Below are positions 1-64,000 of a stretch of DNA of 64,000 nucleotides, in pieces (within the stretch, counting starts at the first letter, position 1; each line of letters starts with the position of its first letter). The DNA is from an uncultured Ginsengibacter sp. (lineage in GTDB: Bacteria; Bacteroidota; Bacteroidia; Chitinophagales; Chitinophagaceae), in assembly GCA_964627765.1 (NCBI GenBank), contig CAZVKO010000067.1:21649-85648 (forward strand), in the 5' to 3' direction. The position numbers and the translations under genes were made by a program. Under the pieces are notes generated by a model that was not told where the DNA came from, made no database searches, and saw only the letters and a program-made list of their open reading frames with translations.

Positions 1-2008
1 CGATCGAATCTTCCTGGCTTATGAGCGCCCGGTTGGCGATCTTATCATATCCTTTCGGATAAGGCACCCCGAGCGTTTGCATGGCTCTTATCTTGGCGGC
101 CGTGGTGCTGGTGTCTAAGTTGTTATCGAACAACCAAACATATTGCGGCATAATAGACCCCGGAGACATTGACCGCGGATCATACAGGTGATTATAATGC
201 CAGGCTTCTCCGTTCTTCCTGATCTGGCCTTCTCTTGCCAGGTCCGGCCCGGTACGCTTGCTTCCCCACTGGAAAGGATGATCGTAAACAAACTCACCTG
301 CTTTGGAATATTCTCCATATCTCTTTACTTCATCACGGAATGGCCTTACCATTTGTGAGTGACAGAGGTAGCAACCTTCGCGGACATAGATATCGCGTCC
401 CTGCAATTCGAGCGGCGTATAAGGTTTTACGCTGGCAATAGTGGGTATATTCGATTTGATCAGGAAAGTAGGAATCATTTCAACCATTCCGCCAATAGCC
501 ACTAAAATCAATGCAAGCACTAACATGGTTAATGGTTTGCGTTCCAGTGCACGGTGCCAGTATTCTTTGGGGCGACTCGCTTCTTTAACCAAAGGCGCTG
601 CTTCCGCTTCTTCATTTGCTACAAAGCTTCCCTGCCTGATGGTTTTTGCTAAATTGTACACCATTAACAATGCACCGGACAGGTATAAGGCGCCTCCTAC
701 ACTACGGGTAATGTACATCGGGATGATGTTAGTAACGGTTTCAAGAAACTGGAACTTCAATTGTCCTTCCGGAGTGAAAGTCTTCCACATAATGCTTTGA
801 GTGAAGCCGGCCCAATACAACGGCAGTGCATACAGAACAATTCCTATTGTAGCGATCCAGAAATGATTGGTAGCAAGCTTCTTTGAATACAAGGTAGTAT
901 TCCACATCCTGGGAACGAGATAGTATAGCATTGCAAATGCCATGAAGCCATTCCATCCCAGCCCCCCGATATGAACGTGCGCGATCGTCCAGTCAGTAAA
1001 GTGAGAAATGGCATTGATATTTTTCAAGCTCAGCAACGGCCCTTCAAGAGTTGCCATACCATAACAGGTAACGGCCACCACCAAAAATTTCAGTACAGGG
1101 TCTTCACGAACTTTATCCCATGCGCCACGGAGCGTAAACAATCCATTCAGCATACCTCCCCATGAAGGGAAAATAAGCATAAGCGAAAAAACAGTACCCA
1201 GCGACTGAGCCCAGTCGGGCAATGCCGTGTACAACAAGTGGTGCGGGCCGGCCCATATATATATAAATATAAGCGCCCAAAAGTGAATGATGGAAAGCCT
1301 GTATGAGTAGATAGGCCGGTTAGCGGCTTTTGGTAAAAAATAATACATTAAACCCAATACCGGGGTAGTAAGGAAGAAGGCTACTGCATTATGTCCATAC
1401 CACCATTGCACCAATGCATCCTGCACCCCTGCATACCAGCTATAGCTTTTCCACATGGTAACCGGGATTTCCATTGAGTTCACGATATGCAACATGGCAA
1501 CTGTAACCCATGTAGCGATATAAAACCAAATGGCAACATACAGATGGCGTTCTCTTCTCTTAATGATGGTACCAAACATATTGATACCAAATACTACCCA
1601 TACAACAGTGATCGCAATATCAATGGGCCATTCCAGTTCAGCATATTCTTTACCTGTTGTAAATCCCATCAGCAGTGTAATGGCGGCTGCAGCAATTATA
1701 GCCTGCCATCCCCAGAAATGTATCCAGCTAAGCGTATTGCTGAACATTCTTGTTTTACATAACCGCTGCAGTGAATAATAGACACCAGTAAAAATGCAGT
1801 TACCCACGAATGCAAAAATGATGGCATTAGTATGAACAGGACGCAGCCGGCCAAAAGTGGTTGCCGGAAGATTGAGCGTGGCGCCAGGGTAATAAAATTC
1901 AATGGCTACCCAAAGCCCCGCCACCATACCCACAATACCAAACACCACAGTGGCATACAGAAATGCTCTCACAATCTTGTTGTCATAATAGAATTTTTCA
2001 ACTTGCAT
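1..2008 (-). CDS. ccoNO: cbb3-type cytochrome c oxidase, fused subunits I and II (CcoN-CcoO); the C-terminus runs off the window start
   Basis: Absent from the ORF track because the ORF is open-ended. Hand translation from the ATG at 2008-2006 gives MQVEKFYYDNKIVRAFLYATVVFGIVGM...RLRPVHTNAIIFAFVGN..., a CcoN pattern. It continues in the same frame, with no stop, into a CcoO-like part carrying the heme-c motif REGCYLCHSQMVRPF (around 340-385). Confidence 0.88.
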   Translation of the reverse strand, partial: MQVEKFYYDNKIVRAFLYATVVFGIVGMVAGLWVAIEFYYPGATLNLPATTFGRLRPVHTNAIIFAFVGNCIFTGVYYSLQRLCKTRMFSNTLSWIHFWGWQAIIAAAAITLLMGFTTGKEYAELEWPIDIAITVVWVVFGINMFGTIIKRRERHLYVAIWFYIATWVTVAMLHIVNSMEIPVTMWKSYSWYAGVQDALVQWWYGHNAVAFFLTTPVLGLMYYFLPKAANRPIYSYRLSIIHFWALIFIYIWAGPHHLLYTALPDWAQSLGTVFSLMLIFPSWGGMLNGLFTLRGAWDKVREDPVLKFLVVAVTCYGMATLEGPLLSLKNINAISHFTDWTIAHVHIGGLGWNGFMAFAMLYYLVPRMWNTTLYSKKLATNHFWIATIGIVLYALPLYWAGFTQSIMWKTFTPEGQLKFQFLETVTNIIPMYITRSVGGALYLSGALLMVYNLAKTIRQGSFVANEEAEAAPLVKEASRPKEYWHRALERKPLTMLVLALILVAIGGMVEMIPTFLIKSNIPTIASVKPYTPLELQGRDIYVREGCYLCHSQMVRPFRDEVKRYGEYSKAGEFVYDHPFQWGSKRTGPDLAREGQIRKNGEAWHYNHLYDPRSMSPGSIMPQYVWLFDNNLDTSTTAAKIRAMQTLGVPYPKGYDKIANRALISQEDSI

Positions 2009-2029
2009 ATATAGTATTGGTTTAGATAA

Positions 2030-2200
2030 TTACTGTTTATCAGGCTCTTTATAATGAGCAGGTTTGTCATCGAAGAGTATCCTGGATGAAGGAGAATAAT
2101 CGTCTTCAAACTGCCCGGATTTTACTCCCCAGATAAAGGCCGCGAGAAATACTGCCGCAACACTGATGCTGGCGATAAGCAGTACGATTATAGCACTCAT
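2030..2200 (-). CDS. ccoS: cbb3 oxidase maturation protein CcoS/FixS (56 aa, below the ORF-track cutoff)
   Basis: Hand translation: MSAIIVLLIASISVAAVFLAAFIWGVKSGQFEDDYSPSSRILFDDKPAHYKEPDKQ*. It has one TM helix followed by the CcoS-type W-x-x-KSGQF-DD...IL-DD signature. It sits between ccoI and ccoNO. Confidence 0.75.
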   Translation of the reverse strand: MSAIIVLLIASISVAAVFLAAFIWGVKSGQFEDDYSPSSRILFDDKPAHYKEPDKQ

Positions 2201-2393
2201 GCTCGTTTTTTATCGGGCATAAAAGTATCTATTAAGGAAAGAGGTGATTATAATTGTCGTCATCATCCGGAATGACTTTGATCAGGTAAAAACAGAAATT
2301 CTCAGAAGGGATTTATTGTAATTTATTAATGGCAATAACTGCACTTCCGGCATTGGAACTATTGAAAGAAATGTAACGATCCGGTTAATTATT

Positions 2394-4787
2394 TTAAATA
2401 AGTTTCATCCATTTGGCCAGCAACGTACTGCTGCCAAACGTAATCAACAATATGCTCAGTGAACTGGCAGGCATGAGGATAGCCGCAATAACCGGTGAAA
2501 GCGTTCCCTGGACGGCGAAAAATAATCCAATGATGTTGTACACAATGGACAGCACAAAGCTGGATATAATAATGTTTTTATTGGCTTTGCACAAACGGAT
2601 GAATTGGGGCAGCCGGTTCAGTTGCCTGGCCTGTATGATGGCATCGCAGGCCGGAGTAAAATTGTTGGTTTGTTCTGCTACTGCAACGCCTGCATCGCTT
2701 TGCTTTAGCGCACCGGCATCGTTTAATCCATCGCCTATCATCATAACCTTTTGCCTCTTTTGCTGCAGTTGCTTAATATACTCCGGCTTATCTTCCGGCC
2801 GCTGATTGAAAAGAAGGATGGATGAATCGCCCAATATTTTCCTCAGATTATTTTTTTCAGAAGAATTGTCGCCGGATATTACCGAAAGCCGGTAATGATT
2901 TTTTAGTTCCCTTATCAGGGGCAGCACAGAGCTTCTGTAATGATTACTGAAACAGAAGCTGCCCATTATCGTGTTGTCAACTTTGATATAAGTTCGTGTA
3001 GCTGTATCAGCTTTTTTTGCACCGACAAAATCTGCCGAACCAACTTTAATAAGCGAATCATTTATATAGGCTTCTATTCCCTTTCCGGTAACTTCTTTAA
3101 AATGCTCTATATCCATTTCACTTTGCCCGAGATATTTTGAAAGCGCTTTGCTCAGAGGATGCGTGGAATGTTGCACAAGGGCTGATACATGGTTACGTTG
3201 CGTTTCAGTAAGCGGAATTCCTTCATAGTGTATTTCACGTTCGTGCGTTTCGGTAAGCGTACCTGTTTTGTCAAAAACAATGTGATCAATATCTGCAATC
3301 TCATCAATGGTACCGGGACTTCGCAGGTAAAAATGATTGCGCCCCAGTATGCGCAAAATATTTCCGTTGGTGAATGTATTGGACAGCACTAAGGCACACG
3401 GGCATGCAATAATAAATACGGCAGTAACGGCAGGCCATACATGACTCTTATCGTGTATGAGCCAATAAACAGCGGTGATAATTGCGACTGATAAAATGAT
3501 ATAAGTAAAATACCGCGCCAGTAAATCAACGAGCGATGCAGCTTGTTTTTTATCCTTTTTTTTATGCTCCTGCTGATCCCACAATTTGGTGAGGTAGCTT
3601 TGCGCCACTTCTTTTACCACCAATACTTCAATATTGCCTTCTGTTTGCTTTCCGCCTGCATACACAATTTCACCCACCTCTTTTAAAACAGGGAGCGACT
3701 CACCTGTTACAAAGCTATAATCAATAAATGCTTTGCCTTTTGAAAGAATGCCATCTGCAGGAATCAGCTCTTCATGATGAATGAGCATGGTGTCACCCGC
3801 TTTTATCCCCGGCAACGTTGTGGGAATTTCCTTGTTATCCTTTATAATTGAAATGGCCAGCGGGAAATAAGAGGTATAGTCACGTTCGAATGACAACTGG
3901 CGATAGGTTTTATCCTGTATGATTCTTCCGGCAAGCATAAAAAATACAATACCTGCCAATGAATCAAAATAGCCGCCCCCCGTTCCTGAAATCACGATAT
4001 AGGCGCTTCTTATAAAAGTAATAAGGATTGCCAGCGCTATCGGTGTATCCACGTTCAGGTATTTATGCCTCAGGCTTTTCCAGGATGAAATGTAAAACGG
4101 AAGCGAAGAATACAACAACACCGGCAGCGACAGAAGCAAATTAAGCCACCTGAATATATTTCTCAATCCTTCATCAGATGCATCAATGCCAAAATATTCC
4201 GGGAAGCTCATCAGCATAATATTACCGAAACAAAATCCGGCCACCCCCAACTGGTATACCATGGAGCGATTGATAGCCGGTCGCTTTTCCTTCAAATCAT
4301 TAAGGCTGATGTACGGCTCATAGCCAATGCTGGTGAGCAGCTCAGCGCATCTGCGCAGGCTGGTTTTTGAAGGATGTAAAATAACATCCAGTTCCTTCCT
4401 GGTAAAATTTACTTTGCCTGAAATAATACCCGCATCTAACTTATGAAGATGCTCCAGCAGGTACAGGCAGGAGCTGCAATGCATTTGCGGAAGATAAAAG
4501 GTAATGCGCAGCTGCGTATCGTCTTTAAAGCTGATAAGCCCGTTTTGTATTTTTTCATCATCAAGAAAAGCAAACTTATCCTTGCGTACACCGGTGCGTT
4601 GATTAAGTCCGGGCGTTTCGTTGAGGTTATAATATTCGCACAGATCATTTTTGTTGATGATCTGGTACACCATCCTGCAGCCTTCACAACAAAATACCTT
4701 GCCCTCAAGGCGTATTTTATCTGTTGCGCAATCTTCTCCGCAATGGTAACATTTCAGTTGTGCATCAGTCGTGGTTGATTTGCTCAT
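2394..4787 (-). CDS. ccoI: heavy-metal (copper) translocating P-type ATPase, CcoI/FixI-like
   Basis: 812-aa ORF with ACPCAL (CPC), DKTGTLT and GDGLNDAGAL motifs. The N-terminus is Cys-rich (CYHCGEDC...CCEGC). It lies next to ccoS and ccoNO. The likely start is M16 (ATG at 4787); the ORF itself extends to 4832. Confidence 0.9.
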   Translation of the reverse strand: MSKSTTTDAQLKCYHCGEDCATDKIRLEGKVFCCEGCRMVYQIINKNDLCEYYNLNETPGLNQRTGVRKDKFAFLDDEKIQNGLISFKDDTQLRITFYLPQMHCSSCLYLLEHLHKLDAGIISGKVNFTRKELDVILHPSKTSLRRCAELLTSIGYEPYISLNDLKEKRPAINRSMVYQLGVAGFCFGNIMLMSFPEYFGIDASDEGLRNIFRWLNLLLSLPVLLYSSLPFYISSWKSLRHKYLNVDTPIALAILITFIRSAYIVISGTGGGYFDSLAGIVFFMLAGRIIQDKTYRQLSFERDYTSYFPLAISIIKDNKEIPTTLPGIKAGDTMLIHHEELIPADGILSKGKAFIDYSFVTGESLPVLKEVGEIVYAGGKQTEGNIEVLVVKEVAQSYLTKLWDQQEHKKKDKKQAASLVDLLARYFTYIILSVAIITAVYWLIHDKSHVWPAVTAVFIIACPCALVLSNTFTNGNILRILGRNHFYLRSPGTIDEIADIDHIVFDKTGTLTETHEREIHYEGIPLTETQRNHVSALVQHSTHPLSKALSKYLGQSEMDIEHFKEVTGKGIEAYINDSLIKVGSADFVGAKKADTATRTYIKVDNTIMGSFCFSNHYRSSVLPLIRELKNHYRLSVISGDNSSEKNNLRKILGDSSILLFNQRPEDKPEYIKQLQQKRQKVMMIGDGLNDAGALKQSDAGVAVAEQTNNFTPACDAIIQARQLNRLPQFIRLCKANKNIIISSFVLSIVYNIIGLFFAVQGTLSPVIAAILMPASSLSILLITFGSSTLLAKWMKLI

Positions 4788-5003
4788 ATTTACCGGAAAC
4801 CTTAAACACCCAAACCTTTGCTCCTTCATCATTATATCATGATTGAGCAGGACTTTCTACCGGCACAGGTCAAAATACCGGCTTCATGGAGACAAAATTA
4901 TCCGCGGAGATAAAGCGGGTAAATAATACCGGTCATCCGGTTAAATGAGTTTGGTCAGGATTTTGAGCGACTAAGCCATGCCCGCTGCTCATCAGGGTTT
5001 TAG

Positions 5004-5363
5004 CTATGGCAGGCTATCGCCCGGAAAACTTTTTGACGCATAGGCTTCATAGACAAGTATATTTTCTTTCACAGCAGGATCATCTTTCATTATTTCTTTT
5101 GTCTGCTCCGCATCGGTATTGAATATACCAATACCCGCCATTTCCGGATCGCCCGGTATCGGGCACACGATAGAAAGAATACCTTCTGCTCTTAACTGAT
5201 AATTTCTGCGGCCATGCTCCCAAACAACCGGGTAAGCATCCGGCATTTTGAAAGCAGGGCCCCTTTTCAATATAACCACCGTATAGGGCTTGGCGGTAGC
5301 ACTCATTTGCTTCATGTATTCATCGGTAATCTCCTGCATATCTTTTTTTATTGAAGTTAGCAC
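5004..5363 (-). CDS. small YciI-like / dimeric alpha-beta barrel family protein (tentative)
   Basis: 119-aa ORF. The tail ...DDPAVKENILVYEAYASKSFPG resembles the YciI-like fold family. The track start is a GTG; the first ATG is at 5339. Confidence 0.5.
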   Translation of the reverse strand: MLTSIKKDMQEITDEYMKQMSATAKPYTVVILKRGPAFKMPDAYPVVWEHGRRNYQLRAEGILSIVCPIPGDPEMAGIGIFNTDAEQTKEIMKDDPAVKENILVYEAYASKSFPGDSLP

Positions 5364-5475
5364 TTATTACAACTGTTCAAAATAAAACAGGATGGTGGAG
5401 GGTATCTTAAAATGCCACCATTACCGGAATGGATACCTGGAATAAAGTATTTATTATTAACTAAAGCCTGCAGTG

Positions 5476-6114
5476 CTATTTTATTACCGGCGTATACACC
5501 AGCGTAATGCCAAGGCTGAGGCTGTGCGCCGAAGCGTTCGCAGTGCTGCCGGGCGTGAGATAATTAATCAACCCAAAATCCAAAGCCGCTCTCACCATCA
5601 GGTTATTATTTACTGTATATCCTGCCATCAGGTCTGCGCCAATATCCATTCTTTTGAGATCGTCATTATCAGGGTCGTTGCCAAAATTGATCTTGATCTT
5701 ATCGGCACTAACATCCTCTCGTTTGTAATGTCCGCCAATTCCCAAAGCAAAGAATGGCCCTAATCCAAATTTCCATTTTGCATCTTTGTCCGCCGGCTTC
5801 AGGATAATGTTGACCGGAATTTTTAAAAATGATACCCGAACGGATGCTTTTGTATCATAGATAACAGGTTTATATCCCTCACTCGAATACAACAGCCTCG
5901 CCTCCACTGCAAGCCCGGAAGGGGAAAGAGGAAGATCAGCGTAAGCCCCCAACTGCAGGCCCGGCAGCGGCGACCCGTGGGGGTCGCCTCCCGGATCTTT
6001 TACAAAAGCGCCTGACACATTAACGCCCAACTCTGCACCATATTCTACTTTTTGTGCACAAACATGATAGGATGAAAAAGAACAACAGGCGATAAAGATG
6101 AATAAATATTTCAT
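5476..6114 (-). CDS. outer-membrane beta-barrel (porin-family) protein
   Basis: N-terminal signal peptide (MKYLFIFIACCSFSSYHVCAQ), alternating beta-strand pattern and Gly/aromatic-rich composition. Confidence 0.7.
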   Translation of the reverse strand: MKYLFIFIACCSFSSYHVCAQKVEYGAELGVNVSGAFVKDPGGDPHGSPLPGLQLGAYADLPLSPSGLAVEARLLYSSEGYKPVIYDTKASVRVSFLKIPVNIILKPADKDAKWKFGLGPFFALGIGGHYKREDVSADKIKINFGNDPDNDDLKRMDIGADLMAGYTVNNNLMVRAALDFGLINYLTPGSTANASAHSLSLGITLVYTPVIK

Positions 6115-6325
6115 GGCTATATTTTTTGGCGGAAACTCAAATATCGTTGGCCTGCAACCCGGAGAAAATACCTATTTCTAACTATTTTTAGAATCTGATC
6201 ATAATGGAGAGTAACAGCAGCCCTCATAGCCAAACAGGCGCAATATGGAAAGAAACAAATACTAACGTATACGAATAAACGAAAGGGGCCCCGGTTTGCC
6301 TCATCCGTATACGCGTTATCTTTAG

Positions 6326-7678
6326 TTATAAGCCGGAAATTTTTATGTTGCCGAGCGCATCATGTAAAATCCTAATTGCTTCAGTGAATTGATCTTTGCT
6401 GATAATGAGCGGCGGACACCACTGCAATACATTTCCCTGCGACACTTTGTAACTCAGACCATTTTTCAGGCACTCATACATTACCCGCTCCGCTTCTTCG
6501 CCGGCCTTTTCTTTGGTGGCCCTGTCTTTCACCAGCTCAATCCCCCAAAGCAAACCAATGCCACGAACATCGCCTACAATCGGGAATTTATCTTTCAGCT
6601 TTTTCATTTCATCGCTAACCCAAAATTCCATCCCGGCCACCTTTTCAAGTAAACGTTCCTTTTCTATAAATTCAAGCATCGCCATTCCTGCCGCGGCCCC
6701 CAGCGGGTTTTTTTCATGGGTATAGTGCCCTAATGAGACATCTGCAGCCATATCATATTCTTTTTTTGTTATCATCGCTGCAAAAGGAATGATCCCGGCA
6801 CCCAGCCCTTTGCCGAGGCATACAACATCCGGTATTATATCATAATGTTCAAAAGCAAACATCTTTCCCGTTCTTCCAAATGCAATGGGTATCTCATCCA
6901 ATATGAGTAATATATTGTATGCAGTGCAAATTTCTCTTACCCGTTTCCACCATCTTTTCGATGGTATCTGCACATCCGTATTCCGAATGGTCTCTGCAAT
7001 GAATGCTCCAATCTCCTTATCCTTTTTTAAAATCTGTTCGAGCTGCTGTAAGCCCTCTTCTTCTTCTCCGGGTGTATCTCTGTAAGCATTGTGCTGATGA
7101 ATGTGAACGGGTGCAGGATTAAACACTCCCATATATTTTTTAAATTGTTCTTCGCCCCCTGCGGCGATAGCATCGAGCGATGCGCCATGAAAAGAATCGC
7201 AAAATGAAATCACTTTTTGCTTACCTGTCACTACGCGAGCCAGCTTCAGCGCCATACCAATTGCAGAAGTTCCGCCCGGTGCATATAATACACGATTCAG
7301 TGCCGGAGGGAATAAAGAAAGCAGCTTTTCCGAAAACTCAATTACAGTTGTATTGGTATACCTTCTCGGAGAAAAAGGTAACACCTCCATTTGCTGTTTT
7401 ACTTTTTCAATCACATATGGATTGCGGTATCCTACCTGGTGTACATTATTACCGTGAAAGTCCATGTACCGCCTGCCCTGTATATCTTTTATATAAATAC
7501 CTTCACAGGATTCCAGCACATCAAGACAGGGCGTTGATAAAGACTGGTGCATAAATGAGGAAGCGTCTCTTTCCAGCCACCCGAACGTTTCTGCATCCAG
7601 GTAATTATACCAGTTCTCCCGGTTTGCCGAAAAATTTACGTCCCCTTCTGTAAGCAGGTGGTTAGTGCTTTTAGTCAT
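6326..7678 (-). CDS. class III PLP-dependent aminotransferase family protein
   Basis: 450 aa. Contains APGGTSAIGMALKLAR, ILDEIPIAFGRTGKMFAFEH and CLGKGLGAG (PLP lysine), which is typical of omega/GABA-type aminotransferases. Confidence 0.85.
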   Translation of the reverse strand: MTKSTNHLLTEGDVNFSANRENWYNYLDAETFGWLERDASSFMHQSLSTPCLDVLESCEGIYIKDIQGRRYMDFHGNNVHQVGYRNPYVIEKVKQQMEVLPFSPRRYTNTTVIEFSEKLLSLFPPALNRVLYAPGGTSAIGMALKLARVVTGKQKVISFCDSFHGASLDAIAAGGEEQFKKYMGVFNPAPVHIHQHNAYRDTPGEEEEGLQQLEQILKKDKEIGAFIAETIRNTDVQIPSKRWWKRVREICTAYNILLILDEIPIAFGRTGKMFAFEHYDIIPDVVCLGKGLGAGIIPFAAMITKKEYDMAADVSLGHYTHEKNPLGAAAGMAMLEFIEKERLLEKVAGMEFWVSDEMKKLKDKFPIVGDVRGIGLLWGIELVKDRATKEKAGEEAERVMYECLKNGLSYKVSQGNVLQWCPPLIISKDQFTEAIRILHDALGNIKISGL

Positions 7679-7851
7679 ACTGCAGGAGTTATTTTATTAA
7701 TGCTACAATTACCTGCAAATGTTGCAAAAAGGAATGAAAAGCCATTTTAAGTTCCTGTGAAATCTTCTGTTTCCGGTGACGGGTTCTTTTACCAAATGAA
7801 AATTCTTCAAAAAGCCAACAATTCAATATCTTGTTAACTTAACCTTTCATA

Positions 7852-9060
7852 ATGCAACCGGCTACTGCGAAAAACCGGATCCGGTCGATCGATATACTGC
7901 GCGGCGTGGTAATGGTAATAATGGCGCTCGATCATATCCGGGATTATTTATATAAAATTGACATCAACAAGTCAGGAGATTTTTCACTGAATCCTACCAA
8001 CATGAAAACCACCTATCCCATGTTGTTTTTTACAAGATGGATCACCCACTTTTGTGCTCCTGTGTTCGTGTTCCTTGCGGGCACCTCCATTTATCTTATG
8101 TGTCAGCGAAAGCCCAAAGCAGCCATTAGCGGATTTGTGATCAAACGCGGCTTGTGGCTTATTTTCACAGAGCTGTTTATTATCACATTTGCATGGACTT
8201 TTAATCCATTCTTTAACCTTTTTATTCTGCAGGTAATCTGGGCCATCGGTATCAGCATGATCGTATTAGGCCTGCTGATTCATTTGCCTTACAAGATAAT
8301 ACTCGCATTAGGTGTTATAATTATAGCCGGGCATAATTTACTCGACATTCCTTCTATCGCTCATTCATTAAAAGGAAATGTCGCAGCTGATCTGATATAT
8401 TATTCAGATTTCACTGTCTGCAAAATTGCCGGGCAACACTACCTGCTGATTGTGTATTCGTTTTTACCGTGGACAGGGGTAATGCTGCTCGGATATGGTT
8501 TTGGAAAATTATATGAAAAGGGAGCGGATGAAATGCTCAGAAGAAAAATTTTGATTTTTTCAGGTGGGGGACTTATTATTTTATTTATTGTTTTACGTGT
8601 TATCAATGTATATGGCGACCCCACCCCATGGTCGGTGCAGCCGCGTGGAAGCATCTATACTTTTCTGTCTTTTTTAAATGTAAATAAATACCCGCCGTCT
8701 TTAATGTATGTGTGCATGACACTCGGACCAGGCATTTTATTCCTTGCGTTCATCGAAAAGGTTCAAAACAGGTTTGCTGCTATAATGAATATATATGGCC
8801 GGGTACCGATGTTATACTATGTCGTTCATCTTTACATTATTCATATCATCGGTATTATCGTATTCTTTGCACAGGGATTTGGAACAAAGGATATCGTGTC
8901 GCCGGGTATCCCGTTTCTGTTTAAGCCTAATGGCATAGGGTTCGGCTTGTGGGGCATTTATGGCATATGGATATTGGTAGTAATAATATTATATCCTCTT
9001 TGTAAAAAATATAGCCGGTATAAGAGCACACATTTTAGCTGGTGGCTGAGCTATTTGTAG
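7852..9060 (+). CDS. DUF1624 / heparan-alpha-glucosaminide N-acetyltransferase-like integral membrane acyltransferase
   Basis: N-terminal RIRSIDILRGVVMVIMALDHIRDY signature and a polytopic hydrophobic profile across 402 aa. Confidence 0.72.
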   Translation: MQPATAKNRIRSIDILRGVVMVIMALDHIRDYLYKIDINKSGDFSLNPTNMKTTYPMLFFTRWITHFCAPVFVFLAGTSIYLMCQRKPKAAISGFVIKRGLWLIFTELFIITFAWTFNPFFNLFILQVIWAIGISMIVLGLLIHLPYKIILALGVIIIAGHNLLDIPSIAHSLKGNVAADLIYYSDFTVCKIAGQHYLLIVYSFLPWTGVMLLGYGFGKLYEKGADEMLRRKILIFSGGGLIILFIVLRVINVYGDPTPWSVQPRGSIYTFLSFLNVNKYPPSLMYVCMTLGPGILFLAFIEKVQNRFAAIMNIYGRVPMLYYVVHLYIIHIIGIIVFFAQGFGTKDIVSPGIPFLFKPNGIGFGLWGIYGIWILVVIILYPLCKKYSRYKSTHFSWWLSYL

Positions 9061-9255
9061 TAGTATTTTTATAAGTACTGTTTTTAAATATCCCTATTTT
9101 ACAAATAATAAACGGGAAAAGGCATCAAAACGATTATTTGGTTCTTATATTATTACTGAAACCGTACTAAATATGCACTCCTGTTTTAAGTTCCGTTTTT
9201 GTGATATATTTTCGTATTTATTTAGGTAACCCTGTCTCTCTAACTACCAGTATAA

Positions 9256-10638
9256 TTGACCAGTTTGACTACCGCTAAAACAGCCTATAGAAGATTGCCG
9301 GTTTGGCTTTCAAGAGCCCTGCTATCCGGATCTGTTCTGCTCGCTTTAGCCTTAATAATCTTTTTCGTCAATCGGGGCCCGGAAAATACGTCTAAATACA
9401 AAGGCCATCGGAAAGTAACCATAAAAAAGATCGGTAACCAATATCGGTTTATGGTAAATGACACCCCTTTTCTGGTGAAAGGCGGTGCAGGATACGCGCA
9501 TGTTAAAGAACTTGCAGAATGTGGCGGTAATACCATGGTCTGTTGGGATACCACCAAATTAAAAGATCTGCTTAAGCAGGCGGCGGAGTATAATGTTGAA
9601 ATTATCATTGGTCTTGATATACCGGGAGGTGACAATACTTCGTTTTATAATGACCCGCAGCAGGTGATGTCGCTATATAATTCATACATCCATATTGTTA
9701 ATAAATATAAAGATGACCCTCATGTGCTCGCATGGTGCCTGGGCAATGAGCTCGCCATGCCTTTTTCGCTGCTGCCAACGCCCTTTTACAGAACCTACAA
9801 CAAAATTTTGCAACATATACATGATATAGACCCCAATCACCCGGTAGCTACCTCCGTAATAAATGTTTTCAAAAGAGGAATCATGATGATCAAATGGCGG
9901 ATACCGGCTCTTGATTTCTATTGTATTAATATATATAATAGCCTTAAAACAATTCAACACCAGCTCAATCTTATCAAATTATTCTGGAACGGCCCTTACC
10001 TGATCGGTGAATGGGCTCCGAATGCCGCCTGGGAGGCCCCCATGAATATCTGGAAAGCCCCCATCGAATATACCAGTACAAAAAAAGCAGTGGAGTACTC
10101 GAAGTTCTATGAAAGATATATGCCCCGGAAAGATCCGAGATTCCTGGGTTCCGTAGTTTTCTATTGGGGTTGGCGACAGGAATATACTTATACCTGGTTT
10201 AGCATTTTTAATAATGACGGTGTACCCACAGAAGTAGAGGAGTCTCTCTCCGACTGCTGGAAAGATACGGTTACTGAGCACAGCTCCCCCCAATTGAAAT
10301 ATGAACTTATAGATGGGCAACAGGATCATGATACGATCATCCTGAGCACCGGTTCTAAACATTACGCCTCTGTAACGCTGAAAAATCCATCTGGCAATGA
10401 TTCTCTAAGGTATTGCTGGCAAATTTTGAAGGAAGACTGGGCCTTGTTTTGGGGGGAAAGATATGGTTTTTTAAAAAGGGCGCCTGCGGTACCACACCTC
10501 TTTGCTGACAGTACGCTCCGGGCAACCTCTTTTACAGCTCCCTTAAAAGAAGGGCCCTACCGGATATTCGTGACTGTATATAATCGTAAGGGATATTGTG
10601 CTACTGCCAATATTCCTGTTTATGTAGTAGAAAGATGA
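9256..10638 (+). CDS. membrane-anchored clan GH-A-like glycoside hydrolase with a C-terminal beta-sandwich domain
   Basis: TTG start and one N-terminal TM helix. The TIM-barrel-like region carries WCLGNE (candidate acid/base Asn-Glu) and LIGEWAP (candidate nucleophile Glu). It is paralogous to the C-terminal part of the next gene. Its stop overlaps the next gene's start within ATGA. Confidence 0.6.
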   Translation: MTSLTTAKTAYRRLPVWLSRALLSGSVLLALALIIFFVNRGPENTSKYKGHRKVTIKKIGNQYRFMVNDTPFLVKGGAGYAHVKELAECGGNTMVCWDTTKLKDLLKQAAEYNVEIIIGLDIPGGDNTSFYNDPQQVMSLYNSYIHIVNKYKDDPHVLAWCLGNELAMPFSLLPTPFYRTYNKILQHIHDIDPNHPVATSVINVFKRGIMMIKWRIPALDFYCINIYNSLKTIQHQLNLIKLFWNGPYLIGEWAPNAAWEAPMNIWKAPIEYTSTKKAVEYSKFYERYMPRKDPRFLGSVVFYWGWRQEYTYTWFSIFNNDGVPTEVEESLSDCWKDTVTEHSSPQLKYELIDGQQDHDTIILSTGSKHYASVTLKNPSGNDSLRYCWQILKEDWALFWGERYGFLKRAPAVPHLFADSTLRATSFTAPLKEGPYRIFVTVYNRKGYCATANIPVYVVER

Positions 10639-13600
10639 ATTTTAAAATAAACCCGATACCGCCCCCTGCACGAAAAGAAAAAACTACTCTCAGGCTGATG
10701 ATACTTATAGGTGTGCTGTCTATGGCGTTTTTCCTGTATAACCTTTTTCAGAAGAATGTCATAAGCTCCTATCCTCTGTATGTATTGCTGATGATAACCA
10801 TGATCTACTATTGTTTGAAATACCTGCACGAATGGTATCATTATTTTTCAATATCAGTAGATCTTCCTCCGCCGCCGGGAATGAGCTATACGGTAGACGT
10901 ACTAACTACCTACTGCGCAGGCGAACCATTTGACATGCTGGAGCAGACGCTGATTGCAATACAAAATATCAGCTATCCCCATACCGCCTGGTGCTGCGAT
11001 GAGGCTGATGATCCCAATGTTAAAAAGTTATGCGATCGCCTGGGCGTTAAGCACATCACCAGAACCGATAAGAAAGACGCCAAGGCAGGAAATATCAACA
11101 ATGCGCTTCGTTTTGCTACGGGCGATCTTTGTATAATACTGGACCCGGATCATGTACCGGCGCCTGAGTTTATAGATGTGCTGGTTAGTTGTTTTGATGA
11201 TCCGTCAGTCGGGTTTGTACAAATTGTGCAGGCGTATTACAATCAAACAGAATCATTGGTGGCAAAAGGCGCTGCGCAGCAAACTTACCAGTTTTATGGT
11301 CCCATGATGATGAGCATGAATTCATACGGAACCGTACAGGCTATCGGTGCCAATTGTACATTCAGAAGAGCGGCACTGGACTCAATTGGAGGACATGCCA
11401 GCGGTCTTGCTGAAGACATGCACACTGCAATGAAGCTTCATGCAAAAGGGTGGCGTTCCCTGTACATACCTGTTGTTTTAACACGTGGATTGGTACCGGC
11501 CACCATGTCATCTTATTATAAGCAGCAATTAAAATGGAGCAGGGGTACCTGGGAGCTGCTCCTGATTACTTATCCAAAACTATTCACCAAATTTACCTGG
11601 AGACAAAAGCTGCATTACTTCATTTTGCCATTTCATTACTTATGCGGCCTGATTTTTTTTATTAACTTCCTGATACCCGTCATTTGTTTGTTTACCGGCG
11701 CCATCCCTTTGCAAATGGACATTTTTGACTTTATCCTGGCAACCTTTCCCTTATTTGTGATGATGACGCTCATCAGGCATTACGCACAAAAATGGGTGGC
11801 AGAAGAAAACGAGCGGGGATTTCACGTAGTCGGTGGTATTCTGCAAATTGGCGCATGGTGGGTACATACCGTAGGTTTTGTTTATACTATTTTCAGAAAA
11901 AAGGTTCCTTATATCCCCACGCCCAAAAACGATGAGGACTCATTGCCGTTCTTACTAAGCCTGCCGAATATTCTTGTGGCGGTAATCTCATTAACAGCTA
12001 TTATATACGGACTGCTGAACGACTTTAGCCCCTATACCGTATTTATGATTGCATTGGCGGGCATGCAAATACTTTTCATGGCTTTTAATTTATCAATTTC
12101 CGGTTACACGAGACGGATGCGAAGGTTAAAGACTATTGCCAGGAAAGTAAGAAACCGAAGCTGGATCGTTATAAAAGTTCACGGCTTCCTGAGAAGCTAT
12201 TCATTGGCGCTTTCAACACTACTCATAATTTCTTTTTCCTTTGCCTTTTGGAAAAAACAGCAATTATCAGAATTTCTTCCCGGGCCTTTAGCCGGATTAA
12301 AAATTTTCTACAAAGGAATAAATACCGGTTATAATGCGACCGATAAAAATACCGCTGATTCTTTTTTTTCAAATGAAGTCAACAAAAATAAAATTGCCAT
12401 TATTTCATCACAGGTTCCGTGGGGCCCCGGCCAAAGCAATAATATAAATACAGCTTATTTAACCGGTATTTATAAGCAGCACGCCATCCCGCTGCTCATC
12501 TGGACACCGTACCGGGAAGATCCTGCGGGCAATTCCAAAGCGGATTCATCGGTGATTCAAAGTATTTTATCCGGTAAATACAATGCATCTTTTCTTTCTT
12601 TTGCAAAACAAATTGCTGCATTAGGCAAGCCCGTATTTCTGACTTTGGGAACAGGACAAGGAAAGAACCGGCAAGTCTTATTTAATTATGCCAGCTACAA
12701 CCCGCCAGATTTTATAGCTGCCTGGCGCTATGTGCATACACTATTAGACAGTGCAGGTGTAGAAAACGCTATCTGGGTTTGGAATACGCCGGACGCATCC
12801 TCTGTTACAGATTATTTTCCGGGTGAGAATTACGTCGATTGGCTCGGAGTAAATATATCGGATACAGGCAAAGTGCCGGAAACAAATTTGTTCAGTTTTG
12901 ATACACTTTACAGGCCCTACCATACCCTGCATCTTTTTAAATCAGGAATGCCCGTAATGTTAATGAAAATCGACGGCCTGCAGGCAAAAAACCAGGAATG
13001 GTGGAACAATGCCTGGCAAAGTATAGATACCGCATTCACAGAAATAAAGGCTGCGTTAGTTGAATATAACGCTGTAAAAGATCAACCCGTTGCTTCCAAT
13101 GCCCGGCTCAATATAAAGACTGTTTTTGCACATGCACCGGATGCGTCATTGCCTGTTGATGTGAATACCATAAACTGGTTGAAAAAAAGTAATGCAGTGG
13201 TCTCCCGCCGTTTTCCGTTCCCGATTAAAGGTGTAATATATGATAAAGGGATCCCCTGGTTCAGGAACAGGTATACCCTGGAGCTAAGTACTATTGAGGC
13301 TGATTTAAAAGATATGGAAAGCATTGGCATCAACACAATTGAAAGAACAATGCCGGGAGTATATGACCGTGGCATCGGCAAAGTGTTGATGTCAGACAAT
13401 ATGCATTTAATTCCGCGGTTTTGGTTCCCGGCAGCCCCGCAGGCAGTAGCTGACGACAATAAGATGAAGGAGCAGGAAGAAAAGATACTTCGGGTAATCA
13501 GGGAAAATGTTCACAAAAATTATGTTACTGCATGGGATCTGGGCGATGATATATTGTACCATCTTTCATTGGAAACATACAAGCCTGATTATTTTTTTTA

Positions 13601-14327
13601 CGAACAAAAATATATTGCGTGGCTGTCTAACCTGTGTCGTGCAATACGGAAAATAGATAATACGAGGCCCATATTGATGGATTTACATTGGGATGCTAAA
13701 GGCCGAAGCCGGTTCTCATACTATAAAGCTCATGTACCGGAAATAGATATCTACATGCTCGTGGCAGATAAGAAATACAGGAAGGGTCTTAATGAACCCC
13801 TTGAGAAAGATATGGCATGGGGGCAGGTGCCGGTAGCGCTTTGGTCAAGCCTGCCTTCAATTGCACAATCGGGAATAGTACCCGCCTGGCAGGACAATGA
13901 AACCACAAATTATGTGAAGCTCAATGGAATTATTGACCTGGATGGCAGAAAGAAAGACCTGTTTCATGTGGTTTCAGCAACATGGGGACATGCCACGCAT
14001 GATTCAACCGAAATGCCCCGGGTTAAAATTCTGAGATCTGCTGAGATTGCCATTCCCGGTGAAAAGATTATTTATCACCTGATGCACCATGAAGCCGATT
14101 CGGCGTGGCATATTTATACAGGTGATGAAAAAAATACCCGCTTTGAATGGTATCTCGTAAAACTGGATCAATATGGCAATACCATGTTTATCAAGCGGGC
14201 TGGCAATCAACCCTACATTGAACTGACTATCCCGGATAAACCGCTGTATTATGAATTGTATGTGGAAGTTATTTCCGGAAAGTATGTAACCACATCACAT
14301 TCCACTTTAAACACCCCGCTCGAGTAA
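10635..14327 (+). CDS. GT2 processive beta-glycan synthase (BcsA/NodC-like) fused to a ~680-aa extracytoplasmic GH26-like + GH-A-like + beta-sandwich region
   Basis: GT2 motifs: CDEADD, KAGNINNAL, LDPDH, GLAEDMH and QQLKWSRG (a QxxRW variant). Multiple TM helices lie before and after the catalytic domain. The tail carries the GH26-type signature AIWVWNTPD...YFPGENYVDWLGVNISD, followed by a second TIM-like region. The start is set at M14 (10635), which overlaps the upstream stop. Confidence 0.85.
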   Translation: MNFKINPIPPPARKEKTTLRLMILIGVLSMAFFLYNLFQKNVISSYPLYVLLMITMIYYCLKYLHEWYHYFSISVDLPPPPGMSYTVDVLTTYCAGEPFDMLEQTLIAIQNISYPHTAWCCDEADDPNVKKLCDRLGVKHITRTDKKDAKAGNINNALRFATGDLCIILDPDHVPAPEFIDVLVSCFDDPSVGFVQIVQAYYNQTESLVAKGAAQQTYQFYGPMMMSMNSYGTVQAIGANCTFRRAALDSIGGHASGLAEDMHTAMKLHAKGWRSLYIPVVLTRGLVPATMSSYYKQQLKWSRGTWELLLITYPKLFTKFTWRQKLHYFILPFHYLCGLIFFINFLIPVICLFTGAIPLQMDIFDFILATFPLFVMMTLIRHYAQKWVAEENERGFHVVGGILQIGAWWVHTVGFVYTIFRKKVPYIPTPKNDEDSLPFLLSLPNILVAVISLTAIIYGLLNDFSPYTVFMIALAGMQILFMAFNLSISGYTRRMRRLKTIARKVRNRSWIVIKVHGFLRSYSLALSTLLIISFSFAFWKKQQLSEFLPGPLAGLKIFYKGINTGYNATDKNTADSFFSNEVNKNKIAIISSQVPWGPGQSNNINTAYLTGIYKQHAIPLLIWTPYREDPAGNSKADSSVIQSILSGKYNASFLSFAKQIAALGKPVFLTLGTGQGKNRQVLFNYASYNPPDFIAAWRYVHTLLDSAGVENAIWVWNTPDASSVTDYFPGENYVDWLGVNISDTGKVPETNLFSFDTLYRPYHTLHLFKSGMPVMLMKIDGLQAKNQEWWNNAWQSIDTAFTEIKAALVEYNAVKDQPVASNARLNIKTVFAHAPDASLPVDVNTINWLKKSNAVVSRRFPFPIKGVIYDKGIPWFRNRYTLELSTIEADLKDMESIGINTIERTMPGVYDRGIGKVLMSDNMHLIPRFWFPAAPQAVADDNKMKEQEEKILRVIRENVHKNYVTAWDLGDDILYHLSLETYKPDYFFYEQKYIAWLSNLCRAIRKIDNTRPILMDLHWDAKGRSRFSYYKAHVPEIDIYMLVADKKYRKGLNEPLEKDMAWGQVPVALWSSLPSIAQSGIVPAWQDNETTNYVKLNGIIDLDGRKKDLFHVVSATWGHATHDSTEMPRVKILRSAEIAIPGEKIIYHLMHHEADSAWHIYTGDEKNTRFEWYLVKLDQYGNTMFIKRAGNQPYIELTIPDKPLYYELYVEVISGKYVTTSHSTLNTPLE

Positions 14328-14611
14328 CCTGCAAGTATTATTGCTTATTTAATTATTTCAAAGAAGGCAAATTCAAAAAAGATCCAATAGCGCAGATGAG
14401 CTTTTATATAATGTATTTAAAAAATGCTTTTCCCGGGATCATCCTATTTGCAATGATCGTTCAAAAGATATTTTGAAAGCAAACAGAATGCACGTACGAT
14501 TTTCTGCAATACATTTTCGGGGATTCATCAGGCAGCCACAGGCAATTACTATTTAAAATATTCATCCCGGCAATACGTTAGCTACTGAGCACATCAAATG
14601 TAACCGACCCG

Positions 14612-15463
14612 ATGAAGAAAATATTTACTGTCTTTTTTCTACTCCCGCTTTTCGCCATGTCACAAAATTTTCATTTTGCAGGCCGCCTCGGCCTTGCGGG
14701 CTACCAGGGCGACCTGAAAGCAAAAGGGATTACTCTTTCGCAAACGAAATTGATGGGTTCGCTGGGTGCGGAATATGACCTGTCTGAACACGTGGTCGCA
14801 AGAAGCTTTATCAGCCTTGCCACACTGCATGCAGATGATAAAAAAGGTACTCCTGTCATGCAGCAACGAAACCTCAACTTTACTTCCGGCATTATCGACT
14901 GGGAACTCTCCGCGCAATATAGCCTGTTTAGCCTTAATGAACACTGGTGGACGCCCTATGCATTTGCAGGGGTTGGCATTTATCATTTTAACCCCTATAC
15001 AAAAGACAGCGCCGGAAAAAAGACTTACTTACCGCCATTGAGCACCGAAGGGGAAGGTTTTATACCCGGCGTAAAGAATTACCATCTTACACAATTCAGC
15101 ATTCCCTTTGGAATAGGTGCTGATTATGCGCTCAACGAAGATATGCGGCTGGGGTTAGAGTTTGGCTATCGCAAATTATTTACAGATTATGTGGATGACG
15201 TAAGCAAAAACTATGTAGATAAAACAGCCTTATTAAACGCGCGCGGTACTGAGGCAGCGGCACTTGCCTATCGTGGCACCGGCACTTACCCGGCTGCAGG
15301 CGTAATGCGGGGCAATAACCACAAACAAGACGGTTATTATTTTTTCGCACTAACTTTCACTGTCCGCTATTTCTTCGATAAGTATAAACAAATAGCTGGT
15401 CTTTATCAGTCTAAAAAAGATAAGCGTGTAGGATGCCCTGCCACAAGACATGTGCTGCAATAG
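14612..15463 (+). CDS. DUF6089-type outer-membrane beta-barrel protein
   Basis: Signal peptide followed by GRLGLAGYQGDL, the family's characteristic N-terminal strand, and a beta-barrel periodicity. Confidence 0.7.
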   Translation: MKKIFTVFFLLPLFAMSQNFHFAGRLGLAGYQGDLKAKGITLSQTKLMGSLGAEYDLSEHVVARSFISLATLHADDKKGTPVMQQRNLNFTSGIIDWELSAQYSLFSLNEHWWTPYAFAGVGIYHFNPYTKDSAGKKTYLPPLSTEGEGFIPGVKNYHLTQFSIPFGIGADYALNEDMRLGLEFGYRKLFTDYVDDVSKNYVDKTALLNARGTEAAALAYRGTGTYPAAGVMRGNNHKQDGYYFFALTFTVRYFFDKYKQIAGLYQSKKDKRVGCPATRHVLQ

Positions 15464-15635
15464 CAGCGAATCAAAAGTTTCCTGCTTGCCTGCAGAAAGG
15501 TCAGGGTCAGCATAACCGCCGGAGGTCTGCAACTTTCATAATAAACGGCGCATTTATGTAAAAAACCGTCCGCCTGTATATTATATGGTTTGTAAATACA
15601 CAGGATTTTTCTAACTTACTAATAAATTTACCGAT

Positions 15636-15932
15636 ATGGACTTCCAACTTGTTAACGGCGGGCCAGATACGGCCAACCATCTGGTTTTTACAACCACTTT
15701 TACTCACAATAACACTTTTTATAAAGCAGCGCTTGCCGAAACCATTTCATGGGAGGGACGGCTCACCGGAACTTATGATGTGCTTCTTCAATCAGGCAAA
15801 GGCACCCAACGGTGCACCCTGATAAAGGAAGGTGCCCACTGGAGAGCAGGAGATGAAATTGAACAGATTGGAGTTATACAGCAGGATGTGGTGGATGTGC
15901 TGGGCACAGTAATCAGCAATGTTCGTAAGTAA
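15636..15932 (+). CDS. hypothetical protein (98 aa)
   Basis: It is the only sizeable ORF in this gap. I recognise no motif. Confidence 0.35.
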   Translation: MDFQLVNGGPDTANHLVFTTTFTHNNTFYKAALAETISWEGRLTGTYDVLLQSGKGTQRCTLIKEGAHWRAGDEIEQIGVIQQDVVDVLGTVISNVRK

Positions 15933-16084
15933 ATAATTTTGACAGAGTAACCCCTCTCCTTCCCGGTTGTAACCGGTAACGGAGCTTTTGTCCTGTAATA
16001 AAAAAAGAGAGAAACGCGATTGCTGCAAAAGCCTTCTTATCAAAGCTTCAATAAACTAACGGTGATGTATATACGATATGTATG

Positions 16085-16114
16085 CAAAAAACTACCCTTG
16101 CAATGCAAGGGTAG
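16085..16114 (-). terminator. rho-independent terminator downstream of the lipoprotein gene
   Basis: Stem CTACCCTTG / CAAGGGTAG (9 bp) with a 5-nt loop at 16092-16114. On the minus strand it is followed by a T-run, seen as the plus-strand A-run at 16085-16091. Confidence 0.6.
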
Positions 16115-16155
16115 TGATAGGATGACAAAAATTTAATAAAAAAGGAACAGCACGT

Positions 16156-17037
16156 TTACCTGATGGTAATGATTTTTGTAAAGGAGCCTATGGTCACAAT
16201 AGCTGAATCATCGCAGGTCCCGTCGCCGAAATCCAATGTGCCACTCACGCTGCTGCTGCCTTTCGTATAGGTAAAGGAAACAACCCCCTGGTCTATATAA
16301 CGGCAGGTTATTTTTCTTTCGAGCGGTGTGGTAATGGAAGCAGTCAGCGAATCTCCGTAGGAACTGCTGATTTTATAACCGCCGGTAACGCTAAACACAA
16401 GAGAAGATACATCGCCAACGCTTCCCGCTGATACAGCAATGGTTTTCGTTCCTGAAAAAGAATATGAGGTATCGGTGGGGAACTGGATATTGCCGTTGGT
16501 AACCGTAGTAGTCAATTGCGGCGCATCAATATTGGTAGTAGTGTTGGCAATGGTATAAGTACCGTTCAGCGTATATCCATTAACCGTATAATTGTTGAAA
16601 GTAGCCGTAATTGTTGTTCCCGGTGTACTCAGGTGGCCGGAGAATACATAGGTAATAGAGCCGGAACGTTCAATGCTGTCAGCACTTTTGCAGCCGCTGC
16701 CAAAGTCTACGGTCAGCGTTATCGGGAATGTGCTTCCCGATACGGTTATATTAGCGCAGTAGTAAGCGCCCTGGATGTTTTGGGCTACCTCTCCTGCGCC
16801 GCCCGGTTTCTTTGTCAGCAAATCAAGATTCTGATCACTGCCTGCCTGCAGAGCCACTCCGAAAGCATCGTCGTAAGCATTATCGGCCGAAGCGCCGTTA
16901 GAAGACATATTGGCTGCCGCATCATTGTTGGCGGATGTGTTGGAAGTTGAATTATTGTCCTTTTTACAGGATGCTATCAATGTAATGGTAGCTGCCAGCA
17001 GGATCCCTGCCGAAAAAATTCCGAGATTAGTTTTCAT
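16156..17037 (-). CDS. hypothetical lipoprotein
   Basis: Signal peptide with a lipobox-like ...LIASC followed by KKDNN. The mature part is Ser/Thr/Gly/Asn-rich and beta-type. Confidence 0.65.
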   Translation of the reverse strand: MKTNLGIFSAGILLAATITLIASCKKDNNSTSNTSANNDAAANMSSNGASADNAYDDAFGVALQAGSDQNLDLLTKKPGGAGEVAQNIQGAYYCANITVSGSTFPITLTVDFGSGCKSADSIERSGSITYVFSGHLSTPGTTITATFNNYTVNGYTLNGTYTIANTTTNIDAPQLTTTVTNGNIQFPTDTSYSFSGTKTIAVSAGSVGDVSSLVFSVTGGYKISSSYGDSLTASITTPLERKITCRYIDQGVVSFTYTKGSSSVSGTLDFGDGTCDDSAIVTIGSFTKIITIR

Positions 17038-17213
17038 GGTATAAAATTATTTTAGAGATAATGTGATCTCTGACTCCACAATAACGCTAAAGTTTAAAAA
17101 ATATTGAAAACTTCTCCCGGAAAACCTCCGGGGCTTGGAAAAAATAAATAATTCCGCGATTGTTGGCCCTCAAAAAAGCCGGAATTCAACTGGCATACCG
17201 GGGAAAATCCCTG

Positions 17214-17777
17214 CTATAGCTCCCCGGAAGATGGACCCGGCGGAGTTGCTTCATCCGGCTCCCCGTCACGCATGCTCCTTCTTTCTGCCAATGCTATGAT
17301 GCGTTTCCGTTCGCCTATTATTAATAATGCAATTACAATTTTTACTGAAGGTATTATCAGGCCCGACAGAGAAGGACTTGTTGTCCTGAATCGTTCGTGC
17401 GACTCCTGGAAATAGTTATAGAGCATATTGCAAAAAACAGGAACGGTATCTGTTAATACATAACCGGCGAGTATAATCAATGCAATATTCAAAACATTTG
17501 ACGATGAAATATCGAACGAAAGATATTCATCGCTCAACTGGGGCTCCAGCTTCAGCAGCTTTATGATAGACGCCGTCTTAAAAATAAGCGCATACGCTAT
17601 AGCTATATACAACGCCATTATCAATAGCACCACGATTAATGAATCTGTATCAATTTTACCAAAACCGGCTCCCGCAGATAGAATAGGAATCAGATAAGGC
17701 AGCTGGAACAGTATATCCTTAACAATAAATAATCCAAATACTTTTATGATGATATCAAAAAGATCATGAAGCTTCAT
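17214..17777 (-). CDS. hypothetical polytopic membrane protein
   Basis: 187 aa with about 4 hydrophobic segments. No recognisable motif. Confidence 0.5.
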   Translation of the reverse strand: MKLHDLFDIIIKVFGLFIVKDILFQLPYLIPILSAGAGFGKIDTDSLIVVLLIMALYIAIAYALIFKTASIIKLLKLEPQLSDEYLSFDISSSNVLNIALIILAGYVLTDTVPVFCNMLYNYFQESHERFRTTSPSLSGLIIPSVKIVIALLIIGERKRIIALAERRSMRDGEPDEATPPGPSSGEL

Positions 17778-17894
17778 GGTGAGTTTTTAGAATGAAATAT
17801 TTTACATGCGATGATGCAGCTATGGTTAACAATATTATTAAAAATTAGCCACTCGCCATGATGTTTGGCAAGTCAATCGTTTTGTGGAATAAAA

Positions 17895-18371
17895 TTATTT
17901 CCTCCTCTCCAGCAATGGCAGCCCCAAAGCCCCGGCCAGGGCCTTTGCGGCAGCATCTCCTTCCCTGCTAAACGGCCATACAAACAAACAGGCTATCGGG
18001 TGTTGGGCGCGTATTTGCCGAATCGCATCCAGTGTGGCTTGCCGCGCTATTCCTTTGCGCCGGTACTCCTCCAGCACCATGGCAGAGCACAGATAAATAC
18101 AATCATATTGTGCACCCACAGGAGTTTTATTATACAATTCCTTCTCTGATATTTTTCCGCTGATAAAGTCATTCATTAAATCACGGGTGGTGGGTATCAA
18201 TAATATCCAGCAGTACGGACCATTATTGTCGGACCTCTCCGATACTGATGCAGGGTGTAATTGTCGTAATTTTTTCAAAACAGTTTCGTCCACATCTAAT
18301 TGCTCAGGATCCTGTTTTACAGCAAACACTTCATCTGCCAGTTGCAGCATTCTTTTAAAATTGTCGGCCAT
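17895..18371 (-). CDS. GNAT-like acetyltransferase (tentative)
   Basis: The core ...VLEEYRRKGIARQ... resembles the acetyl-CoA binding Q/R-x-x-G-x-G/A segment of GNAT proteins. Confidence 0.5.
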   Translation of the reverse strand: MADNFKRMLQLADEVFAVKQDPEQLDVDETVLKKLRQLHPASVSERSDNNGPYCWILLIPTTRDLMNDFISGKISEKELYNKTPVGAQYDCIYLCSAMVLEEYRRKGIARQATLDAIRQIRAQHPIACLFVWPFSREGDAAAKALAGALGLPLLERRK

Positions 18372-18522
18372 AACCCAAAATTAGGTTGAAACATCCTGTA
18401 GCCGGTAATTATATTTAGTACCCGGTTGCAGTACCCGATATATAAGTTTCCGGTGTAGTCATCCGGATATCGGATTGAATAATCTTGGTCATCTTGCGTA
18501 GTTTTGGAAAAATTACCCCAAT

Positions 18523-20331
18523 ATGCCGCAAACCCGCCAGTTGGCCGTGATTATGTTTACCGATATAGTTGGATATACTTCATTGATGGGAGATGACGAG
18601 CAGCAGGCGCTGGAAATATTAAACAGGAACAGGTATATTCAAAATCCGGTTATAGAAAAATACCATGGCAAGCTGATAAAGGAACTGGGAGATGGTATTT
18701 TGGCAAGCTTCCATTCGGCCACCGAAGCGGTAAATGCCGCCAAAGAAATAATTGAAAGATGCGGCATTGAAAACAATTTTCAGCTTCGCATAGGACTGCA
18801 TTTAGGTGAAGTGGTGCTCGATAATGATGATGTTTTTGGTGATGGCGTAAATGTGGCTTCCCGTATACAGTCTGTTGCAAAACCCGGGGCCATCTATATC
18901 TCTGAAACCGTATACCACAATATTGCAAATAAAAAGGATATAAAAACGCGGTTCGTTAAAGAAGAGCTGCTCAAAAACGTAAAGGCGCCCGTTAAAGTAT
19001 ATGAAGTGATTACATCGTCAAATGAAAATGTCCGGGATAATAATGATGAAAATATTTCCACCCTGCAAATGAAGAGTATAGCTGTAATGCCGTTTACCAA
19101 CATGAGCAATGACGTTGAGCAGAATTATTTTTGCGATGGCATTTCTGAAGAGATCCTTAATACCCTTACCCATCTCGACCGTCTTCGCGTCATTTCACGA
19201 ACTTCTTCTTTTGCGCTTAAAAATAAAAATATTGATGCACGCGAAATTGGCAGGCTGCTGGATGTGCAATCACTCCTGGAAGGCAGTGTACGAAAAGCGG
19301 GAAACCGCCTGAGGATCACTACCAATCTCGTGAATACCAGCGATGGTTCTCATTTATGGTCTGACCGGTACGACCGCGAACTGGAAGATATTTTTTCAAT
19401 CCAGGAAGACATTGCAGCCAATGTAGCTACTGCTTTAAAAGGGTTCTTGACCAGCAAAGAGAAGCAGGATATCCGCCGCCCTGAGATCAATGTTGAGGCT
19501 TATGAATATTTCCTGAAAGGCCGCGAATTTTTTCACCGGCTTGATCATACTCATGCAATCAGGTGCTTCAGGGATGCCATCGCACTGGATGCTAACTATG
19601 CGCTGGCATATGCGGGTCTTGCAGATGTGTATGCATGGCGGTACGAGTGGGAAGGCTCAAAAAGTGAGGATTTGGAAGAAGCGAAAAAAAACAGCCTCAA
19701 AGCGCTCTTTATTGCTCCCGATCTTCCCGAAAGTCATATTTCACGCGGGTTTGTTTTGTCGCAGAGCAAGAATTATGCAGAGGCAGAAAGAGAATTTAAC
19801 CAGGCCCTGCTACTCAACCCCCATTCTTACGATGGCCATTATTTATATGGAAGAGTATTGTTTGCCAAAGGAGATATTGAAAAGTCAGCAGAAATGTTCG
19901 GTAAGGCGGCAGCCATAAGACTGGAAGACTATCAAAGTGTAGTAATGCAGGCGCAGGCATTAAAAGTGCTCGGGCGGAATACCATTCCCCTTACTGTAGA
20001 AGGGATAGCAAGGGCGCGGAAACAACTGCTGCTGAAACCTGACGATGCAAGAATTCTTTCTTTGGTTTCATGCAACCTGTATGAAATCGGGGAAAAGGAA
20101 GAAGCTTTTGACTGGATAGAAAAGGCGCTGACCCTTTACCCGGAAGATACAGGCGTTCTGCTCAATGCAATATGTCTTTTTGCAAAAGCCGGCGAAAAAG
20201 ATAAAGCACTCGATATTCTGGAAATAGCTGTAAATAAAGGCTATGGGAAAAAGGACTGGATTGAACATGATCCGGATTACGATAATCTCAGAAATGAGCC
20301 AAGGTTCAAAGCCCTGCTCGCCAGGTTATGA
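18523..20331 (+). CDS. class III adenylate/guanylate cyclase domain protein with TolB-N-like and TPR regions
   Basis: N-terminal FTDIVGYTSLMG...ELGDGILASF...GDGVNVASRIQS (cyclase homology domain). The middle segment is IAVMPFTNMSNDVEQNYFCDGISEEI. The C-terminal half is TPR-like. Confidence 0.85.
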   Translation: MPQTRQLAVIMFTDIVGYTSLMGDDEQQALEILNRNRYIQNPVIEKYHGKLIKELGDGILASFHSATEAVNAAKEIIERCGIENNFQLRIGLHLGEVVLDNDDVFGDGVNVASRIQSVAKPGAIYISETVYHNIANKKDIKTRFVKEELLKNVKAPVKVYEVITSSNENVRDNNDENISTLQMKSIAVMPFTNMSNDVEQNYFCDGISEEILNTLTHLDRLRVISRTSSFALKNKNIDAREIGRLLDVQSLLEGSVRKAGNRLRITTNLVNTSDGSHLWSDRYDRELEDIFSIQEDIAANVATALKGFLTSKEKQDIRRPEINVEAYEYFLKGREFFHRLDHTHAIRCFRDAIALDANYALAYAGLADVYAWRYEWEGSKSEDLEEAKKNSLKALFIAPDLPESHISRGFVLSQSKNYAEAEREFNQALLLNPHSYDGHYLYGRVLFAKGDIEKSAEMFGKAAAIRLEDYQSVVMQAQALKVLGRNTIPLTVEGIARARKQLLLKPDDARILSLVSCNLYEIGEKEEAFDWIEKALTLYPEDTGVLLNAICLFAKAGEKDKALDILEIAVNKGYGKKDWIEHDPDYDNLRNEPRFKALLARL

Positions 20332-20557
20332 CGCAACCGGCAAAACTAAATAAGGCGAGTCTACCAAAATCAGAAGCAGCCACTGTTTCCGCGATATCAA
20401 GCCGCTCCCGCCCTTCTTGTATGTTTGTTAATTATCACCCTGCTTTTATTATAAGCAATTTAGCCCTGCATATTTTTCCCGGTCCTGCAACCTGCATCGT
20501 GGAAAGATTTTGTAACTTAATGGATAAATAAAAATAGCTTCTGGAAACTTCTGTAAC

Positions 20558-21259
20558 ATGAAGAGCAAATTAACCTTTTCATTAGTATTGATAGTATCGC
20601 TTACGCATGGCCAAAGTGAATTTCAGTCGGTTGACAGAAACGAGATAAAAAAAGAAGTGGAAGATACCGGGGCGGCTACTTATTATCCGAGGCTGCTTTC
20701 AAGATTCAAGGCATTCGACTCATCGCTTACCAATAACGATTACCGGTTGCTTTACTATGGCTTCGTGTTTCAGGACACATATGCCGGAGATGGTGACGAC
20801 AGGAAAACCGAAATAAAAGCCGCGTTAAAAAATAATGACTTTGACAAAGCATCATGCTTATCCGACTCAGTACTTGATACAAACCCGGTAAGCCTCTCGG
20901 CAAATTATAGCAAGGCTCTTTCTTTATATCTTAAGAACAAAGCCGACACCGTTTTTAAAAGATACGGAAACCGTTACCGGCACTTATTGGAGGCAATCGT
21001 GTCCAGCGGCGACGGTCTTGCTTGTAAAACGGCCTTCAAAACTATATGTGTAAATGATGAGTATGAAGTGATATACAACTATTTCCAGGTGGAAGCGGTA
21101 TCCGGGCAGGCCCTGCTGTATCCCTGCGATAAAATTTCCCTGAAGCCTTCTGTTTATTTCAGAGAAAGCGAAATGTATTTTGACACTTCCGAATCAATGA
21201 TGCACCTGGATAACTTGTTTAATAATAACAAGCACGGGAAGAAAAAGAAAGATAAGTGA
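20558..21259 (+). CDS. secreted hypothetical protein (possibly DUF4919-like)
   Basis: Signal peptide and a helical-repeat-like body. The family assignment is from memory only. Confidence 0.5.
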   Translation: MKSKLTFSLVLIVSLTHGQSEFQSVDRNEIKKEVEDTGAATYYPRLLSRFKAFDSSLTNNDYRLLYYGFVFQDTYAGDGDDRKTEIKAALKNNDFDKASCLSDSVLDTNPVSLSANYSKALSLYLKNKADTVFKRYGNRYRHLLEAIVSSGDGLACKTAFKTICVNDEYEVIYNYFQVEAVSGQALLYPCDKISLKPSVYFRESEMYFDTSESMMHLDNLFNNNKHGKKKKDK

Positions 21260-21514
21260 AGCGTCGGAAAAAATATCCAAAGCCGGATTTTGATATTCCG
21301 GAGGAAACCTTCCGAAATAAGCGCCGCACTACTTCCTATTCTTTTCAGCTATAAGCAAACGCTTCATCATCGTCATAATCCGTAAACTAACGTATACGCA
21401 TACACGATCTTTTAACCAGGCCAATATACTTAGGTTCATTTTGAGGCATTGTAATCGTTCCATGTATTTATCCGGAACAATCTTATATTTGTATTCAACC
21501 TGATCCGATTAATT

Positions 21515-22084
21515 ATGCCACATATTGATCTGCCCGGCGGCTATCCCGGTATTCGCAGCTTATTTATGTTCAGCCCGGTAAGCGCCCTTGCTTTGAATAA
21601 TCTGGTACAAACGCTGCTGCATGATCCCGAAACGTCGACGCTCACTCCCGGAGAAAGAGAGCTGATAGCCACCTACACTTCCAGCCTCAACAGCTGTAAA
21701 TACTGCTCCAATACACATGGCGCTATTGCCAAATACCAATTAAATGGTGATGCAGCAGCAGTGCAGCATATATTACATCAGGATGTAGATGGCGCACCCA
21801 TCAGCGACAAAATGAAGGCGTTGCTGAAGATAGCCGCTGAAGTGCAGGAGAGCGGAAAGAAAGTAACCTCCGACGATATCGCCCGCGCAAAAAAAGAAGG
21901 CGCTACTGATAAAGAGATTCATGATACTGTTTTAATCGCTGCTGCTTTCTGCATGTTCAACCGGTATGTAGACGGGCTGGCCACATGGGCTCCTGACGAT
22001 GATGCAGTGTATGATGCCATTGGTAAACAACGGGCCACAGAGGGCTATCTGACAAAGCCATTTATTGTAAAACAAACTTCCTGA
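21515..22084 (+). CDS. AhpD-like / carboxymuconolactone decarboxylase family peroxidase-related enzyme
   Basis: PGIRSLF...ERELIATYTSSLNSCKYCSNTHG (CxxC), which is typical of the peroxidase-related CMD subfamily. Confidence 0.8.
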   Translation: MPHIDLPGGYPGIRSLFMFSPVSALALNNLVQTLLHDPETSTLTPGERELIATYTSSLNSCKYCSNTHGAIAKYQLNGDAAAVQHILHQDVDGAPISDKMKALLKIAAEVQESGKKVTSDDIARAKKEGATDKEIHDTVLIAAAFCMFNRYVDGLATWAPDDDAVYDAIGKQRATEGYLTKPFIVKQTS

Positions 22085-22087
22085 TCT

Positions 22088-22642
22088 ATGCCTTATATTC
22101 CGCTCAGTGAAAAATTGCCGGGTATCACCGGTTTGCTTGATTACAGAAAAGATACCGCGCTTCCGATCAGAGAGCTTACGCAAATATTATTGAGAGGCGA
22201 GTCAACCTTAACAGAGGGAGAACGTGAGCTCATTGCCACTGTTGTATCTTATGAAAACGAATGCGCATTTTGCACAGCGGCTCATACCGCAGCTGCTGAT
22301 ATTTTGCTGGACGATGCCAACATCGCTGAAAAGGTAAAACGCGATCCTGCGCATGCGCCTGTAAGCGATAAAATGAAGGCGCTCCTCGAGATTGCAAGAG
22401 CAGTACAGAAAAATGGTAAGCTGGTAACGCCGGCTATGGTAGCCGAAGCAAAAGCCCATGGAGCCACCGACCGCGAGTTGCATGATACCGTTTTAATTGC
22501 TGCCTTATTCAGCTTATACAATCGCTATGTGGACGGGCTTGCCAGTGTTACTCCTACCGACCCGGCATTTTACAACCGGCTGGGTAATATTCTCAAAAAT
22601 AAAGGGTACCTGCCTTCTGAAAACAGGTATGCGGAACTATAA
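22088..22642 (+). CDS. AhpD-like / CMD family peroxidase-related enzyme (tandem paralog)
   Basis: PGITGLL...ERELIATVVSYENECAFCTAAH (CxxC). It is collinear with the previous gene over its full length. The gap between them is 3 bp. Confidence 0.8.
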   Translation: MPYIPLSEKLPGITGLLDYRKDTALPIRELTQILLRGESTLTEGERELIATVVSYENECAFCTAAHTAAADILLDDANIAEKVKRDPAHAPVSDKMKALLEIARAVQKNGKLVTPAMVAEAKAHGATDRELHDTVLIAALFSLYNRYVDGLASVTPTDPAFYNRLGNILKNKGYLPSENRYAEL

Positions 22643-22877
22643 GAAAAAATTGCAGGAAGCTTTGGGCAATCCAACAACTAACGGCAACGTATAAATGCTT
22701 TTTGATTCTTTCCTGAGCCGCCGTTCGCGCTATTGTGTTTTGTAAGACTTAAAAAAATTTCCGTTTGCAAAGAAAATCTGCCTGCAGCAATATAATTTCA
22801 GAGAACCATCCTAATTTTATTATCTTACTGCACGGAAGGGCCGTTTAATCAGGTTGTATAACGCTAAATAATATTAT

Positions 22878-23231
22878 ATGAAAAAGAAATTATTACTGCT
22901 TGCTTTCTTTGCAATCGTAGCCGTATCTGTTGCCTGCGCGCAGAATATCACCGGCCATTGGACCGGTAAAGTAATGGATCAGTATGATGTTGCTTACGAT
23001 TTTAAAGTACAGGGCGATAGCCTCACCGGCAAAGACACACATCCCGATGGCACGGTATCTGATATCAGCAATGGCGTTGTCGGAGCTGATACGCTCGCAT
23101 TTGACGTACCCGTACAAGGTGCACTCACACACGTGACCGGTAAAATAAAAGGCGATACCATAACCCTCAGCCTTTCTGTAATGGGAAACGATATAAGCTT
23201 TGATATTAAGAAAACGGAAGAAACACAATAA
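22878..23231 (+). CDS. small secreted beta-rich protein (hypothetical)
   Basis: Signal peptide MKKKLLLLAFFAIVAVSVACAQ and a ~95-aa mature domain. It lies 48 bp upstream of the sheath ORF. Confidence 0.55.
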   Translation: MKKKLLLLAFFAIVAVSVACAQNITGHWTGKVMDQYDVAYDFKVQGDSLTGKDTHPDGTVSDISNGVVGADTLAFDVPVQGALTHVTGKIKGDTITLSLSVMGNDISFDIKKTEETQ

Positions 23232-23279
23232 CTCTTCCAGACAGGTCAGAAACTGCATGTCATATCCCTGTCGTGAAAA

Positions 23280-24695
23280 ATGTCCAACCGATTCAAACTT
23301 TTATTTATGCCTGCCAGCAAAGCACCCGGCGTATATACAGAAGAATTTTCCCAACCACCTTCGATCACTTCGGTGGAGACTGCTATTCCGGTCTTTATAG
23401 GATATACTGAAAAGGCACAAAAAGCTCAGCCCGGAGACCTGGCATTTGTTCCCGTAAGGATAGAGTCTGTTGCAGAATATGAACAGTTTTTCGGACTTGC
23501 ACCCTATGAACATTCCATCGGGGTAATTATAGATGCCACGCAATCGCCAATTGCAAAAGCAAGCGCTTCTGTACATAGCCCTGCACCTTTTTTGGTCTAC
23601 TATTCATTACAGCTGTATTTTGCTAATGGCGGAGGGCCTTGTTATATCGTGTCAGCAGGTAATTACACCAATAACGGGCTTATTGACAAAACTGTATTAT
23701 CAAATGGCCTTAATGCAATTAAGCAGTTTAATGAAATAACGCTTATAGTTTTTCCGGATGCTATCCGTTTGCCTTCGGCAGATCTTTATTATAGCCTGTA
23801 CAAAGAGGCATTACAACTCTGTGCGGATCAGCCATGCCGGTTCACCATAATGGATGTATGGATGGATAATGATTTGAGTATTGATAACATCCAAACACTC
23901 CGCAAAAGCGACCTGGGCAGCAGCAGTGTACTGCAATACGGGGCAGCATATTACCCGTTATTAAATACTACACTTAACTATCGGTATAATGAAGAAGATG
24001 TGCTGATAAATGCCCGGGGTGATACTTCTCTTTCAGGTACTCTTGCCAGCCTTAAAACAAAAAATAATCTTTGTTATCAGCAGGCGGTCGCCGCCATTGA
24101 AGACATTCCGCTTGTATTACCGGTGGCCCCTGCCGCCGCAGGAATATATGCCACCACAGACAATAACCATGGCGTGTGGAAAGCTCCGGCCAATATCAAT
24201 ATTAACAGTGTGAATAGTCCGGTAGCAGTGCTCACGGATGCACAACAGCAAGTATTAAATATAGATCCGGACACGGGCAGGTCTGTTAATGCCATCCGCA
24301 GTTTTCCGGGACGCGGCAATGCTATTGTATGGGGGGCAAGAACACTGGCCGGTAATGATAACGAATGGAGGTATATTTCTGTACGAAGATTTGTCAGCAT
24401 GATAGAAACGTCTGTAAGAGCAGGGGCTGCAGCATTTGTTTTTGAACCAAATGATGCTAATGTATGGGCCAATATCAAGACGATGATTCAAAACTATCTC
24501 ACAGAACAATGGAAGGCCGGCGCATTGGCCGGAGATTCTACGAAGGAAGCTTTCTTTATACATGCAGGCCCTGGTGAAACAATGACCGCCCAGGATATTT
24601 CGGAAGGAAATCTGATCGTTGAAATAGGACTGGCGGTACTAAAGGCGGCTGAATTTATTATTATCAGGTTTACACAAAAAATGCAGGGAGCGTAA
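23280..24695 (+). CDS. contractile-tail (phage / eCIS-type) sheath family protein
   Basis: N-terminal KAPGVYTEEF...IPVFIGYTEKA. C-terminal AAGIYATTDNNHGVWKAPAN...AIRSFPGRGNAIVWGARTL...WRYISVRRF...FVFEPND is the conserved sheath C-terminal domain pattern. The probable true start is the ATG at 23307. Confidence 0.85.
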   Translation: MSNRFKLLFMPASKAPGVYTEEFSQPPSITSVETAIPVFIGYTEKAQKAQPGDLAFVPVRIESVAEYEQFFGLAPYEHSIGVIIDATQSPIAKASASVHSPAPFLVYYSLQLYFANGGGPCYIVSAGNYTNNGLIDKTVLSNGLNAIKQFNEITLIVFPDAIRLPSADLYYSLYKEALQLCADQPCRFTIMDVWMDNDLSIDNIQTLRKSDLGSSSVLQYGAAYYPLLNTTLNYRYNEEDVLINARGDTSLSGTLASLKTKNNLCYQQAVAAIEDIPLVLPVAPAAAGIYATTDNNHGVWKAPANININSVNSPVAVLTDAQQQVLNIDPDTGRSVNAIRSFPGRGNAIVWGARTLAGNDNEWRYISVRRFVSMIETSVRAGAAAFVFEPNDANVWANIKTMIQNYLTEQWKAGALAGDSTKEAFFIHAGPGETMTAQDISEGNLIVEIGLAVLKAAEFIIIRFTQKMQGA

Positions 24696-24843
24696 TTGAG
24701 CTAAAATTTCGTCTATCCTACACCGTTATATTATTTACTTCGGCTGCCGGCGTTGTACGGTATGTAATCATCAAAAGGCGTTGCTGCCTTTATAAAATAA
24801 ATTATTATCCTTTTCATTTCAATGGCATAAAAAAGATGCAAAA

Positions 24844-25581
24844 TCACCTTGCCGCTCCGCCATCAATCGTTAAACAAATTCCGCTTACAAACGATGCTTC
24901 GTCAGAAGCGAGATAGAGATATCCATTGGCAATATCATCGGGAACGCCCCAATGGCCGAGCGGAATATGAGGTATGCTTTGCTTCCGTACTTCTTCAGGC
25001 ATCAGGCCGGTCATAGCAGTATGTATAAAACCGGGAGCGATGCAGTTAACGGTAATGTTGTAGCGCCCGAGTTCCATAGCCCATACTTTCGTCATGCCGA
25101 TGATGGCTGATTTGGCAGCAACATAGTTGGTTTGTCCAAAGTTGCCGCGAATCGCCACATTGGAGGATGCCGATACAATGCGGCCATAATTTTGTTCTTT
25201 CATTACCGGAGCTACCGCCTGCGTACAATTGAAAACACCGGTAAGATTTACGGCAATCACCTCCTCCCATTCCTGCTTACTCATTTTAAGTAACGTTCTG
25301 TCCCTGGTGATGCCGGCATTATTAATGAGAATATCTATCCGGCCAAAATGCCCGTGTGCTTCGGCAACTGCCTCCTGCACTTCAATTTCGTCAGTCACTG
25401 ATATTTTTTTAAAAATAGCTTCGTGCCCTTGTTCATTAAATTGTTCGGCCACTTCATTTCCTTTGTCTGACACATCCCATAAAATAAGCCTTGCACCTTC
25501 TTTTGCAAACCGTTTGGCTGTAGCAAGCCCTATGCCGTTGGCTCCGCCGGTGATGAGAGCGATTTTATCTTTTAGTCTCAT
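24844..25581 (-). CDS. short-chain dehydrogenase/reductase, 3-oxoacyl-ACP reductase-like
   Basis: TGGANGIGLATA (TGxxxGxG), NNAG and the YVAAKSA (YxxxK) catalytic motif. Confidence 0.88.
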   Translation of the reverse strand: MRLKDKIALITGGANGIGLATAKRFAKEGARLILWDVSDKGNEVAEQFNEQGHEAIFKKISVTDEIEVQEAVAEAHGHFGRIDILINNAGITRDRTLLKMSKQEWEEVIAVNLTGVFNCTQAVAPVMKEQNYGRIVSASSNVAIRGNFGQTNYVAAKSAIIGMTKVWAMELGRYNITVNCIAPGFIHTAMTGLMPEEVRKQSIPHIPLGHWGVPDDIANGYLYLASDEASFVSGICLTIDGGAAR

Positions 25582-25696
25582 TTAATAATTTGATGGTATT
25601 AAAGATAAACAGGAAAATCATAAAGCCGCCAATTTCCTTTACATCCATACACGGTGCAATTAATTTTCTATTTTTGATAACCTAACTTCACACTCC

Positions 25697-27001
25697 ATGA
25701 ATAGATTTACGATCTGCGCTTTGATATTATTTGTATTTATTGCCTGTGCTAATGCAGCATATACACAACCAAAAGTTTTAACGCCGGGTACGCCGGAACA
25801 AGGTGGTTTTTCTGCTACCCGTCTGGCACGCCTGGATTCAGGTATGGCCGGTTGGGTAAAAAAGAAATGGGTAAACGGTGCGGTAGCGCTTATAGCAAGA
25901 CATGGCAAAATTATTTTTGATAAAGCATATGGTTATAATGATCCTGTAACTAAGGAACCGCTCGATAAAAACGGGATCTTTCGCATTGCTTCGCAAACAA
26001 AAGCTGTTACCGTAACCGCAGTGATGATGTTATGGGAAGAAGGAAAATTTTCACTCAACGATCCTGTTTCCAAATACATTCCGTCATTTGCCAACGAAAG
26101 AGTATTAGATACTTTTAATCCGAAAGATACCACGTTCACTACAGTGCCGGCCAAACGACAGGTAACCATCTTCGATTTGCTTACCCATACTTCCGGCATC
26201 GGGTATCCTGCCATCGGCAGCAAAGAAGCGGATGCCATGTATGCCAAATACAGGATTACGGGAGGCGTAGGTATAAAAGATCAAAAGCTTTCAGACGCTA
26301 TGACACGCCTCGGTTCGCTTCCCCTGCTTTTTCAGCCGGGAGAGAAATGGATGTATGGATTGAATATGGATGTGCTGGGATACCTCGTGGAGAAATGGTC
26401 CGGCATGTCGCTGGAAGAATTTTTTACCAAAAAGATCTTTCAACCGCTGGGGATGAACGATACTTATTTTAATGTGCCCCAAAATAAAGCGTCAAGGGTC
26501 GTAAATTTTTTCCTGCAGGATTCAACGGAAGCATTTACCCGGCCGGCTACAGTTTTTGGTGGCGGTCTTGATATGAATTATCCGGTTCAGAAAACGGATT
26601 ATTTCTCCGGCGGCGGTGGTCTATGTTCCACGATTCATGATTATGCTATTTTGCTGCAGATGTTGCTGAATGGCGGCGAATACAACGGAGTTCGCCTGCT
26701 TGGGCCCAATACTGTCCGTATGATGACAATGAATCAAATTGGCGATCTGCATCCGAATATTGGTGATAATGCCGATATAAACGGTTTTGGCTTTGGCTTC
26801 TTCATCGTTTCCAAAAATGGCAGCAGGCTTACGCCCAGCCAGGAGGGCACGTATGCATGGGGCGGTGTATTTTCAACGTCCTACCAGGTAGATCCTAAAG
26901 AAGATATGATTGTATTACTATACCAGCAAATGTGGGGGCCGCATGTAGTGGATGCTGATAAAACATTTATTCCTTTGGTGTACCAGGCGCTGAATAATTG
27001 A
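25697..27001 (+). CDS. serine hydrolase, beta-lactamase (class C / esterase) family, secreted
   Basis: Signal peptide, the SxxK motif in FRIASQTKAVT, and a length of 434 aa. Confidence 0.82.
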   Translation: MNRFTICALILFVFIACANAAYTQPKVLTPGTPEQGGFSATRLARLDSGMAGWVKKKWVNGAVALIARHGKIIFDKAYGYNDPVTKEPLDKNGIFRIASQTKAVTVTAVMMLWEEGKFSLNDPVSKYIPSFANERVLDTFNPKDTTFTTVPAKRQVTIFDLLTHTSGIGYPAIGSKEADAMYAKYRITGGVGIKDQKLSDAMTRLGSLPLLFQPGEKWMYGLNMDVLGYLVEKWSGMSLEEFFTKKIFQPLGMNDTYFNVPQNKASRVVNFFLQDSTEAFTRPATVFGGGLDMNYPVQKTDYFSGGGGLCSTIHDYAILLQMLLNGGEYNGVRLLGPNTVRMMTMNQIGDLHPNIGDNADINGFGFGFFIVSKNGSRLTPSQEGTYAWGGVFSTSYQVDPKEDMIVLLYQQMWGPHVVDADKTFIPLVYQALNN

Positions 27002-28627
27002 TCAACCAGGCATCTGCTGTTCCCGTTCGTATCTTTCCCGGAGGGCGGATTTTTGAAATTTACCAACCGAAGTCTTTGGTATCGCATCAATGAAGACATA
27101 TCCTTCGGGGATCCAGAATTTGACAAACTTATCTGCAAGAAATTCGCTGAGCTCAACTGGTGATACAGTTTTCCCTTCTTTTAATACCACATACGCAAAC
27201 GGGCGCTCCATCCATTTTTCGTCTGGAATGGCAATAACTGCAGCTTCCAATATGGAAGGATGACCCATTAACGAGTTTTCCAATGCTACGGAACTGATCC
27301 ATTCACCGCCTGACTTGATAACATCTTTGCTCCGGTCTTTTATCTCGATACACCCGTCTTCGCTGATGGTAACGATATCGCCTGTTTTCAGCCAGCCGTC
27401 GGAAGTAAATTTTCCTGTGGGCTCTTCATCGCGGTAGTACGAAGATGCTACCCAGGGGCCCCGTACTTCCAGCTCTCCCATGGTTGTTCCATCCCAGGGG
27501 ATAAACCCCGATTCGTTTCTTCCCCGAATCTCTACAAATGGCACCGGCAATCCTTGTTTCATAGCCCGGTCATACCACTCTTCTTTGGAAGCTTTTGCCA
27601 GCGCGCTTGTCATCACCGAAGTACTTCCCAATGGCGATATTTCGGTCATTCCCCATGAATGAAGCACCGGTATGCCATATCGTTCGTCGAATGATTTCAC
27701 TAAAAAACGCGGCGCTGATGAGCCCCCTATAATTATAGAACGAAGAGTGAGATTATATTTACGCGTGCCGGAATCCAGCTTATGAAGGATGCTCATCATC
27801 ACGGTGGGTACCCCGGCTGTAATGGTTACTTCTTCCTCCTCAAAAAGCTGCAAAAGACTTTCTGCATCCAGGTAAGGACCCGGGTACACCTGCGTTGAGC
27901 CCACGAAGGTGCAGCTATATGGAAAGCCCCATGCACTTGCATGAAACATGGGAACGACAGGCAGCACCACATCCCTTTCAGTAACGCCTGACCCGACACA
28001 CCCTAACAGGAAAGCCATAGAGTGCAGCATGATAGAACGATGTGAGTAAAGAATGCCCTTCGGCTTTCCGGTGGTTCCCGACGTGTAGCACATAAAGGCT
28101 GCGGAATTTTCATCGCCGTCAAAAGGCTCAAACAATGTATCATCGCCATTAGCAACTACCTCTTCATAATTCAAATATTCCGGCGGCAGCGGCTCTCCGG
28201 TTTGAGGGATAACAATGACATGTGAAACGCGGATTACCGGCCTGAATTTTTCAAACAAAGGCAATAGCACCTGGTCCACGATGATTATTTTATCCTCTGC
28301 ATGATTTATAATATAACCAAGGTCGTCATGGCTAAAGCGGATATTGAGCGGATGAGCCACTGCTCCGATACAGGGCACAGCAAAGTATACTTCCAGGTGT
28401 TGGTAATGATTCCAGCAAAGCGTAGCTACACGGTCGCCGTGGTGAACGCCAAGCCCGTGAAGGGATACCGCTAATTTCTTTGTACGGTTCGCAAAATTGT
28501 GGTAGGTATAGCGATGAATGCTTCTGTCCGGAAGGCGGCTGACAATTTCTTTATTTGCAAACAAAGCCTCCGCCCTCCGCAATATAGTGGGCAGCGTCAG
28601 CTGGTAATCCATCATTAAACCTCTCAT
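27002..28627 (-). CDS. AMP-dependent acyl-CoA synthetase (long/medium-chain fatty acid-CoA ligase)
   Basis: [14 protein letters not shown]-binding motif, GWLKTGD, and the [12 protein letters not shown] hinge region. Confidence 0.9.
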
Positions 28628-28912
28628 GGAATGGCGAATTGTTAGTACCGGTGAATAATTTCTTTATTGAAAGATAATTAAAAAATATAAATAAGATAAC
28701 TGGGCCTATCTATCCCGGAAGTCAATTTTTTATGCCTGCGCCAGTTCAACATAAAACTAACGGGAACGGATAGACGATGTTTATAATATTGCCCGGCGGG
28801 AAATACTGTCTCCAGCAACCGGGTCGTTGCCGCTGTCAGCAAACTGCCACATCCGGCTTTGACCGGGAGTGGGCATATTATTTGCCATCAATGAAGATAA
28901 AATATAGTTTGT

Positions 28913-29380
28913 ATGAAAAAGAAACAACCCGGAAAATGGAAAAGAATGTTTGATGTATTTGCTGCCAGGATCACCAGGATCACAGGAACGCCTGCGGCAT
29001 TTCTCCTGGCATTTGCTGTGATTATCATCTGGGCCGTTACCGGCCCGCTCTTTCATTATTCCGATACCTGGCAATTGGTAATAAACACGGGAACCACCAT
29101 CATTACCTTTTTAATGGTGTTTGTCATTCAGCAATCGCAGAACAAAGACACCATTGCCTTGCAAATAAAGCTGAATGAATTGATTGCCGCCTCGCATGGT
29201 GCGAGCAACCGGCTGATAGATGTAGAAGACCTGACACCGGAAGAGCTCGACCGGCTTAAAGATTTTTATATAAAGCTTTCAGAGCTTGCAAAAAAAGAGC
29301 ACGATTTAAATAAAACGCATACCATTGAGGAAGCGGCAGGCATTCATGAAATGAAGATACAGCGGTATAAAAAGAAATGA
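28913..29380 (+). CDS. low-affinity iron permease family membrane protein
   Basis: FDVFAARITRITGTPAAFLLAF...WQLVINTGTTIITFLMVFVIQQSQNKD matches my recollection of the family signature. Confidence 0.72.
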   Translation: MKKKQPGKWKRMFDVFAARITRITGTPAAFLLAFAVIIIWAVTGPLFHYSDTWQLVINTGTTIITFLMVFVIQQSQNKDTIALQIKLNELIAASHGASNRLIDVEDLTPEELDRLKDFYIKLSELAKKEHDLNKTHTIEEAAGIHEMKIQRYKKK

Positions 29381-29381
29381 C

Positions 29382-29405
29382 TCCCTGTGGCAGGGATGTT
29401 TTTTC
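29382..29405 (+). terminator. rho-independent terminator
   Basis: TCCCTG-tgg-CAGGGA followed by TGTTTTTT, immediately after the stop at 29380. Confidence 0.6.
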
Positions 29406-29548
29406 AAAATCAATCAATATACTTCACATTATCGGTCCTTCTTTTATACATGGGAAGCTGTTCGTCGCCATACCCGCAATTACAGAAAGTTGTACTTTTT
29501 CCGTTGATGAATGACAGCTTTAAATGCGATTGATACGCAGCCGGTATT

Positions 29549-30769
29549 TTATTCCAAAGCCTGCCCCAAATCATTTAAAAGATCGTGGATATCCTCCATC
29601 CCCACGCTCATGCGCACCAGGCCGTCCGGTATACCTGCATTAAGCCGTTGTTCCTTAGTCATGCCTGCATGCGACATGGAAGCGGGATGTGATACCAGGG
29701 TATCGGTAGTGCCCAGCGAAACAGCTCTTACACATACCCGCAGCTTATTGATGAAAGCAACTGTTTTATCAAAGCCTTCTTTTAATTCAAAGCTCAATAC
29801 CGCACCGGGATGACGCATTTGTTTTTTACATAGCAGGTAATCCGGGTGCGAAGCCAGGCCATTATAATGCACCCTGGCAATTGCGGGATGCTCATCGAGG
29901 AAAGAAGCCACTCTCTCTGCATTGCTGCAATGCCTGTTCATACGTACCGTAAGCGTTTTAATCCCTTGCATCAGCAGGAAAGCATCGAATGGGTTGCTAT
30001 TAGCGCCTAACAGTTTATACGTATGGTATACCTTCGTGTTCATCATTTCAACATTACGGCCAATTAAAACTCCGCCAATCGCATTGCCATGCCCGTTTAA
30101 AAATTTGGTAGTGGAATGAAAAATAAAATCGGCACCGTATTTAAAAGGCTGTTGTAAATAAGGGGTGGCAAAAGTATTATCCACCGTCACTAACTTACCA
30201 TAGCGTCCGGCGATATCGCATACCATCGCTATATCAATGCATTGCATGCCGGGGTTGGAAGGTGTTTCGATATGCAGCAAACGGATAGAAGCATCCGCTC
30301 TCAGGCTTTTTTCTATTTCTTCCGCATCTTTCATATTTACAAACCGGCACCTGACACCGAAGCGGGGAAGAAGATTACTTAAAAATTCATGCGTTCCTCC
30401 ATATAAAGAGTGCCCGGACAGAATGCTTTCGCCTGCAGAAACATTGGCCATAAATAGGGTAGCCATTGCCGACTGGCCGCTGGCAGTTAACAATGCTGAT
30501 GCCTGCAACGGATTCCCGTTGGAATCTTTGAGACCCAATGTTTCGAGATGGGCAATGAGTTCCGCTGCCGCGTGGGTGGTAGGATTGCCAAATCGTGAAT
30601 ACGTATATCCTTCTTCTTTGCCGGAAAAGCGATTCATGCCTTGTTGGGCGTTATCAAATGTAAATGATGTGGTAGCAAATACCGGCATCACGTGCGCATG
30701 TTCCGGCAGGCTATGCTGCAAACCGTGGATGGCTGCCGTGGCAATATCTGCAATCGGGTCACTTATCAT
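29549..30769 (-). CDS. Cys/Met-metabolism PLP-dependent enzyme (methionine gamma-lyase / cystathionine gamma-synthase / OAH sulfhydrylase family)
   Basis: VFATTSFTF, YSRFGNPT, and HSTTKFLNGHG (PLP lysine). 406 aa. Confidence 0.85.
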   Translation of the reverse strand: MISDPIADIATAAIHGLQHSLPEHAHVMPVFATTSFTFDNAQQGMNRFSGKEEGYTYSRFGNPTTHAAAELIAHLETLGLKDSNGNPLQASALLTASGQSAMATLFMANVSAGESILSGHSLYGGTHEFLSNLLPRFGVRCRFVNMKDAEEIEKSLRADASIRLLHIETPSNPGMQCIDIAMVCDIAGRYGKLVTVDNTFATPYLQQPFKYGADFIFHSTTKFLNGHGNAIGGVLIGRNVEMMNTKVYHTYKLLGANSNPFDAFLLMQGIKTLTVRMNRHCSNAERVASFLDEHPAIARVHYNGLASHPDYLLCKKQMRHPGAVLSFELKEGFDKTVAFINKLRVCVRAVSLGTTDTLVSHPASMSHAGMTKEQRLNAGIPDGLVRMSVGMEDIHDLLNDLGQALE

Positions 30770-30872
30770 AGAATATCAATTTTAAAAGAACCATGTAAAA
30801 TATCATGGTGCAAGATAACTTACAAATTAAAGATATCAGTCCCCATACATGCCACTAAGTGTTAGTACAGGG

Positions 30873-30917
30873 ATAAAAAACAGACCTTGAAGGTTTTTGG
30901 AAAAATCTTCAAGGTCT
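30873..30917 (-). terminator. long terminator-like hairpin in the 5' leader of the PLP-enzyme gene
   Basis: AGACCTTGAAG(g)TTTTT-gg-AAAAA(t)CTTCAAGGTCT, 11+5 bp of stem. The minus-strand transcript would continue with GTTTTTTAT. It lies about 105-150 nt upstream of the ATG at 30769. Confidence 0.45.
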
Positions 30918-30964
30918 TTGGGACAAATAAAATCTTGTACCTACCTTTAAGCACCCTTCGCCGT

Positions 30965-30984
30965 AGTTCGTATCCCTACGAACT
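30965..30984. repeat. 8-bp-stem inverted repeat AGTTCGTA-tccc-TACGAACT
   Basis: Read directly from the sequence. It shares the GTTCGT...ACGAAC core with the two hairpins at 31043-31095. Confidence 0.8.
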
Positions 30985-31040
30985 TATCCATTGTTTTCAT
31001 GTTCATTTCATTATTCTCATTTCACATTCTCTTCCATCTT

Positions 31041-31106
31041 TTGGTTCGTGCAGACACGAACCATGGCGGTTTTTTGGTTCGTGCAGACACGAACCATGGC
31101 GGTTGT
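31041..31106. repeat. tandem 33-bp direct repeat (2 copies), each containing the hairpin GGTTCGTG-caga-CACGAACC
   Basis: Copy 1 (31041-31073) and copy 2 (31074-31106) differ only in the last 2 nt. The hairpins lie at 31043-31062 and 31076-31095. Confidence 0.9.
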
Positions 31107-31203
31107 TCACAAGTCACAACAAACGGATCACTTTACCAGTCCGGATATTGGCTTATCAGCTTGTATGACCCATGCACATAATGCAGGCTGAGGCTGCGTT
31201 CGA

Positions 31204-31223
31204 TTAATGCTTTAAAGCATTAA
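31204..31223. promoter_or_regulatory. perfect 20-bp palindrome TTAATGCTTT|AAAGCATTAA
   Basis: Read directly from the sequence. It lies in the divergent intergenic region about 95 bp upstream of the arsR-family ATG. Confidence 0.4.
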
Positions 31224-31266
31224 GCCGGGAAAGATTTCTCTTTTTTAAAAAAAAATTTGCGAAGCT

Positions 31267-31296
31267 GATTGGTTGCGCTTATATTTGCAACCGATC
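31267..31296. promoter_or_regulatory. imperfect inverted repeat GATTGGTTGC-N10-GCAACCGATC, candidate ArsR/SmtB autoregulatory operator
   Basis: 9 of 10 positions are complementary. It lies 22-51 nt upstream of the ATG at 31318. Confidence 0.4.
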
Positions 31297-31317
31297 GGCT
31301 TCTTATTTTTACTATCT

Positions 31318-31638
31318 ATGCGACGCGACATTTTTCAAGCTATTGCAGACCCTACCCGGCGGGCGATCCTCGTCCTGATTGCCGTACAGGCGATGACTCC
31401 CAGCGCCATTGCGGAGCACTTCAGCATTACCCGCCAGTCCATATCCAAACATTTGCGCATTCTGTCCGAATGCGAGCTTCTTGTCCAAAAGCAAGAAGGC
31501 AGGGAAATCTATTACTCGCTTGAAATTGAAAAAATGAAAGAAATAGATAAATGGTTGGAGCAATACCGAAAGATTTGGGAAACCCGGTTCAATCAATTGG
31601 ACAACGTACTATCAACAATAAAAAAACAAAAAAAATGA
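31318..31638 (+). CDS. ArsR/SmtB family transcriptional regulator
   Basis: [21 protein letters not shown]...[21 protein letters not shown] (winged HTH). The track ORF begins at an upstream TTG (31273), but the ATG at 31318 fits the family N-terminus. Confidence 0.85.
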
Positions 31639-32135
31639 GTAACGATTTGCTATTTGATTTTACCGTTGACAAAGCGGCAAAAACAGTGTACATAAAAAGA
31701 GAATTTAATGCTGAACTTGCATTGGTGTGGGATGCTTTTACCAAGGCAGAACTGATTGATCAATGGATTGCACCTAAACCGATGATATCAAAAACAAAAT
31801 ACCAGGATTTTAAAGTTGGCGGCAAAAGGTTTTACGCAATGATAAGTCCCGACGGTATTGAGCGTTGGGCAATACAGGAATACACTTCCATTACGCCGAA
31901 AACAAACTTTAAAATGTATAACGCTTTTGCTGATAAAGATGAAAACCCTGAATTGCCGGGTTCTGAATGGGATCATACTTTCAGTGAACAAAACGGAAAA
32001 ACAAAAGTGAGTATTACTATTTACAATGAATCGCTTGAAAGGCTGGAAAGGATACTTGATGGCTTTACACAGGGAATGAAAATGTCGCTCAGCAACCTGG
32101 AAAATCTATTGGCATCCTTATCGAAACAACAGTAA
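31635..32135 (+). CDS. SRPBCC / AHSA1 (Aha1-like) domain protein
   Basis: The start overlaps the arsR stop within ATGA. ...[28 protein letters not shown]... is the typical AHSA1 N-terminal pattern. This domain is a frequent ArsR partner. Confidence 0.8.
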
Positions 32136-32161
32136 CAACTGTAATTACAAAATGAACTAAG

Positions 32162-32371
32162 ATGATTTATGTGTTTAAAACTTCTGTCAGGGATAAAAAA
32201 CATATCAGGCAGCTAAGCCCGTTTCTAAATAATTTATTGCAGCAGTCAAAATGGAATTTTGACCTTGCAGACTGTGACAAGATTTTGCGTATTGACAGTG
32301 ATGAAAATATCGTTTTGAAAATAATAGACTTGCTGAATATTCACAAATTTTACTGTGAAGAATTACAATAA
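32162..32371 (+). CDS. small hypothetical protein (69 aa)
   Basis: Compact ORF co-directional with the ArsR cluster. No motif recognised. Confidence 0.4.
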   Translation: MIYVFKTSVRDKKHIRQLSPFLNNLLQQSKWNFDLADCDKILRIDSDENIVLKIIDLLNIHKFYCEELQ

Positions 32372-32410
32372 AAAACATTAATAAATTAAACAATCTAAAG
32401 AATAAAAATC

Positions 32411-32833
32411 ATGGCAATTATTAATCCTCACATTAATTTCAACGGTAATGCAGAAGAAGCATTTACCTTTTACAAATCAGTATTTGGCGGAAAGTTCACT
32501 AAAATAATACGTTTCAAAGAACTTGGAAACCCTAATATATCAGAGAAAGAAGGAAATAAAATTATGCATATTGCTTTGCCTATTGGCAAAATTAATATGC
32601 TGATGGGAAATGATGTTCCGGAATTTATGGGAAGAACAAATGAAAATGAGAACAGAAGTAAAATTGCAATCACTGCAGAGAGCAAAGAAGAAGCAGACAA
32701 ATTATTCAATGGGCTTTCGGAAGGTGGACAAGTAGAAATGCCTATTGGCGATAGTCCATGGGGATCATATTTTGGCATGTTTCGGGACAAGTATGGGATT
32801 GAATGGATGGTGGACTTTACGCCCAAAATATAA
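32411..32833 (+). CDS. VOC (glyoxalase/PhnB-like) family protein
   Basis: INPHINFNGNAEEAFTFYKSVFGG...MHIALPIG...SPWGSYFGMFRDKYGIEWMV is typical of PhnB-like VOC proteins. Confidence 0.8.
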   Translation: MAIINPHINFNGNAEEAFTFYKSVFGGKFTKIIRFKELGNPNISEKEGNKIMHIALPIGKINMLMGNDVPEFMGRTNENENRSKIAITAESKEEADKLFNGLSEGGQVEMPIGDSPWGSYFGMFRDKYGIEWMVDFTPKI

Positions 32834-32971
32834 CGGGCAAAATTAACTGACTTCTTCTAAAGTTGTCTCGCAGGGTGTCTGCCGGGCTGCGTAGTCATTA
32901 GCACTAACTGTAGAAAACACATAAAATATATGTCGGTGTAAAGCTTTATCTTGTAATAAAATTCAGCGCAC

Positions 32972-33406
32972 ATGAAAAAGATCAGGTGGGATTTGATTGG
33001 TATTGCCGGGGGAGCGTCCGGGGTAATTTTCGGAGCTGCTTCCGTAATAAGAGCAGGGGGATCAGACAAATTTTTGATTGCAGCCGCCATGGTGGTGGTA
33101 TTTGGGGGCATGGGTTTTATATTGTATAAAATGCTCTGGGCTCCGAGATTTAATTTACAACGGCTCCAAAAAACGGGAATTACGGGCAAAGCAAAAATCA
33201 TTGAAGTTCATGAAACAAACATAGCCGTAAATAATAAACCAAAATTAAAGCTGCATTTACAGGTTCGGGGAACAGATGGCCGGAACTTTGCTACCAACTG
33301 CAACGTGATAGTATCAAAACTCAGGCCTGTTAATTACTTTCAGCCGGGCAGGGAAATCAATATAAAAATTGATCCGAAGAATGAAAAAAATGTAATTGTA
33401 GATTAA
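32972..33406 (+). CDS. membrane protein with two N-terminal TM helices and a beta-rich C-domain (DUF3592-like, tentative)
   Basis: Assigned from the hydrophobic N-terminus and the ORF length only. Confidence 0.5.
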   Translation: MKKIRWDLIGIAGGASGVIFGAASVIRAGGSDKFLIAAAMVVVFGGMGFILYKMLWAPRFNLQRLQKTGITGKAKIIEVHETNIAVNNKPKLKLHLQVRGTDGRNFATNCNVIVSKLRPVNYFQPGREINIKIDPKNEKNVIVD

Positions 33407-33428
33407 CAAAAATACCCCGCTTGAAGTA

Positions 33429-33785
33429 TTGTCATTCTTCATACTCATAAACGGCAACCTATATCAACCCTTACTGATAAACCGGCCCTGCATCCTGTGG
33501 TACATTCACAAAAAAGACATAGACAATATCATTGCTGAGATCAGTAATATACCGGCACTAAGAGATAAATTTATTGATGCCATATTCGAACGTACTTTCG
33601 ATTACATGAAACACTTTTTTTCATTTATAAAAGATACGCCGCGGCAACGCTATCTTAATCTCCTCGCACAAAGGCCACAGATCGTTCAGCGTATTCCACA
33701 ACATTATATCGCTTCTTACCTCGGAATCAGTACGGTGCACCTGAGCCGTATAAAAGGCAAACTGGCAAAGGGAAAAGCCCGGTGA
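33429..33785 (+). pseudogene. N-terminally truncated Crp/Fnr-family regulator remnant
   Basis: It retains the C-terminal HTH (RIPQHYIASYLGISTVHLSRIKGK) and the dimerisation helix. About 70-80 aa of the cNMP-binding barrel are missing. It has a TTG start only 22 bp after the upstream stop. Confidence 0.5.
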
Positions 33786-33850
33786 AAATTCGATAACAAA
33801 TGTTATTGCCGGGCCGGCAAGCTGTGGATAGTTTTGTTGATAATATAAAA

Positions 33851-34823
33851 ATGAGCGCAGCAGTATTATATCAAAAAGACGGAATACCACAATACACGGA
33901 AGATTTTCCCGAACCCGTTGTGCAAAACGATAATGAGCTTTTGATTTCTATGAAGGCATCGGCCATTAAGCATCTGGATAAATCACGGGCCAGTGGTAAG
34001 CATTATTCGGCGCCGGAAAATATTGCATCAGCAAAAGTGCCTGGCGGAGATGGTGTAGGGCTGCTGGAAGACGGTACCAGAGTTTTTGCTTTGGGCGTGA
34101 GCGGGATGATGGCAGAAAAAGCTGTTGCAGAAAAAAATACTATAATAAAGTTGCCTGACGGACTCGACGACATTACCGCAGCGGCATTACCCAGTGCAGT
34201 AGCCGGCTCTGCTGCAGCACTTCGGTTCAGGGGGCAATAAAACCGGGCGAAACAGTTTTGATAAACGGCGCTACAGGATTTACCGGCAAGACAGCTGTTC
34301 AAATAGCTAAATATTATGAAGCAAAAAGAATCATTGCCACCGGCAGAAATGAGAAATCATTGCAAACACTGCTCACACTGGGCGCTGACGAAGTAGTGTC
34401 TCTGATGCAAAATGATGAAAATTTTACCGAGCAGTTAAAAGCCATATATGATAATACACCCGTAGATCTGGTTATTGATTACCTGTGGGGGCATACTGCC
34501 GAACTCATCCTCAGCTCAATGAAAGGCAGAGGTTCATTTACCCATAAAGTACGGTTCGTTTCAACCGGCGCATAGCCGGCGACATCATTCAACTATCAGC
34601 AGAAATTCTGAGAAGTATTGATATACAGCTTTCCGGTTCAGGACTGGGTAGCTGGACAAAAGATGAAATGCAACAATTGTTTTGTGAAATAATTCCTGAA
34701 ACATTTCAATGTGCTGCTGTACAAAAACTGAAAGTGGATACCGTAACTATTAATTTAAGAGATATTGGAAAACTATGGAATATGCCGATGCCGGAAGGAA
34801 AAAGATTAGTAGTAATAATTTGA
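33851..34823 (+). pseudogene. MDR-family zinc-type/quinone oxidoreductase disrupted by two frameshifts
   Basis: Three collinear pieces lie in three different frames. Piece 1 is MSAAVLYQKDG...AALRFRGQ*. Piece 2 is (A)IKPGETVLINGATGFTGKTAVQIAKY...VSTGA*. Piece 3 is IAGDIIQLSAEILRS...KRLVVII*. The breaks are at the G5 run 34230-34234 and near 34565-34575. Confidence 0.75.
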
Positions 34824-34947
34824 TTGTAAAATTAAGGTTGGCATCCAACCTTGTTTACCGCCTGCAATACCTTCTATTGATCGTACAAATAATCTTTGGT
34901 AAATAGCCGCTCTCCTTCCCATAAATTTGTTATAACCACAAATTGCC

Positions 34948-35502
34948 TTGATTTCAAATGAACAAAAGCAGGTGCGAAAAATACAAAGTACCGTAGCGGT
35001 TTACAATATGATTCCAAACTTGCTCTGGACAATACTTTTTGTGACACCGGCAGTCATATTTTGTTATATCGCGATTGCAACAAAAATATTAATCTTTCTT
35101 CTGATATTGAGTTTTATTCCCGTATTCTTTCCCAACTCATTCTTCAACACGATACAACTAAGCAAAAAGGCTGAACTTTACAAAAAACCGGGCGTTAAGT
35201 TTATCAACAAATTCTCCCAAAACGGGATGATTCTTAATAACTACATCCGGAAAAAGTATCCGCGCTTTAAAGTAATTACCACTAACAAATCATCTCTCAG
35301 GAGACAATACTTCCAAACCTATATGTTTGAGAGGTTTCATTTTTCTGCATTTCTCTTTTACACAATCATAACCGTGTATGCGGGCATTTATGGAAATGTG
35401 TATTGGATAGTTATCCTGATAGTATCAAATCTTTTTTACAATATTTATCCCAACCTGTTGCAGCAGTATATCAGGATAAAATTGAAATCAATATTCAAAT
35501 AA
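34948..35502 (+). CDS. hypothetical polytopic membrane protein (C-terminal NIYPNLLQQYIRIKL is reminiscent of CrtO-like acyltransferases)
   Basis: 184 aa with about 4 TM segments. The start is uncertain (a TTG in the track). The family hint is weak. Confidence 0.45.
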   Translation: MISNEQKQVRKIQSTVAVYNMIPNLLWTILFVTPAVIFCYIAIATKILIFLLILSFIPVFFPNSFFNTIQLSKKAELYKKPGVKFINKFSQNGMILNNYIRKKYPRFKVITTNKSSLRRQYFQTYMFERFHFSAFLFYTIITVYAGIYGNVYWIVILIVSNLFYNIYPNLLQQYIRIKLKSIFK

Positions 35503-35653
35503 CCATACAATAAAACCGGTTGCCCGGGTTAATCATCATTATTGCATGTTCTTTACACTTGTAAAACCGTGGGACTAAAAAGTTATCGAAGATTTAATAT
35601 TAAAGCCCGTCCTGCTTTATAAACGAATTTGGATTACTTGTAGCTTCGCTTTC

Positions 35654-37036
35654 ATGAGATCGTGTAAGTTTTTAAAAAGCTATTTACTCATTCCTCTTTA
35701 CTTTTTCGTTGCGCCGGCATTCGGTCAGCAGCCCTCATTTTACGGTTCAAAAAACCCTTATCATTATTCCGGCCATGATACAATACAACCCCCGGCAGGG
35801 TATCATGCATTCTTCATCAATTATGCAGGCAGGCATGGAGCCAGGCACCTGACAAATCTGAAAGAAATTTCTTTATTGGATGAATTCATGACGTATGCCG
35901 GCGACTCAGGCGGCCTCACCGGAGAAGGAAGAAAGCTGCAGCACATGATCCATATCTTGCTTGAAGTGGAAAAAAAATATACGCCCGGAACATTGAGCAT
36001 GCTGGGCAGTGAAGAGCAGTCCGGGCTTGGTAAACGAATGGCCAAACGATACCCGATGATTATTTCAAATGCAAACAGTTGTATTACTATTGTCTCCACA
36101 AAAGAAAAGAGAACCGTTCAAAGTGCAGAAAGTTTCATGAACGGCCTGTTGTCAGGATATAAAGATAAATATCGCTGCATTCATAAAATGCCGGCTGATA
36201 GTATTCACCTTCGCTTTTTTTCATTGTCACCTGCCTATAAAGACTTTCTGAAAAACGGGAACTGGAAGGATAAGGCGAAAGAACTCGATACTGCGGCAAC
36301 TTCAAAAATGGTAAATAAAGACATCATCGAAAGATTTTTTTCAACGGCTTTCATCAATAAACAGCAATCAGAAAAATTTGATAAGATCAGTAATGCGAAA
36401 AATTTTTCTGCTGCATTATATGCCGCGGGTGCTATTGTTCCGGGCATTATAAAAGAAATAGAAAATTTCGGTTATAAAATGAGTGATGTAAATATATTTT
36501 CTCTTCTTACAAAAAGTGAACTGCAAAATCTTTCCCTGGTGGATGGCGCCAAAGACTTTTTGGTAAAAGGCCCTGGTACCAATGCTGACGGGATACAGGT
36601 GCGGAATGCATTACCATTGCTGGCCGATTTTATAAAAACTTCCGACAATGCTGTACAAAATCATGAAAGTGGCGCCTGGCTTCGGTTTGCCCATGCAGAA
36701 ACCATCGCTCCCCTGGCAACATTTATGGAACTTAGCGGAGCCGCTGAAGCAGATACCAGCATTTTTAATTACAATCAGGTTTGGAATGTCAGCAATATCA
36801 TGGGCTACAGCAGAAACATACAATGGATATTTTATAAAAAAACAAATTCTAACAGGGATGACGATATCCGGTTAAAAATTCTCCTTAATGAAATACCGGT
36901 TCATATTCCGGTAGCCACTACCGAATTTCCCTATTACAACTGGTCCGAGGTGAGGAGGTTTTATATCACCAAAATAAAAGATCACGGAGTTAATCTGACC
37001 GACAACATGTATCAATATCTGCTCGGCTTAAATTAA
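35654..37036 (+). CDS. histidine phosphatase superfamily (branch 2, acid phosphatase/phytase-like), secreted
   Basis: Signal peptide, the YAGRHGARHLT motif (RHGxRx), and a later FAHAETI motif. Confidence 0.78.
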   Translation: MRSCKFLKSYLLIPLYFFVAPAFGQQPSFYGSKNPYHYSGHDTIQPPAGYHAFFINYAGRHGARHLTNLKEISLLDEFMTYAGDSGGLTGEGRKLQHMIHILLEVEKKYTPGTLSMLGSEEQSGLGKRMAKRYPMIISNANSCITIVSTKEKRTVQSAESFMNGLLSGYKDKYRCIHKMPADSIHLRFFSLSPAYKDFLKNGNWKDKAKELDTAATSKMVNKDIIERFFSTAFINKQQSEKFDKISNAKNFSAALYAAGAIVPGIIKEIENFGYKMSDVNIFSLLTKSELQNLSLVDGAKDFLVKGPGTNADGIQVRNALPLLADFIKTSDNAVQNHESGAWLRFAHAETIAPLATFMELSGAAEADTSIFNYNQVWNVSNIMGYSRNIQWIFYKKTNSNRDDDIRLKILLNEIPVHIPVATTEFPYYNWSEVRRFYITKIKDHGVNLTDNMYQYLLGLN

Positions 37037-37211
37037 TGTGGGTTCGGAATAAGGAATTAAGTATCTTTTATAAGTTATTATTTGAACCATACCTGCCTAC
37101 CGGACAGGCAAAACATATAAGGTATAAAAGAACTAAAACTTACTTAACTATGTTTTATATACTTTGTTGATTTTATAAATCAGCCTTCTTATCCCGAACT
37201 CACGTTAAATT

Positions 37212-37241
37212 AAAAAGGCTGAATGTTCGTTCAGCCTTTTT
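37212..37241. terminator. bidirectional rho-independent terminator between convergent genes
   Basis: AAAAAGGCTGAA-tgttcg-TTCAGCCTTTTT, with an A-run upstream and a T-run downstream. Confidence 0.7.
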
Positions 37242-37262
37242 AATATTGTTTCCTTTCTTTGA

Positions 37263-38642
37263 TTAGTGTTGATTGCCTTTCCCGTTAGACTGGTATGCTC
37301 CTATATCTGCGCCGGGCGCGGTTATTTCGGTTGCGCCAAAATCCGGATCAACAGGTACCACACTCTGGGCCGAAAAATTCGTATATCCTTTGCCGATAGC
37401 AGGTGATGAGGTACCAAGATGAAAATCCAGGCCACTTGCATAATCATATTGCTGGTATTGATAATTCGGCAAGGTGAAATTTTTAAATTGTGGATTCCCC
37501 ACACTCACCACAGGTGTACCATCATAGGCGTCACCATACGCATAGTTTTGCGGTAAATAGGAAGATGGTGCCGGGATGTCAGTGGATTGGGGATGTGTTG
37601 CATCTCCAACAGAGTAAAACTGGTTGGCCACATCTAACGAGTCTCCGTAAAAGTAAGAATTGCCGTAATTGCTATTGGTAGTATCGGCAGTATTCACAAT
37701 ACGCAAACCGACGCGGCAGTTTACAATAAGGTTGTTATAAATAAGCGCCTTTGCCCCTTTTTCCAGGTTGATCGATCCGCCATGACCTGGATAATCTTCC
37801 TGCCTGTATCCGCAATCTATATAAGTATTGTTATAACAGTTTACGTTACATTGAATAGGAGTAGCTCCCGCGTTGGATATTTTGGTTCCGTTAGTGGCAC
37901 CTCCGATAAATACATTATATGCAATGTCACCAACAGTACCGCTTTTTACATTCAATGATTCGCCGGTATTACTTCCTGTCTTCTCAAATGTATTTCTCAT
38001 TACACTGATTTTACCATCTGTTACCCTGATGGCATCATCGGTAGAACCATAAATCCAGCTATCTTCCATAACGAATACACCGTTGGGATTCTGGAAGAAA
38101 ATTTCAAACGATGCAGTATTGGCGGTAAGGCCTGAAACGGGTGCAGTAACAAATGTGGCTCCTGCAAATTCAAGATGTGTCCACTTCATCACAAAAAGCG
38201 AACAGGTGGTATCGCAATTGATTCCGTACCATTGTCCCTGGAATGCAGGATCATTTGCCAATTGGTCTGAAATGGATGAAAAAGGCCGGTCTTGTTTTGT
38301 AGCAGTGGTCGTAATCCAGTTAGGCTCCGCCTGCGTACCAAGTGACAGGAAGGTGCCCTTAACAGTAATGCCATACTTCCCGGCTACCTTTACTGTTACG
38401 CCTGGTTGCAAAAGCAAAGTATCGCCCGCATTAACTGTTACATCACCGCCAATCGTGTAGGTTTGACCCGAAAGCATGGTGCCCTTGATGGAACCGGAAA
38501 GAGGTGATGAAGAACTAACGGGCTGGCCTACCTGAAAAGGCGGAGTCGATGTTTGAACCTGATCGTCTGATTTTTTACATGAACTGATCACGAATAACAA
38601 TAGTATAATTGCTACAGGAAATCTTTTGAATTTAATTTTCAT
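37263..38642 (-). CDS. lipoprotein with a right-handed parallel beta-helix (pectin-lyase-fold) domain
   Basis: Lipobox ...FVISSC-KKSDD. Repeats are Asn/Gly/Val-rich (NVFIGGATNGT..., YNNLIVNCRVGLRI). It lies 21 bp downstream of the TonB receptor gene. Confidence 0.72.
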   Translation of the reverse strand: MKIKFKRFPVAIILLLFVISSCKKSDDQVQTSTPPFQVGQPVSSSSPLSGSIKGTMLSGQTYTIGGDVTVNAGDTLLLQPGVTVKVAGKYGITVKGTFLSLGTQAEPNWITTTATKQDRPFSSISDQLANDPAFQGQWYGINCDTTCSLFVMKWTHLEFAGATFVTAPVSGLTANTASFEIFFQNPNGVFVMEDSWIYGSTDDAIRVTDGKISVMRNTFEKTGSNTGESLNVKSGTVGDIAYNVFIGGATNGTKISNAGATPIQCNVNCYNNTYIDCGYRQEDYPGHGGSINLEKGAKALIYNNLIVNCRVGLRIVNTADTTNSNYGNSYFYGDSLDVANQFYSVGDATHPQSTDIPAPSSYLPQNYAYGDAYDGTPVVSVGNPQFKNFTLPNYQYQQYDYASGLDFHLGTSSPAIGKGYTNFSAQSVVPVDPDFGATEITAPGADIGAYQSNGKGNQH

Positions 38643-38663
38643 AGTTTATTATTTTATTTAGTT

Positions 38664-41438
38664 TCACAAATGATAACGAACTCCGATAAGATAGGTCTGA
38701 CCAAACTTTTTCTTTTCAACCAGTATCCTGTCATCTCTCTTTGATGCATCCGGCCAAAATTGCTTTTGGTAAGCTGAGGGAGGATACATCATTTCAACAA
38801 TGTCTGCTGTGTTGAGAAGGTTATTGAATTTTGCATACGCTGAAAAATGTTTACCTATATTTTTCTCTCCTGACAGATCTATAATCATCGTTCCCCTTTG
38901 CCAGTAATCCAGGCTTCCATTTGGCGCACCATATTGTGACAGGTACACAATATGACGGCCGGTATAAATCATGGCAAGCTGTAGTTCCAGCCCGGGTTTC
39001 GGGTCTTTATACAAAAAAGAAAGATTTCCGATGTGTGCAGCCTGGCCCTGCAGCGGTCTGTTCTTTGTAAAAAAAGTAACCGTGTCTTTGCCGGGTATAG
39101 CGTAATAATATTTGTAAATGGTGGGAATATTGGAATGTGTATACGTATAGTTAGCTGAGATACCAAATTTGTGAATATAATGAGTGTATACTAATTCTGC
39201 ACCGATGTTTGTGGCAGTACCTACATTTTCAGGTTCAATAACGCTTTCGCTCGTTGCCGGTCTTTCATACACATATTCGATGGGGTCTATAATATTTTTA
39301 TAAAAAATACCAGCCAAAAACTGGTCAGCCACGCCGGGGAATAATTCATATCTGAAATCAATATTATTTGCCTTCACGTGCTTGAGCTTATAATTGCCAA
39401 CCTCTGTATAATATTCTCCCGGGAATACATAAGGCACTATCTCAAAGAAACCAGGCCTGCTGATAGAACCGAAATAGGCGAGGTGCAGGGCCGACTTATT
39501 GTTGAGCTTATATTTTACCTGCAGGCTCGGTAAAGGATCAAGATAGGTAACCGTTCCTGACTTTGCAGGCACACTTTCAGGCAAGGTAACCTGGTCGTAA
39601 GACTGTGAAGTATGCTCAAAACGAATACCTGCCAAAACTGTCCACCGTTGGTGGGAAACCCAGCGCACTTCTCCATAACCTGCTAAAATATCTTCAGTGG
39701 CGTCGTATGTATTCGGGCTCTGTAATGTTCCGGAATTTTTTGGAGTAAAGGGGGCATTTTCAATATTTGTAAATGGCGTATTTGTCGGATAATTGAAGTC
39801 ATATTCATTATAATAATTCGAGCGGTTCTTATGCCTTGCCATTCCGCCAATTCCGATTTCAAGCTGTTGCGAATGAACGGTAAACTTATAATGAAGATTC
39901 AGGTAGCCGCTTATGTCCTGGTCAGAATTGTGTTGCCATATCCGCTGTAATCCTGATAATATCGGATCTCCGTTAGCAACAGGCTTACCGGTAGCGGTAT
40001 CTGTGGTGAATACCTGGGATAATGTAAGCTCAGCACGATCGGGTGCTTTCTGTACAGCACGGGAATACACAGCCGACCAATCAATATTGAAATGATCACT
40101 GACAGCATGCTGACCGTGAAGTGTTGCATTATAAATTGACTGGAACTCCCCCATAGACCGGTATTGGTAATCGACAGCCCCTGTTCCCGGGCCGCTTCGC
40201 AATGTTTGCGAAGAATCTGTTATCAACCGCGACTGATAGTTGTTCAATTGAATAAACACGGTGTAAAAACTCAGTTCGTTTTTATCATTAAACCGGTAAT
40301 CCAGCTTTGCATGAATCCCCATCCGGTCTTCATGGATTGAATAATTTCTTATTTGCTCGTCGGTAAGTTCCGGCTGGGTGGAGTTGGGTATCGGGTCGGG
40401 TTGCGGACTTAATGAAAAAAACAAATCGCTGCTGTTCCTGTTAGTACTTTGATAAGAGCCGCTCAGAATAACGCCAAGCTTCTGGTCTATAAAGCGATTG
40501 CCTATGGTAAAACCTGCCTGACCGTCAGGAAGCGGATGATTTTTGGAGAACGTCAGATTTTTTGTAGAAAAATCACTGTACATAGGTGTATAGCTGTCTC
40601 CGTGTATTTCTGCGGGAGATTTTACATTCACTGCCTTGTGATCATAACTCGTAAAGAGATGATTGAAAAGCATCTGGGAGTACCCCAATGCTGCCTGTGC
40701 ATTTACCTCCAGCTTTTCCGGAGCATCTTTCATCACAAGGTTCATTGCCCCGCCAATAGCATCGCCTTCCATGTCAGGCGTAAGTGACTTCACTACTTCA
40801 AGACGTTGCAGCATTTCCGATGGAAAAAGATCCATCGGCACATAACGGTTTTTATCATCAGGACTTGGAATTTTTATTCCATTCACAAGTGTATAATTGT
40901 ATCGTTTGTCCATTCCCCTGATGACCGGGTATCTTCCTTCGCCTGATGAACCCCTGTCTACTGTTACGCCCGACACTCTTCGCAGCACATTTGCCACCGT
41001 AACATCAGGCATCAGTTGCAGTTGATGGTTCGACAAAATATTCAGCACATTATCTGAAACTTTTTCAATCTGGCGGGCGCTTGCATCGGTATTCCCGGTG
41101 TTTCGCCCTACGATAGTAACGGTGGCAAGATTTCCGGATGAAGGCGTAAGCATTATCGATGAGGGTAACGTAGCAGCATTGTCTGCATTTACATGCAATG
41201 AATACGGATTATAAGAAACACTGCTAATACTCAAAGTGTAGGTTCCGGACCTGATGCCTTTGATCTCAAACGAGCCATCCAAACCTGTCAATGCAGATTT
41301 ATGAACAGAAGAAATTGATACAGTGGCGCCTGTTACGGGTTCAAGAGTTTGCGCATCTATTACGCGCCCTTTTATATTTTGTGCCCATGCAAATGAGGAA
41401 TACATAATAAGGTACAAACAGGCAACTACTTTCCTCAT
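38664..41438 (-). CDS. TonB-dependent outer-membrane receptor with an N-terminal carboxypeptidase-regulatory-like domain
   Basis: Signal peptide, IKGRVIDAQTLEPVTGATVSI, a plug region (...VSGVTVDRGSSGEGRYPVIRGMDKRYN...), and a 924-aa beta-barrel. Confidence 0.9.
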   Translation of the reverse strand: MRKVVACLYLIMYSSFAWAQNIKGRVIDAQTLEPVTGATVSISSVHKSALTGLDGSFEIKGIRSGTYTLSISSVSYNPYSLHVNADNAATLPSSIMLTPSSGNLATVTIVGRNTGNTDASARQIEKVSDNVLNILSNHQLQLMPDVTVANVLRRVSGVTVDRGSSGEGRYPVIRGMDKRYNYTLVNGIKIPSPDDKNRYVPMDLFPSEMLQRLEVVKSLTPDMEGDAIGGAMNLVMKDAPEKLEVNAQAALGYSQMLFNHLFTSYDHKAVNVKSPAEIHGDSYTPMYSDFSTKNLTFSKNHPLPDGQAGFTIGNRFIDQKLGVILSGSYQSTNRNSSDLFFSLSPQPDPIPNSTQPELTDEQIRNYSIHEDRMGIHAKLDYRFNDKNELSFYTVFIQLNNYQSRLITDSSQTLRSGPGTGAVDYQYRSMGEFQSIYNATLHGQHAVSDHFNIDWSAVYSRAVQKAPDRAELTLSQVFTTDTATGKPVANGDPILSGLQRIWQHNSDQDISGYLNLHYKFTVHSQQLEIGIGGMARHKNRSNYYNEYDFNYPTNTPFTNIENAPFTPKNSGTLQSPNTYDATEDILAGYGEVRWVSHQRWTVLAGIRFEHTSQSYDQVTLPESVPAKSGTVTYLDPLPSLQVKYKLNNKSALHLAYFGSISRPGFFEIVPYVFPGEYYTEVGNYKLKHVKANNIDFRYELFPGVADQFLAGIFYKNIIDPIEYVYERPATSESVIEPENVGTATNIGAELVYTHYIHKFGISANYTYTHSNIPTIYKYYYAIPGKDTVTFFTKNRPLQGQAAHIGNLSFLYKDPKPGLELQLAMIYTGRHIVYLSQYGAPNGSLDYWQRGTMIIDLSGEKNIGKHFSAYAKFNNLLNTADIVEMMYPPSAYQKQFWPDASKRDDRILVEKKKFGQTYLIGVRYHL

Positions 41439-41460
41439 GCCACAAAATTGTTCGTCTTTT

Positions 41461-41504
41461 ATTACATAATTGTTACTTAAAGATTACATAATTGTTACTT
41501 AAAG
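41461..41504. repeat. perfect tandem direct repeat, 2 x 22 bp (ATTACATAATTGTTACTTAAAG)
   Basis: Read directly from the sequence. It lies 23-66 bp upstream of the TonB receptor ATG at 41438. Confidence 0.92.
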
Positions 41505-41986
41505 ATGATTTAATTATTATCTAACGCGCGGAATAATTATTAAAAAAAATGGAATGCAGTCATTAACGCTGCTTATGAGGGCCAAAGTGATAATTTGTAA
41601 GTTAATATCCCCTATACGTCCCAATTTTCTATAGTTAAAAGCAATCTGAATACCTGGTCTGATGTCGCTACTGATAGTTTTTCTGTTTATGGAAGCACTG
41701 CGGCATCTCGGATGATTAAGTTTAGCGCCTTGTTCTATAAAAATATGGCTGCTTAGCCGGTATACAGGTTCGCCGCAGCCAACAAGAGGTGTAACTTGTT
41801 TTTCTCCAGGAGTATTGTCATTGATGCTGCAAAACTTGCTATAGATTCTGAATTTGAAACCGCAAAAAAGTCTCTTAATGTAGCGATATTATCATTGGGC
41901 AATTTGTCTCAACTCCTATATAGTTACCCAAAATTATTTTACAGAAAGAAGTTATAGGATATAGGTCCGGAAGTCAAACAGGAAAC

Positions 41987-42331
41987 TTACGTCTTACTTT
42001 GCTTTTTCATCCGGTTTACTACTTCAAGATCACCTGAAGATAAAGACTCCCACCATTCATCGGTAACATCTTCGAGGCGGTATTCTGTATCGATATCATA
42101 ATCACCATTCTTATCTATTTCGTAAAAACAGTTGTTGAGCGTATCGAGCACGCTGTTTACCGATTTAAGCTCTACAAAGAAAAGACGGCTTATAATTTTC
42201 TTATTGGCTTGCTGCTCCAGTATCTCCACGCGTTTTTCGAGAGTATTTATTTTATCATCGCGCCATGCAAGAAATATTACGGCTATTACAATTACCAGTA
42301 TAAAGGCTATAATTATTATTGTTGTTGACAT
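41987..42331 (-). CDS. hypothetical single-pass membrane protein (114 aa)
   Basis: N-terminal TM helix (TTIIIIAFILVIVIAVIFLAW), a short coiled-coil-like segment and an acidic C-domain. Confidence 0.45.
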   Translation of the reverse strand: MSTTIIIIAFILVIVIAVIFLAWRDDKINTLEKRVEILEQQANKKIISRLFFVELKSVNSVLDTLNNCFYEIDKNGDYDIDTEYRLEDVTDEWWESLSSGDLEVVNRMKKQSKT

Positions 42332-42406
42332 CGGCTTATATTCTTCTGTTCAATCAGTTCAAGTTATATTATTTTCTTTACATGCACCACGATACTTTCA
42401 TCGTTT

Positions 42407-42438
42407 AAAAAAGCCTTTCATTGTCATGAAAAGGCTTT
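42407..42438 (-). terminator. rho-independent terminator after nhaA
   Basis: AGCCTTT(T)CAT / ATGAAAGGCT stem with one bulge. On the minus strand it is followed by TTTTTT. Confidence 0.55.
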
Positions 42439-42459
42439 AGTTTCCAGCGGGAAATTATT

Positions 42460-43671
42460 TTATCCTACCACAAGGTCGGGCCGCAAAACGACCGGTTCTT
42501 TTTTGAAAGTGGGTCTTGTGGTAGTTTTATCAATTGCTCTGAAATACATCCAGCTCAGTATCATTGACAATATCATAGCAGCGAGTATAGATATTTTGGC
42601 TATATCGCGAAAGACCTCGTCATGAAATGCAAGCGTTGTAGTAAAAATAGACATGGTAAAACCAATACCTGCCAGCGAACCAATGCCGAGCAATTGCCGG
42701 AGATTGGTATTGGCAGGCAGCCTGCCTAATCCCAATGATATCATTATCCGGCTAAAACTAAAAATGCCTATAGGCTTCCCGATTACCAGCCCCACAACAA
42801 TACCTATGCTGATAGGGTTGTTGATAGCGGCTGAAAAATCTGTTGGTATTGCAATAGCCGTATTGGCCAGCGCAAACAAAGGCAGTATAATGAAACTTAC
42901 AAACCTGCTAATAGTGAGTTCAAATTTCGGCAGCGTATTTACGGGAATAGTAAGCGCTATCAATACTCCCGATATGCTTGCTTCCACACCGGAGTTTAAA
43001 ATCAAATACCAGAGCATAAGAGAAAGAATGACCTGCACCGGGCCCTGCTTTATTTTGAAGTAGTTTACCAGCCAGATGAATCCATATACAATTCCGCCCG
43101 CGAGCAGGAATATCCATTTTATTTCATTTCCGTAAAAAAGGGCAATCACTACTATTGCGCCCAGGTCATCAATAATGGCAAGGGCCATTAAAAAAATCTT
43201 TAAGCCTTGCGGCACTCTTTTGCCAAACAAAGAAGCAATACCAATGGAAAATGCAATATCTGTAGCCGTGGGTATTCCCCATCCATGCGAGTAAGCAGTA
43301 GTAACATTAAATGATGAATAGATTAATGCAGGTACTATCATGCCGCCCAGCGCTGCGCCCAATGGCATAATGGCCTTTTTGAAATGAGACAACTCACCAA
43401 TAGTGAGTTCCCTTTTAATTTCCATCCCGGCAAACAGAAAGAATATCGCCATCAGGAAATCATTAATCCATTTTAAAGCAGAATGAGGCAGATGTATTGA
43501 AAAAGGGTAATGAATTTCGGTATTCCAGATACCTCTATACCACTCGCCGGCTCCTGTGTTTGAAAGCAGCAGCGATACAGCAGTGCAGGCAAGCAGCAGC
43601 ATACCGGTAAACCGGCTGTCTGCAATGATTACCTTCAGAGGGCTTATCGCTTTTTGAATAAATTTTGTCAA
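42460..43671 (-). CDS. nhaA: Na+/H+ antiporter NhaA
   Basis: 403-aa polytopic protein with FFLFAGMEIKRE and LAIIDDLGAIVVIALFY (the Asp pair). Confidence 0.9.
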   Translation of the reverse strand: MTKFIQKAISPLKVIIADSRFTGMLLLACTAVSLLLSNTGAGEWYRGIWNTEIHYPFSIHLPHSALKWINDFLMAIFFLFAGMEIKRELTIGELSHFKKAIMPLGAALGGMIVPALIYSSFNVTTAYSHGWGIPTATDIAFSIGIASLFGKRVPQGLKIFLMALAIIDDLGAIVVIALFYGNEIKWIFLLAGGIVYGFIWLVNYFKIKQGPVQVILSLMLWYLILNSGVEASISGVLIALTIPVNTLPKFELTISRFVSFIILPLFALANTAIAIPTDFSAAINNPISIGIVVGLVIGKPIGIFSFSRIMISLGLGRLPANTNLRQLLGIGSLAGIGFTMSIFTTTLAFHDEVFRDIAKISILAAMILSMILSWMYFRAIDKTTTRPTFKKEPVVLRPDLVVG

Positions 43672-43685
43672 GGTAACAGGATTAT

Positions 43686-43719
43686 TTAAAAATCCGGAAG
43701 CACCTGATGTGCTTCCGGA
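43686..43719 (-). terminator. rho-independent terminator after the ammonium transporter gene
   Basis: TCCGGAAGCAC-ctgat-GTGCTTCCGGA (11-bp stem), followed on the minus strand by TTTTTA. Confidence 0.7.
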
Positions 43720-43729
43720 AAAGTTACTA

Positions 43730-45256
43730 TTAATCTACATACCCATGTACCCCCATTTCGGGTATATCCAAACCAGCCTGTTCATCTGCAGCATCCGATC
43801 TGAGACCGATAGGTGTGGCTTTACATATCTTAAAGAAGGTATACATAACAATAAAAACAAAAACAAAGCAAGTAAGCCCCCCAATTAATTCAGCAAAAAA
43901 TTGACCTGCATCCCCATAAAATAAACCTTTTACAGTGCCGGGCACTCCATTCCATCCATCACCATATTTTCCATCAGCAAATAATCCTAAAGAAAGAACA
44001 CCCCAAAATCCATTTACACCGTGTACCGCAACAGCACCTACAGGGTCATCAATCTTCAATTTCCTATCCATAAAATTATACCATGCAACTACCAATATTC
44101 CGGATACTGCGCCTATTATAATAGCAGAGAGGGAGGTAACAAAAGCACAGGGAGCCGTAATAGCAACAAGGCCGGCAAGCATACCATTTGCCATCATTCC
44201 GGGATCCCATTTTTTTGTGGTCGCTTTTACATAAAGAGTTGCCAAAAGAGTACCTGATGCACTTGCCAGCATAGTATTAACTGCAACAATTGAAATACGA
44301 AGATCGGTACCGGCGAGAGTAGAGCCAGGATTGAAACCAAACCAACCGAAAGCAAGAATAAAAGTACCCAGTAAGGCCATGGGTATATTATGTGCTGGTA
44401 TAGTATTGACAGACCCATCTTTACCATATTTACCGATACGGGGTCCTATTACAATGGCCCCTGCCAATGCCGCTACCCCGCCTACTTCATGCACAACTGA
44501 AGAACCTGCAAAATCAACATGACCATGACCTAATCCAAAGTTCACTCCTAATTGAGAAAGCCATCCACCGCCCCAAACCCAGTTGCCAAAAATAGGGTAG
44601 ACAAACATTGATATGAAAAATCCAAATACAATAAATGATTTAAATTTCCACCTTTCTGCCATAGCCCCTGTGGGGATAGTGGCGGTGGTATCCATAAATA
44701 CCATCTGGAAAAGGAAAAGCGTGAATACGCCCACATCATAAACACTGCTGTTCAGGAAATATCCTGCAGCCCCAATAACACCAAAATCTTTACCAAACAA
44801 ATGCCAGACAATTTCGTGGCTCGATGCTACTCCTCCGCCAAGAGTAGCCGGATTCAATGCGCCGCCAAACATAAATGCAAAGCCGCAAATCCAAAAACCA
44901 AGCAAGCCCAATATATACACCAGAAAATTCATCGCCATGGTATGCGCTACGTTTTTCTTCTGAGTAAACCCAGTTTCTACCAAAGCGAAACCTGCCTGCA
45001 TAAACATTACAAGGAATCCTGTAATGAGGGTCCACATAATGTTGATGGCAATTTTGTTGTGACCTGCCTGGTCACCTATTTCCTGTAAGGTGGGCTTACC
45101 GGCAGTGGCCGCTGTTACATCATTGATAGTACCCGTCCTGGTTCCTGCAGCATCCTGCGCTATCGAAGGCAGTGCTATCAGAACAAGCGCCATGAGCATT
45201 ACAGGAATTAATACCCTAAATGCCCTTTTGTTAAAAAGTTTTTCAGTTAATCTCAT
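43730..45256 (-). CDS. amt: ammonium transporter (Amt family) with signal peptide
   Basis: FMQAGFALVETG, DFAGSSVVH, and VHGVNGFWGVLSLGLFA. Confidence 0.92.
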   Translation of the reverse strand: MRLTEKLFNKRAFRVLIPVMLMALVLIALPSIAQDAAGTRTGTINDVTAATAGKPTLQEIGDQAGHNKIAINIMWTLITGFLVMFMQAGFALVETGFTQKKNVAHTMAMNFLVYILGLLGFWICGFAFMFGGALNPATLGGGVASSHEIVWHLFGKDFGVIGAAGYFLNSSVYDVGVFTLFLFQMVFMDTTATIPTGAMAERWKFKSFIVFGFFISMFVYPIFGNWVWGGGWLSQLGVNFGLGHGHVDFAGSSVVHEVGGVAALAGAIVIGPRIGKYGKDGSVNTIPAHNIPMALLGTFILAFGWFGFNPGSTLAGTDLRISIVAVNTMLASASGTLLATLYVKATTKKWDPGMMANGMLAGLVAITAPCAFVTSLSAIIIGAVSGILVVAWYNFMDRKLKIDDPVGAVAVHGVNGFWGVLSLGLFADGKYGDGWNGVPGTVKGLFYGDAGQFFAELIGGLTCFVFVFIVMYTFFKICKATPIGLRSDAADEQAGLDIPEMGVHGYVD

Positions 45257-45306
45257 TTTGTTAAGGTTTTTGTTGTGTGTTATAAATTGTTTAGATTTTA
45301 AAAAAG

Positions 45307-46368
45307 TTAGAAATGATAGGTTGCAGCCAGTAAAGCGGTAACGGTTGATTGGGTGCCTGTGCCGTCAGTTTTACTAAAAATTTCTTTTTGAGCAGCGTCT
45401 AACCTCAATTCAGGAATAATGGTGAGATTGTTAATGCGGATGTTCGGAGACAAGGTTACATCGAAGATGCTGGTGCCGGTTCCAAAAACAATGGCATGGT
45501 CATCATTGAAGTACTCGCCTCTGAGCGTGATGCCAAATATGGTAGTGGGATCGAGGTTGAGATATACAGCAGAGCCCCACCAGCTATTGGAAGTGCCGCC
45601 TTTGGGTTCATACATCTGCACGGTACCGTTATAACCAACGCTGAATTTATCGGTTACTGTTCCGGTCAATACCACATCAAACTGTGTTTTTGAAAAAGCA
45701 TAATTGTATGATCCCTGGTAATTGAGATATACTTTCACCTTATCATTTTTGGTAGCGGTGCTATACTGGGCTATCAGGTATTTGGGAGAAGCGGTAGTAG
45801 TTACATTATCTGTTTCGTTGGCAACTCCCAGCATTAAAGCGCTTTTCTTTCCGGTGGCGATTTGAACTTTCAGGCCCGTATGAGAAAATGGCCCGTAAGA
45901 AAACATGTAGTCCATGCTATAGTTGCGGTTCAGATAAGCATCGGTCACTTCGTAGCCTACGTGTGTGGCCCATTTACCCAATGTAAACGTTACTTTATCA
46001 CTCACCGCATAATTGAGGTATGCCTGCTTTACTGCAAAAAGAGTTGGATGATCGGGATTGGCATAAGAAAATTCTTCTGCCCTGCGGCCAAATCCGAGGT
46101 CGATGGTGGCAGAAGCTTTACCAAAAGAATGATCGGCACGAATGCTGGCCATGCCCAGCTCGAATGAGTTTTGTGAATTGGTAAAGCTTGTGTAATTATT
46201 ATACACTCCTTGAGGCGGGTCATTGAAATTGAACCTGTAGTACCCGTCTACAGAACCGGTAATGGTAGGAGCGGGTGACGTGGGTGCAGGTTTTGTAGTA
46301 TCTGATTGCCCGTACGAGAAAATAAAAGCTACAATTGCCGTGAATACTAAGAAAATTTTTCTTAACAT
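45307..46368 (-). CDS. outer-membrane porin-like beta-barrel co-located with amt
   Basis: Signal peptide, alternating strand pattern and a C-terminal ...LLAATYHF. It lies 50 bp upstream of amt. Confidence 0.68.
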   Translation of the reverse strand: MLRKIFLVFTAIVAFIFSYGQSDTTKPAPTSPAPTITGSVDGYYRFNFNDPPQGVYNNYTSFTNSQNSFELGMASIRADHSFGKASATIDLGFGRRAEEFSYANPDHPTLFAVKQAYLNYAVSDKVTFTLGKWATHVGYEVTDAYLNRNYSMDYMFSYGPFSHTGLKVQIATGKKSALMLGVANETDNVTTTASPKYLIAQYSTATKNDKVKVYLNYQGSYNYAFSKTQFDVVLTGTVTDKFSVGYNGTVQMYEPKGGTSNSWWGSAVYLNLDPTTIFGITLRGEYFNDDHAIVFGTGTSIFDVTLSPNIRINNLTIIPELRLDAAQKEIFSKTDGTGTQSTVTALLAATYHF

Positions 46369-46452
46369 TGTTTTAGATTTAAAGATTAATAATGAAAGGG
46401 GTTTAACTAATTGACTTTTGCCGAAGTTGAAACCAGTTAAACTCCTTTCCTT

Positions 46453-46468
46453 TTGGTGATATCACCAA
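46453..46468. promoter_or_regulatory. perfect 16-bp palindrome TTGGTGAT|ATCACCAA upstream of the porin-amt genes
   Basis: Read directly from the sequence. It lies about 85-100 bp upstream of the porin ATG at 46368. Confidence 0.4.
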
Positions 46469-46887
46469 TAATTTTTACCAGGCAACGTATTTCTATTCTG
46501 TTTTCATTGCGCAAGACATTTGAGATTCTTACCATACTGATCGTGAAAGACCAGGACGCAGGGTTTTGGATTTTCAGGGTACGTAAAAGACTAAATAAAA
46601 TTTAATGATAATATATTATTATCGTATCTATTAACAATAAATAATCACTTTCATTCATCAAACATATTGAATTTTTGCAAAAATAAATATAACTATACAA
46701 ATATTTTTTTTAATAATGTAAATATATTTTTATAAAATATACATTGATTATAAGCATATTAATTCAATAACTAACAATGATATAAATTTTGTGTTGATAA
46801 ATATATTTTATATATTATATTAAATAATAATATAAATAACATAAGAATGACTTGCCAGTATTTAAATACAGTCATGGAGTTGATCCG

Positions 46888-48360
46888 TTACAGTTCGTGT
46901 AAAATATTCTGATCTTTTGATTCAAGCAGAGAGCTGCCCATAAGATACTCATCTACCTTACGGGCGCATTCGCGCCCTTCAGAAATGGCCCACACCACCA
47001 GGGATTGGCCACGGCGCATATCACCAGCCGAGAATATTTTGGAGATATTAGTATGATAGGATTTTTCAGACGCTCTAACATTGCCACGCTCATCCAGCTC
47101 CACATCGAGCTGTTCGAGCAGACCTTCGTACTGCGGATGAACGAAACCCATAGCAAGCAGCGCCAGCCCGCAGGGAATTTCGGTTTCTGAACCGGGAATT
47201 TCGGTAAATTTTGAAGGCCGCTTATCAGGGGTGAACTCCCATTCAAGGCTCACCACTTTTAAAGCTTTCAGATTACCATTGCTATCACCCACAAATTCCT
47301 TTGTGGCAACTGCCCATTGCCGCTGCACGCCTTCTTCATGTGAGCTGGTGGTTTTTAACAGCATCGGGTAAGATGGCCATGGCATAAAGGGGGTTCGGAA
47401 TTCGGGTGGCATTGGCATCAATTCAAATTGGGTAACCGACCTTGCCTTTTGCCGGTTGGAAGTGCCCACACAGTCGCTGCCGGTATCGCCGCCTCCAATT
47501 ACAATTACATTTTTACCATCAGCAGTTATTGCCCCGGCATCTATGTTTTTGCCGGCAACTCTTTTGTTTTGCTGCTTCAAAAAATCCATTGCAAAGTGAA
47601 CGCCTTTCAAATCTCTTCCGGGAATATCCAGGTTTCTCGGAATCGTCGCCCCTCCTGCAAGAACAATAGCGTGATACTCCCTCAGCAGATCATTCACGCC
47701 TACATCTACCCCTACATTGGAATTACATTTAAAAAATACACCTTCTTCTTTCATCAGGTTGACTCTTCTTTCTACCACCCATTTTTCCAGCTTAAAATCA
47801 GGAATGCCATATCGCAGCAAACCGCCCGGCTCATCGTCTCTTTCAAAAACCGTTACCAGGTGGCCGGCATAATTCAATTGCGCAGCGGCAGCAAGACCTG
47901 CGGGGCCGGAACCGACCACGGCAATCTTTTTACCGGTTCTTATATTGGGTTTCCTGGGCTGAACAAAGCCATTGTCAAAAGCAATTTCAATTATGTGCCT
48001 TTCAATTTCTTCAATAGTAACGGCCGGTTGATTAATTCCTAAAACACATGCCGTCTCACAGGGTGCAGGACAAATTCTTCCTGTAAATTCCGGGAAATTG
48101 TTGGTGGAACTAAGAATATCATAAGCTTCTTTCCACGCTTTACGATACACTGCATCATTAAACTCCGGAATCACATTGCCTAACGGGCATCCATTGTGAC
48201 AAAAGGGAATGCCACAGTTCATACACCTTGCAGATTGCCGGTACAGTTGTTCGTCTGAAAAGCGTTCTACGAATTCTTTATAATCCTTAATCCGCTCCTG
48301 TGGCGGACGCTTATGAGGCAGCTCACGTGTAAATTCTAAAAAACCGGTTGGTTTGCCCAT
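46888..48360 (-). CDS. gltD: glutamate synthase (NADPH) small subunit
   Basis: CMNCGIPFCH...CPLGN Fe-S motifs and VAVVGSGPAGLAAA. It lies immediately downstream of gltB. Confidence 0.92.
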   Translation of the reverse strand: MGKPTGFLEFTRELPHKRPPQERIKDYKEFVERFSDEQLYRQSARCMNCGIPFCHNGCPLGNVIPEFNDAVYRKAWKEAYDILSSTNNFPEFTGRICPAPCETACVLGINQPAVTIEEIERHIIEIAFDNGFVQPRKPNIRTGKKIAVVGSGPAGLAAAAQLNYAGHLVTVFERDDEPGGLLRYGIPDFKLEKWVVERRVNLMKEEGVFFKCNSNVGVDVGVNDLLREYHAIVLAGGATIPRNLDIPGRDLKGVHFAMDFLKQQNKRVAGKNIDAGAITADGKNVIVIGGGDTGSDCVGTSNRQKARSVTQFELMPMPPEFRTPFMPWPSYPMLLKTTSSHEEGVQRQWAVATKEFVGDSNGNLKALKVVSLEWEFTPDKRPSKFTEIPGSETEIPCGLALLAMGFVHPQYEGLLEQLDVELDERGNVRASEKSYHTNISKIFSAGDMRRGQSLVVWAISEGRECARKVDEYLMGSSLLESKDQNILHEL

Positions 48361-48399
48361 TCAATTGTATTAATCGCGTAATGAAAATGTTCCTGTTCG

Positions 48400-51300
48400 T
48401 TACTGTACTTTCACAGACTGCTTGTTCTGCATCAGTACTTTTTTGTAATCTTTCGGAAATACTTTTATGAAATTCTTTAATTGATTTTCGAAATCGTTCA
48501 GAATAAATTTAGCCACTGTGCTGCTGGTATACTGCTGGTGTTTACTGATCATTTCATACAAAAATTTTTCGTCTTCTTCATCAATGGCATCAAGATCTAC
48601 CATTTCAATATTGCAAAGGGAAGCGAAATTGTTTTGAACATTATACACATAGGCAATGCCGCCACTCATTCCCGCTGCAAAGTTTCTCCCTGTTTCGCCA
48701 AGAATAATGGCATTACCGCCGGTCATGTATTCACATCCATGATCCCCCACTCCTTCTGCCACAACATTGGCGCCTGAATTACGAACGCAGAACCGCTCGC
48801 CTGCTTTGCCTCTTATAAAAGCTTCGCCTGACGTAGCGCCGTAGAAGGCAACGTTGCCAATTATAATATTTTTTTCAGCTATAAAGCCAGCATCAGCCGG
48901 AGGATAAATGATCAGTCTCGCCCCGCTGAGACCTTTGCCAAAATAGTCATTGGCATCGCCTTCTAATTCCAATGTCACCCCATGAGTATTGAAGGCGGCA
49001 AAGCTCTGTCCGGCTGTACCGCTGAATTTGAAATGAATAGTATCATCAGGCAAACCTTTTGCTTTGTATCTTTTTGAGATCTCGTTGGAAAGAATTGTTC
49101 CAATAGTTCTGTCGGTATTATGAACCTTGAAATTACCGGTCACTTTTGCACCATCTGCTAAAGCCGGCTCTGCTGCCTGTAATAATTTCCAGTCTAATAC
49201 TCCGGTTAACCCATGGTCCTGCTCTTCCGATTTATATAAGCCGGTAAATTTAGAAGCGGGTTCTTTATATAAAATTGGCGACAGGTCAAGTTTGGAGTAT
49301 TTAGGATGGTCAATGTTTTCTCTTCTTTCCAGGCACTCTGCCTGGCCCACCATTTCATTAATGGTGCGGAAACCCAGCTCTGCCATTATCTCTCTCAGCT
49401 CTTCTGTAAGAAACCGGAAAAGGTTTACCACATAATCTGCATTGCCGCTAAAACGTTTGCGCAATTCAGGATCCTGCGTAGCCACCCCAACCGGGCATGT
49501 ATTTAAATGACATTTGCGCATCATAATGCAGCCCTCTGTTACCAGAGCGGCTGTTGCCACGCCCCACTCTTCTGCACCCAGTAAGGTTGCAATCGCAACA
49601 TCCCGTCCGGTCTTTAGCTGCCCGTCGGTTTGCAGCACCACGCGGCTGCGCAATTTATTTTTCACCAAAGTTTGATGTGATTCTGCAAGCCCAAGTTCCC
49701 ATGGCAAACCCGCATGCTTTATAGAACTTATGGGAGAAGCGCCTGTACCTCCATCGTGACCCGAGATAAGAATTACATCGGCTTTTGCTTTTGCAACACC
49801 CGCCGCAATAGTACCTACTCCTGCCTTTGATACCAGCTTTACATTTATGCGTGCATTTCTGTTAGCATTTTTTAAATCAAAGATCAATTGCGCCAGATCT
49901 TCTATGGAATAAATATCATGATGAGGCGGCGGCGAAATCAATCCAACGCCGGCAGTGGAATGGCGCACCCGGCCTATCCACTCATCCACCTTATGACCGG
50001 GTAACTGACCGCCTTCGCCGGGCTTTGCTCCCTGAGCCATTTTAATTTGCAATTCATCCGCTTCAGTAAGGTATTCACTGGTAACGCCAAAGCGTGCTGA
50101 AGCCACCTGCTTTATTGCACTTCGCATGGAGTCGCCATTGGGCAGCCGTTGAAACCGGATCTCGTCTTCTCCTCCTTCACCGGTATTGCTCTTACCACCC
50201 AGCCGGTTCATAGCGATAGCCAATGTAGTATGCGCTTCCCATGAAATAGAACCAAACGACATGGCTCCGGTGGCAAATCGCCTGTAAATATTTTCAGCGG
50301 GCTCCACTTCATCAATTGAAATGGCAGGGCGCGTATTTTTAAACTGAAATAAGCTTCTCAGCGTGGCCGCTTTTTCTGTTTGATCATTTATCAGCTTTGA
50401 ATATTTTTTAAAAACAGAATAATCATTCATTCTTGTTGAATACTGCAACAAATGAATCGTTTGCGGATTGAATAAATGAAATTCACCTTTGCGCTTCCAT
50501 TGATAGATTCCTCCGGCCGTCAACCTGTCAACCGGAATACTTTTTCTTCCGAAAGAAAAGAAGTGCTTGGTGAGTGTTTCACGGGCAATTTCATCAAGGC
50601 CCATACCTTCTATCCTCGATGTAGCGCCTGTAAAATATTTATCGATAACCGATTTATTAATTCCTATAATTTCAAAAATCTGTGCGCCCTGGTATGACTG
50701 CAAAGTGGAAATGCCCATTTTTGAAAACACTTTGAGCAGGCCTTCATTCACGGCTTTTACATAATTCTTCACCAAAGCATTTGCATCAAGATCGGTTTGC
50801 AGCTGTTCTGAAAGCTTCATGTCGCGAATCGTAGATAAAGCGAGATAGGGATTGATGGCAGTAGCGCCAAAGCCTATCAGGCAGGCGAAATGATGAACTT
50901 CCCAAACGTCGCCTGCTTCCACAACCAGCCCTACCTGTCCGCGAAGTCCTTTCCTGATCAAATGATGATGCACTGCAGATACGGCCAGTAAGGATGGTAT
51001 GGCAGCATGTTCTGAATCTATAGCCCTGTCGGATAAAACCAATACTTCAAAGCCATCCATCACTGCATCTACCGCATACCGGCATAATCTCTCAATGCCA
51101 CGTTGCAATGATCCGGGCTTGCCATCAGCCATGAAATAAGTCTGTAATGTTTTTGCCTGGAAGATGCCGGTATCAATGCTCCTGATTTTTTCCAGGTCAT
51201 GATTGGATAATACCGGGTGCTTCAATGCAACACAGTGACAGGAAAGAGGGTCTTCCTGCAGTAAGCTTCCGTTGTTACCGACAAATGTGGCCAAAGACAT

Positions 51301-52911
51301 TACTAATCTTTCCCTGATAGGGTCAATAGGCGGATTGGTAACCTGGGCAAACAGTTGTTTAAAATAACTGCTCAAATGCTGGGGTTCATCGCTGAGAACG
51401 GCCAGGGGAACATCACTGCCCATCGAACCCACAGGTTCTTTGCCGGTAAGAGCCATCGGGGCAACGATCATCTCCAAATCTTCGGTTGTATATCCGAATG
51501 CCTTCTGGTATTTGAAAACCTGCTGATGCTCCAAATGAGTGAACATCACTCTCGGATCAGGCAATTCTTCCAGCCTTATTTTGTACTTATTGAGCCATTC
51601 GCTATACGGCCGCTGTGAGCAAATCCTGTGTTTAATTTCCGTATCACTGATGATCCTTCCTTCTTCCAGGTCTACTACAAACATTTTTCCCGCCTGTAGT
51701 CTTCCTTTCTCTTTAATCATTTTCGGATCCACCGGAAGCACACCGGCTTCAGATGCCATAATCACGCGGTCATCGTTGGTTACGCAGTACCGTGAAGGCC
51801 GCAAGCCATTTCTATCCAGTGTGGCGCCAATTATTTTGCCATTGGTAAATGAAATAGATGCCGGGCCGTCCCATGGCTCCATAAACGAAGCATGAAATTC
51901 ATAAAATGCTTTTTTTACCGGGTCCATCTGATCATTTCCATCCCAGGCCTCGGGAATAAGCATCATCATTACATGAGGTAAGGAACGGCCGCTGAGTGTA
52001 AGCAATTCAATCATATTGTCCAGGCTGCCGGAATCAGACTGGCCTTCCTCTACCACGGGCAAAATCATTTCGAGCTCTTCTTTTGTAAAATATTCTGAAA
52101 CGAAACCCTTCTCGCTCGTGCGCAGCCAGTTAAGATTTCCCTGTAGCGTGTTAATTTCTCCGTTATGCGCTATATAACGAAAAGGCTGTGCCAGTTTCCA
52201 GGATGGAAAAGTATTGGTTGCAAAACGGGAATGGATTAATCCAAAGGCAGAAACAATTTTTTTATTGCTCAGGTCGGGAAAGTATTGGCGAACCTGGAGG
52301 CTCGTAAGCTGCCCTTTATAAATTACGGTTTTATAGGAAAGAGAGGCAACATAAAATCCGATAGCGTCTTTCCTCACCGTATTATTTATTGTTTGAGAAG
52401 CATAGTTTCTCAACACAAATAATTTTCTTTCAAAATCATCGGGGTTGGCAAGGTGATCGGGACATGCAATGAAGACCTGTTCCATCTCCGGCTCCACAGA
52501 AAGTGCAGTAGGGCCTATACCATCTGTATTTACAGGCACCCTGCGATAACCCATCACCTCAAGCCCCAGTGTTTCTGCAGAACGATTGAATATATCGCGG
52601 CATTCTTCCCGCAGGCGTATTTCTTTCGGGAAAAACAAAACCCCCACGCCATATTTGCCATAAGGCGGCAAATGAATGCCCAGCTTTATACATTCGTCAA
52701 AGAAAAATTCATGGGGCATCTGGATGAGGATGCCGGCGCCATCACCGGTATTATTTTCACAGCCGCAGGCGCCGCGGTGTTCCATGTTTTCCAAAATGGT
52801 CAGCGCATCGGAAATTATCTGGTGGCTCTTATTATTTTTAATGTTCGCCACGAAACCAATTCCACATGCATCGCGTTCAAACTCCGACCTGTATAAACCT
52901 GTATGGGCCAT
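48400..52911 (-). CDS. gltB: glutamate synthase large subunit
   Basis: 1503 aa with N-terminal ...[11 protein letters not shown] (Ntn amidotransferase Cys). The FMN/Fe-S central domain and the GXGXG C-terminal domain patterns are both present. Confidence 0.95.
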
Positions 52912-53228
52912 ATTTACTTTTAAATATTTTAAATTGAGTGAACCGGTTTTTAAATATCGATCAAAATGTGTTTTCTGCTTTTAAATATTCTTCAGAATAA
53001 TTTTAAAAAAACCAGGAAACGGAAGCTTCCGAAATTATTCTTAACCAGCGGCTGCGTGAAAACAAAAATGGCATGATTTTACAATCGCCAAGTGGGTTAA
53101 TATTTATAAAATCCGCACTGGCAAAGGGCTTCATACGGCACATGCTACAATCGCCAAAATAATGGAAACATTCCCTTGCCTTGTCATTTAAATTTTGGTC
53201 AAAATGTGAACAATATGTTGATTACAGC

Positions 53229-54059
53229 TCAGGCAACCAGCAAGGATGTCATCGTTAGGGAACCGGCAACCAATTTATCATTAAAAAAATAAACATCTTC
53301 CTTGTTTTCCCGGAGCCCGAGGGTATACAGTAAGGGGAAATAATGATCCGGAGTGGGTACAGCAAGCTTGGTAGCAGGACTGAGATTTTGATACCCGATC
53401 AAGGCTTTGTGATCGTGTTCATTAATCTTCCTTTTAAATATTTCGTTCATTTCCGCGGCCCAGTCAAATCCGAAGTTTTCATCTATCTTATCAAAAGCAA
53501 GGAGACGGAGGTTGTGCACCATATTGCCACTACCAATGATAAGCACTCCTTTCTTTCTTAATGCCTGCAATTCTCTGGCAAGCTCATAATGATATGCTGC
53601 GCCTTTGGTATAGTCAATGCTCAATTGCAAAACGGGTATCGTGGCGTCGGGATACATTCTTCTCACAACAGTCCATGCGCCATGGTCCAAACCCCAATCA
53701 TGCGCCAGGCCTACATTTGTTGACTGCACTAATAATGCCGTCTCCCTGGCGAGAGCGGGATGGCCGGGTGCGGGGTATTGCACTTCATACAAGGCCCTGG
53801 GAAAACCACCGAAGTCATGAATGGTTTCAGGAAAATCCATTGCTGTAATCTTTGTACCTGCAGTTAACCAATGAGCAGATACCACAAGTATTACCTGCGG
53901 CAGGGGAATCATTTTTGACACGCCTGCCCAGGTATCACTGAATTCATTATGCTCAATACCATTCATGGGCGAACCATGACCTATAAATAAAGCAGGCATC
54001 CATTGATCCTGCTTTTTCAAATCATCAGAAAATTTTTTCAAATCTGCCAGGGTCATCAT
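53229..54059 (-). CDS. LigB-family extradiol dioxygenase (4,5-DOPA dioxygenase / YgiD-like)
   Basis: MPALFIGHGSPMN, VSAHW, and GSGNMVHNL. Confidence 0.85.
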   Translation of the reverse strand: MMTLADLKKFSDDLKKQDQWMPALFIGHGSPMNGIEHNEFSDTWAGVSKMIPLPQVILVVSAHWLTAGTKITAMDFPETIHDFGGFPRALYEVQYPAPGHPALARETALLVQSTNVGLAHDWGLDHGAWTVVRRMYPDATIPVLQLSIDYTKGAAYHYELARELQALRKKGVLIIGSGNMVHNLRLLAFDKIDENFGFDWAAEMNEIFKRKINEHDHKALIGYQNLSPATKLAVPTPDHYFPLLYTLGLRENKEDVYFFNDKLVAGSLTMTSLLVA

Positions 54060-54064
54060 GATAT

Positions 54065-54541
54065 TTATACCTGAAGTTTAGATGAAGTTATTATATCATT
54101 TTTTACAATAGCTGAATCAACGCTTGCTTTACCACCACCCGCAATCAGGTTTATCAATGCCAGCCCCAGCACTAAAATGAAAAACTCAAAACCTTCTCCC
54201 TTACCGGCCTGCATACCCCAGTTCATAAAAAATCCATTATTAATATGCACGGTAAATAATACACCGAGAAAATTCAGCAATATTCCCAACGCTGCAATAC
54301 GGGTAAGAAATCCGAAGATTAATAAGAGAGAGCCAAAAAACTCGATAAGAATAACTAATAATCCAATGATCCATGGAAGGTGAATGGCACCGGTGAGGAA
54401 GCCCATTGTTCCGCTGAATCCATAGCCACCAAACCATCCGAGTAACTTTTGCGCACCGTGTGGGAAAATGGTAATGCCGACGGCCAGTCTTGATATAAGG
54501 GCGGGCCAATTATTGCTGTTTGTGGCAATTAATTTTTTCAT
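54065..54541 (-). CDS. DoxX family membrane protein
   Basis: LISRLAVGITIFPHGAQKLLGWFGGYG is the typical DoxX N-terminus. The protein has 4 TM segments. Confidence 0.85.
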   Translation of the reverse strand: MKKLIATNSNNWPALISRLAVGITIFPHGAQKLLGWFGGYGFSGTMGFLTGAIHLPWIIGLLVILIEFFGSLLLIFGFLTRIAALGILLNFLGVLFTVHINNGFFMNWGMQAGKGEGFEFFILVLGLALINLIAGGGKASVDSAIVKNDIITSSKLQV

Positions 54542-54574
54542 TGCTAATGAGTGTGATTAAAATTTTAAGAGATA

Positions 54575-55201
54575 TTATTGCAGGAGAAAAAGTTTTTCTT
54601 TTTCTCTTCTCACTTTTGGAAGATTCACCAGCCAGTCTTTTTCATGCTCACGATATCCAAGCGGCAGAAGCGTCAGGCTTTTCAGGCCCTTTTCTTTCAG
54701 GTGTAATAATTCGTCCAGCGCATTATTATTAAAGCCTTCCATGGGTGTGGCGTCTACATGCAATTCCGCTGCAGCAGCAATGCCTGTAGCAAAGGCAATA
54801 TAGGTCTGCCTCGCAGCCCATTCAAAGTTTTCTTCATCTGACCTGGTGGTGCCTTTGATTATTTTATTTCTGAAATCTTCGAGAGATTCTATCGGTTTAT
54901 TCCTCGTTTTTGCAACGAGCTGAATATACTCGTCTATACGCTCCGGTGTTATCCTGTCCCAGGCAGCAAAGACCAATACGTGTGAAGCATCCACTACCTG
55001 GTGCTGGTTATTTGCTATGGGCAACATTTTTTGTTTTAGCTCAGGATCGGTAATTACTAATACCGAATAAGGCTGCAGCCCCACAGATGAAGGGGCCAGC
55101 TGAATAGCCTGTAAAATCTTTTCAATTTTTTCTCCGGGAACTTTTTTACCATTCATTTTTTTGGTTGCATACCGCCATTCCAATGCATTTAATAATTCCA
55201 T
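54575..55201 (-). CDS. NAD(P)H nitroreductase family oxidoreductase
   Basis: LEWRYATKKM...LQAIQLAPSSVGLQPY is typical of the nitroreductase fold. Confidence 0.85.
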   Translation of the reverse strand: MELLNALEWRYATKKMNGKKVPGEKIEKILQAIQLAPSSVGLQPYSVLVITDPELKQKMLPIANNQHQVVDASHVLVFAAWDRITPERIDEYIQLVAKTRNKPIESLEDFRNKIIKGTTRSDEENFEWAARQTYIAFATGIAAAAELHVDATPMEGFNNNALDELLHLKEKGLKSLTLLPLGYREHEKDWLVNLPKVRREKEKLFLLQ

Positions 55202-55452
55202 AGTTCAAATTTTTAAGACAAAATTATTACGACTACACCCCTGTGCCCGTTGAGGTGAGATAAGAAATTATATTGATATAAGTCAACATTTTTATTACCC
55301 GGGCTTTTTCTGAAAAAATAATTGCAAAAACACTTTTACTGAAAGGCCCGATAGCAAAGAGTTTAGATACATTTTCAATGAAAAAAAGAAAATTATATCC
55401 TTAATTGAATTTTTTGTTGAAAATTATTTTCAGTTTTTTGACTACTATATCC

Positions 55453-55460
55453 TACTTTTG
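55453..55460 (+). promoter_or_regulatory. candidate Bacteroidota -7 promoter box (TAnnTTTG) for the cys operon
   Basis: TACTTTTG at 55453-55460, with TTG elements 23-26 nt upstream. It overlaps the CTACT-N5-AGTAG inverted repeat. Confidence 0.35.
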
Positions 55461-55607
55461 TAGTAGACTAATAGAAAAAAGTTATGAATTCGTTTTATTT
55501 ATCGTTGTATATGTGTTTCAATACTTATTCTGAATGCTCTGGCTGCTGAGCCCGGATTCGTAACATACATTTACTTTTCAACACATTACAGATTTCACAT
55601 CGCCAAC

Positions 55608-56351
55608 ATGGCTCAATCGTTAAAAGACAAAATATCATTAATAGAAAAGGCTGCAGGCTCAACGAGCCTTGATGAAGCATTGTCCTTATTGACAAAACAA
55701 TTTCCGGGCAGAGTCATATTCTCCACCAGCTTTAGCTTTGAAGACCAGGCGATATCCCATATCATATTAAGTAACGAATTGCCGGTAAAGATTTTTACAC
55801 TCGATACCGGCCGGCTGTTCCCGGAAACTTATTCGGTTTGGAGGTCTACCAACGAGAAATATAACACACGTGTTCAGGCTTATTATCCTGATGCAATAAT
55901 GCTTGAAAATTTTGTGTCGCAAAAAGGCCCCAATTCATTTTACGAATCTGTTGATAACAGGAAAGAATGTTGCCATATCCGTAAAGTGGTTCCTTTAAAG
56001 AGAGCTTTGCTGGGTAATGAAGTTTGGATTACCGGCCTTCGTGCAGAACATTCGGCCGACAGGCACGACATGCCCCGGGTAGAATGGGATGAAACAAACT
56101 CTATAATAAAATATCATCCGCTCCTGCACTGGACTACAGGGGAAGTAAAGCAGTTTATCAATAAAAATAATATCCCTTACAATCCTTTACATGATAAAGG
56201 TTTTGTAAGTATTGGATGCGCACCGTGTACGCGGGCGATCAGGCCAGGTGAGGATTTCCGGGCCGGTCGCTGGTGGTGGGAAGATAACAGTAAAAAAGAA
56301 TGCGGTCTTCATGTACACCAGCAGGCACGCGCAGACGAAATTAAAATATAA
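55608..56351 (+). CDS. cysH: assimilatory adenylylsulfate (APS)/PAPS reductase; the Cys pattern indicates the Fe-S, APS-type enzyme
   Basis: Contains KECCHIRKV (CC pair), GCAPCTRAI (CxxC) and a C-terminal KKECGLH catalytic motif. Confidence 0.9.
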   Translation: MAQSLKDKISLIEKAAGSTSLDEALSLLTKQFPGRVIFSTSFSFEDQAISHIILSNELPVKIFTLDTGRLFPETYSVWRSTNEKYNTRVQAYYPDAIMLENFVSQKGPNSFYESVDNRKECCHIRKVVPLKRALLGNEVWITGLRAEHSADRHDMPRVEWDETNSIIKYHPLLHWTTGEVKQFINKNNIPYNPLHDKGFVSIGCAPCTRAIRPGEDFRAGRWWWEDNSKKECGLHVHQQARADEIKI

Positions 56352-56352
56352 C

Positions 56353-57261
56353 ATGAGCAGGTATCATTTGGATTATTTAGAGCAGTTGGAATCGGAGGCT
56401 ATCCACATTATGCGTGAGGTGGCGGGGCAGTTTGAGCGGCCGGGTTTGCTATTTTCCGGTGGCAAGGATTCTATTACACTTGTTCATCTTGCATTAAAAG
56501 CTTTTCGTCCCGGCAAATTTCCATTTCCGCTGGTTCACATTGACACGGGGCACAATTTCCCGGAGGCGCTTCGGTTTCGTGATGATTTAGTAAAAAAGAT
56601 AGGCGAAAGATTAATAGTCGGAAGTGTGGAACAAACGATCAAAGAAAAAAATCTTACCGAGCCCAAAGGAAAATTTCCCAGCCGCAATGCGCTGCAAACC
56701 TATACCCTCCTTGATATCATTGAAGAATACAGGTTTGATGCATTGATTGGGGGCGCAAGAAGGGACGAAGAAAAGGCAAGAGCGAAAGAAAGGATCTTTT
56801 CAGTACGCGATGAATTTGGCCAGTGGGATCCGAAGTTGCAGCGGCCCGAGTTGTGGAACATTTACAACGGCAAGATTCATAAAGGAGAAAATGTCCGCGT
56901 TTTCCCGATCAGCAACTGGACGGAACTGGATATCTGGAATTATATTAAACGGGAAAATATTGCATTGCCTTCCATTTATTTTGCTCATGAAAGAGAAGTG
57001 ATCGAACACCAGGGACAACTGGTAGCGGTATCAGAATTTACAAAACCGGACCCTACCGATGTGGTATCAATAAAAAAAGTGCGCTACCGTACCGTGGGTG
57101 ACATGACCTGTACTGCAGCAGTAGAATCCACTGCGTCAGTTTTGGATGATATTATTAAAGAAATCATTGCTACCAATACCAGCGAGAGAGGTGAAACAAG
57201 AATTGACGATAAAGTATCAGAAGCGGCGATGGAAGACAGGAAAAAGACAGGATATTTTTAG
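56353..57261 (+). CDS. cysD: sulfate adenylyltransferase subunit 2
   Basis: MSRYHLDYLEQLESEAIHIMREV... and the FSGGKDS PP-loop. The track ORF start (56212) overlaps cysH, so the ATG at 56353 is preferred. Confidence 0.92.
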   Translation: MSRYHLDYLEQLESEAIHIMREVAGQFERPGLLFSGGKDSITLVHLALKAFRPGKFPFPLVHIDTGHNFPEALRFRDDLVKKIGERLIVGSVEQTIKEKNLTEPKGKFPSRNALQTYTLLDIIEEYRFDALIGGARRDEEKARAKERIFSVRDEFGQWDPKLQRPELWNIYNGKIHKGENVRVFPISNWTELDIWNYIKRENIALPSIYFAHEREVIEHQGQLVAVSEFTKPDPTDVVSIKKVRYRTVGDMTCTAAVESTASVLDDIIKEIIATNTSERGETRIDDKVSEAAMEDRKKTGYF

Positions 57262-57375
57262 GAGCCTCCCTAAATCCCTCCAAAGGAGGGACTTTGGCAA
57301 GAGGTTTTATTATAAACAAATAACTTCTAAATTTTAAAAGCAACATCCTCCTCTTCGGGGAGGGTAGTAGAGGCC

Positions 57376-58617
57376 ATGGACATCTTAAGATTTATAACGG
57401 CAGGCAGTGTTGACGATGGCAAAAGCACATTGATCGGGAGATTATTGTACGATAGTAAGTCAATACTCGCAGATCAGCTGGCTGCTATTGAAAAGCAAAG
57501 TAAAAATAAAAATGCCGGTGAAATAGACCTTGCATTACTCACTGACGGGCTTCGTGCAGAACGGGAGCAGGGAATTACCATTGATGTTGCCTATAAATAT
57601 TTTTCCACCCCGGAGAGAAAATTCATAATCGCTGATGCACCCGGTCATATTCAATATACACGCAACATGGTTACAGGCGCTTCCAACGCCCAGCTGGCCA
57701 TCATTTTGGTAGATGCGAGAAATGGTGTGGTGGAGCAGACCCGGCGTCATTCTGCAATTGCCTCATTGCTCAACATCCCGCATATTGTGGTTGCCATTAA
57801 TAAAATGGATCTGGTAAACAATTCACAGGATATATATAACAACATTGTGATAGACTATCAACAGGTAGCCTCGTTACTTGGATTAAAAGATGTTAAGTAT
57901 ATCCCTATCAGCGCTCTCCGCGGAGACAACATTGTTGATAAATCAAAAAGTTATCCCTGGTACGACGGCGACCCGTTGCTGCATTACCTGGAAAATATAG
58001 AGCTTGATTCAGATGTAAATCTGACCGACGGAAGATTTTCCGTGCAATATGTCGTTCGCCCTCAAACTGACGAGTTACACGATTATAGAGGGTATGCAGG
58101 AAAAGTCATCAGTGGCATTTATAAAAAGGGGGATGCGGTAGTGGTCCTGCCTTCCGGTGTTGAAACAAAAATAAAGGCCATTGAAATGAACGGTGTTGAA
58201 ACAGGTGAAGCATTTGCCCAGCAAAGCGTAATCCTGCATCTTGAAGATGATATTGATGTAAGCCGCGGGGATATGATCGTGCCGGCAAATAATCAGCCGG
58301 CCCTTTCCAATGAATTGGATGCCATGCTGTGCTGGATGGATCACAAGCCGCTCAAGCCGGGCAATAAGTATTTATTACAAATCAACAGCCGGCTGGTAAA
58401 ATGTATAGTGAAGGAAATTGAATATAAGCTTGAAGTAAACTCTTTAACCCGGGCCGGCACTCCCGAAAAAGCAGTGCTGAATGATATTGTACGTGTAAAA
58501 ATAAAAACTGCTTCGCCTGTAGCGTTTGATTCATATAAAAGGTTAAGGCAAAACGGGGGGGCTGTTTTAATAGATGAAACAAGCTGCGTTACCGTGGGCG
58601 CATGCATGATTGAATAA
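57376..58617 (+). CDS. cysN: sulfate adenylyltransferase subunit 1 (GTPase), with no fused APS kinase domain
   Basis: GSVDDGKST, DAPGH and NKMD GTPase motifs. The 413-aa length leaves no room for a CysC domain. Confidence 0.92.
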   Translation: MDILRFITAGSVDDGKSTLIGRLLYDSKSILADQLAAIEKQSKNKNAGEIDLALLTDGLRAEREQGITIDVAYKYFSTPERKFIIADAPGHIQYTRNMVTGASNAQLAIILVDARNGVVEQTRRHSAIASLLNIPHIVVAINKMDLVNNSQDIYNNIVIDYQQVASLLGLKDVKYIPISALRGDNIVDKSKSYPWYDGDPLLHYLENIELDSDVNLTDGRFSVQYVVRPQTDELHDYRGYAGKVISGIYKKGDAVVVLPSGVETKIKAIEMNGVETGEAFAQQSVILHLEDDIDVSRGDMIVPANNQPALSNELDAMLCWMDHKPLKPGNKYLLQINSRLVKCIVKEIEYKLEVNSLTRAGTPEKAVLNDIVRVKIKTASPVAFDSYKRLRQNGGAVLIDETSCVTVGACMIE

Positions 58618-58657
58618 TTTTTTTAATTATATACTCTACTCAAAAAGTAGACTAATA

Positions 58658-59596
58658 ATGAGCAACAATTTCACCAGGGGGAAACTATTTATTATCGGCG
58701 CCGGGCCCGGCGATCCGGAATTATTAACGGTAAAGGCTACACGATATTTAGCCGGCGCTGACGTAGTGCTTACCGACCGGCTGGTCAGCAATGCAATTCT
58801 GAAGAACTGTGTAAGCAAAAAAGCAGAGATTGTATTTGTCGGCAAGCAGTGCAGCAAAGGTATTTCCACCCCGCAGCAAACCATCAATGAGCTGATCCTT
58901 CACTATTGTTTCCTTGATAAAACTGTGGTGAGATTAAAAGGCGGCGATGTATCTGTATTTTCCAACATACTGGATGAGCTGGAAACTGCGGTAAATAATC
59001 ATATACCCTATGAGATCATCCCGGGCATTACTGCTGCTTCGGGCGCTGCAGCTTATACCGGCATACCGCTTACCGCACGGGGTTATGCCACCTCGGTACG
59101 GTTTCTTACTTATTACAAATCCGGCATGGTAAGTGAAGATTATTGGAAAGAACTATCTGCTACCAATGACACGCTGGTATTTTACATGTCGTCCGAAACA
59201 CTGGATACCCTGGTAGAAAAATTAGTCGCCAACAATATTCATGAAGATAAGCTGATGGCTATTATAGAGCAGGCCACTACCCCGCTGCAGCGCGTGCATG
59301 TTCATAATCTTTATAATTATAAGAATAAAAACACCGGCAAAAAATATATCTCGCCTTCATTGGTCATTATCGGTAAAGTAGTAGCGCTCCGGGAACAATT
59401 TGCATGGCTTACCAACAGCAATAAAAATGAATGTTATTTCAACGATATCCAAATAAACAGGGTGTATTTCAAATTATCCCCGGTTGGTGAGGACACTAAC
59501 CGGGGCGGCCCGCCGTGGGCGGTGTCTCCACCGCCCACAAGCAGCACAGCAATGAATGCTATTTCGAACCGATATCCATACAAACAGCTTCATTAA
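58658..59596 (+). CDS. cobA: uroporphyrinogen-III C-methyltransferase (SUMT) with an atypical ~60-aa C-terminal tail
   Basis: GKLFIIGAGPGDPELLTVKA, RLKGGD, and PGITAASGAAAY. The start is taken at the ATG at 58658 (M17 of the track ORF). The tail from about 59410 onward is encoded by a duplicated, hairpin-rich segment. Confidence 0.82.
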   Translation: MSNNFTRGKLFIIGAGPGDPELLTVKATRYLAGADVVLTDRLVSNAILKNCVSKKAEIVFVGKQCSKGISTPQQTINELILHYCFLDKTVVRLKGGDVSVFSNILDELETAVNNHIPYEIIPGITAASGAAAYTGIPLTARGYATSVRFLTYYKSGMVSEDYWKELSATNDTLVFYMSSETLDTLVEKLVANNIHEDKLMAIIEQATTPLQRVHVHNLYNYKNKNTGKKYISPSLVIIGKVVALREQFAWLTNSNKNECYFNDIQINRVYFKLSPVGEDTNRGGPPWAVSPPPTSSTAMNAISNRYPYKQLH

Positions 59597-59617
59597 ATAA
59601 CTCCGAAAAATTGCAGA

Positions 59618-61312
59618 ATGTTAGTTGAGAATAAATTAAATGCATTACAGAAATTAATCGATAGCCTTACCGATGAGGAACTGGTTTGGGTAAATGGTTA
59701 TTTAAACGGAATTGTTACCGCAAAAAATATTTCTGAAAAAGTTCCGCAAATAAATGCTACCACAAAAATTACCATTGTCTACGGAACAGAGACCGGCAAC
59801 TCAAAAAAACTGGCCACCGAGTTTGCCGCAAAAGCAAAAAAACACGGCATTCATGCAAAAGTGCAAAGCATGGATCAATATCGCCTGAATGATCTCGCCA
59901 GGGAAGAATATTTTCTTGTAATAATGAGCACCCATGGCGACGGTGAACCGCCCGCCGCTGCAAAAAAATTTTACAACCATATACACAACAACGGATTTCG
60001 TCTTGATAAATTAAAATATGGCGTACTGGCTCTGGGCGATACTTCCTATCCTCTTTTTTGCAAGGCCGGGGAGGATGTTGACGAGCAGTTGAACCACCTC
60101 GGGGGTGAGCGCCTGCACCCGCTTCAAAAATGTGATGTGGATTATGAAGCAGATGCGGTAAACTGGTTTGATTCTATTTGCAAGATCCTTAACCATACCT
60201 CACCCGGAAGCCCTGGAATTGTTACCGCGATACCTGCAGTAAAAAAAACCGGGAGCAGAACGCTGCACAATGGCAAAGTGCTTGCCCACATTAATCTCAA
60301 TGATCACGGAAGCAATAAAGAGACTTACCACATCGAACTGGAAGCAATAGACGCAATATACGCCCCGGGCGATTCTATCGGTATTGTTCCCGAAAATAAC
60401 AGGCAGGTTGTTAAAGAGATTATCTCACGGTCAGGCATAGACGAAAATACTACCCTGCATCATAAAGATGAGTTATATACGGTAGCAGAATTGCTGCACA
60501 AAAAGCTCAACATCGTTTATCTGCCCGAAAGAGTAGTAAAAAAATATGCATCTATATGCGGGATTGAATTTGACCACAGGCGCTACGATCTCATTGAGCT
60601 GCTGATGAAATATCCGCTGCGGGATAAAAGTCAATTCATTGAAGTAATTAAGGTACTCGAACCCATTGCCCCGAGGCTGTATTCTATAGCATCTTCGCCT
60701 GAAGCTCATCCGGGAGAGGTGCATATTACAGTAGCAAAAAATACCTTCACTGTAAATAATGAAAAAAAATCAGGCCTTGCTTCCGGTTTCCTCTCGGCAT
60801 TTGAAACCGGGGAATCTTTACAATACTATATTCATCCCAACTATTGCTTCCGTTTACCGGAACCGGATAAAAACATTATCCTGATCGGACCCGGTACCGG
60901 TATTGCTCCTTTCCGGGCATTTATTGCCGAGCGCGATGCGACAGGCGCATCAGGAAAAACATGGTTGTTTTTTGGCGAACAGCATTTTGTTACTGACTTT
61001 TTGTACCAGAGCGAAATACAAAACTGGTTTGAGACCGGAGCGCTCACCAGAGTGACTACCGCTTTCTCCCGCGATCAGCAGGAAAAAATATATGTTCAGC
61101 ATAAAATGCTGCAGCAGGGCGCCGAATTTTTTGAATGGCTCGAAACGGGCGCCTACGTGTACGTGTGCGGCGCAAAGGAGCCCATGAGCATAGATGTTGA
61201 AAAAATGATACTGCACATTATCGAAAAGTTTGGCGATCGCACAGAACCCGAGGCATCCAAATATTTAGACAACCTGAAAGAAGATGGCCGGTACATAACG
61301 GATGTATATTAA
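59618..61312 (+). CDS. cysJ: sulfite reductase (NADPH) flavoprotein alpha component
   Basis: Flavodoxin-like ITIVYGTETGNSKKLA, FAD-binding RLYSIASS, NADPH-binding GPGTGIAPFRAF, and a C-terminal ...YITDVY. Confidence 0.88.
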   Translation: MLVENKLNALQKLIDSLTDEELVWVNGYLNGIVTAKNISEKVPQINATTKITIVYGTETGNSKKLATEFAAKAKKHGIHAKVQSMDQYRLNDLAREEYFLVIMSTHGDGEPPAAAKKFYNHIHNNGFRLDKLKYGVLALGDTSYPLFCKAGEDVDEQLNHLGGERLHPLQKCDVDYEADAVNWFDSICKILNHTSPGSPGIVTAIPAVKKTGSRTLHNGKVLAHINLNDHGSNKETYHIELEAIDAIYAPGDSIGIVPENNRQVVKEIISRSGIDENTTLHHKDELYTVAELLHKKLNIVYLPERVVKKYASICGIEFDHRRYDLIELLMKYPLRDKSQFIEVIKVLEPIAPRLYSIASSPEAHPGEVHITVAKNTFTVNNEKKSGLASGFLSAFETGESLQYYIHPNYCFRLPEPDKNIILIGPGTGIAPFRAFIAERDATGASGKTWLFFGEQHFVTDFLYQSEIQNWFETGALTRVTTAFSRDQQEKIYVQHKMLQQGAEFFEWLETGAYVYVCGAKEPMSIDVEKMILHIIEKFGDRTEPEASKYLDNLKEDGRYITDVY

Positions 61313-61333
61313 TTATAAAACTAACGGTAACGA

Positions 61334-62992
61334 ATGAGCGAAAATTTATCACCCACGGAAAAAATAAAAGCACAAAGCAACGGCCTTCGCGGAACGATAG
61401 CGGAAAGCCTGCAGGATGAACTAACCGGTGCACTTCGCGAAGACGATCAGTCGCTGATAAAATTTCATGGCATGTACCAGCAGGATAACCGCGACCGCCG
61501 TGAGGAACGCGCCGAAAAGAAACTGGAAAGGTTGTTTTCATTCATGATAAGGCTCCGGCTTCCGGGGGGCTTCCTCTCTTCCAAACAATGGATCGCCGTG
61601 AACGAAATAGCAGGAGAAAATTCTACCGGAGTCATTAAAATTACCACGCGGCAAACCATTCAGCTGCATGGAATTCTGAAATCCGTAATAAAACCAACGA
61701 TTCAACAATTTAACCAGGCAAAATTAGATTCCATCGCTACCTGCGGAGATATCAACCGGAATGTATTGTGCAGCGCTCATCCCAAACAGTCACGCATACA
61801 CGAAGAAATATTTTCGTATGCTGACAAGATCAGCACCTTATTAAGACCCAAAACCCGTGCATATTATGAAATATGGCTGGACGAAGAAAAGATTGCTGAC
61901 AAAAGCGAAGAAGAAGATCCCTTATACCAGGACCGGTATTTGCCACGTAAATTCAAAATAGCTATTGCCATCCCTCCGAATAATGACATCGATGTTTTTA
62001 CCAACGATATTGGCCTGATAGCCATTGTTGAAAAAGATAAGTTAACCGGCTTCAATATTGCTGTTGGAGGGGGCCTCTCCACTACGCCCGGCAATCCGCA
62101 GACCTATGCAAGGCTGGGTACAGTAATTGGCTTTGCAGATTCGGAAGAAAAGACTTTAAAAGCAGTTTATGAAATACTCACGGTGCAAAGAGATTTTGGC
62201 GACAGAAGTGACCGGAAGCAGGCCCGGCTGAAATATACTGTAGACAGGATGGGGATTGATAAATTTAAGGAAGAGCTCGAAAAAAGGGCAGGCTTTAAAC
62301 TTCTTCCCGCCAGGCCCTGTATATTTAATGACAGAACCGATTATTACGGCTGGCAGAAAAATCACGAAGACAAATGGTATTATACCCCCTATATCGAAAA
62401 CGGCCGTGTGACGGATGATAACAAAGTCTTACTAAAATCCGCATTGCTGGCAGTTGCAAAAACAGGCAAAGCCAACTTTCGTTTTACCGGGAATCAAAAT
62501 GTGATTATCGCCGATGTATCGGCGGAAAATAAATCGGTAATAAATAAAATTCTTGACGAATACAAGATTATACAACATACCGATAATGCATCTGCGGTGC
62601 GAAAAAATTCAATGGCGTGTGTGGCGCTGCCCACCTGCCCGTTGGCACTTGCCGAAGCCCAGAGATATATGCCATCTTTACTTGATAAAATAGAATTGTT
62701 ATTGGTAAAAAATGATTTGCAGCATGAAAATATAATTATACGTATGACCGGCTGCCCCAACGGTTGCGCACGATCTTATAATGCTGAAATAGGTTTCGTC
62801 GGCACCGCCCCGGGGAAATACAATTTGCATTTGGGAGGAGATCATATCGGGCTCCGGCTCAACAGGATTTACAGGGAAAACTTAGAGGAAGCAGAGATAC
62901 TGGAAGAACTGGATAATAAGTTTACTGAATTTAAAAAGGAAAGAAAGCCCGGTGAATCATTTGGAGATTATTCATTCAGGAAATTTTTTTAA
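61334..62992 (+). CDS. cysI: sulfite reductase hemoprotein beta component
   Basis: The siroheme/[4Fe-4S] Cys cluster is seen in CVALPTCPLA and TGCPNGCARS. Length 552 aa. Confidence 0.92.
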   Translation: MSENLSPTEKIKAQSNGLRGTIAESLQDELTGALREDDQSLIKFHGMYQQDNRDRREERAEKKLERLFSFMIRLRLPGGFLSSKQWIAVNEIAGENSTGVIKITTRQTIQLHGILKSVIKPTIQQFNQAKLDSIATCGDINRNVLCSAHPKQSRIHEEIFSYADKISTLLRPKTRAYYEIWLDEEKIADKSEEEDPLYQDRYLPRKFKIAIAIPPNNDIDVFTNDIGLIAIVEKDKLTGFNIAVGGGLSTTPGNPQTYARLGTVIGFADSEEKTLKAVYEILTVQRDFGDRSDRKQARLKYTVDRMGIDKFKEELEKRAGFKLLPARPCIFNDRTDYYGWQKNHEDKWYYTPYIENGRVTDDNKVLLKSALLAVAKTGKANFRFTGNQNVIIADVSAENKSVINKILDEYKIIQHTDNASAVRKNSMACVALPTCPLALAEAQRYMPSLLDKIELLLVKNDLQHENIIIRMTGCPNGCARSYNAEIGFVGTAPGKYNLHLGGDHIGLRLNRIYRENLEEAEILEELDNKFTEFKKERKPGESFGDYSFRKFF

Positions 62993-63030
62993 AAATATTA
63001 TTTTTCGTTTAACCGTACCTGTTATGTAAA

Positions 63031-64000
63031 ATGCACCCCATGAATGAAGCTGTAATTAAAACCGACAATCAATTATTCCCTGTTTTTCTGAAAATAGAGA
63101 ACCTGCGGGTTTTGATTATTGGCGGAGGAAATGTGGCGCTGGAAAAGTTAAATACCATTCTGCAAAATTGCCCGACAACCGCCCTGCATATTGTTGGTAT
63201 CACCGTACATGAAAAAATATACCAGATCGCCGGTGAATTTTTAAACATAAAAATTGATGAAAGAGCCTACCATTTGGATGATCTTGACCAATGTGATATT
63301 ATAATTGCTGCAGTAAATAATATTGAAACAAGCGAGCAAATATGCAATGATGCACATAGCAAAAGCAAACTGGTAAATGTGGCGGACAAACCGGAACTTT
63401 GCGATTTTTATTTAAGCTCGGTAGTAAAAAAGGGAGATCTTAAAATTGCCATTTCCACTAACGGCAAATCGCCTACCATAGCCAAACGTATCAAAGATGA
63501 ATTAAATGAAGTAATGCCCGATGAGATCGACAATGTGCTGCAAAACATGCATGCAATAAGAAATGAATTGCGGGGAGATTTTACATCGAAGGTAAAACAC
63601 CTGAATAATATCACCAGTGTGCTCGCTGCAAAAAGCATGGATCAAAAAACAACCGGCAAACAAATCACAAGGCAATGGCAAAAGATTGTCGGGTGGTGCC
63701 TGCTGGCATTCTTCTTCATGATATTGGGGCATACCATTTTATCATTCGTTCCCTTTCATGAGCTAATAGACCGCGTCAGGACGATTCCTGATTATGTAGC
63801 AATCAAACCTTTTGTACTCATGTTCATTACCGGCTTCATTGCTCAGATGGTGGATGGCTCCCTGGGAATGGGTTATGGTACCATATCTACCACCTTCTTA
63901 CTGGCCTATGGGGTGAATCCCGCTATTGTAAGCAGCCGGGTACACTCTGCCCGTGTGTTCTCCAGCGGCGTATCGGGCTATAGCCATCATCGCTTCGGCA
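63031..64000 (+). CDS. fusion of a SirC/CysG-N-like precorrin-2 dehydrogenase/sirohydrochlorin ferrochelatase domain to a TSUP (TauE/SafE) membrane transporter domain; the 3' end is outside the window
   Basis: Absent from the track because the ORF is open-ended. I translated every codon from the ATG at 63031 to 64000 and found no stop. The N-terminal part is LFPVFLKIENLRVLIIGGGNVALEKL...VNVADKPELCDFYLSSVV..ISTNGKSPTIAKRIK (SirC-like). From about 63690 the TM helices begin, with the TSUP signature GFIAQMVDGSLGMGYGTISTTFLL. Confidence 0.8.
   Translation, partial: MHPMNEAVIKTDNQLFPVFLKIENLRVLIIGGGNVALEKLNTILQNCPTTALHIVGITVHEKIYQIAGEFLNIKIDERAYHLDDLDQCDIIIAAVNNIETSEQICNDAHSKSKLVNVADKPELCDFYLSSVVKKGDLKIAISTNGKSPTIAKRIKDELNEVMPDEIDNVLQNMHAIRNELRGDFTSKVKHLNNITSVLAAKSMDQKTTGKQITRQWQKIVGWCLLAFFFMILGHTILSFVPFHELIDRVRTIPDYVAIKPFVLMFITGFIAQMVDGSLGMGYGTISTTFLLAYGVNPAIVSSRVHSARVFSSGVSGYSHHRFG

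Follow-up and report, generated by a model that had tools for sequence, protein, structure and literature searches.

A conserved Bacteroidota gene pair, a GH158 hydrolase and a BcsA-like synthase with a predicted periplasmic tail, probably makes and trims a beta-glucan

The window (the whole 64-kb stretch of DNA analysed here) comes from a soil-type Bacteroidota genome and carries a conserved unit of two genes only, encoding a GH158 hydrolase and then a 1230-aa synthase. The pair is without prior characterisation; its product is probably a beta-glucan, which it would both synthesise and trim. The overall explanation that we favour, with modest confidence, is a two-gene unit in which a BcsA-like synthase with a non-catalytic periplasmic tail produces a beta-1,3-containing glucan that is cut by the GH158 enzyme. 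The features discussed below are the following.

7852..9060, + strand, HGSNAT/acyltransferase-3-like membrane protein (Pfam); neighbour only, 195 bp from the GH158 gene
9256..10638, + strand, GH158 glycoside hydrolase, 460 aa from TTG 9256; anchor, TIM barrel and C-terminal Ig-like domain
9745-9750, + strand, GH158 catalytic N164/E165, intact by alignment to GH158 structures
10009-10011, + strand, GH158 catalytic E252, intact by the same alignment
10635..14327, + strand, GT2 synthase with predicted periplasmic tail, 1230 aa, ATG start within ATGA
10671..10847, + strand, TM1-TM2, aa 13-71, ahead of the catalytic domain (AF2 model of aa 1-852, loop charges)
10893..11594, + strand, cytoplasmic GT-A (GT2) domain and interface helix, aa 87-320 (Pfam, NCBIfam, PDB matches, motifs)
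11598..12263, + strand, predicted channel-forming region, aa 322-543 (AF2 model, Foldseek, loop charges)
12309..13064, + strand, tail module 1, GH26-like TIM barrel, aa ~559-810 (PF02156, CtLic26A alignment, Foldseek)
13227..14018, + strand, tail module 2a, GH158-like TIM barrel, aa ~865-1128 (GH158 HMM, Foldseek)
14019..14324, + strand, tail module 2b, Ig-like beta-sandwich, aa ~1129-1230 (AF2 strands, Foldseek, weak BLAST)
14612..15463, + strand, DUF6089/PorG-like small outer-membrane barrel (Pfam, NCBIfam); neighbour only, 284 bp 3' of the synthase

An initial annotation of this DNA had named the same four co-directional open reading frames, and its account of the individual parts holds. 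It had described a DUF1624/HGSNAT-like acyltransferase, a membrane-anchored clan GH-A hydrolase (more exactly a GH158), a GT2 synthase of 1230 aa with BcsA/NodC-type motifs, all of which are present, and a DUF6089 barrel. It had also placed helices on both sides of the GT domain and the tail outside the cytoplasm, with a GH26-like signature, a second TIM barrel and a beta-sandwich, folds that the AF2 model and Foldseek bear out. The GH158 identity of the upstream hydrolase and of the second tail module was absent from that annotation, as was the NdvB-type precedent discussed below.

The ATGA at 10635-10638, noted there too, joins the GH158 stop to the synthase start in a 4-nt overlap, by which the synthase is translationally coupled to the GH158 gene. 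The synthase has 1663 homologues (clustered at 90%) and at least 577 matches in GTDB species genomes, and its pairing with GH158 is common across Bacteroidota. We surveyed the neighbourhoods of 80 related genome loci and the contig of the closest relative (63% identical), and scanned directly adjoining genes, 20 in all, at 11 diverse loci. A GH158 gene adjoins the synthase in most Bacteroidota loci of the 80-locus survey, mostly with a stop/start overlap; where it lies upstream on the same strand (n = 25), it overlaps the synthase start or lies within 4 nt of it in 23 cases. In some loci, seen on the closest relative's contig and in the flanking-gene scan, GH16 and GH26 genes (beta-1,3-glucan-type hydrolases) adjoin the unit. 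Neither the related loci nor the scan revealed a conserved outer-membrane exporter near it.

The other two genes are chance neighbours of the unit. The product of 7852-9060 matches HGSNAT_cat (2.2e-12), with Acyl_transf_3 below the Pfam cut-off, and the 283-aa barrel protein matches PF19573 (DUF6089; 26.4 bits, cut-off 23.2) as well as OMP_b-brl, its NCBIfam PorG score of 95 bits falling under the 130 cut-off. No homologue of either was seen in any of the 80 related loci, on the contig of the closest relative or among the 20 flanking genes. The initial annotation had joined all four genes into an exopolysaccharide locus, in which the acyltransferase would O-acylate the polymer, the synthase's own tail would trim it together with the hydrolase, and the DUF6089 barrel would export it across the outer membrane. 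The genes are indeed co-directional, AT3-type acyltransferases modify some polysaccharides, and no terminator was detected on the + strand between synthase and barrel gene or elsewhere between the four; synthase and barrel gene may be co-transcribed in this genome. However, the gaps of 195 bp and 284 bp differ from the 4-nt overlap within the pair, the PorG-like barrel is unlike known polysaccharide porins, the tail is without catalytic residues, and neither neighbour ever co-occurs with the synthase elsewhere. Such a four-gene locus is thus very improbable: of the proposed neighbourhood the GH158-synthase pair is kept across genomes, but the acylation and outer-membrane steps are not, and with no exporter conserved nearby the exopolysaccharide label is not supported either.

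The synthase is, by sequence and predicted structure, a BcsA-like processive GT2. Its core matches Glyco_trans_2_3 (7.6e-23) and Cellulose_synt (2.6e-9) in Pfam, and BcsA is its best PDB match by sequence (E 2.5e-36) and by Foldseek (E 4e-24, 508 aligned columns, rmsd 3.8 A). The motifs are K150AGNINNAL, L169DPDH (D170-P-D172-H), A259-E-D (E260-D261) and Q297QLKW; alignments show the D, DxD, ED and Q-x-x-(K)-W motifs and the YIPTPK loop to be conserved family-wide, with R421-K431, which includes the gating-loop-like Y426IPTPK, invariant or nearly so. With BcsA (PDB 4hg6, 4p00, 9b8v) the protein shares the GT-A domain, the D/DxD/ED/Q-x-x-R/K-W motifs, the interface helices and the membrane channel, and in kind the gating-loop-like motif, which is FxVTxK in BcsA. 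It differs in having QQLKW in place of QxxRW, two N-terminal helices instead of four, an extra C-terminal helix and a 690-aa tail, predicted to be periplasmic, with no BcsB, BcsC or GH8 BcsZ nearby. It also lacks a PilZ domain and thus should have no c-di-GMP switch.

Seven helices are predicted, the last of which, TM7 (aa 523-543), is additional to those of BcsA. The channel region runs from TM3-TM4 through an interface helix bearing Y426IPTPK to TM5-TM6, a basic cytoplasmic loop and TM7. Loops at aa 38-45, 355-362 and 463-465 are short and uncharged, whereas those at aa 388-438 and 490-522 are basic, the latter with 11 K+R and zero acidic residues. Helix count and the positive-inside rule therefore place the N terminus inside and the C terminus outside, with residues ~545-1230 (~690 aa) predicted to be periplasmic.

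The AF2 model of the tail (pLDDT 85.4, pTM 0.85) has two hydrolase-like modules. Module 1 matches the GH26 family PF02156 at aa 697-753 (E 2.1e-6), and its top sequence and structure match is the Clostridium thermocellum GH26 beta-1,3-1,4-glucanase CtLic26A (sequence E 1.6e-6; Foldseek 2cip_A E 4e-14, TM 0.72). GH26 enzymes are mostly mannanases; this module is nearest to a lichenase and beta-1,3-xylanases, not to cellulases. Module 2 resembles GH158: an HMM based on 56 stand-alone copies of GH158 matches aa 937-1042 and 1100-1216 (E 2.8e-6) and reaches 3e-58 on the same tail region of synthases from other lineages. Foldseek aligns both barrel and sandwich to GH158 structures (BuGH158 6pal_A E 4e-14; GH158 enzymes TM 0.55-0.62, with GH158(Pro) at 0.62 over ~425 columns). 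In the AF2 model the strands of the sandwich lie at tail residues 584-679, and BLAST pairs it weakly with the corresponding part of the stand-alone GH158 of the window. The C-terminal position of the sandwich matches the layout of GH158 enzymes.

Both catalytic pairs of the tail are gone. In module 1, which unlike CtLic26A is part of a membrane synthase, the HE acid/base motif is replaced by LGTGQG with non-acidic T673/G674, and the nucleophile Glu by K778; in module 2a, N-E has become D971-D972 and the nucleophile Glu is Q1064. Among 52 synthases with tails, the GH26 pair alone is intact in 23, the GH158 pair alone in 8 and both in 3, while 9 have neither; in another 9 the tail is short and holds nothing but a degenerate GH26-like module. 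Hydrolase folds thus outlast the loss of catalysis in this family. With glutamates replaced at all four catalytic positions and the fold retained, the tail of the window protein most likely serves, without catalysis, to guide or bind the nascent chain. The initial annotation had one polypeptide polymerising, translocating and binding or trimming the glycan; the BcsA-like synthase bears out the first part, and trimming by the tail is unlikely. Catalysis through non-canonical residues, which would allow the protein to polymerise and trim, is consistent with the conservation of the modules (51% tail identity to the nearest homologue) and with D972, the Asp that occupies the acid/base position in module 2a. 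We nevertheless find it highly improbable: both pairs are fully replaced, the same positions vary freely between close relatives, and single alanine substitutions at the equivalent residues abolish BuGH158 activity (PMC7157763).

Cutting is better assigned to the upstream protein, which by alignment is a clan GH-A hydrolase of a beta-1,3-glucanase family. It aligns end to end with GH158(Pro) (9oro, E 4.3e-51) and BuGH158 (6pal, E 1.8e-48), sharing the TIM barrel, Ig-like domain and catalytic N-E...E, which is N136/E137/E220 in BuGH158 (PMC7157763); with the second tail module these enzymes share the fold. N-E...E is kept in 56/56 stand-alone copies (55 synthase-adjacent homologues and the window's own), and the synthase-adjacent enzymes are 31-42% identical to BuGH158 and GH158(Pro), the characterised members from which their specificity is deduced. 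The window protein has an N-terminal membrane helix (aa 21-39), and 46/55 homologues have a hydrophobic anchor or lipoprotein-type signal. Its start is uncertain: no ATG precedes the helix, and TTG codons in frame lie at 9256, 9265 and 9295. To our knowledge, GH158 has so far been known only from catabolic polysaccharide-utilisation loci (PULs) and metagenomic screens. BuGH158, unlike the hydrolase here, is located in a PUL, and neither the GH158(Pro) gene nor that of a 60%-identical relative adjoins a synthase.

As far as we know, linkage cannot be predicted from a GT2 sequence, and the GH158 identity of the upstream hydrolase and second tail module is the best clue to the polymer. All hydrolase modules belong to beta-1,3 or mixed beta-1,3/1,4 glucan families or subgroups, and by this association beta-1,3-linked glucose is most likely part of the product. 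A cellulose synthase, in which the periplasmic modules stand in for BcsB and BcsZ, would accord with BcsA as top match of the GT core and with the annotation of homologues as cellulose synthase in the sources; the closest solved relative makes beta-1,4-glucan. We consider a cellulose product improbable. The TIGR03030 CelA match (E 3.5e-48) scores 164 bits where the cut-off is 699, PilZ, BcsB, BcsC and GH8 are all absent from the window, and the GH26 module is nearer to a lichenase and beta-1,3-xylanases than to cellulases. Moreover, the partner hydrolases are GH158s, and characterised members are beta-1,3 or beta-1,3/1,4 glucanases that do not cut cello-oligosaccharides (PMC7157763, PMC13195107); GH158(Pro) leaves these uncut (PMC13195107) and BuGH158 is laminarin-specific (PMC7157763).

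In the favoured explanation, the cytoplasmic GT2 site of the synthase would build beta-glucan from a UDP-sugar, most probably UDP-glucose, and the protein would push the chain through the channel of its own membrane helices, as suggested by homology to BcsA. TM7 would lead the chain outside, where the tail, a compact pair of hydrolase-derived modules, may receive and guide it in a role comparable to that of BcsB. The membrane-anchored, intact GH158 would then carry out cleavage, release or length control. As no exporter is conserved nearby, the product may remain a periplasmic glucan or oligosaccharide, not a secreted exopolysaccharide.

Literature searches found no characterised orthologue of, or experiment on, any synthase-family member, and the architecture, as the initial annotation had remarked, does not fit the Bcs, Pga, Pel, Alg, curdlan or hyaluronan systems. 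The nearest precedent is the NdvB / Glt / 'Orphan' GH17-GT2 group of cyclic beta-1,3-glucan synthases in Pseudomonas and Bradyrhizobium (PMC10237404), in which a single polypeptide, needing no dedicated outer-membrane exporter, likewise combines a BcsA-like GT2 and channel with a clan GH-A domain that lies in the periplasm and whose family acts on beta-1,3-glucan. Their hydrolase domain is, however, an N-terminal GH17, and a Pfam search detected no GH17 similarity in the synthase; the modules here are C-terminal, GH26-like and GH158-like, catalytically degenerate in the window, and accompanied in most Bacteroidota loci by the stand-alone GH158.

This precedent raises an alternative that overlaps with our explanation and differs in product fate and processing: an osmoregulated-glucan-type machine whose chain is made, cut, possibly re-joined or cyclised by transglycosylation, and kept in the periplasm. 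The lack of a conserved exporter, the intact GH26 or GH158 pair in the tails of many relatives and the capacity of retaining clan GH-A enzymes for transglycosylation are all compatible with it. The degenerate tail of the window protein would leave transglycosylation to the stand-alone GH158, the GH158s characterised so far are hydrolases, and the literature found does not report periplasmic beta-glucans in Bacteroidota; we regard this reading as plausible yet rather unlikely.

The guiding role that we propose for the tail draws on BcsB and BcsA-BcsB fusions (e.g. Zymomonas; PMC7112194), which also place a large, membrane-tethered, non-catalytic carbohydrate-handling part above the channel, sometimes fused to the synthase. 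The two share no sequence or fold kinship: BcsB consists of carbohydrate-binding and flavodoxin-like domains, while the tail appears to be made of former glycoside hydrolases. Similarly, BcsZ (GH8), CcsZ (GH5; PMC7710045) and the PgaB and PelA hydrolase domains are operon-encoded hydrolases that act on their own polymer outside the cytoplasm, whereas the enzyme here is a GH158 that carries a membrane anchor or lipid and is translationally coupled to its synthase.

The synthase lies in a run of four co-directional ORFs, which the initial annotation read as a four-gene exopolysaccharide locus:

7852-9060 (+), acyltransferase/HGSNAT-like protein (HGSNAT_cat match; PF07786, 47.4 bits, above the cut-off of 22)
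9256-10638 (+), stand-alone GH158 glycoside hydrolase
10635-14327 (+), GT2 synthase of 1230 residues (Pfam matches to GT2 families, Cellulose_synt and a GH26 segment)
14612-15463 (+), outer-membrane barrel with OMP_b-brl and DUF6089 matches (PF19573, 26.4 bits, above the cut-off of 23.2; NCBIfam PorG, 95 bits, below the cut-off of 130)

These ORFs, their Pfam matches, the overlap of the GH158 stop with the synthase start within ATGA (10635-10638) and the synthase motifs KAGNINNAL, LDPDH, AED and QQLKW are all as first described, and the raw observation is thus correct. The grouping of the four genes fared differently when followed across genomes. A species-level genome scan recovered at least 577 relatives of the synthase, and the 80 loci kept come mostly from Bacteroidota (Chitinophagaceae, Sphingobacteriaceae, Flavobacteriaceae and Cytophagales), with a few from Balneolia, Verrucomicrobiota and Planctomycetota. 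Searching these loci with all four window proteins (tblastn) located the GH158 gene in most of them and the acyltransferase and barrel in none (0/80). In most Bacteroidota loci a GH158 homolog adjoins the synthase. Same-strand upstream copies number 25, and 23 of them overlap the synthase start or end within 4 nt of it; in 10 further cases the two genes are divergent, and in 8 the GH158 gene is downstream. In the closest relative (63% identity) the GH158 and synthase genes overlap in the same way, and both the acyltransferase and the barrel are missing. When 2118 ORFs from the 80 loci were clustered all against all, no other conserved neighbour emerged, and a Pfam scan of 20 flanking genes from diverse loci returned unrelated functions. 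The conserved entity is a two-gene unit, and the four-gene exopolysaccharide model holds only in part. In the window genome, the flanking genes may be co-transcribed with the unit; scans for sigma-70 promoters, for terminators and for a strict Bacteroidetes promoter pattern gave chance-level counts and nothing informative in the intergenic gaps.

Small outer-membrane beta-barrel genes flank the region on opposite strands, an OMP_b-brl_2 gene at 5476-6114 (-) and the DUF6089/PorG-like gene at 14612-15463 (+); neither is linked to the synthase in other genomes. Individual loci carry extra neighbours: a GH16 gene with SKN1/KRE6 similarity directly upstream of the pair (L056:8621-9823, +), a gene for a 572-residue GH26-containing protein beside the pair (L003:6232-7950, -) and, in the closest relative, a stand-alone GH26 gene about 6 kb downstream (L081:17771-18754, +). 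By their predicted families, these are beta-glucan-type hydrolases.

The gene preceding the synthase had been called clan GH-A-like. It does encode a hydrolase, and more exactly a full-length GH158 protein, with a TIM barrel and an Ig-like domain that match both solved GH158 structures (9oro, GH158(Pro), E 4.3e-51 over residues 63-457; 6pal, BuGH158, E 1.8e-48). Its residues N164/E165 (LGNELA) and E252 (LIGEWAP) align to N136/E137/E220 of BuGH158, which are essential by mutagenesis (PMC7157763); the catalytic residues are intact. The full catalytic triad is kept in all 56 stand-alone GH158 proteins collected, comprising 55 synthase neighbours and the window's own. Characterised GH158 enzymes are beta-1,3- or beta-1,3/1,4-glucanases (PMC7157763; PMC13195107), and cello-oligosaccharides are not cut by GH158(Pro) (PMC13195107). 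By family and residues, the window GH158 is a predicted beta-1,3-glucan-active hydrolase.

The window GH158 has a single membrane helix at its N-terminus. Its start is uncertain: there is no in-frame ATG upstream of the helix, and only the in-frame TTG codons at 9256, 9265 and 9295 would include the anchor. An N-terminal anchor or lipoprotein-type signal is present in 46 of the 55 synthase-adjacent GH158 proteins, which fits an extracytoplasmic site of action. The characterised enzyme GH158(Pro), which is processive, was itself considered as the product of such a GH158-synthase module, an idea that was rejected; its exact sequence (P0268) and that of a 60% relative adjoin AP-endonuclease-2-like genes and no synthase. 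On both contigs (L083, L084) a gene for an AP_endonuc_2 protein, a xylose-isomerase-like TIM barrel, precedes the GH158 gene; the pairing is conserved, and neither a synthase nor a PUL precedes GH158.

The catalytic core of the synthase is similar to that of cellulose synthase BcsA, both by sequence comparison (E 2.5e-36) and by Foldseek on the predicted fold (E 4e-24, 508 columns, rmsd 3.8 Å), where the alignments to BcsA span 508-554 columns. The features that BcsA-like processive GT2 synthases require of the GT-A fold, a UDP-binding Asp, a DxD motif and an ED base, are all present (Pfam GT2, 7.6e-23). K150AGN, D170-P-D172 and E260-D261, the last preceded by Ala in place of Thr, are invariant in 52 family synthases. 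QQLKW replaces QxxRW, a conservative exchange of Lys for Arg that is invariant across the family but for one QQIKW. Against the BcsA profiles TIGR03030 and PRK11498 the synthase scores 164 bits versus 699 and 126 versus 992, below the curated cut-offs, and a tblastn search of the GT core against plasmids gave about 25% identity to BcsA, a level that does not separate BcsA from other rhizobial synthases. There is no Pfam match to PilZ in the synthase, whose C-terminus is instead a hydrolase-like tail, predicted to be periplasmic.

An AlphaFold2 model of residues 1-852 (pLDDT 81.5) places two helices before the GT domain and four helices plus interface helices after it. Membrane helices before and after the GT domain, together with the interface helices, form a BcsA-like channel in this model, as judged by Foldseek. 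The loop at residues 490-522 has 11 Lys/Arg and no acidic residue and contains two short amphipathic helices; it is followed by a seventh helix at residues 523-543. Of the three short loops on the predicted outer side, loop 38-45 has one positive charge and the other two have none; the cytoplasmic loops are basic. In this model, the count of seven helices, the cytoplasmic position of the GT domain and the charge distribution together suggest that residues ~545-1230 are periplasmic.

Residues 546-1230 were modelled as one compact unit (pLDDT 85.4, pTM 0.85) comprising two modules. The first (residues ~559-810) resembles the GH26 lichenase CtLic26A in fold (Foldseek E 4e-14, TM 0.72) and in sequence (E 1.6e-6 over 229 residues); PF02156 scores 27.8 bits against a cut-off of 20.2, in a match that spans 57 residues only. 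The second module (residues ~865-1230) was initially described as a TIM-barrel-like region with a beta-sandwich. The fold is as described and can now be named: BuGH158 and GH158(Pro) superpose on it with E 4e-14 to 1e-12 and TM 0.55-0.62 over about 425 columns, covering the barrel and the Ig-like sandwich, and the Foldseek targets include 6pal and 9p25. An HMM built from the 56 stand-alone GH158 proteins matches the last ~400 residues of family synthases. The E-value reaches 3e-58 for some lineages and lies between 1e-9 and 1e-18 for others; for the window protein it is 2.8e-6. Direct BLASTP of module 2 against the window GH158 was not significant; the relation is seen through the family HMM and intermediate sequences. 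The agreement of Foldseek with the sequence and HMM comparisons identifies the second barrel and sandwich as a divergent GH158 module.

The tail had been proposed to bind or trim a beta-glycan. The window protein has substitutions at all four catalytic positions, which speaks against trimming:

Catalytic positions of the two tail modules in the window synthase.
GH26-like acid/base: normally an HE motif; here LGTGQG, with no acidic residue at T673/G674
GH26-like nucleophile: normally Glu; here K778
GH158-like acid/base: normally Asn-Glu; here D971-D972
GH158-like nucleophile: normally Glu; here Q1064

Judged by these residues, module 1 is a GH26-derived fold and not a functional GH26. Across the 52 family synthases with tails, catalytic loss forms a mosaic:

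State of the catalytic pairs in 52 family synthases with tails.
Intact in the GH26-like module, degenerate in the GH158-like module: 23
Intact in the GH158-like module, degenerate in the GH26-like module: 8
Intact in both modules: 3
Intact in neither module: 9, including the window protein and the four relatives nearest to it
Shortened tail, with a degenerate GH26-like module as its sole module: 9

In Pontibacter, some copies match over the GT core only (~540 residues); for these shortened versions (L042, L044, L046-L048, L050, L051 and L061) the match covers the GT core and helices. In Hymenobacter (L043, L052-L060) the synthase has about 830 residues and one degenerate GH26-like module. The GH158 gene is divergently transcribed in the shortened Pontibacter and the Hymenobacter loci. 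Two further Pontibacter loci (L019 and L020) encode full-length synthases with both catalytic pairs intact.

The unit shares design features with several known systems. Bcs, Pga, Pel and Ccs follow a rule of synthase plus cognate hydrolase, to which the window unit is similar in design, and the resemblance to BcsA-BcsB fusions is likewise one of design only. The NdvB-type GH17-GT2 cyclic beta-1,3-glucan synthases are also built alike, but NdvB has an N-terminal GH17 and a C-terminal GT2 domain, whereas the window synthase has GT2 first and draws on other hydrolase families, with no GH17 Pfam match; here too the resemblance is one of design only. The synthase is distinguished from BcsA proper by its sub-threshold TIGR03030/PRK11498 scores and the lack of PilZ. 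The parts of the Bcs secretion system, BcsB, the BcsC porin and the GH8 hydrolase BcsZ, are not encoded with it; none was found among the scanned window ORFs of at least 250 residues or among the conserved neighbours in the 80 loci. The window synthase belongs to none of these systems: it differs in its hydrolase families, in domain order, in the number of helices, in having no PilZ, in the Lys of its QxxRW motif and in its pseudo-enzyme state. Full-text literature searches, including work on synthase-dependent systems in Bacteroidota, returned no description of a GT2-GH26-GH158 synthase or of a biosynthetic role for GH158; in the literature searched, the arrangement with its pseudo-enzyme tail is not previously described. 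Source databases name the homologs only 'glycosyltransferase' or 'cellulose synthase', and the latter is probably a wrong annotation for these proteins.

The linkage made by a GT2 enzyme is not revealed by its sequence (PMC10237404). All the hydrolase modules come from families or subgroups that act on beta-1,3-glucans, and by this association beta-1,3-linked glucose is a probable constituent of the polymer. By homology to BcsA, the GT2 domain would polymerise a beta-glucan and thread the chain through its own channel. The tail of two former hydrolases, whose periplasmic location and fold are backed by the models, would then receive the chain. As both glutamate pairs are lost and the fold is kept, we infer that the window tail binds or guides the chain and does not cut it. 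Cutting or release would fall to the translationally coupled GH158, as its intact residues, its conserved linkage and the analogy to BcsZ, CcsZ and PgaB suggest.

No exporter is conserved with the unit, and the larger window ORFs include nothing that looks like BcsB, BcsC or any other exporter. The product may or may not be exported, and a periplasmic glucan, in the manner of NdvB, is a serious alternative. We tentatively consider, as a possibility that we rate rather below even, that the Bacteroidota synthase family corresponds to the periplasmic-glucan synthases of Proteobacteria: an inner-membrane machine, complete in itself, that makes a beta-1,3-type glucan and feeds it to fused, hydrolase-derived exit modules, with the modules flipping repeatedly between enzyme and pseudo-enzyme across lineages and the stand-alone GH158 kept as the working cutter. 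If this were true, GH158, so far seen as purely catabolic, would gain a major biosynthetic role, and the Bacteroidota, whose reputation is that of glycan degraders, would themselves produce beta-glucans of a class not recognised before.

Knowledge of synthase-dependent polysaccharide systems is detailed for Proteobacteria and Firmicutes and very sparse for Bacteroidota. The present family occurs in no fewer than 577 genomes at species level and comprises over 1600 protein clusters. With two genes, the unit would be a minimal pathway to a beta-glucan, probably a beta-1,3-linked one, without a c-di-GMP receptor or dedicated porin, and would place GH158 in a biosynthetic context. Mosaic catalytic loss within conserved GH26 and GH158 folds offers a natural experiment in the conversion of hydrolases into carbohydrate-binding pseudo-enzymes. 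CAZyme counts that score the synthase GH26/GH158 modules as degradative capacity would be inflated. Direct tests are feasible in cultivable strains of Chitinophaga, Pedobacter, Maribacter and Pontibacter. Mucilaginibacter also carries the synthase family (L008). A transposon fitness study of Mucilaginibacter yixingensis YX-36 reports that disruption of a three-gene cluster that includes a GT2 gene (ABZR88_RS04740-04750) was beneficial on several sugars and in gliding (PMC13440311); this GT2 may or may not belong to the synthase family.

Other features of the window are as follows:

18523-20331 (+), 602-residue protein in which an N-terminal adenylate/guanylate cyclase catalytic domain precedes TPR repeats, encoded some 4 kb downstream of the synthase gene
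23280-24695 (+), 471-residue ORF with a phage tail sheath C-terminal domain (PF17482, 2.8e-12)
43730-52911 (-), ammonium transporter, OmpL-like porin, and glutamate synthase small and large subunits
56212-62992 (+), PAPS-reductase-family protein (possibly CysD), CysN-like GTPase, tetrapyrrole (corrin/porphyrin) methylase-family protein, and sulfite reductase flavoprotein and hemoprotein

The cyclase-TPR gene encodes a possible signalling protein and is not conserved beside the synthase in the other loci, as judged by ORF clustering. The tail sheath ORF may be part of a contractile injection system or of what remains of a prophage. The nitrogen- and sulfur-assimilation stretches are ordinary housekeeping context.
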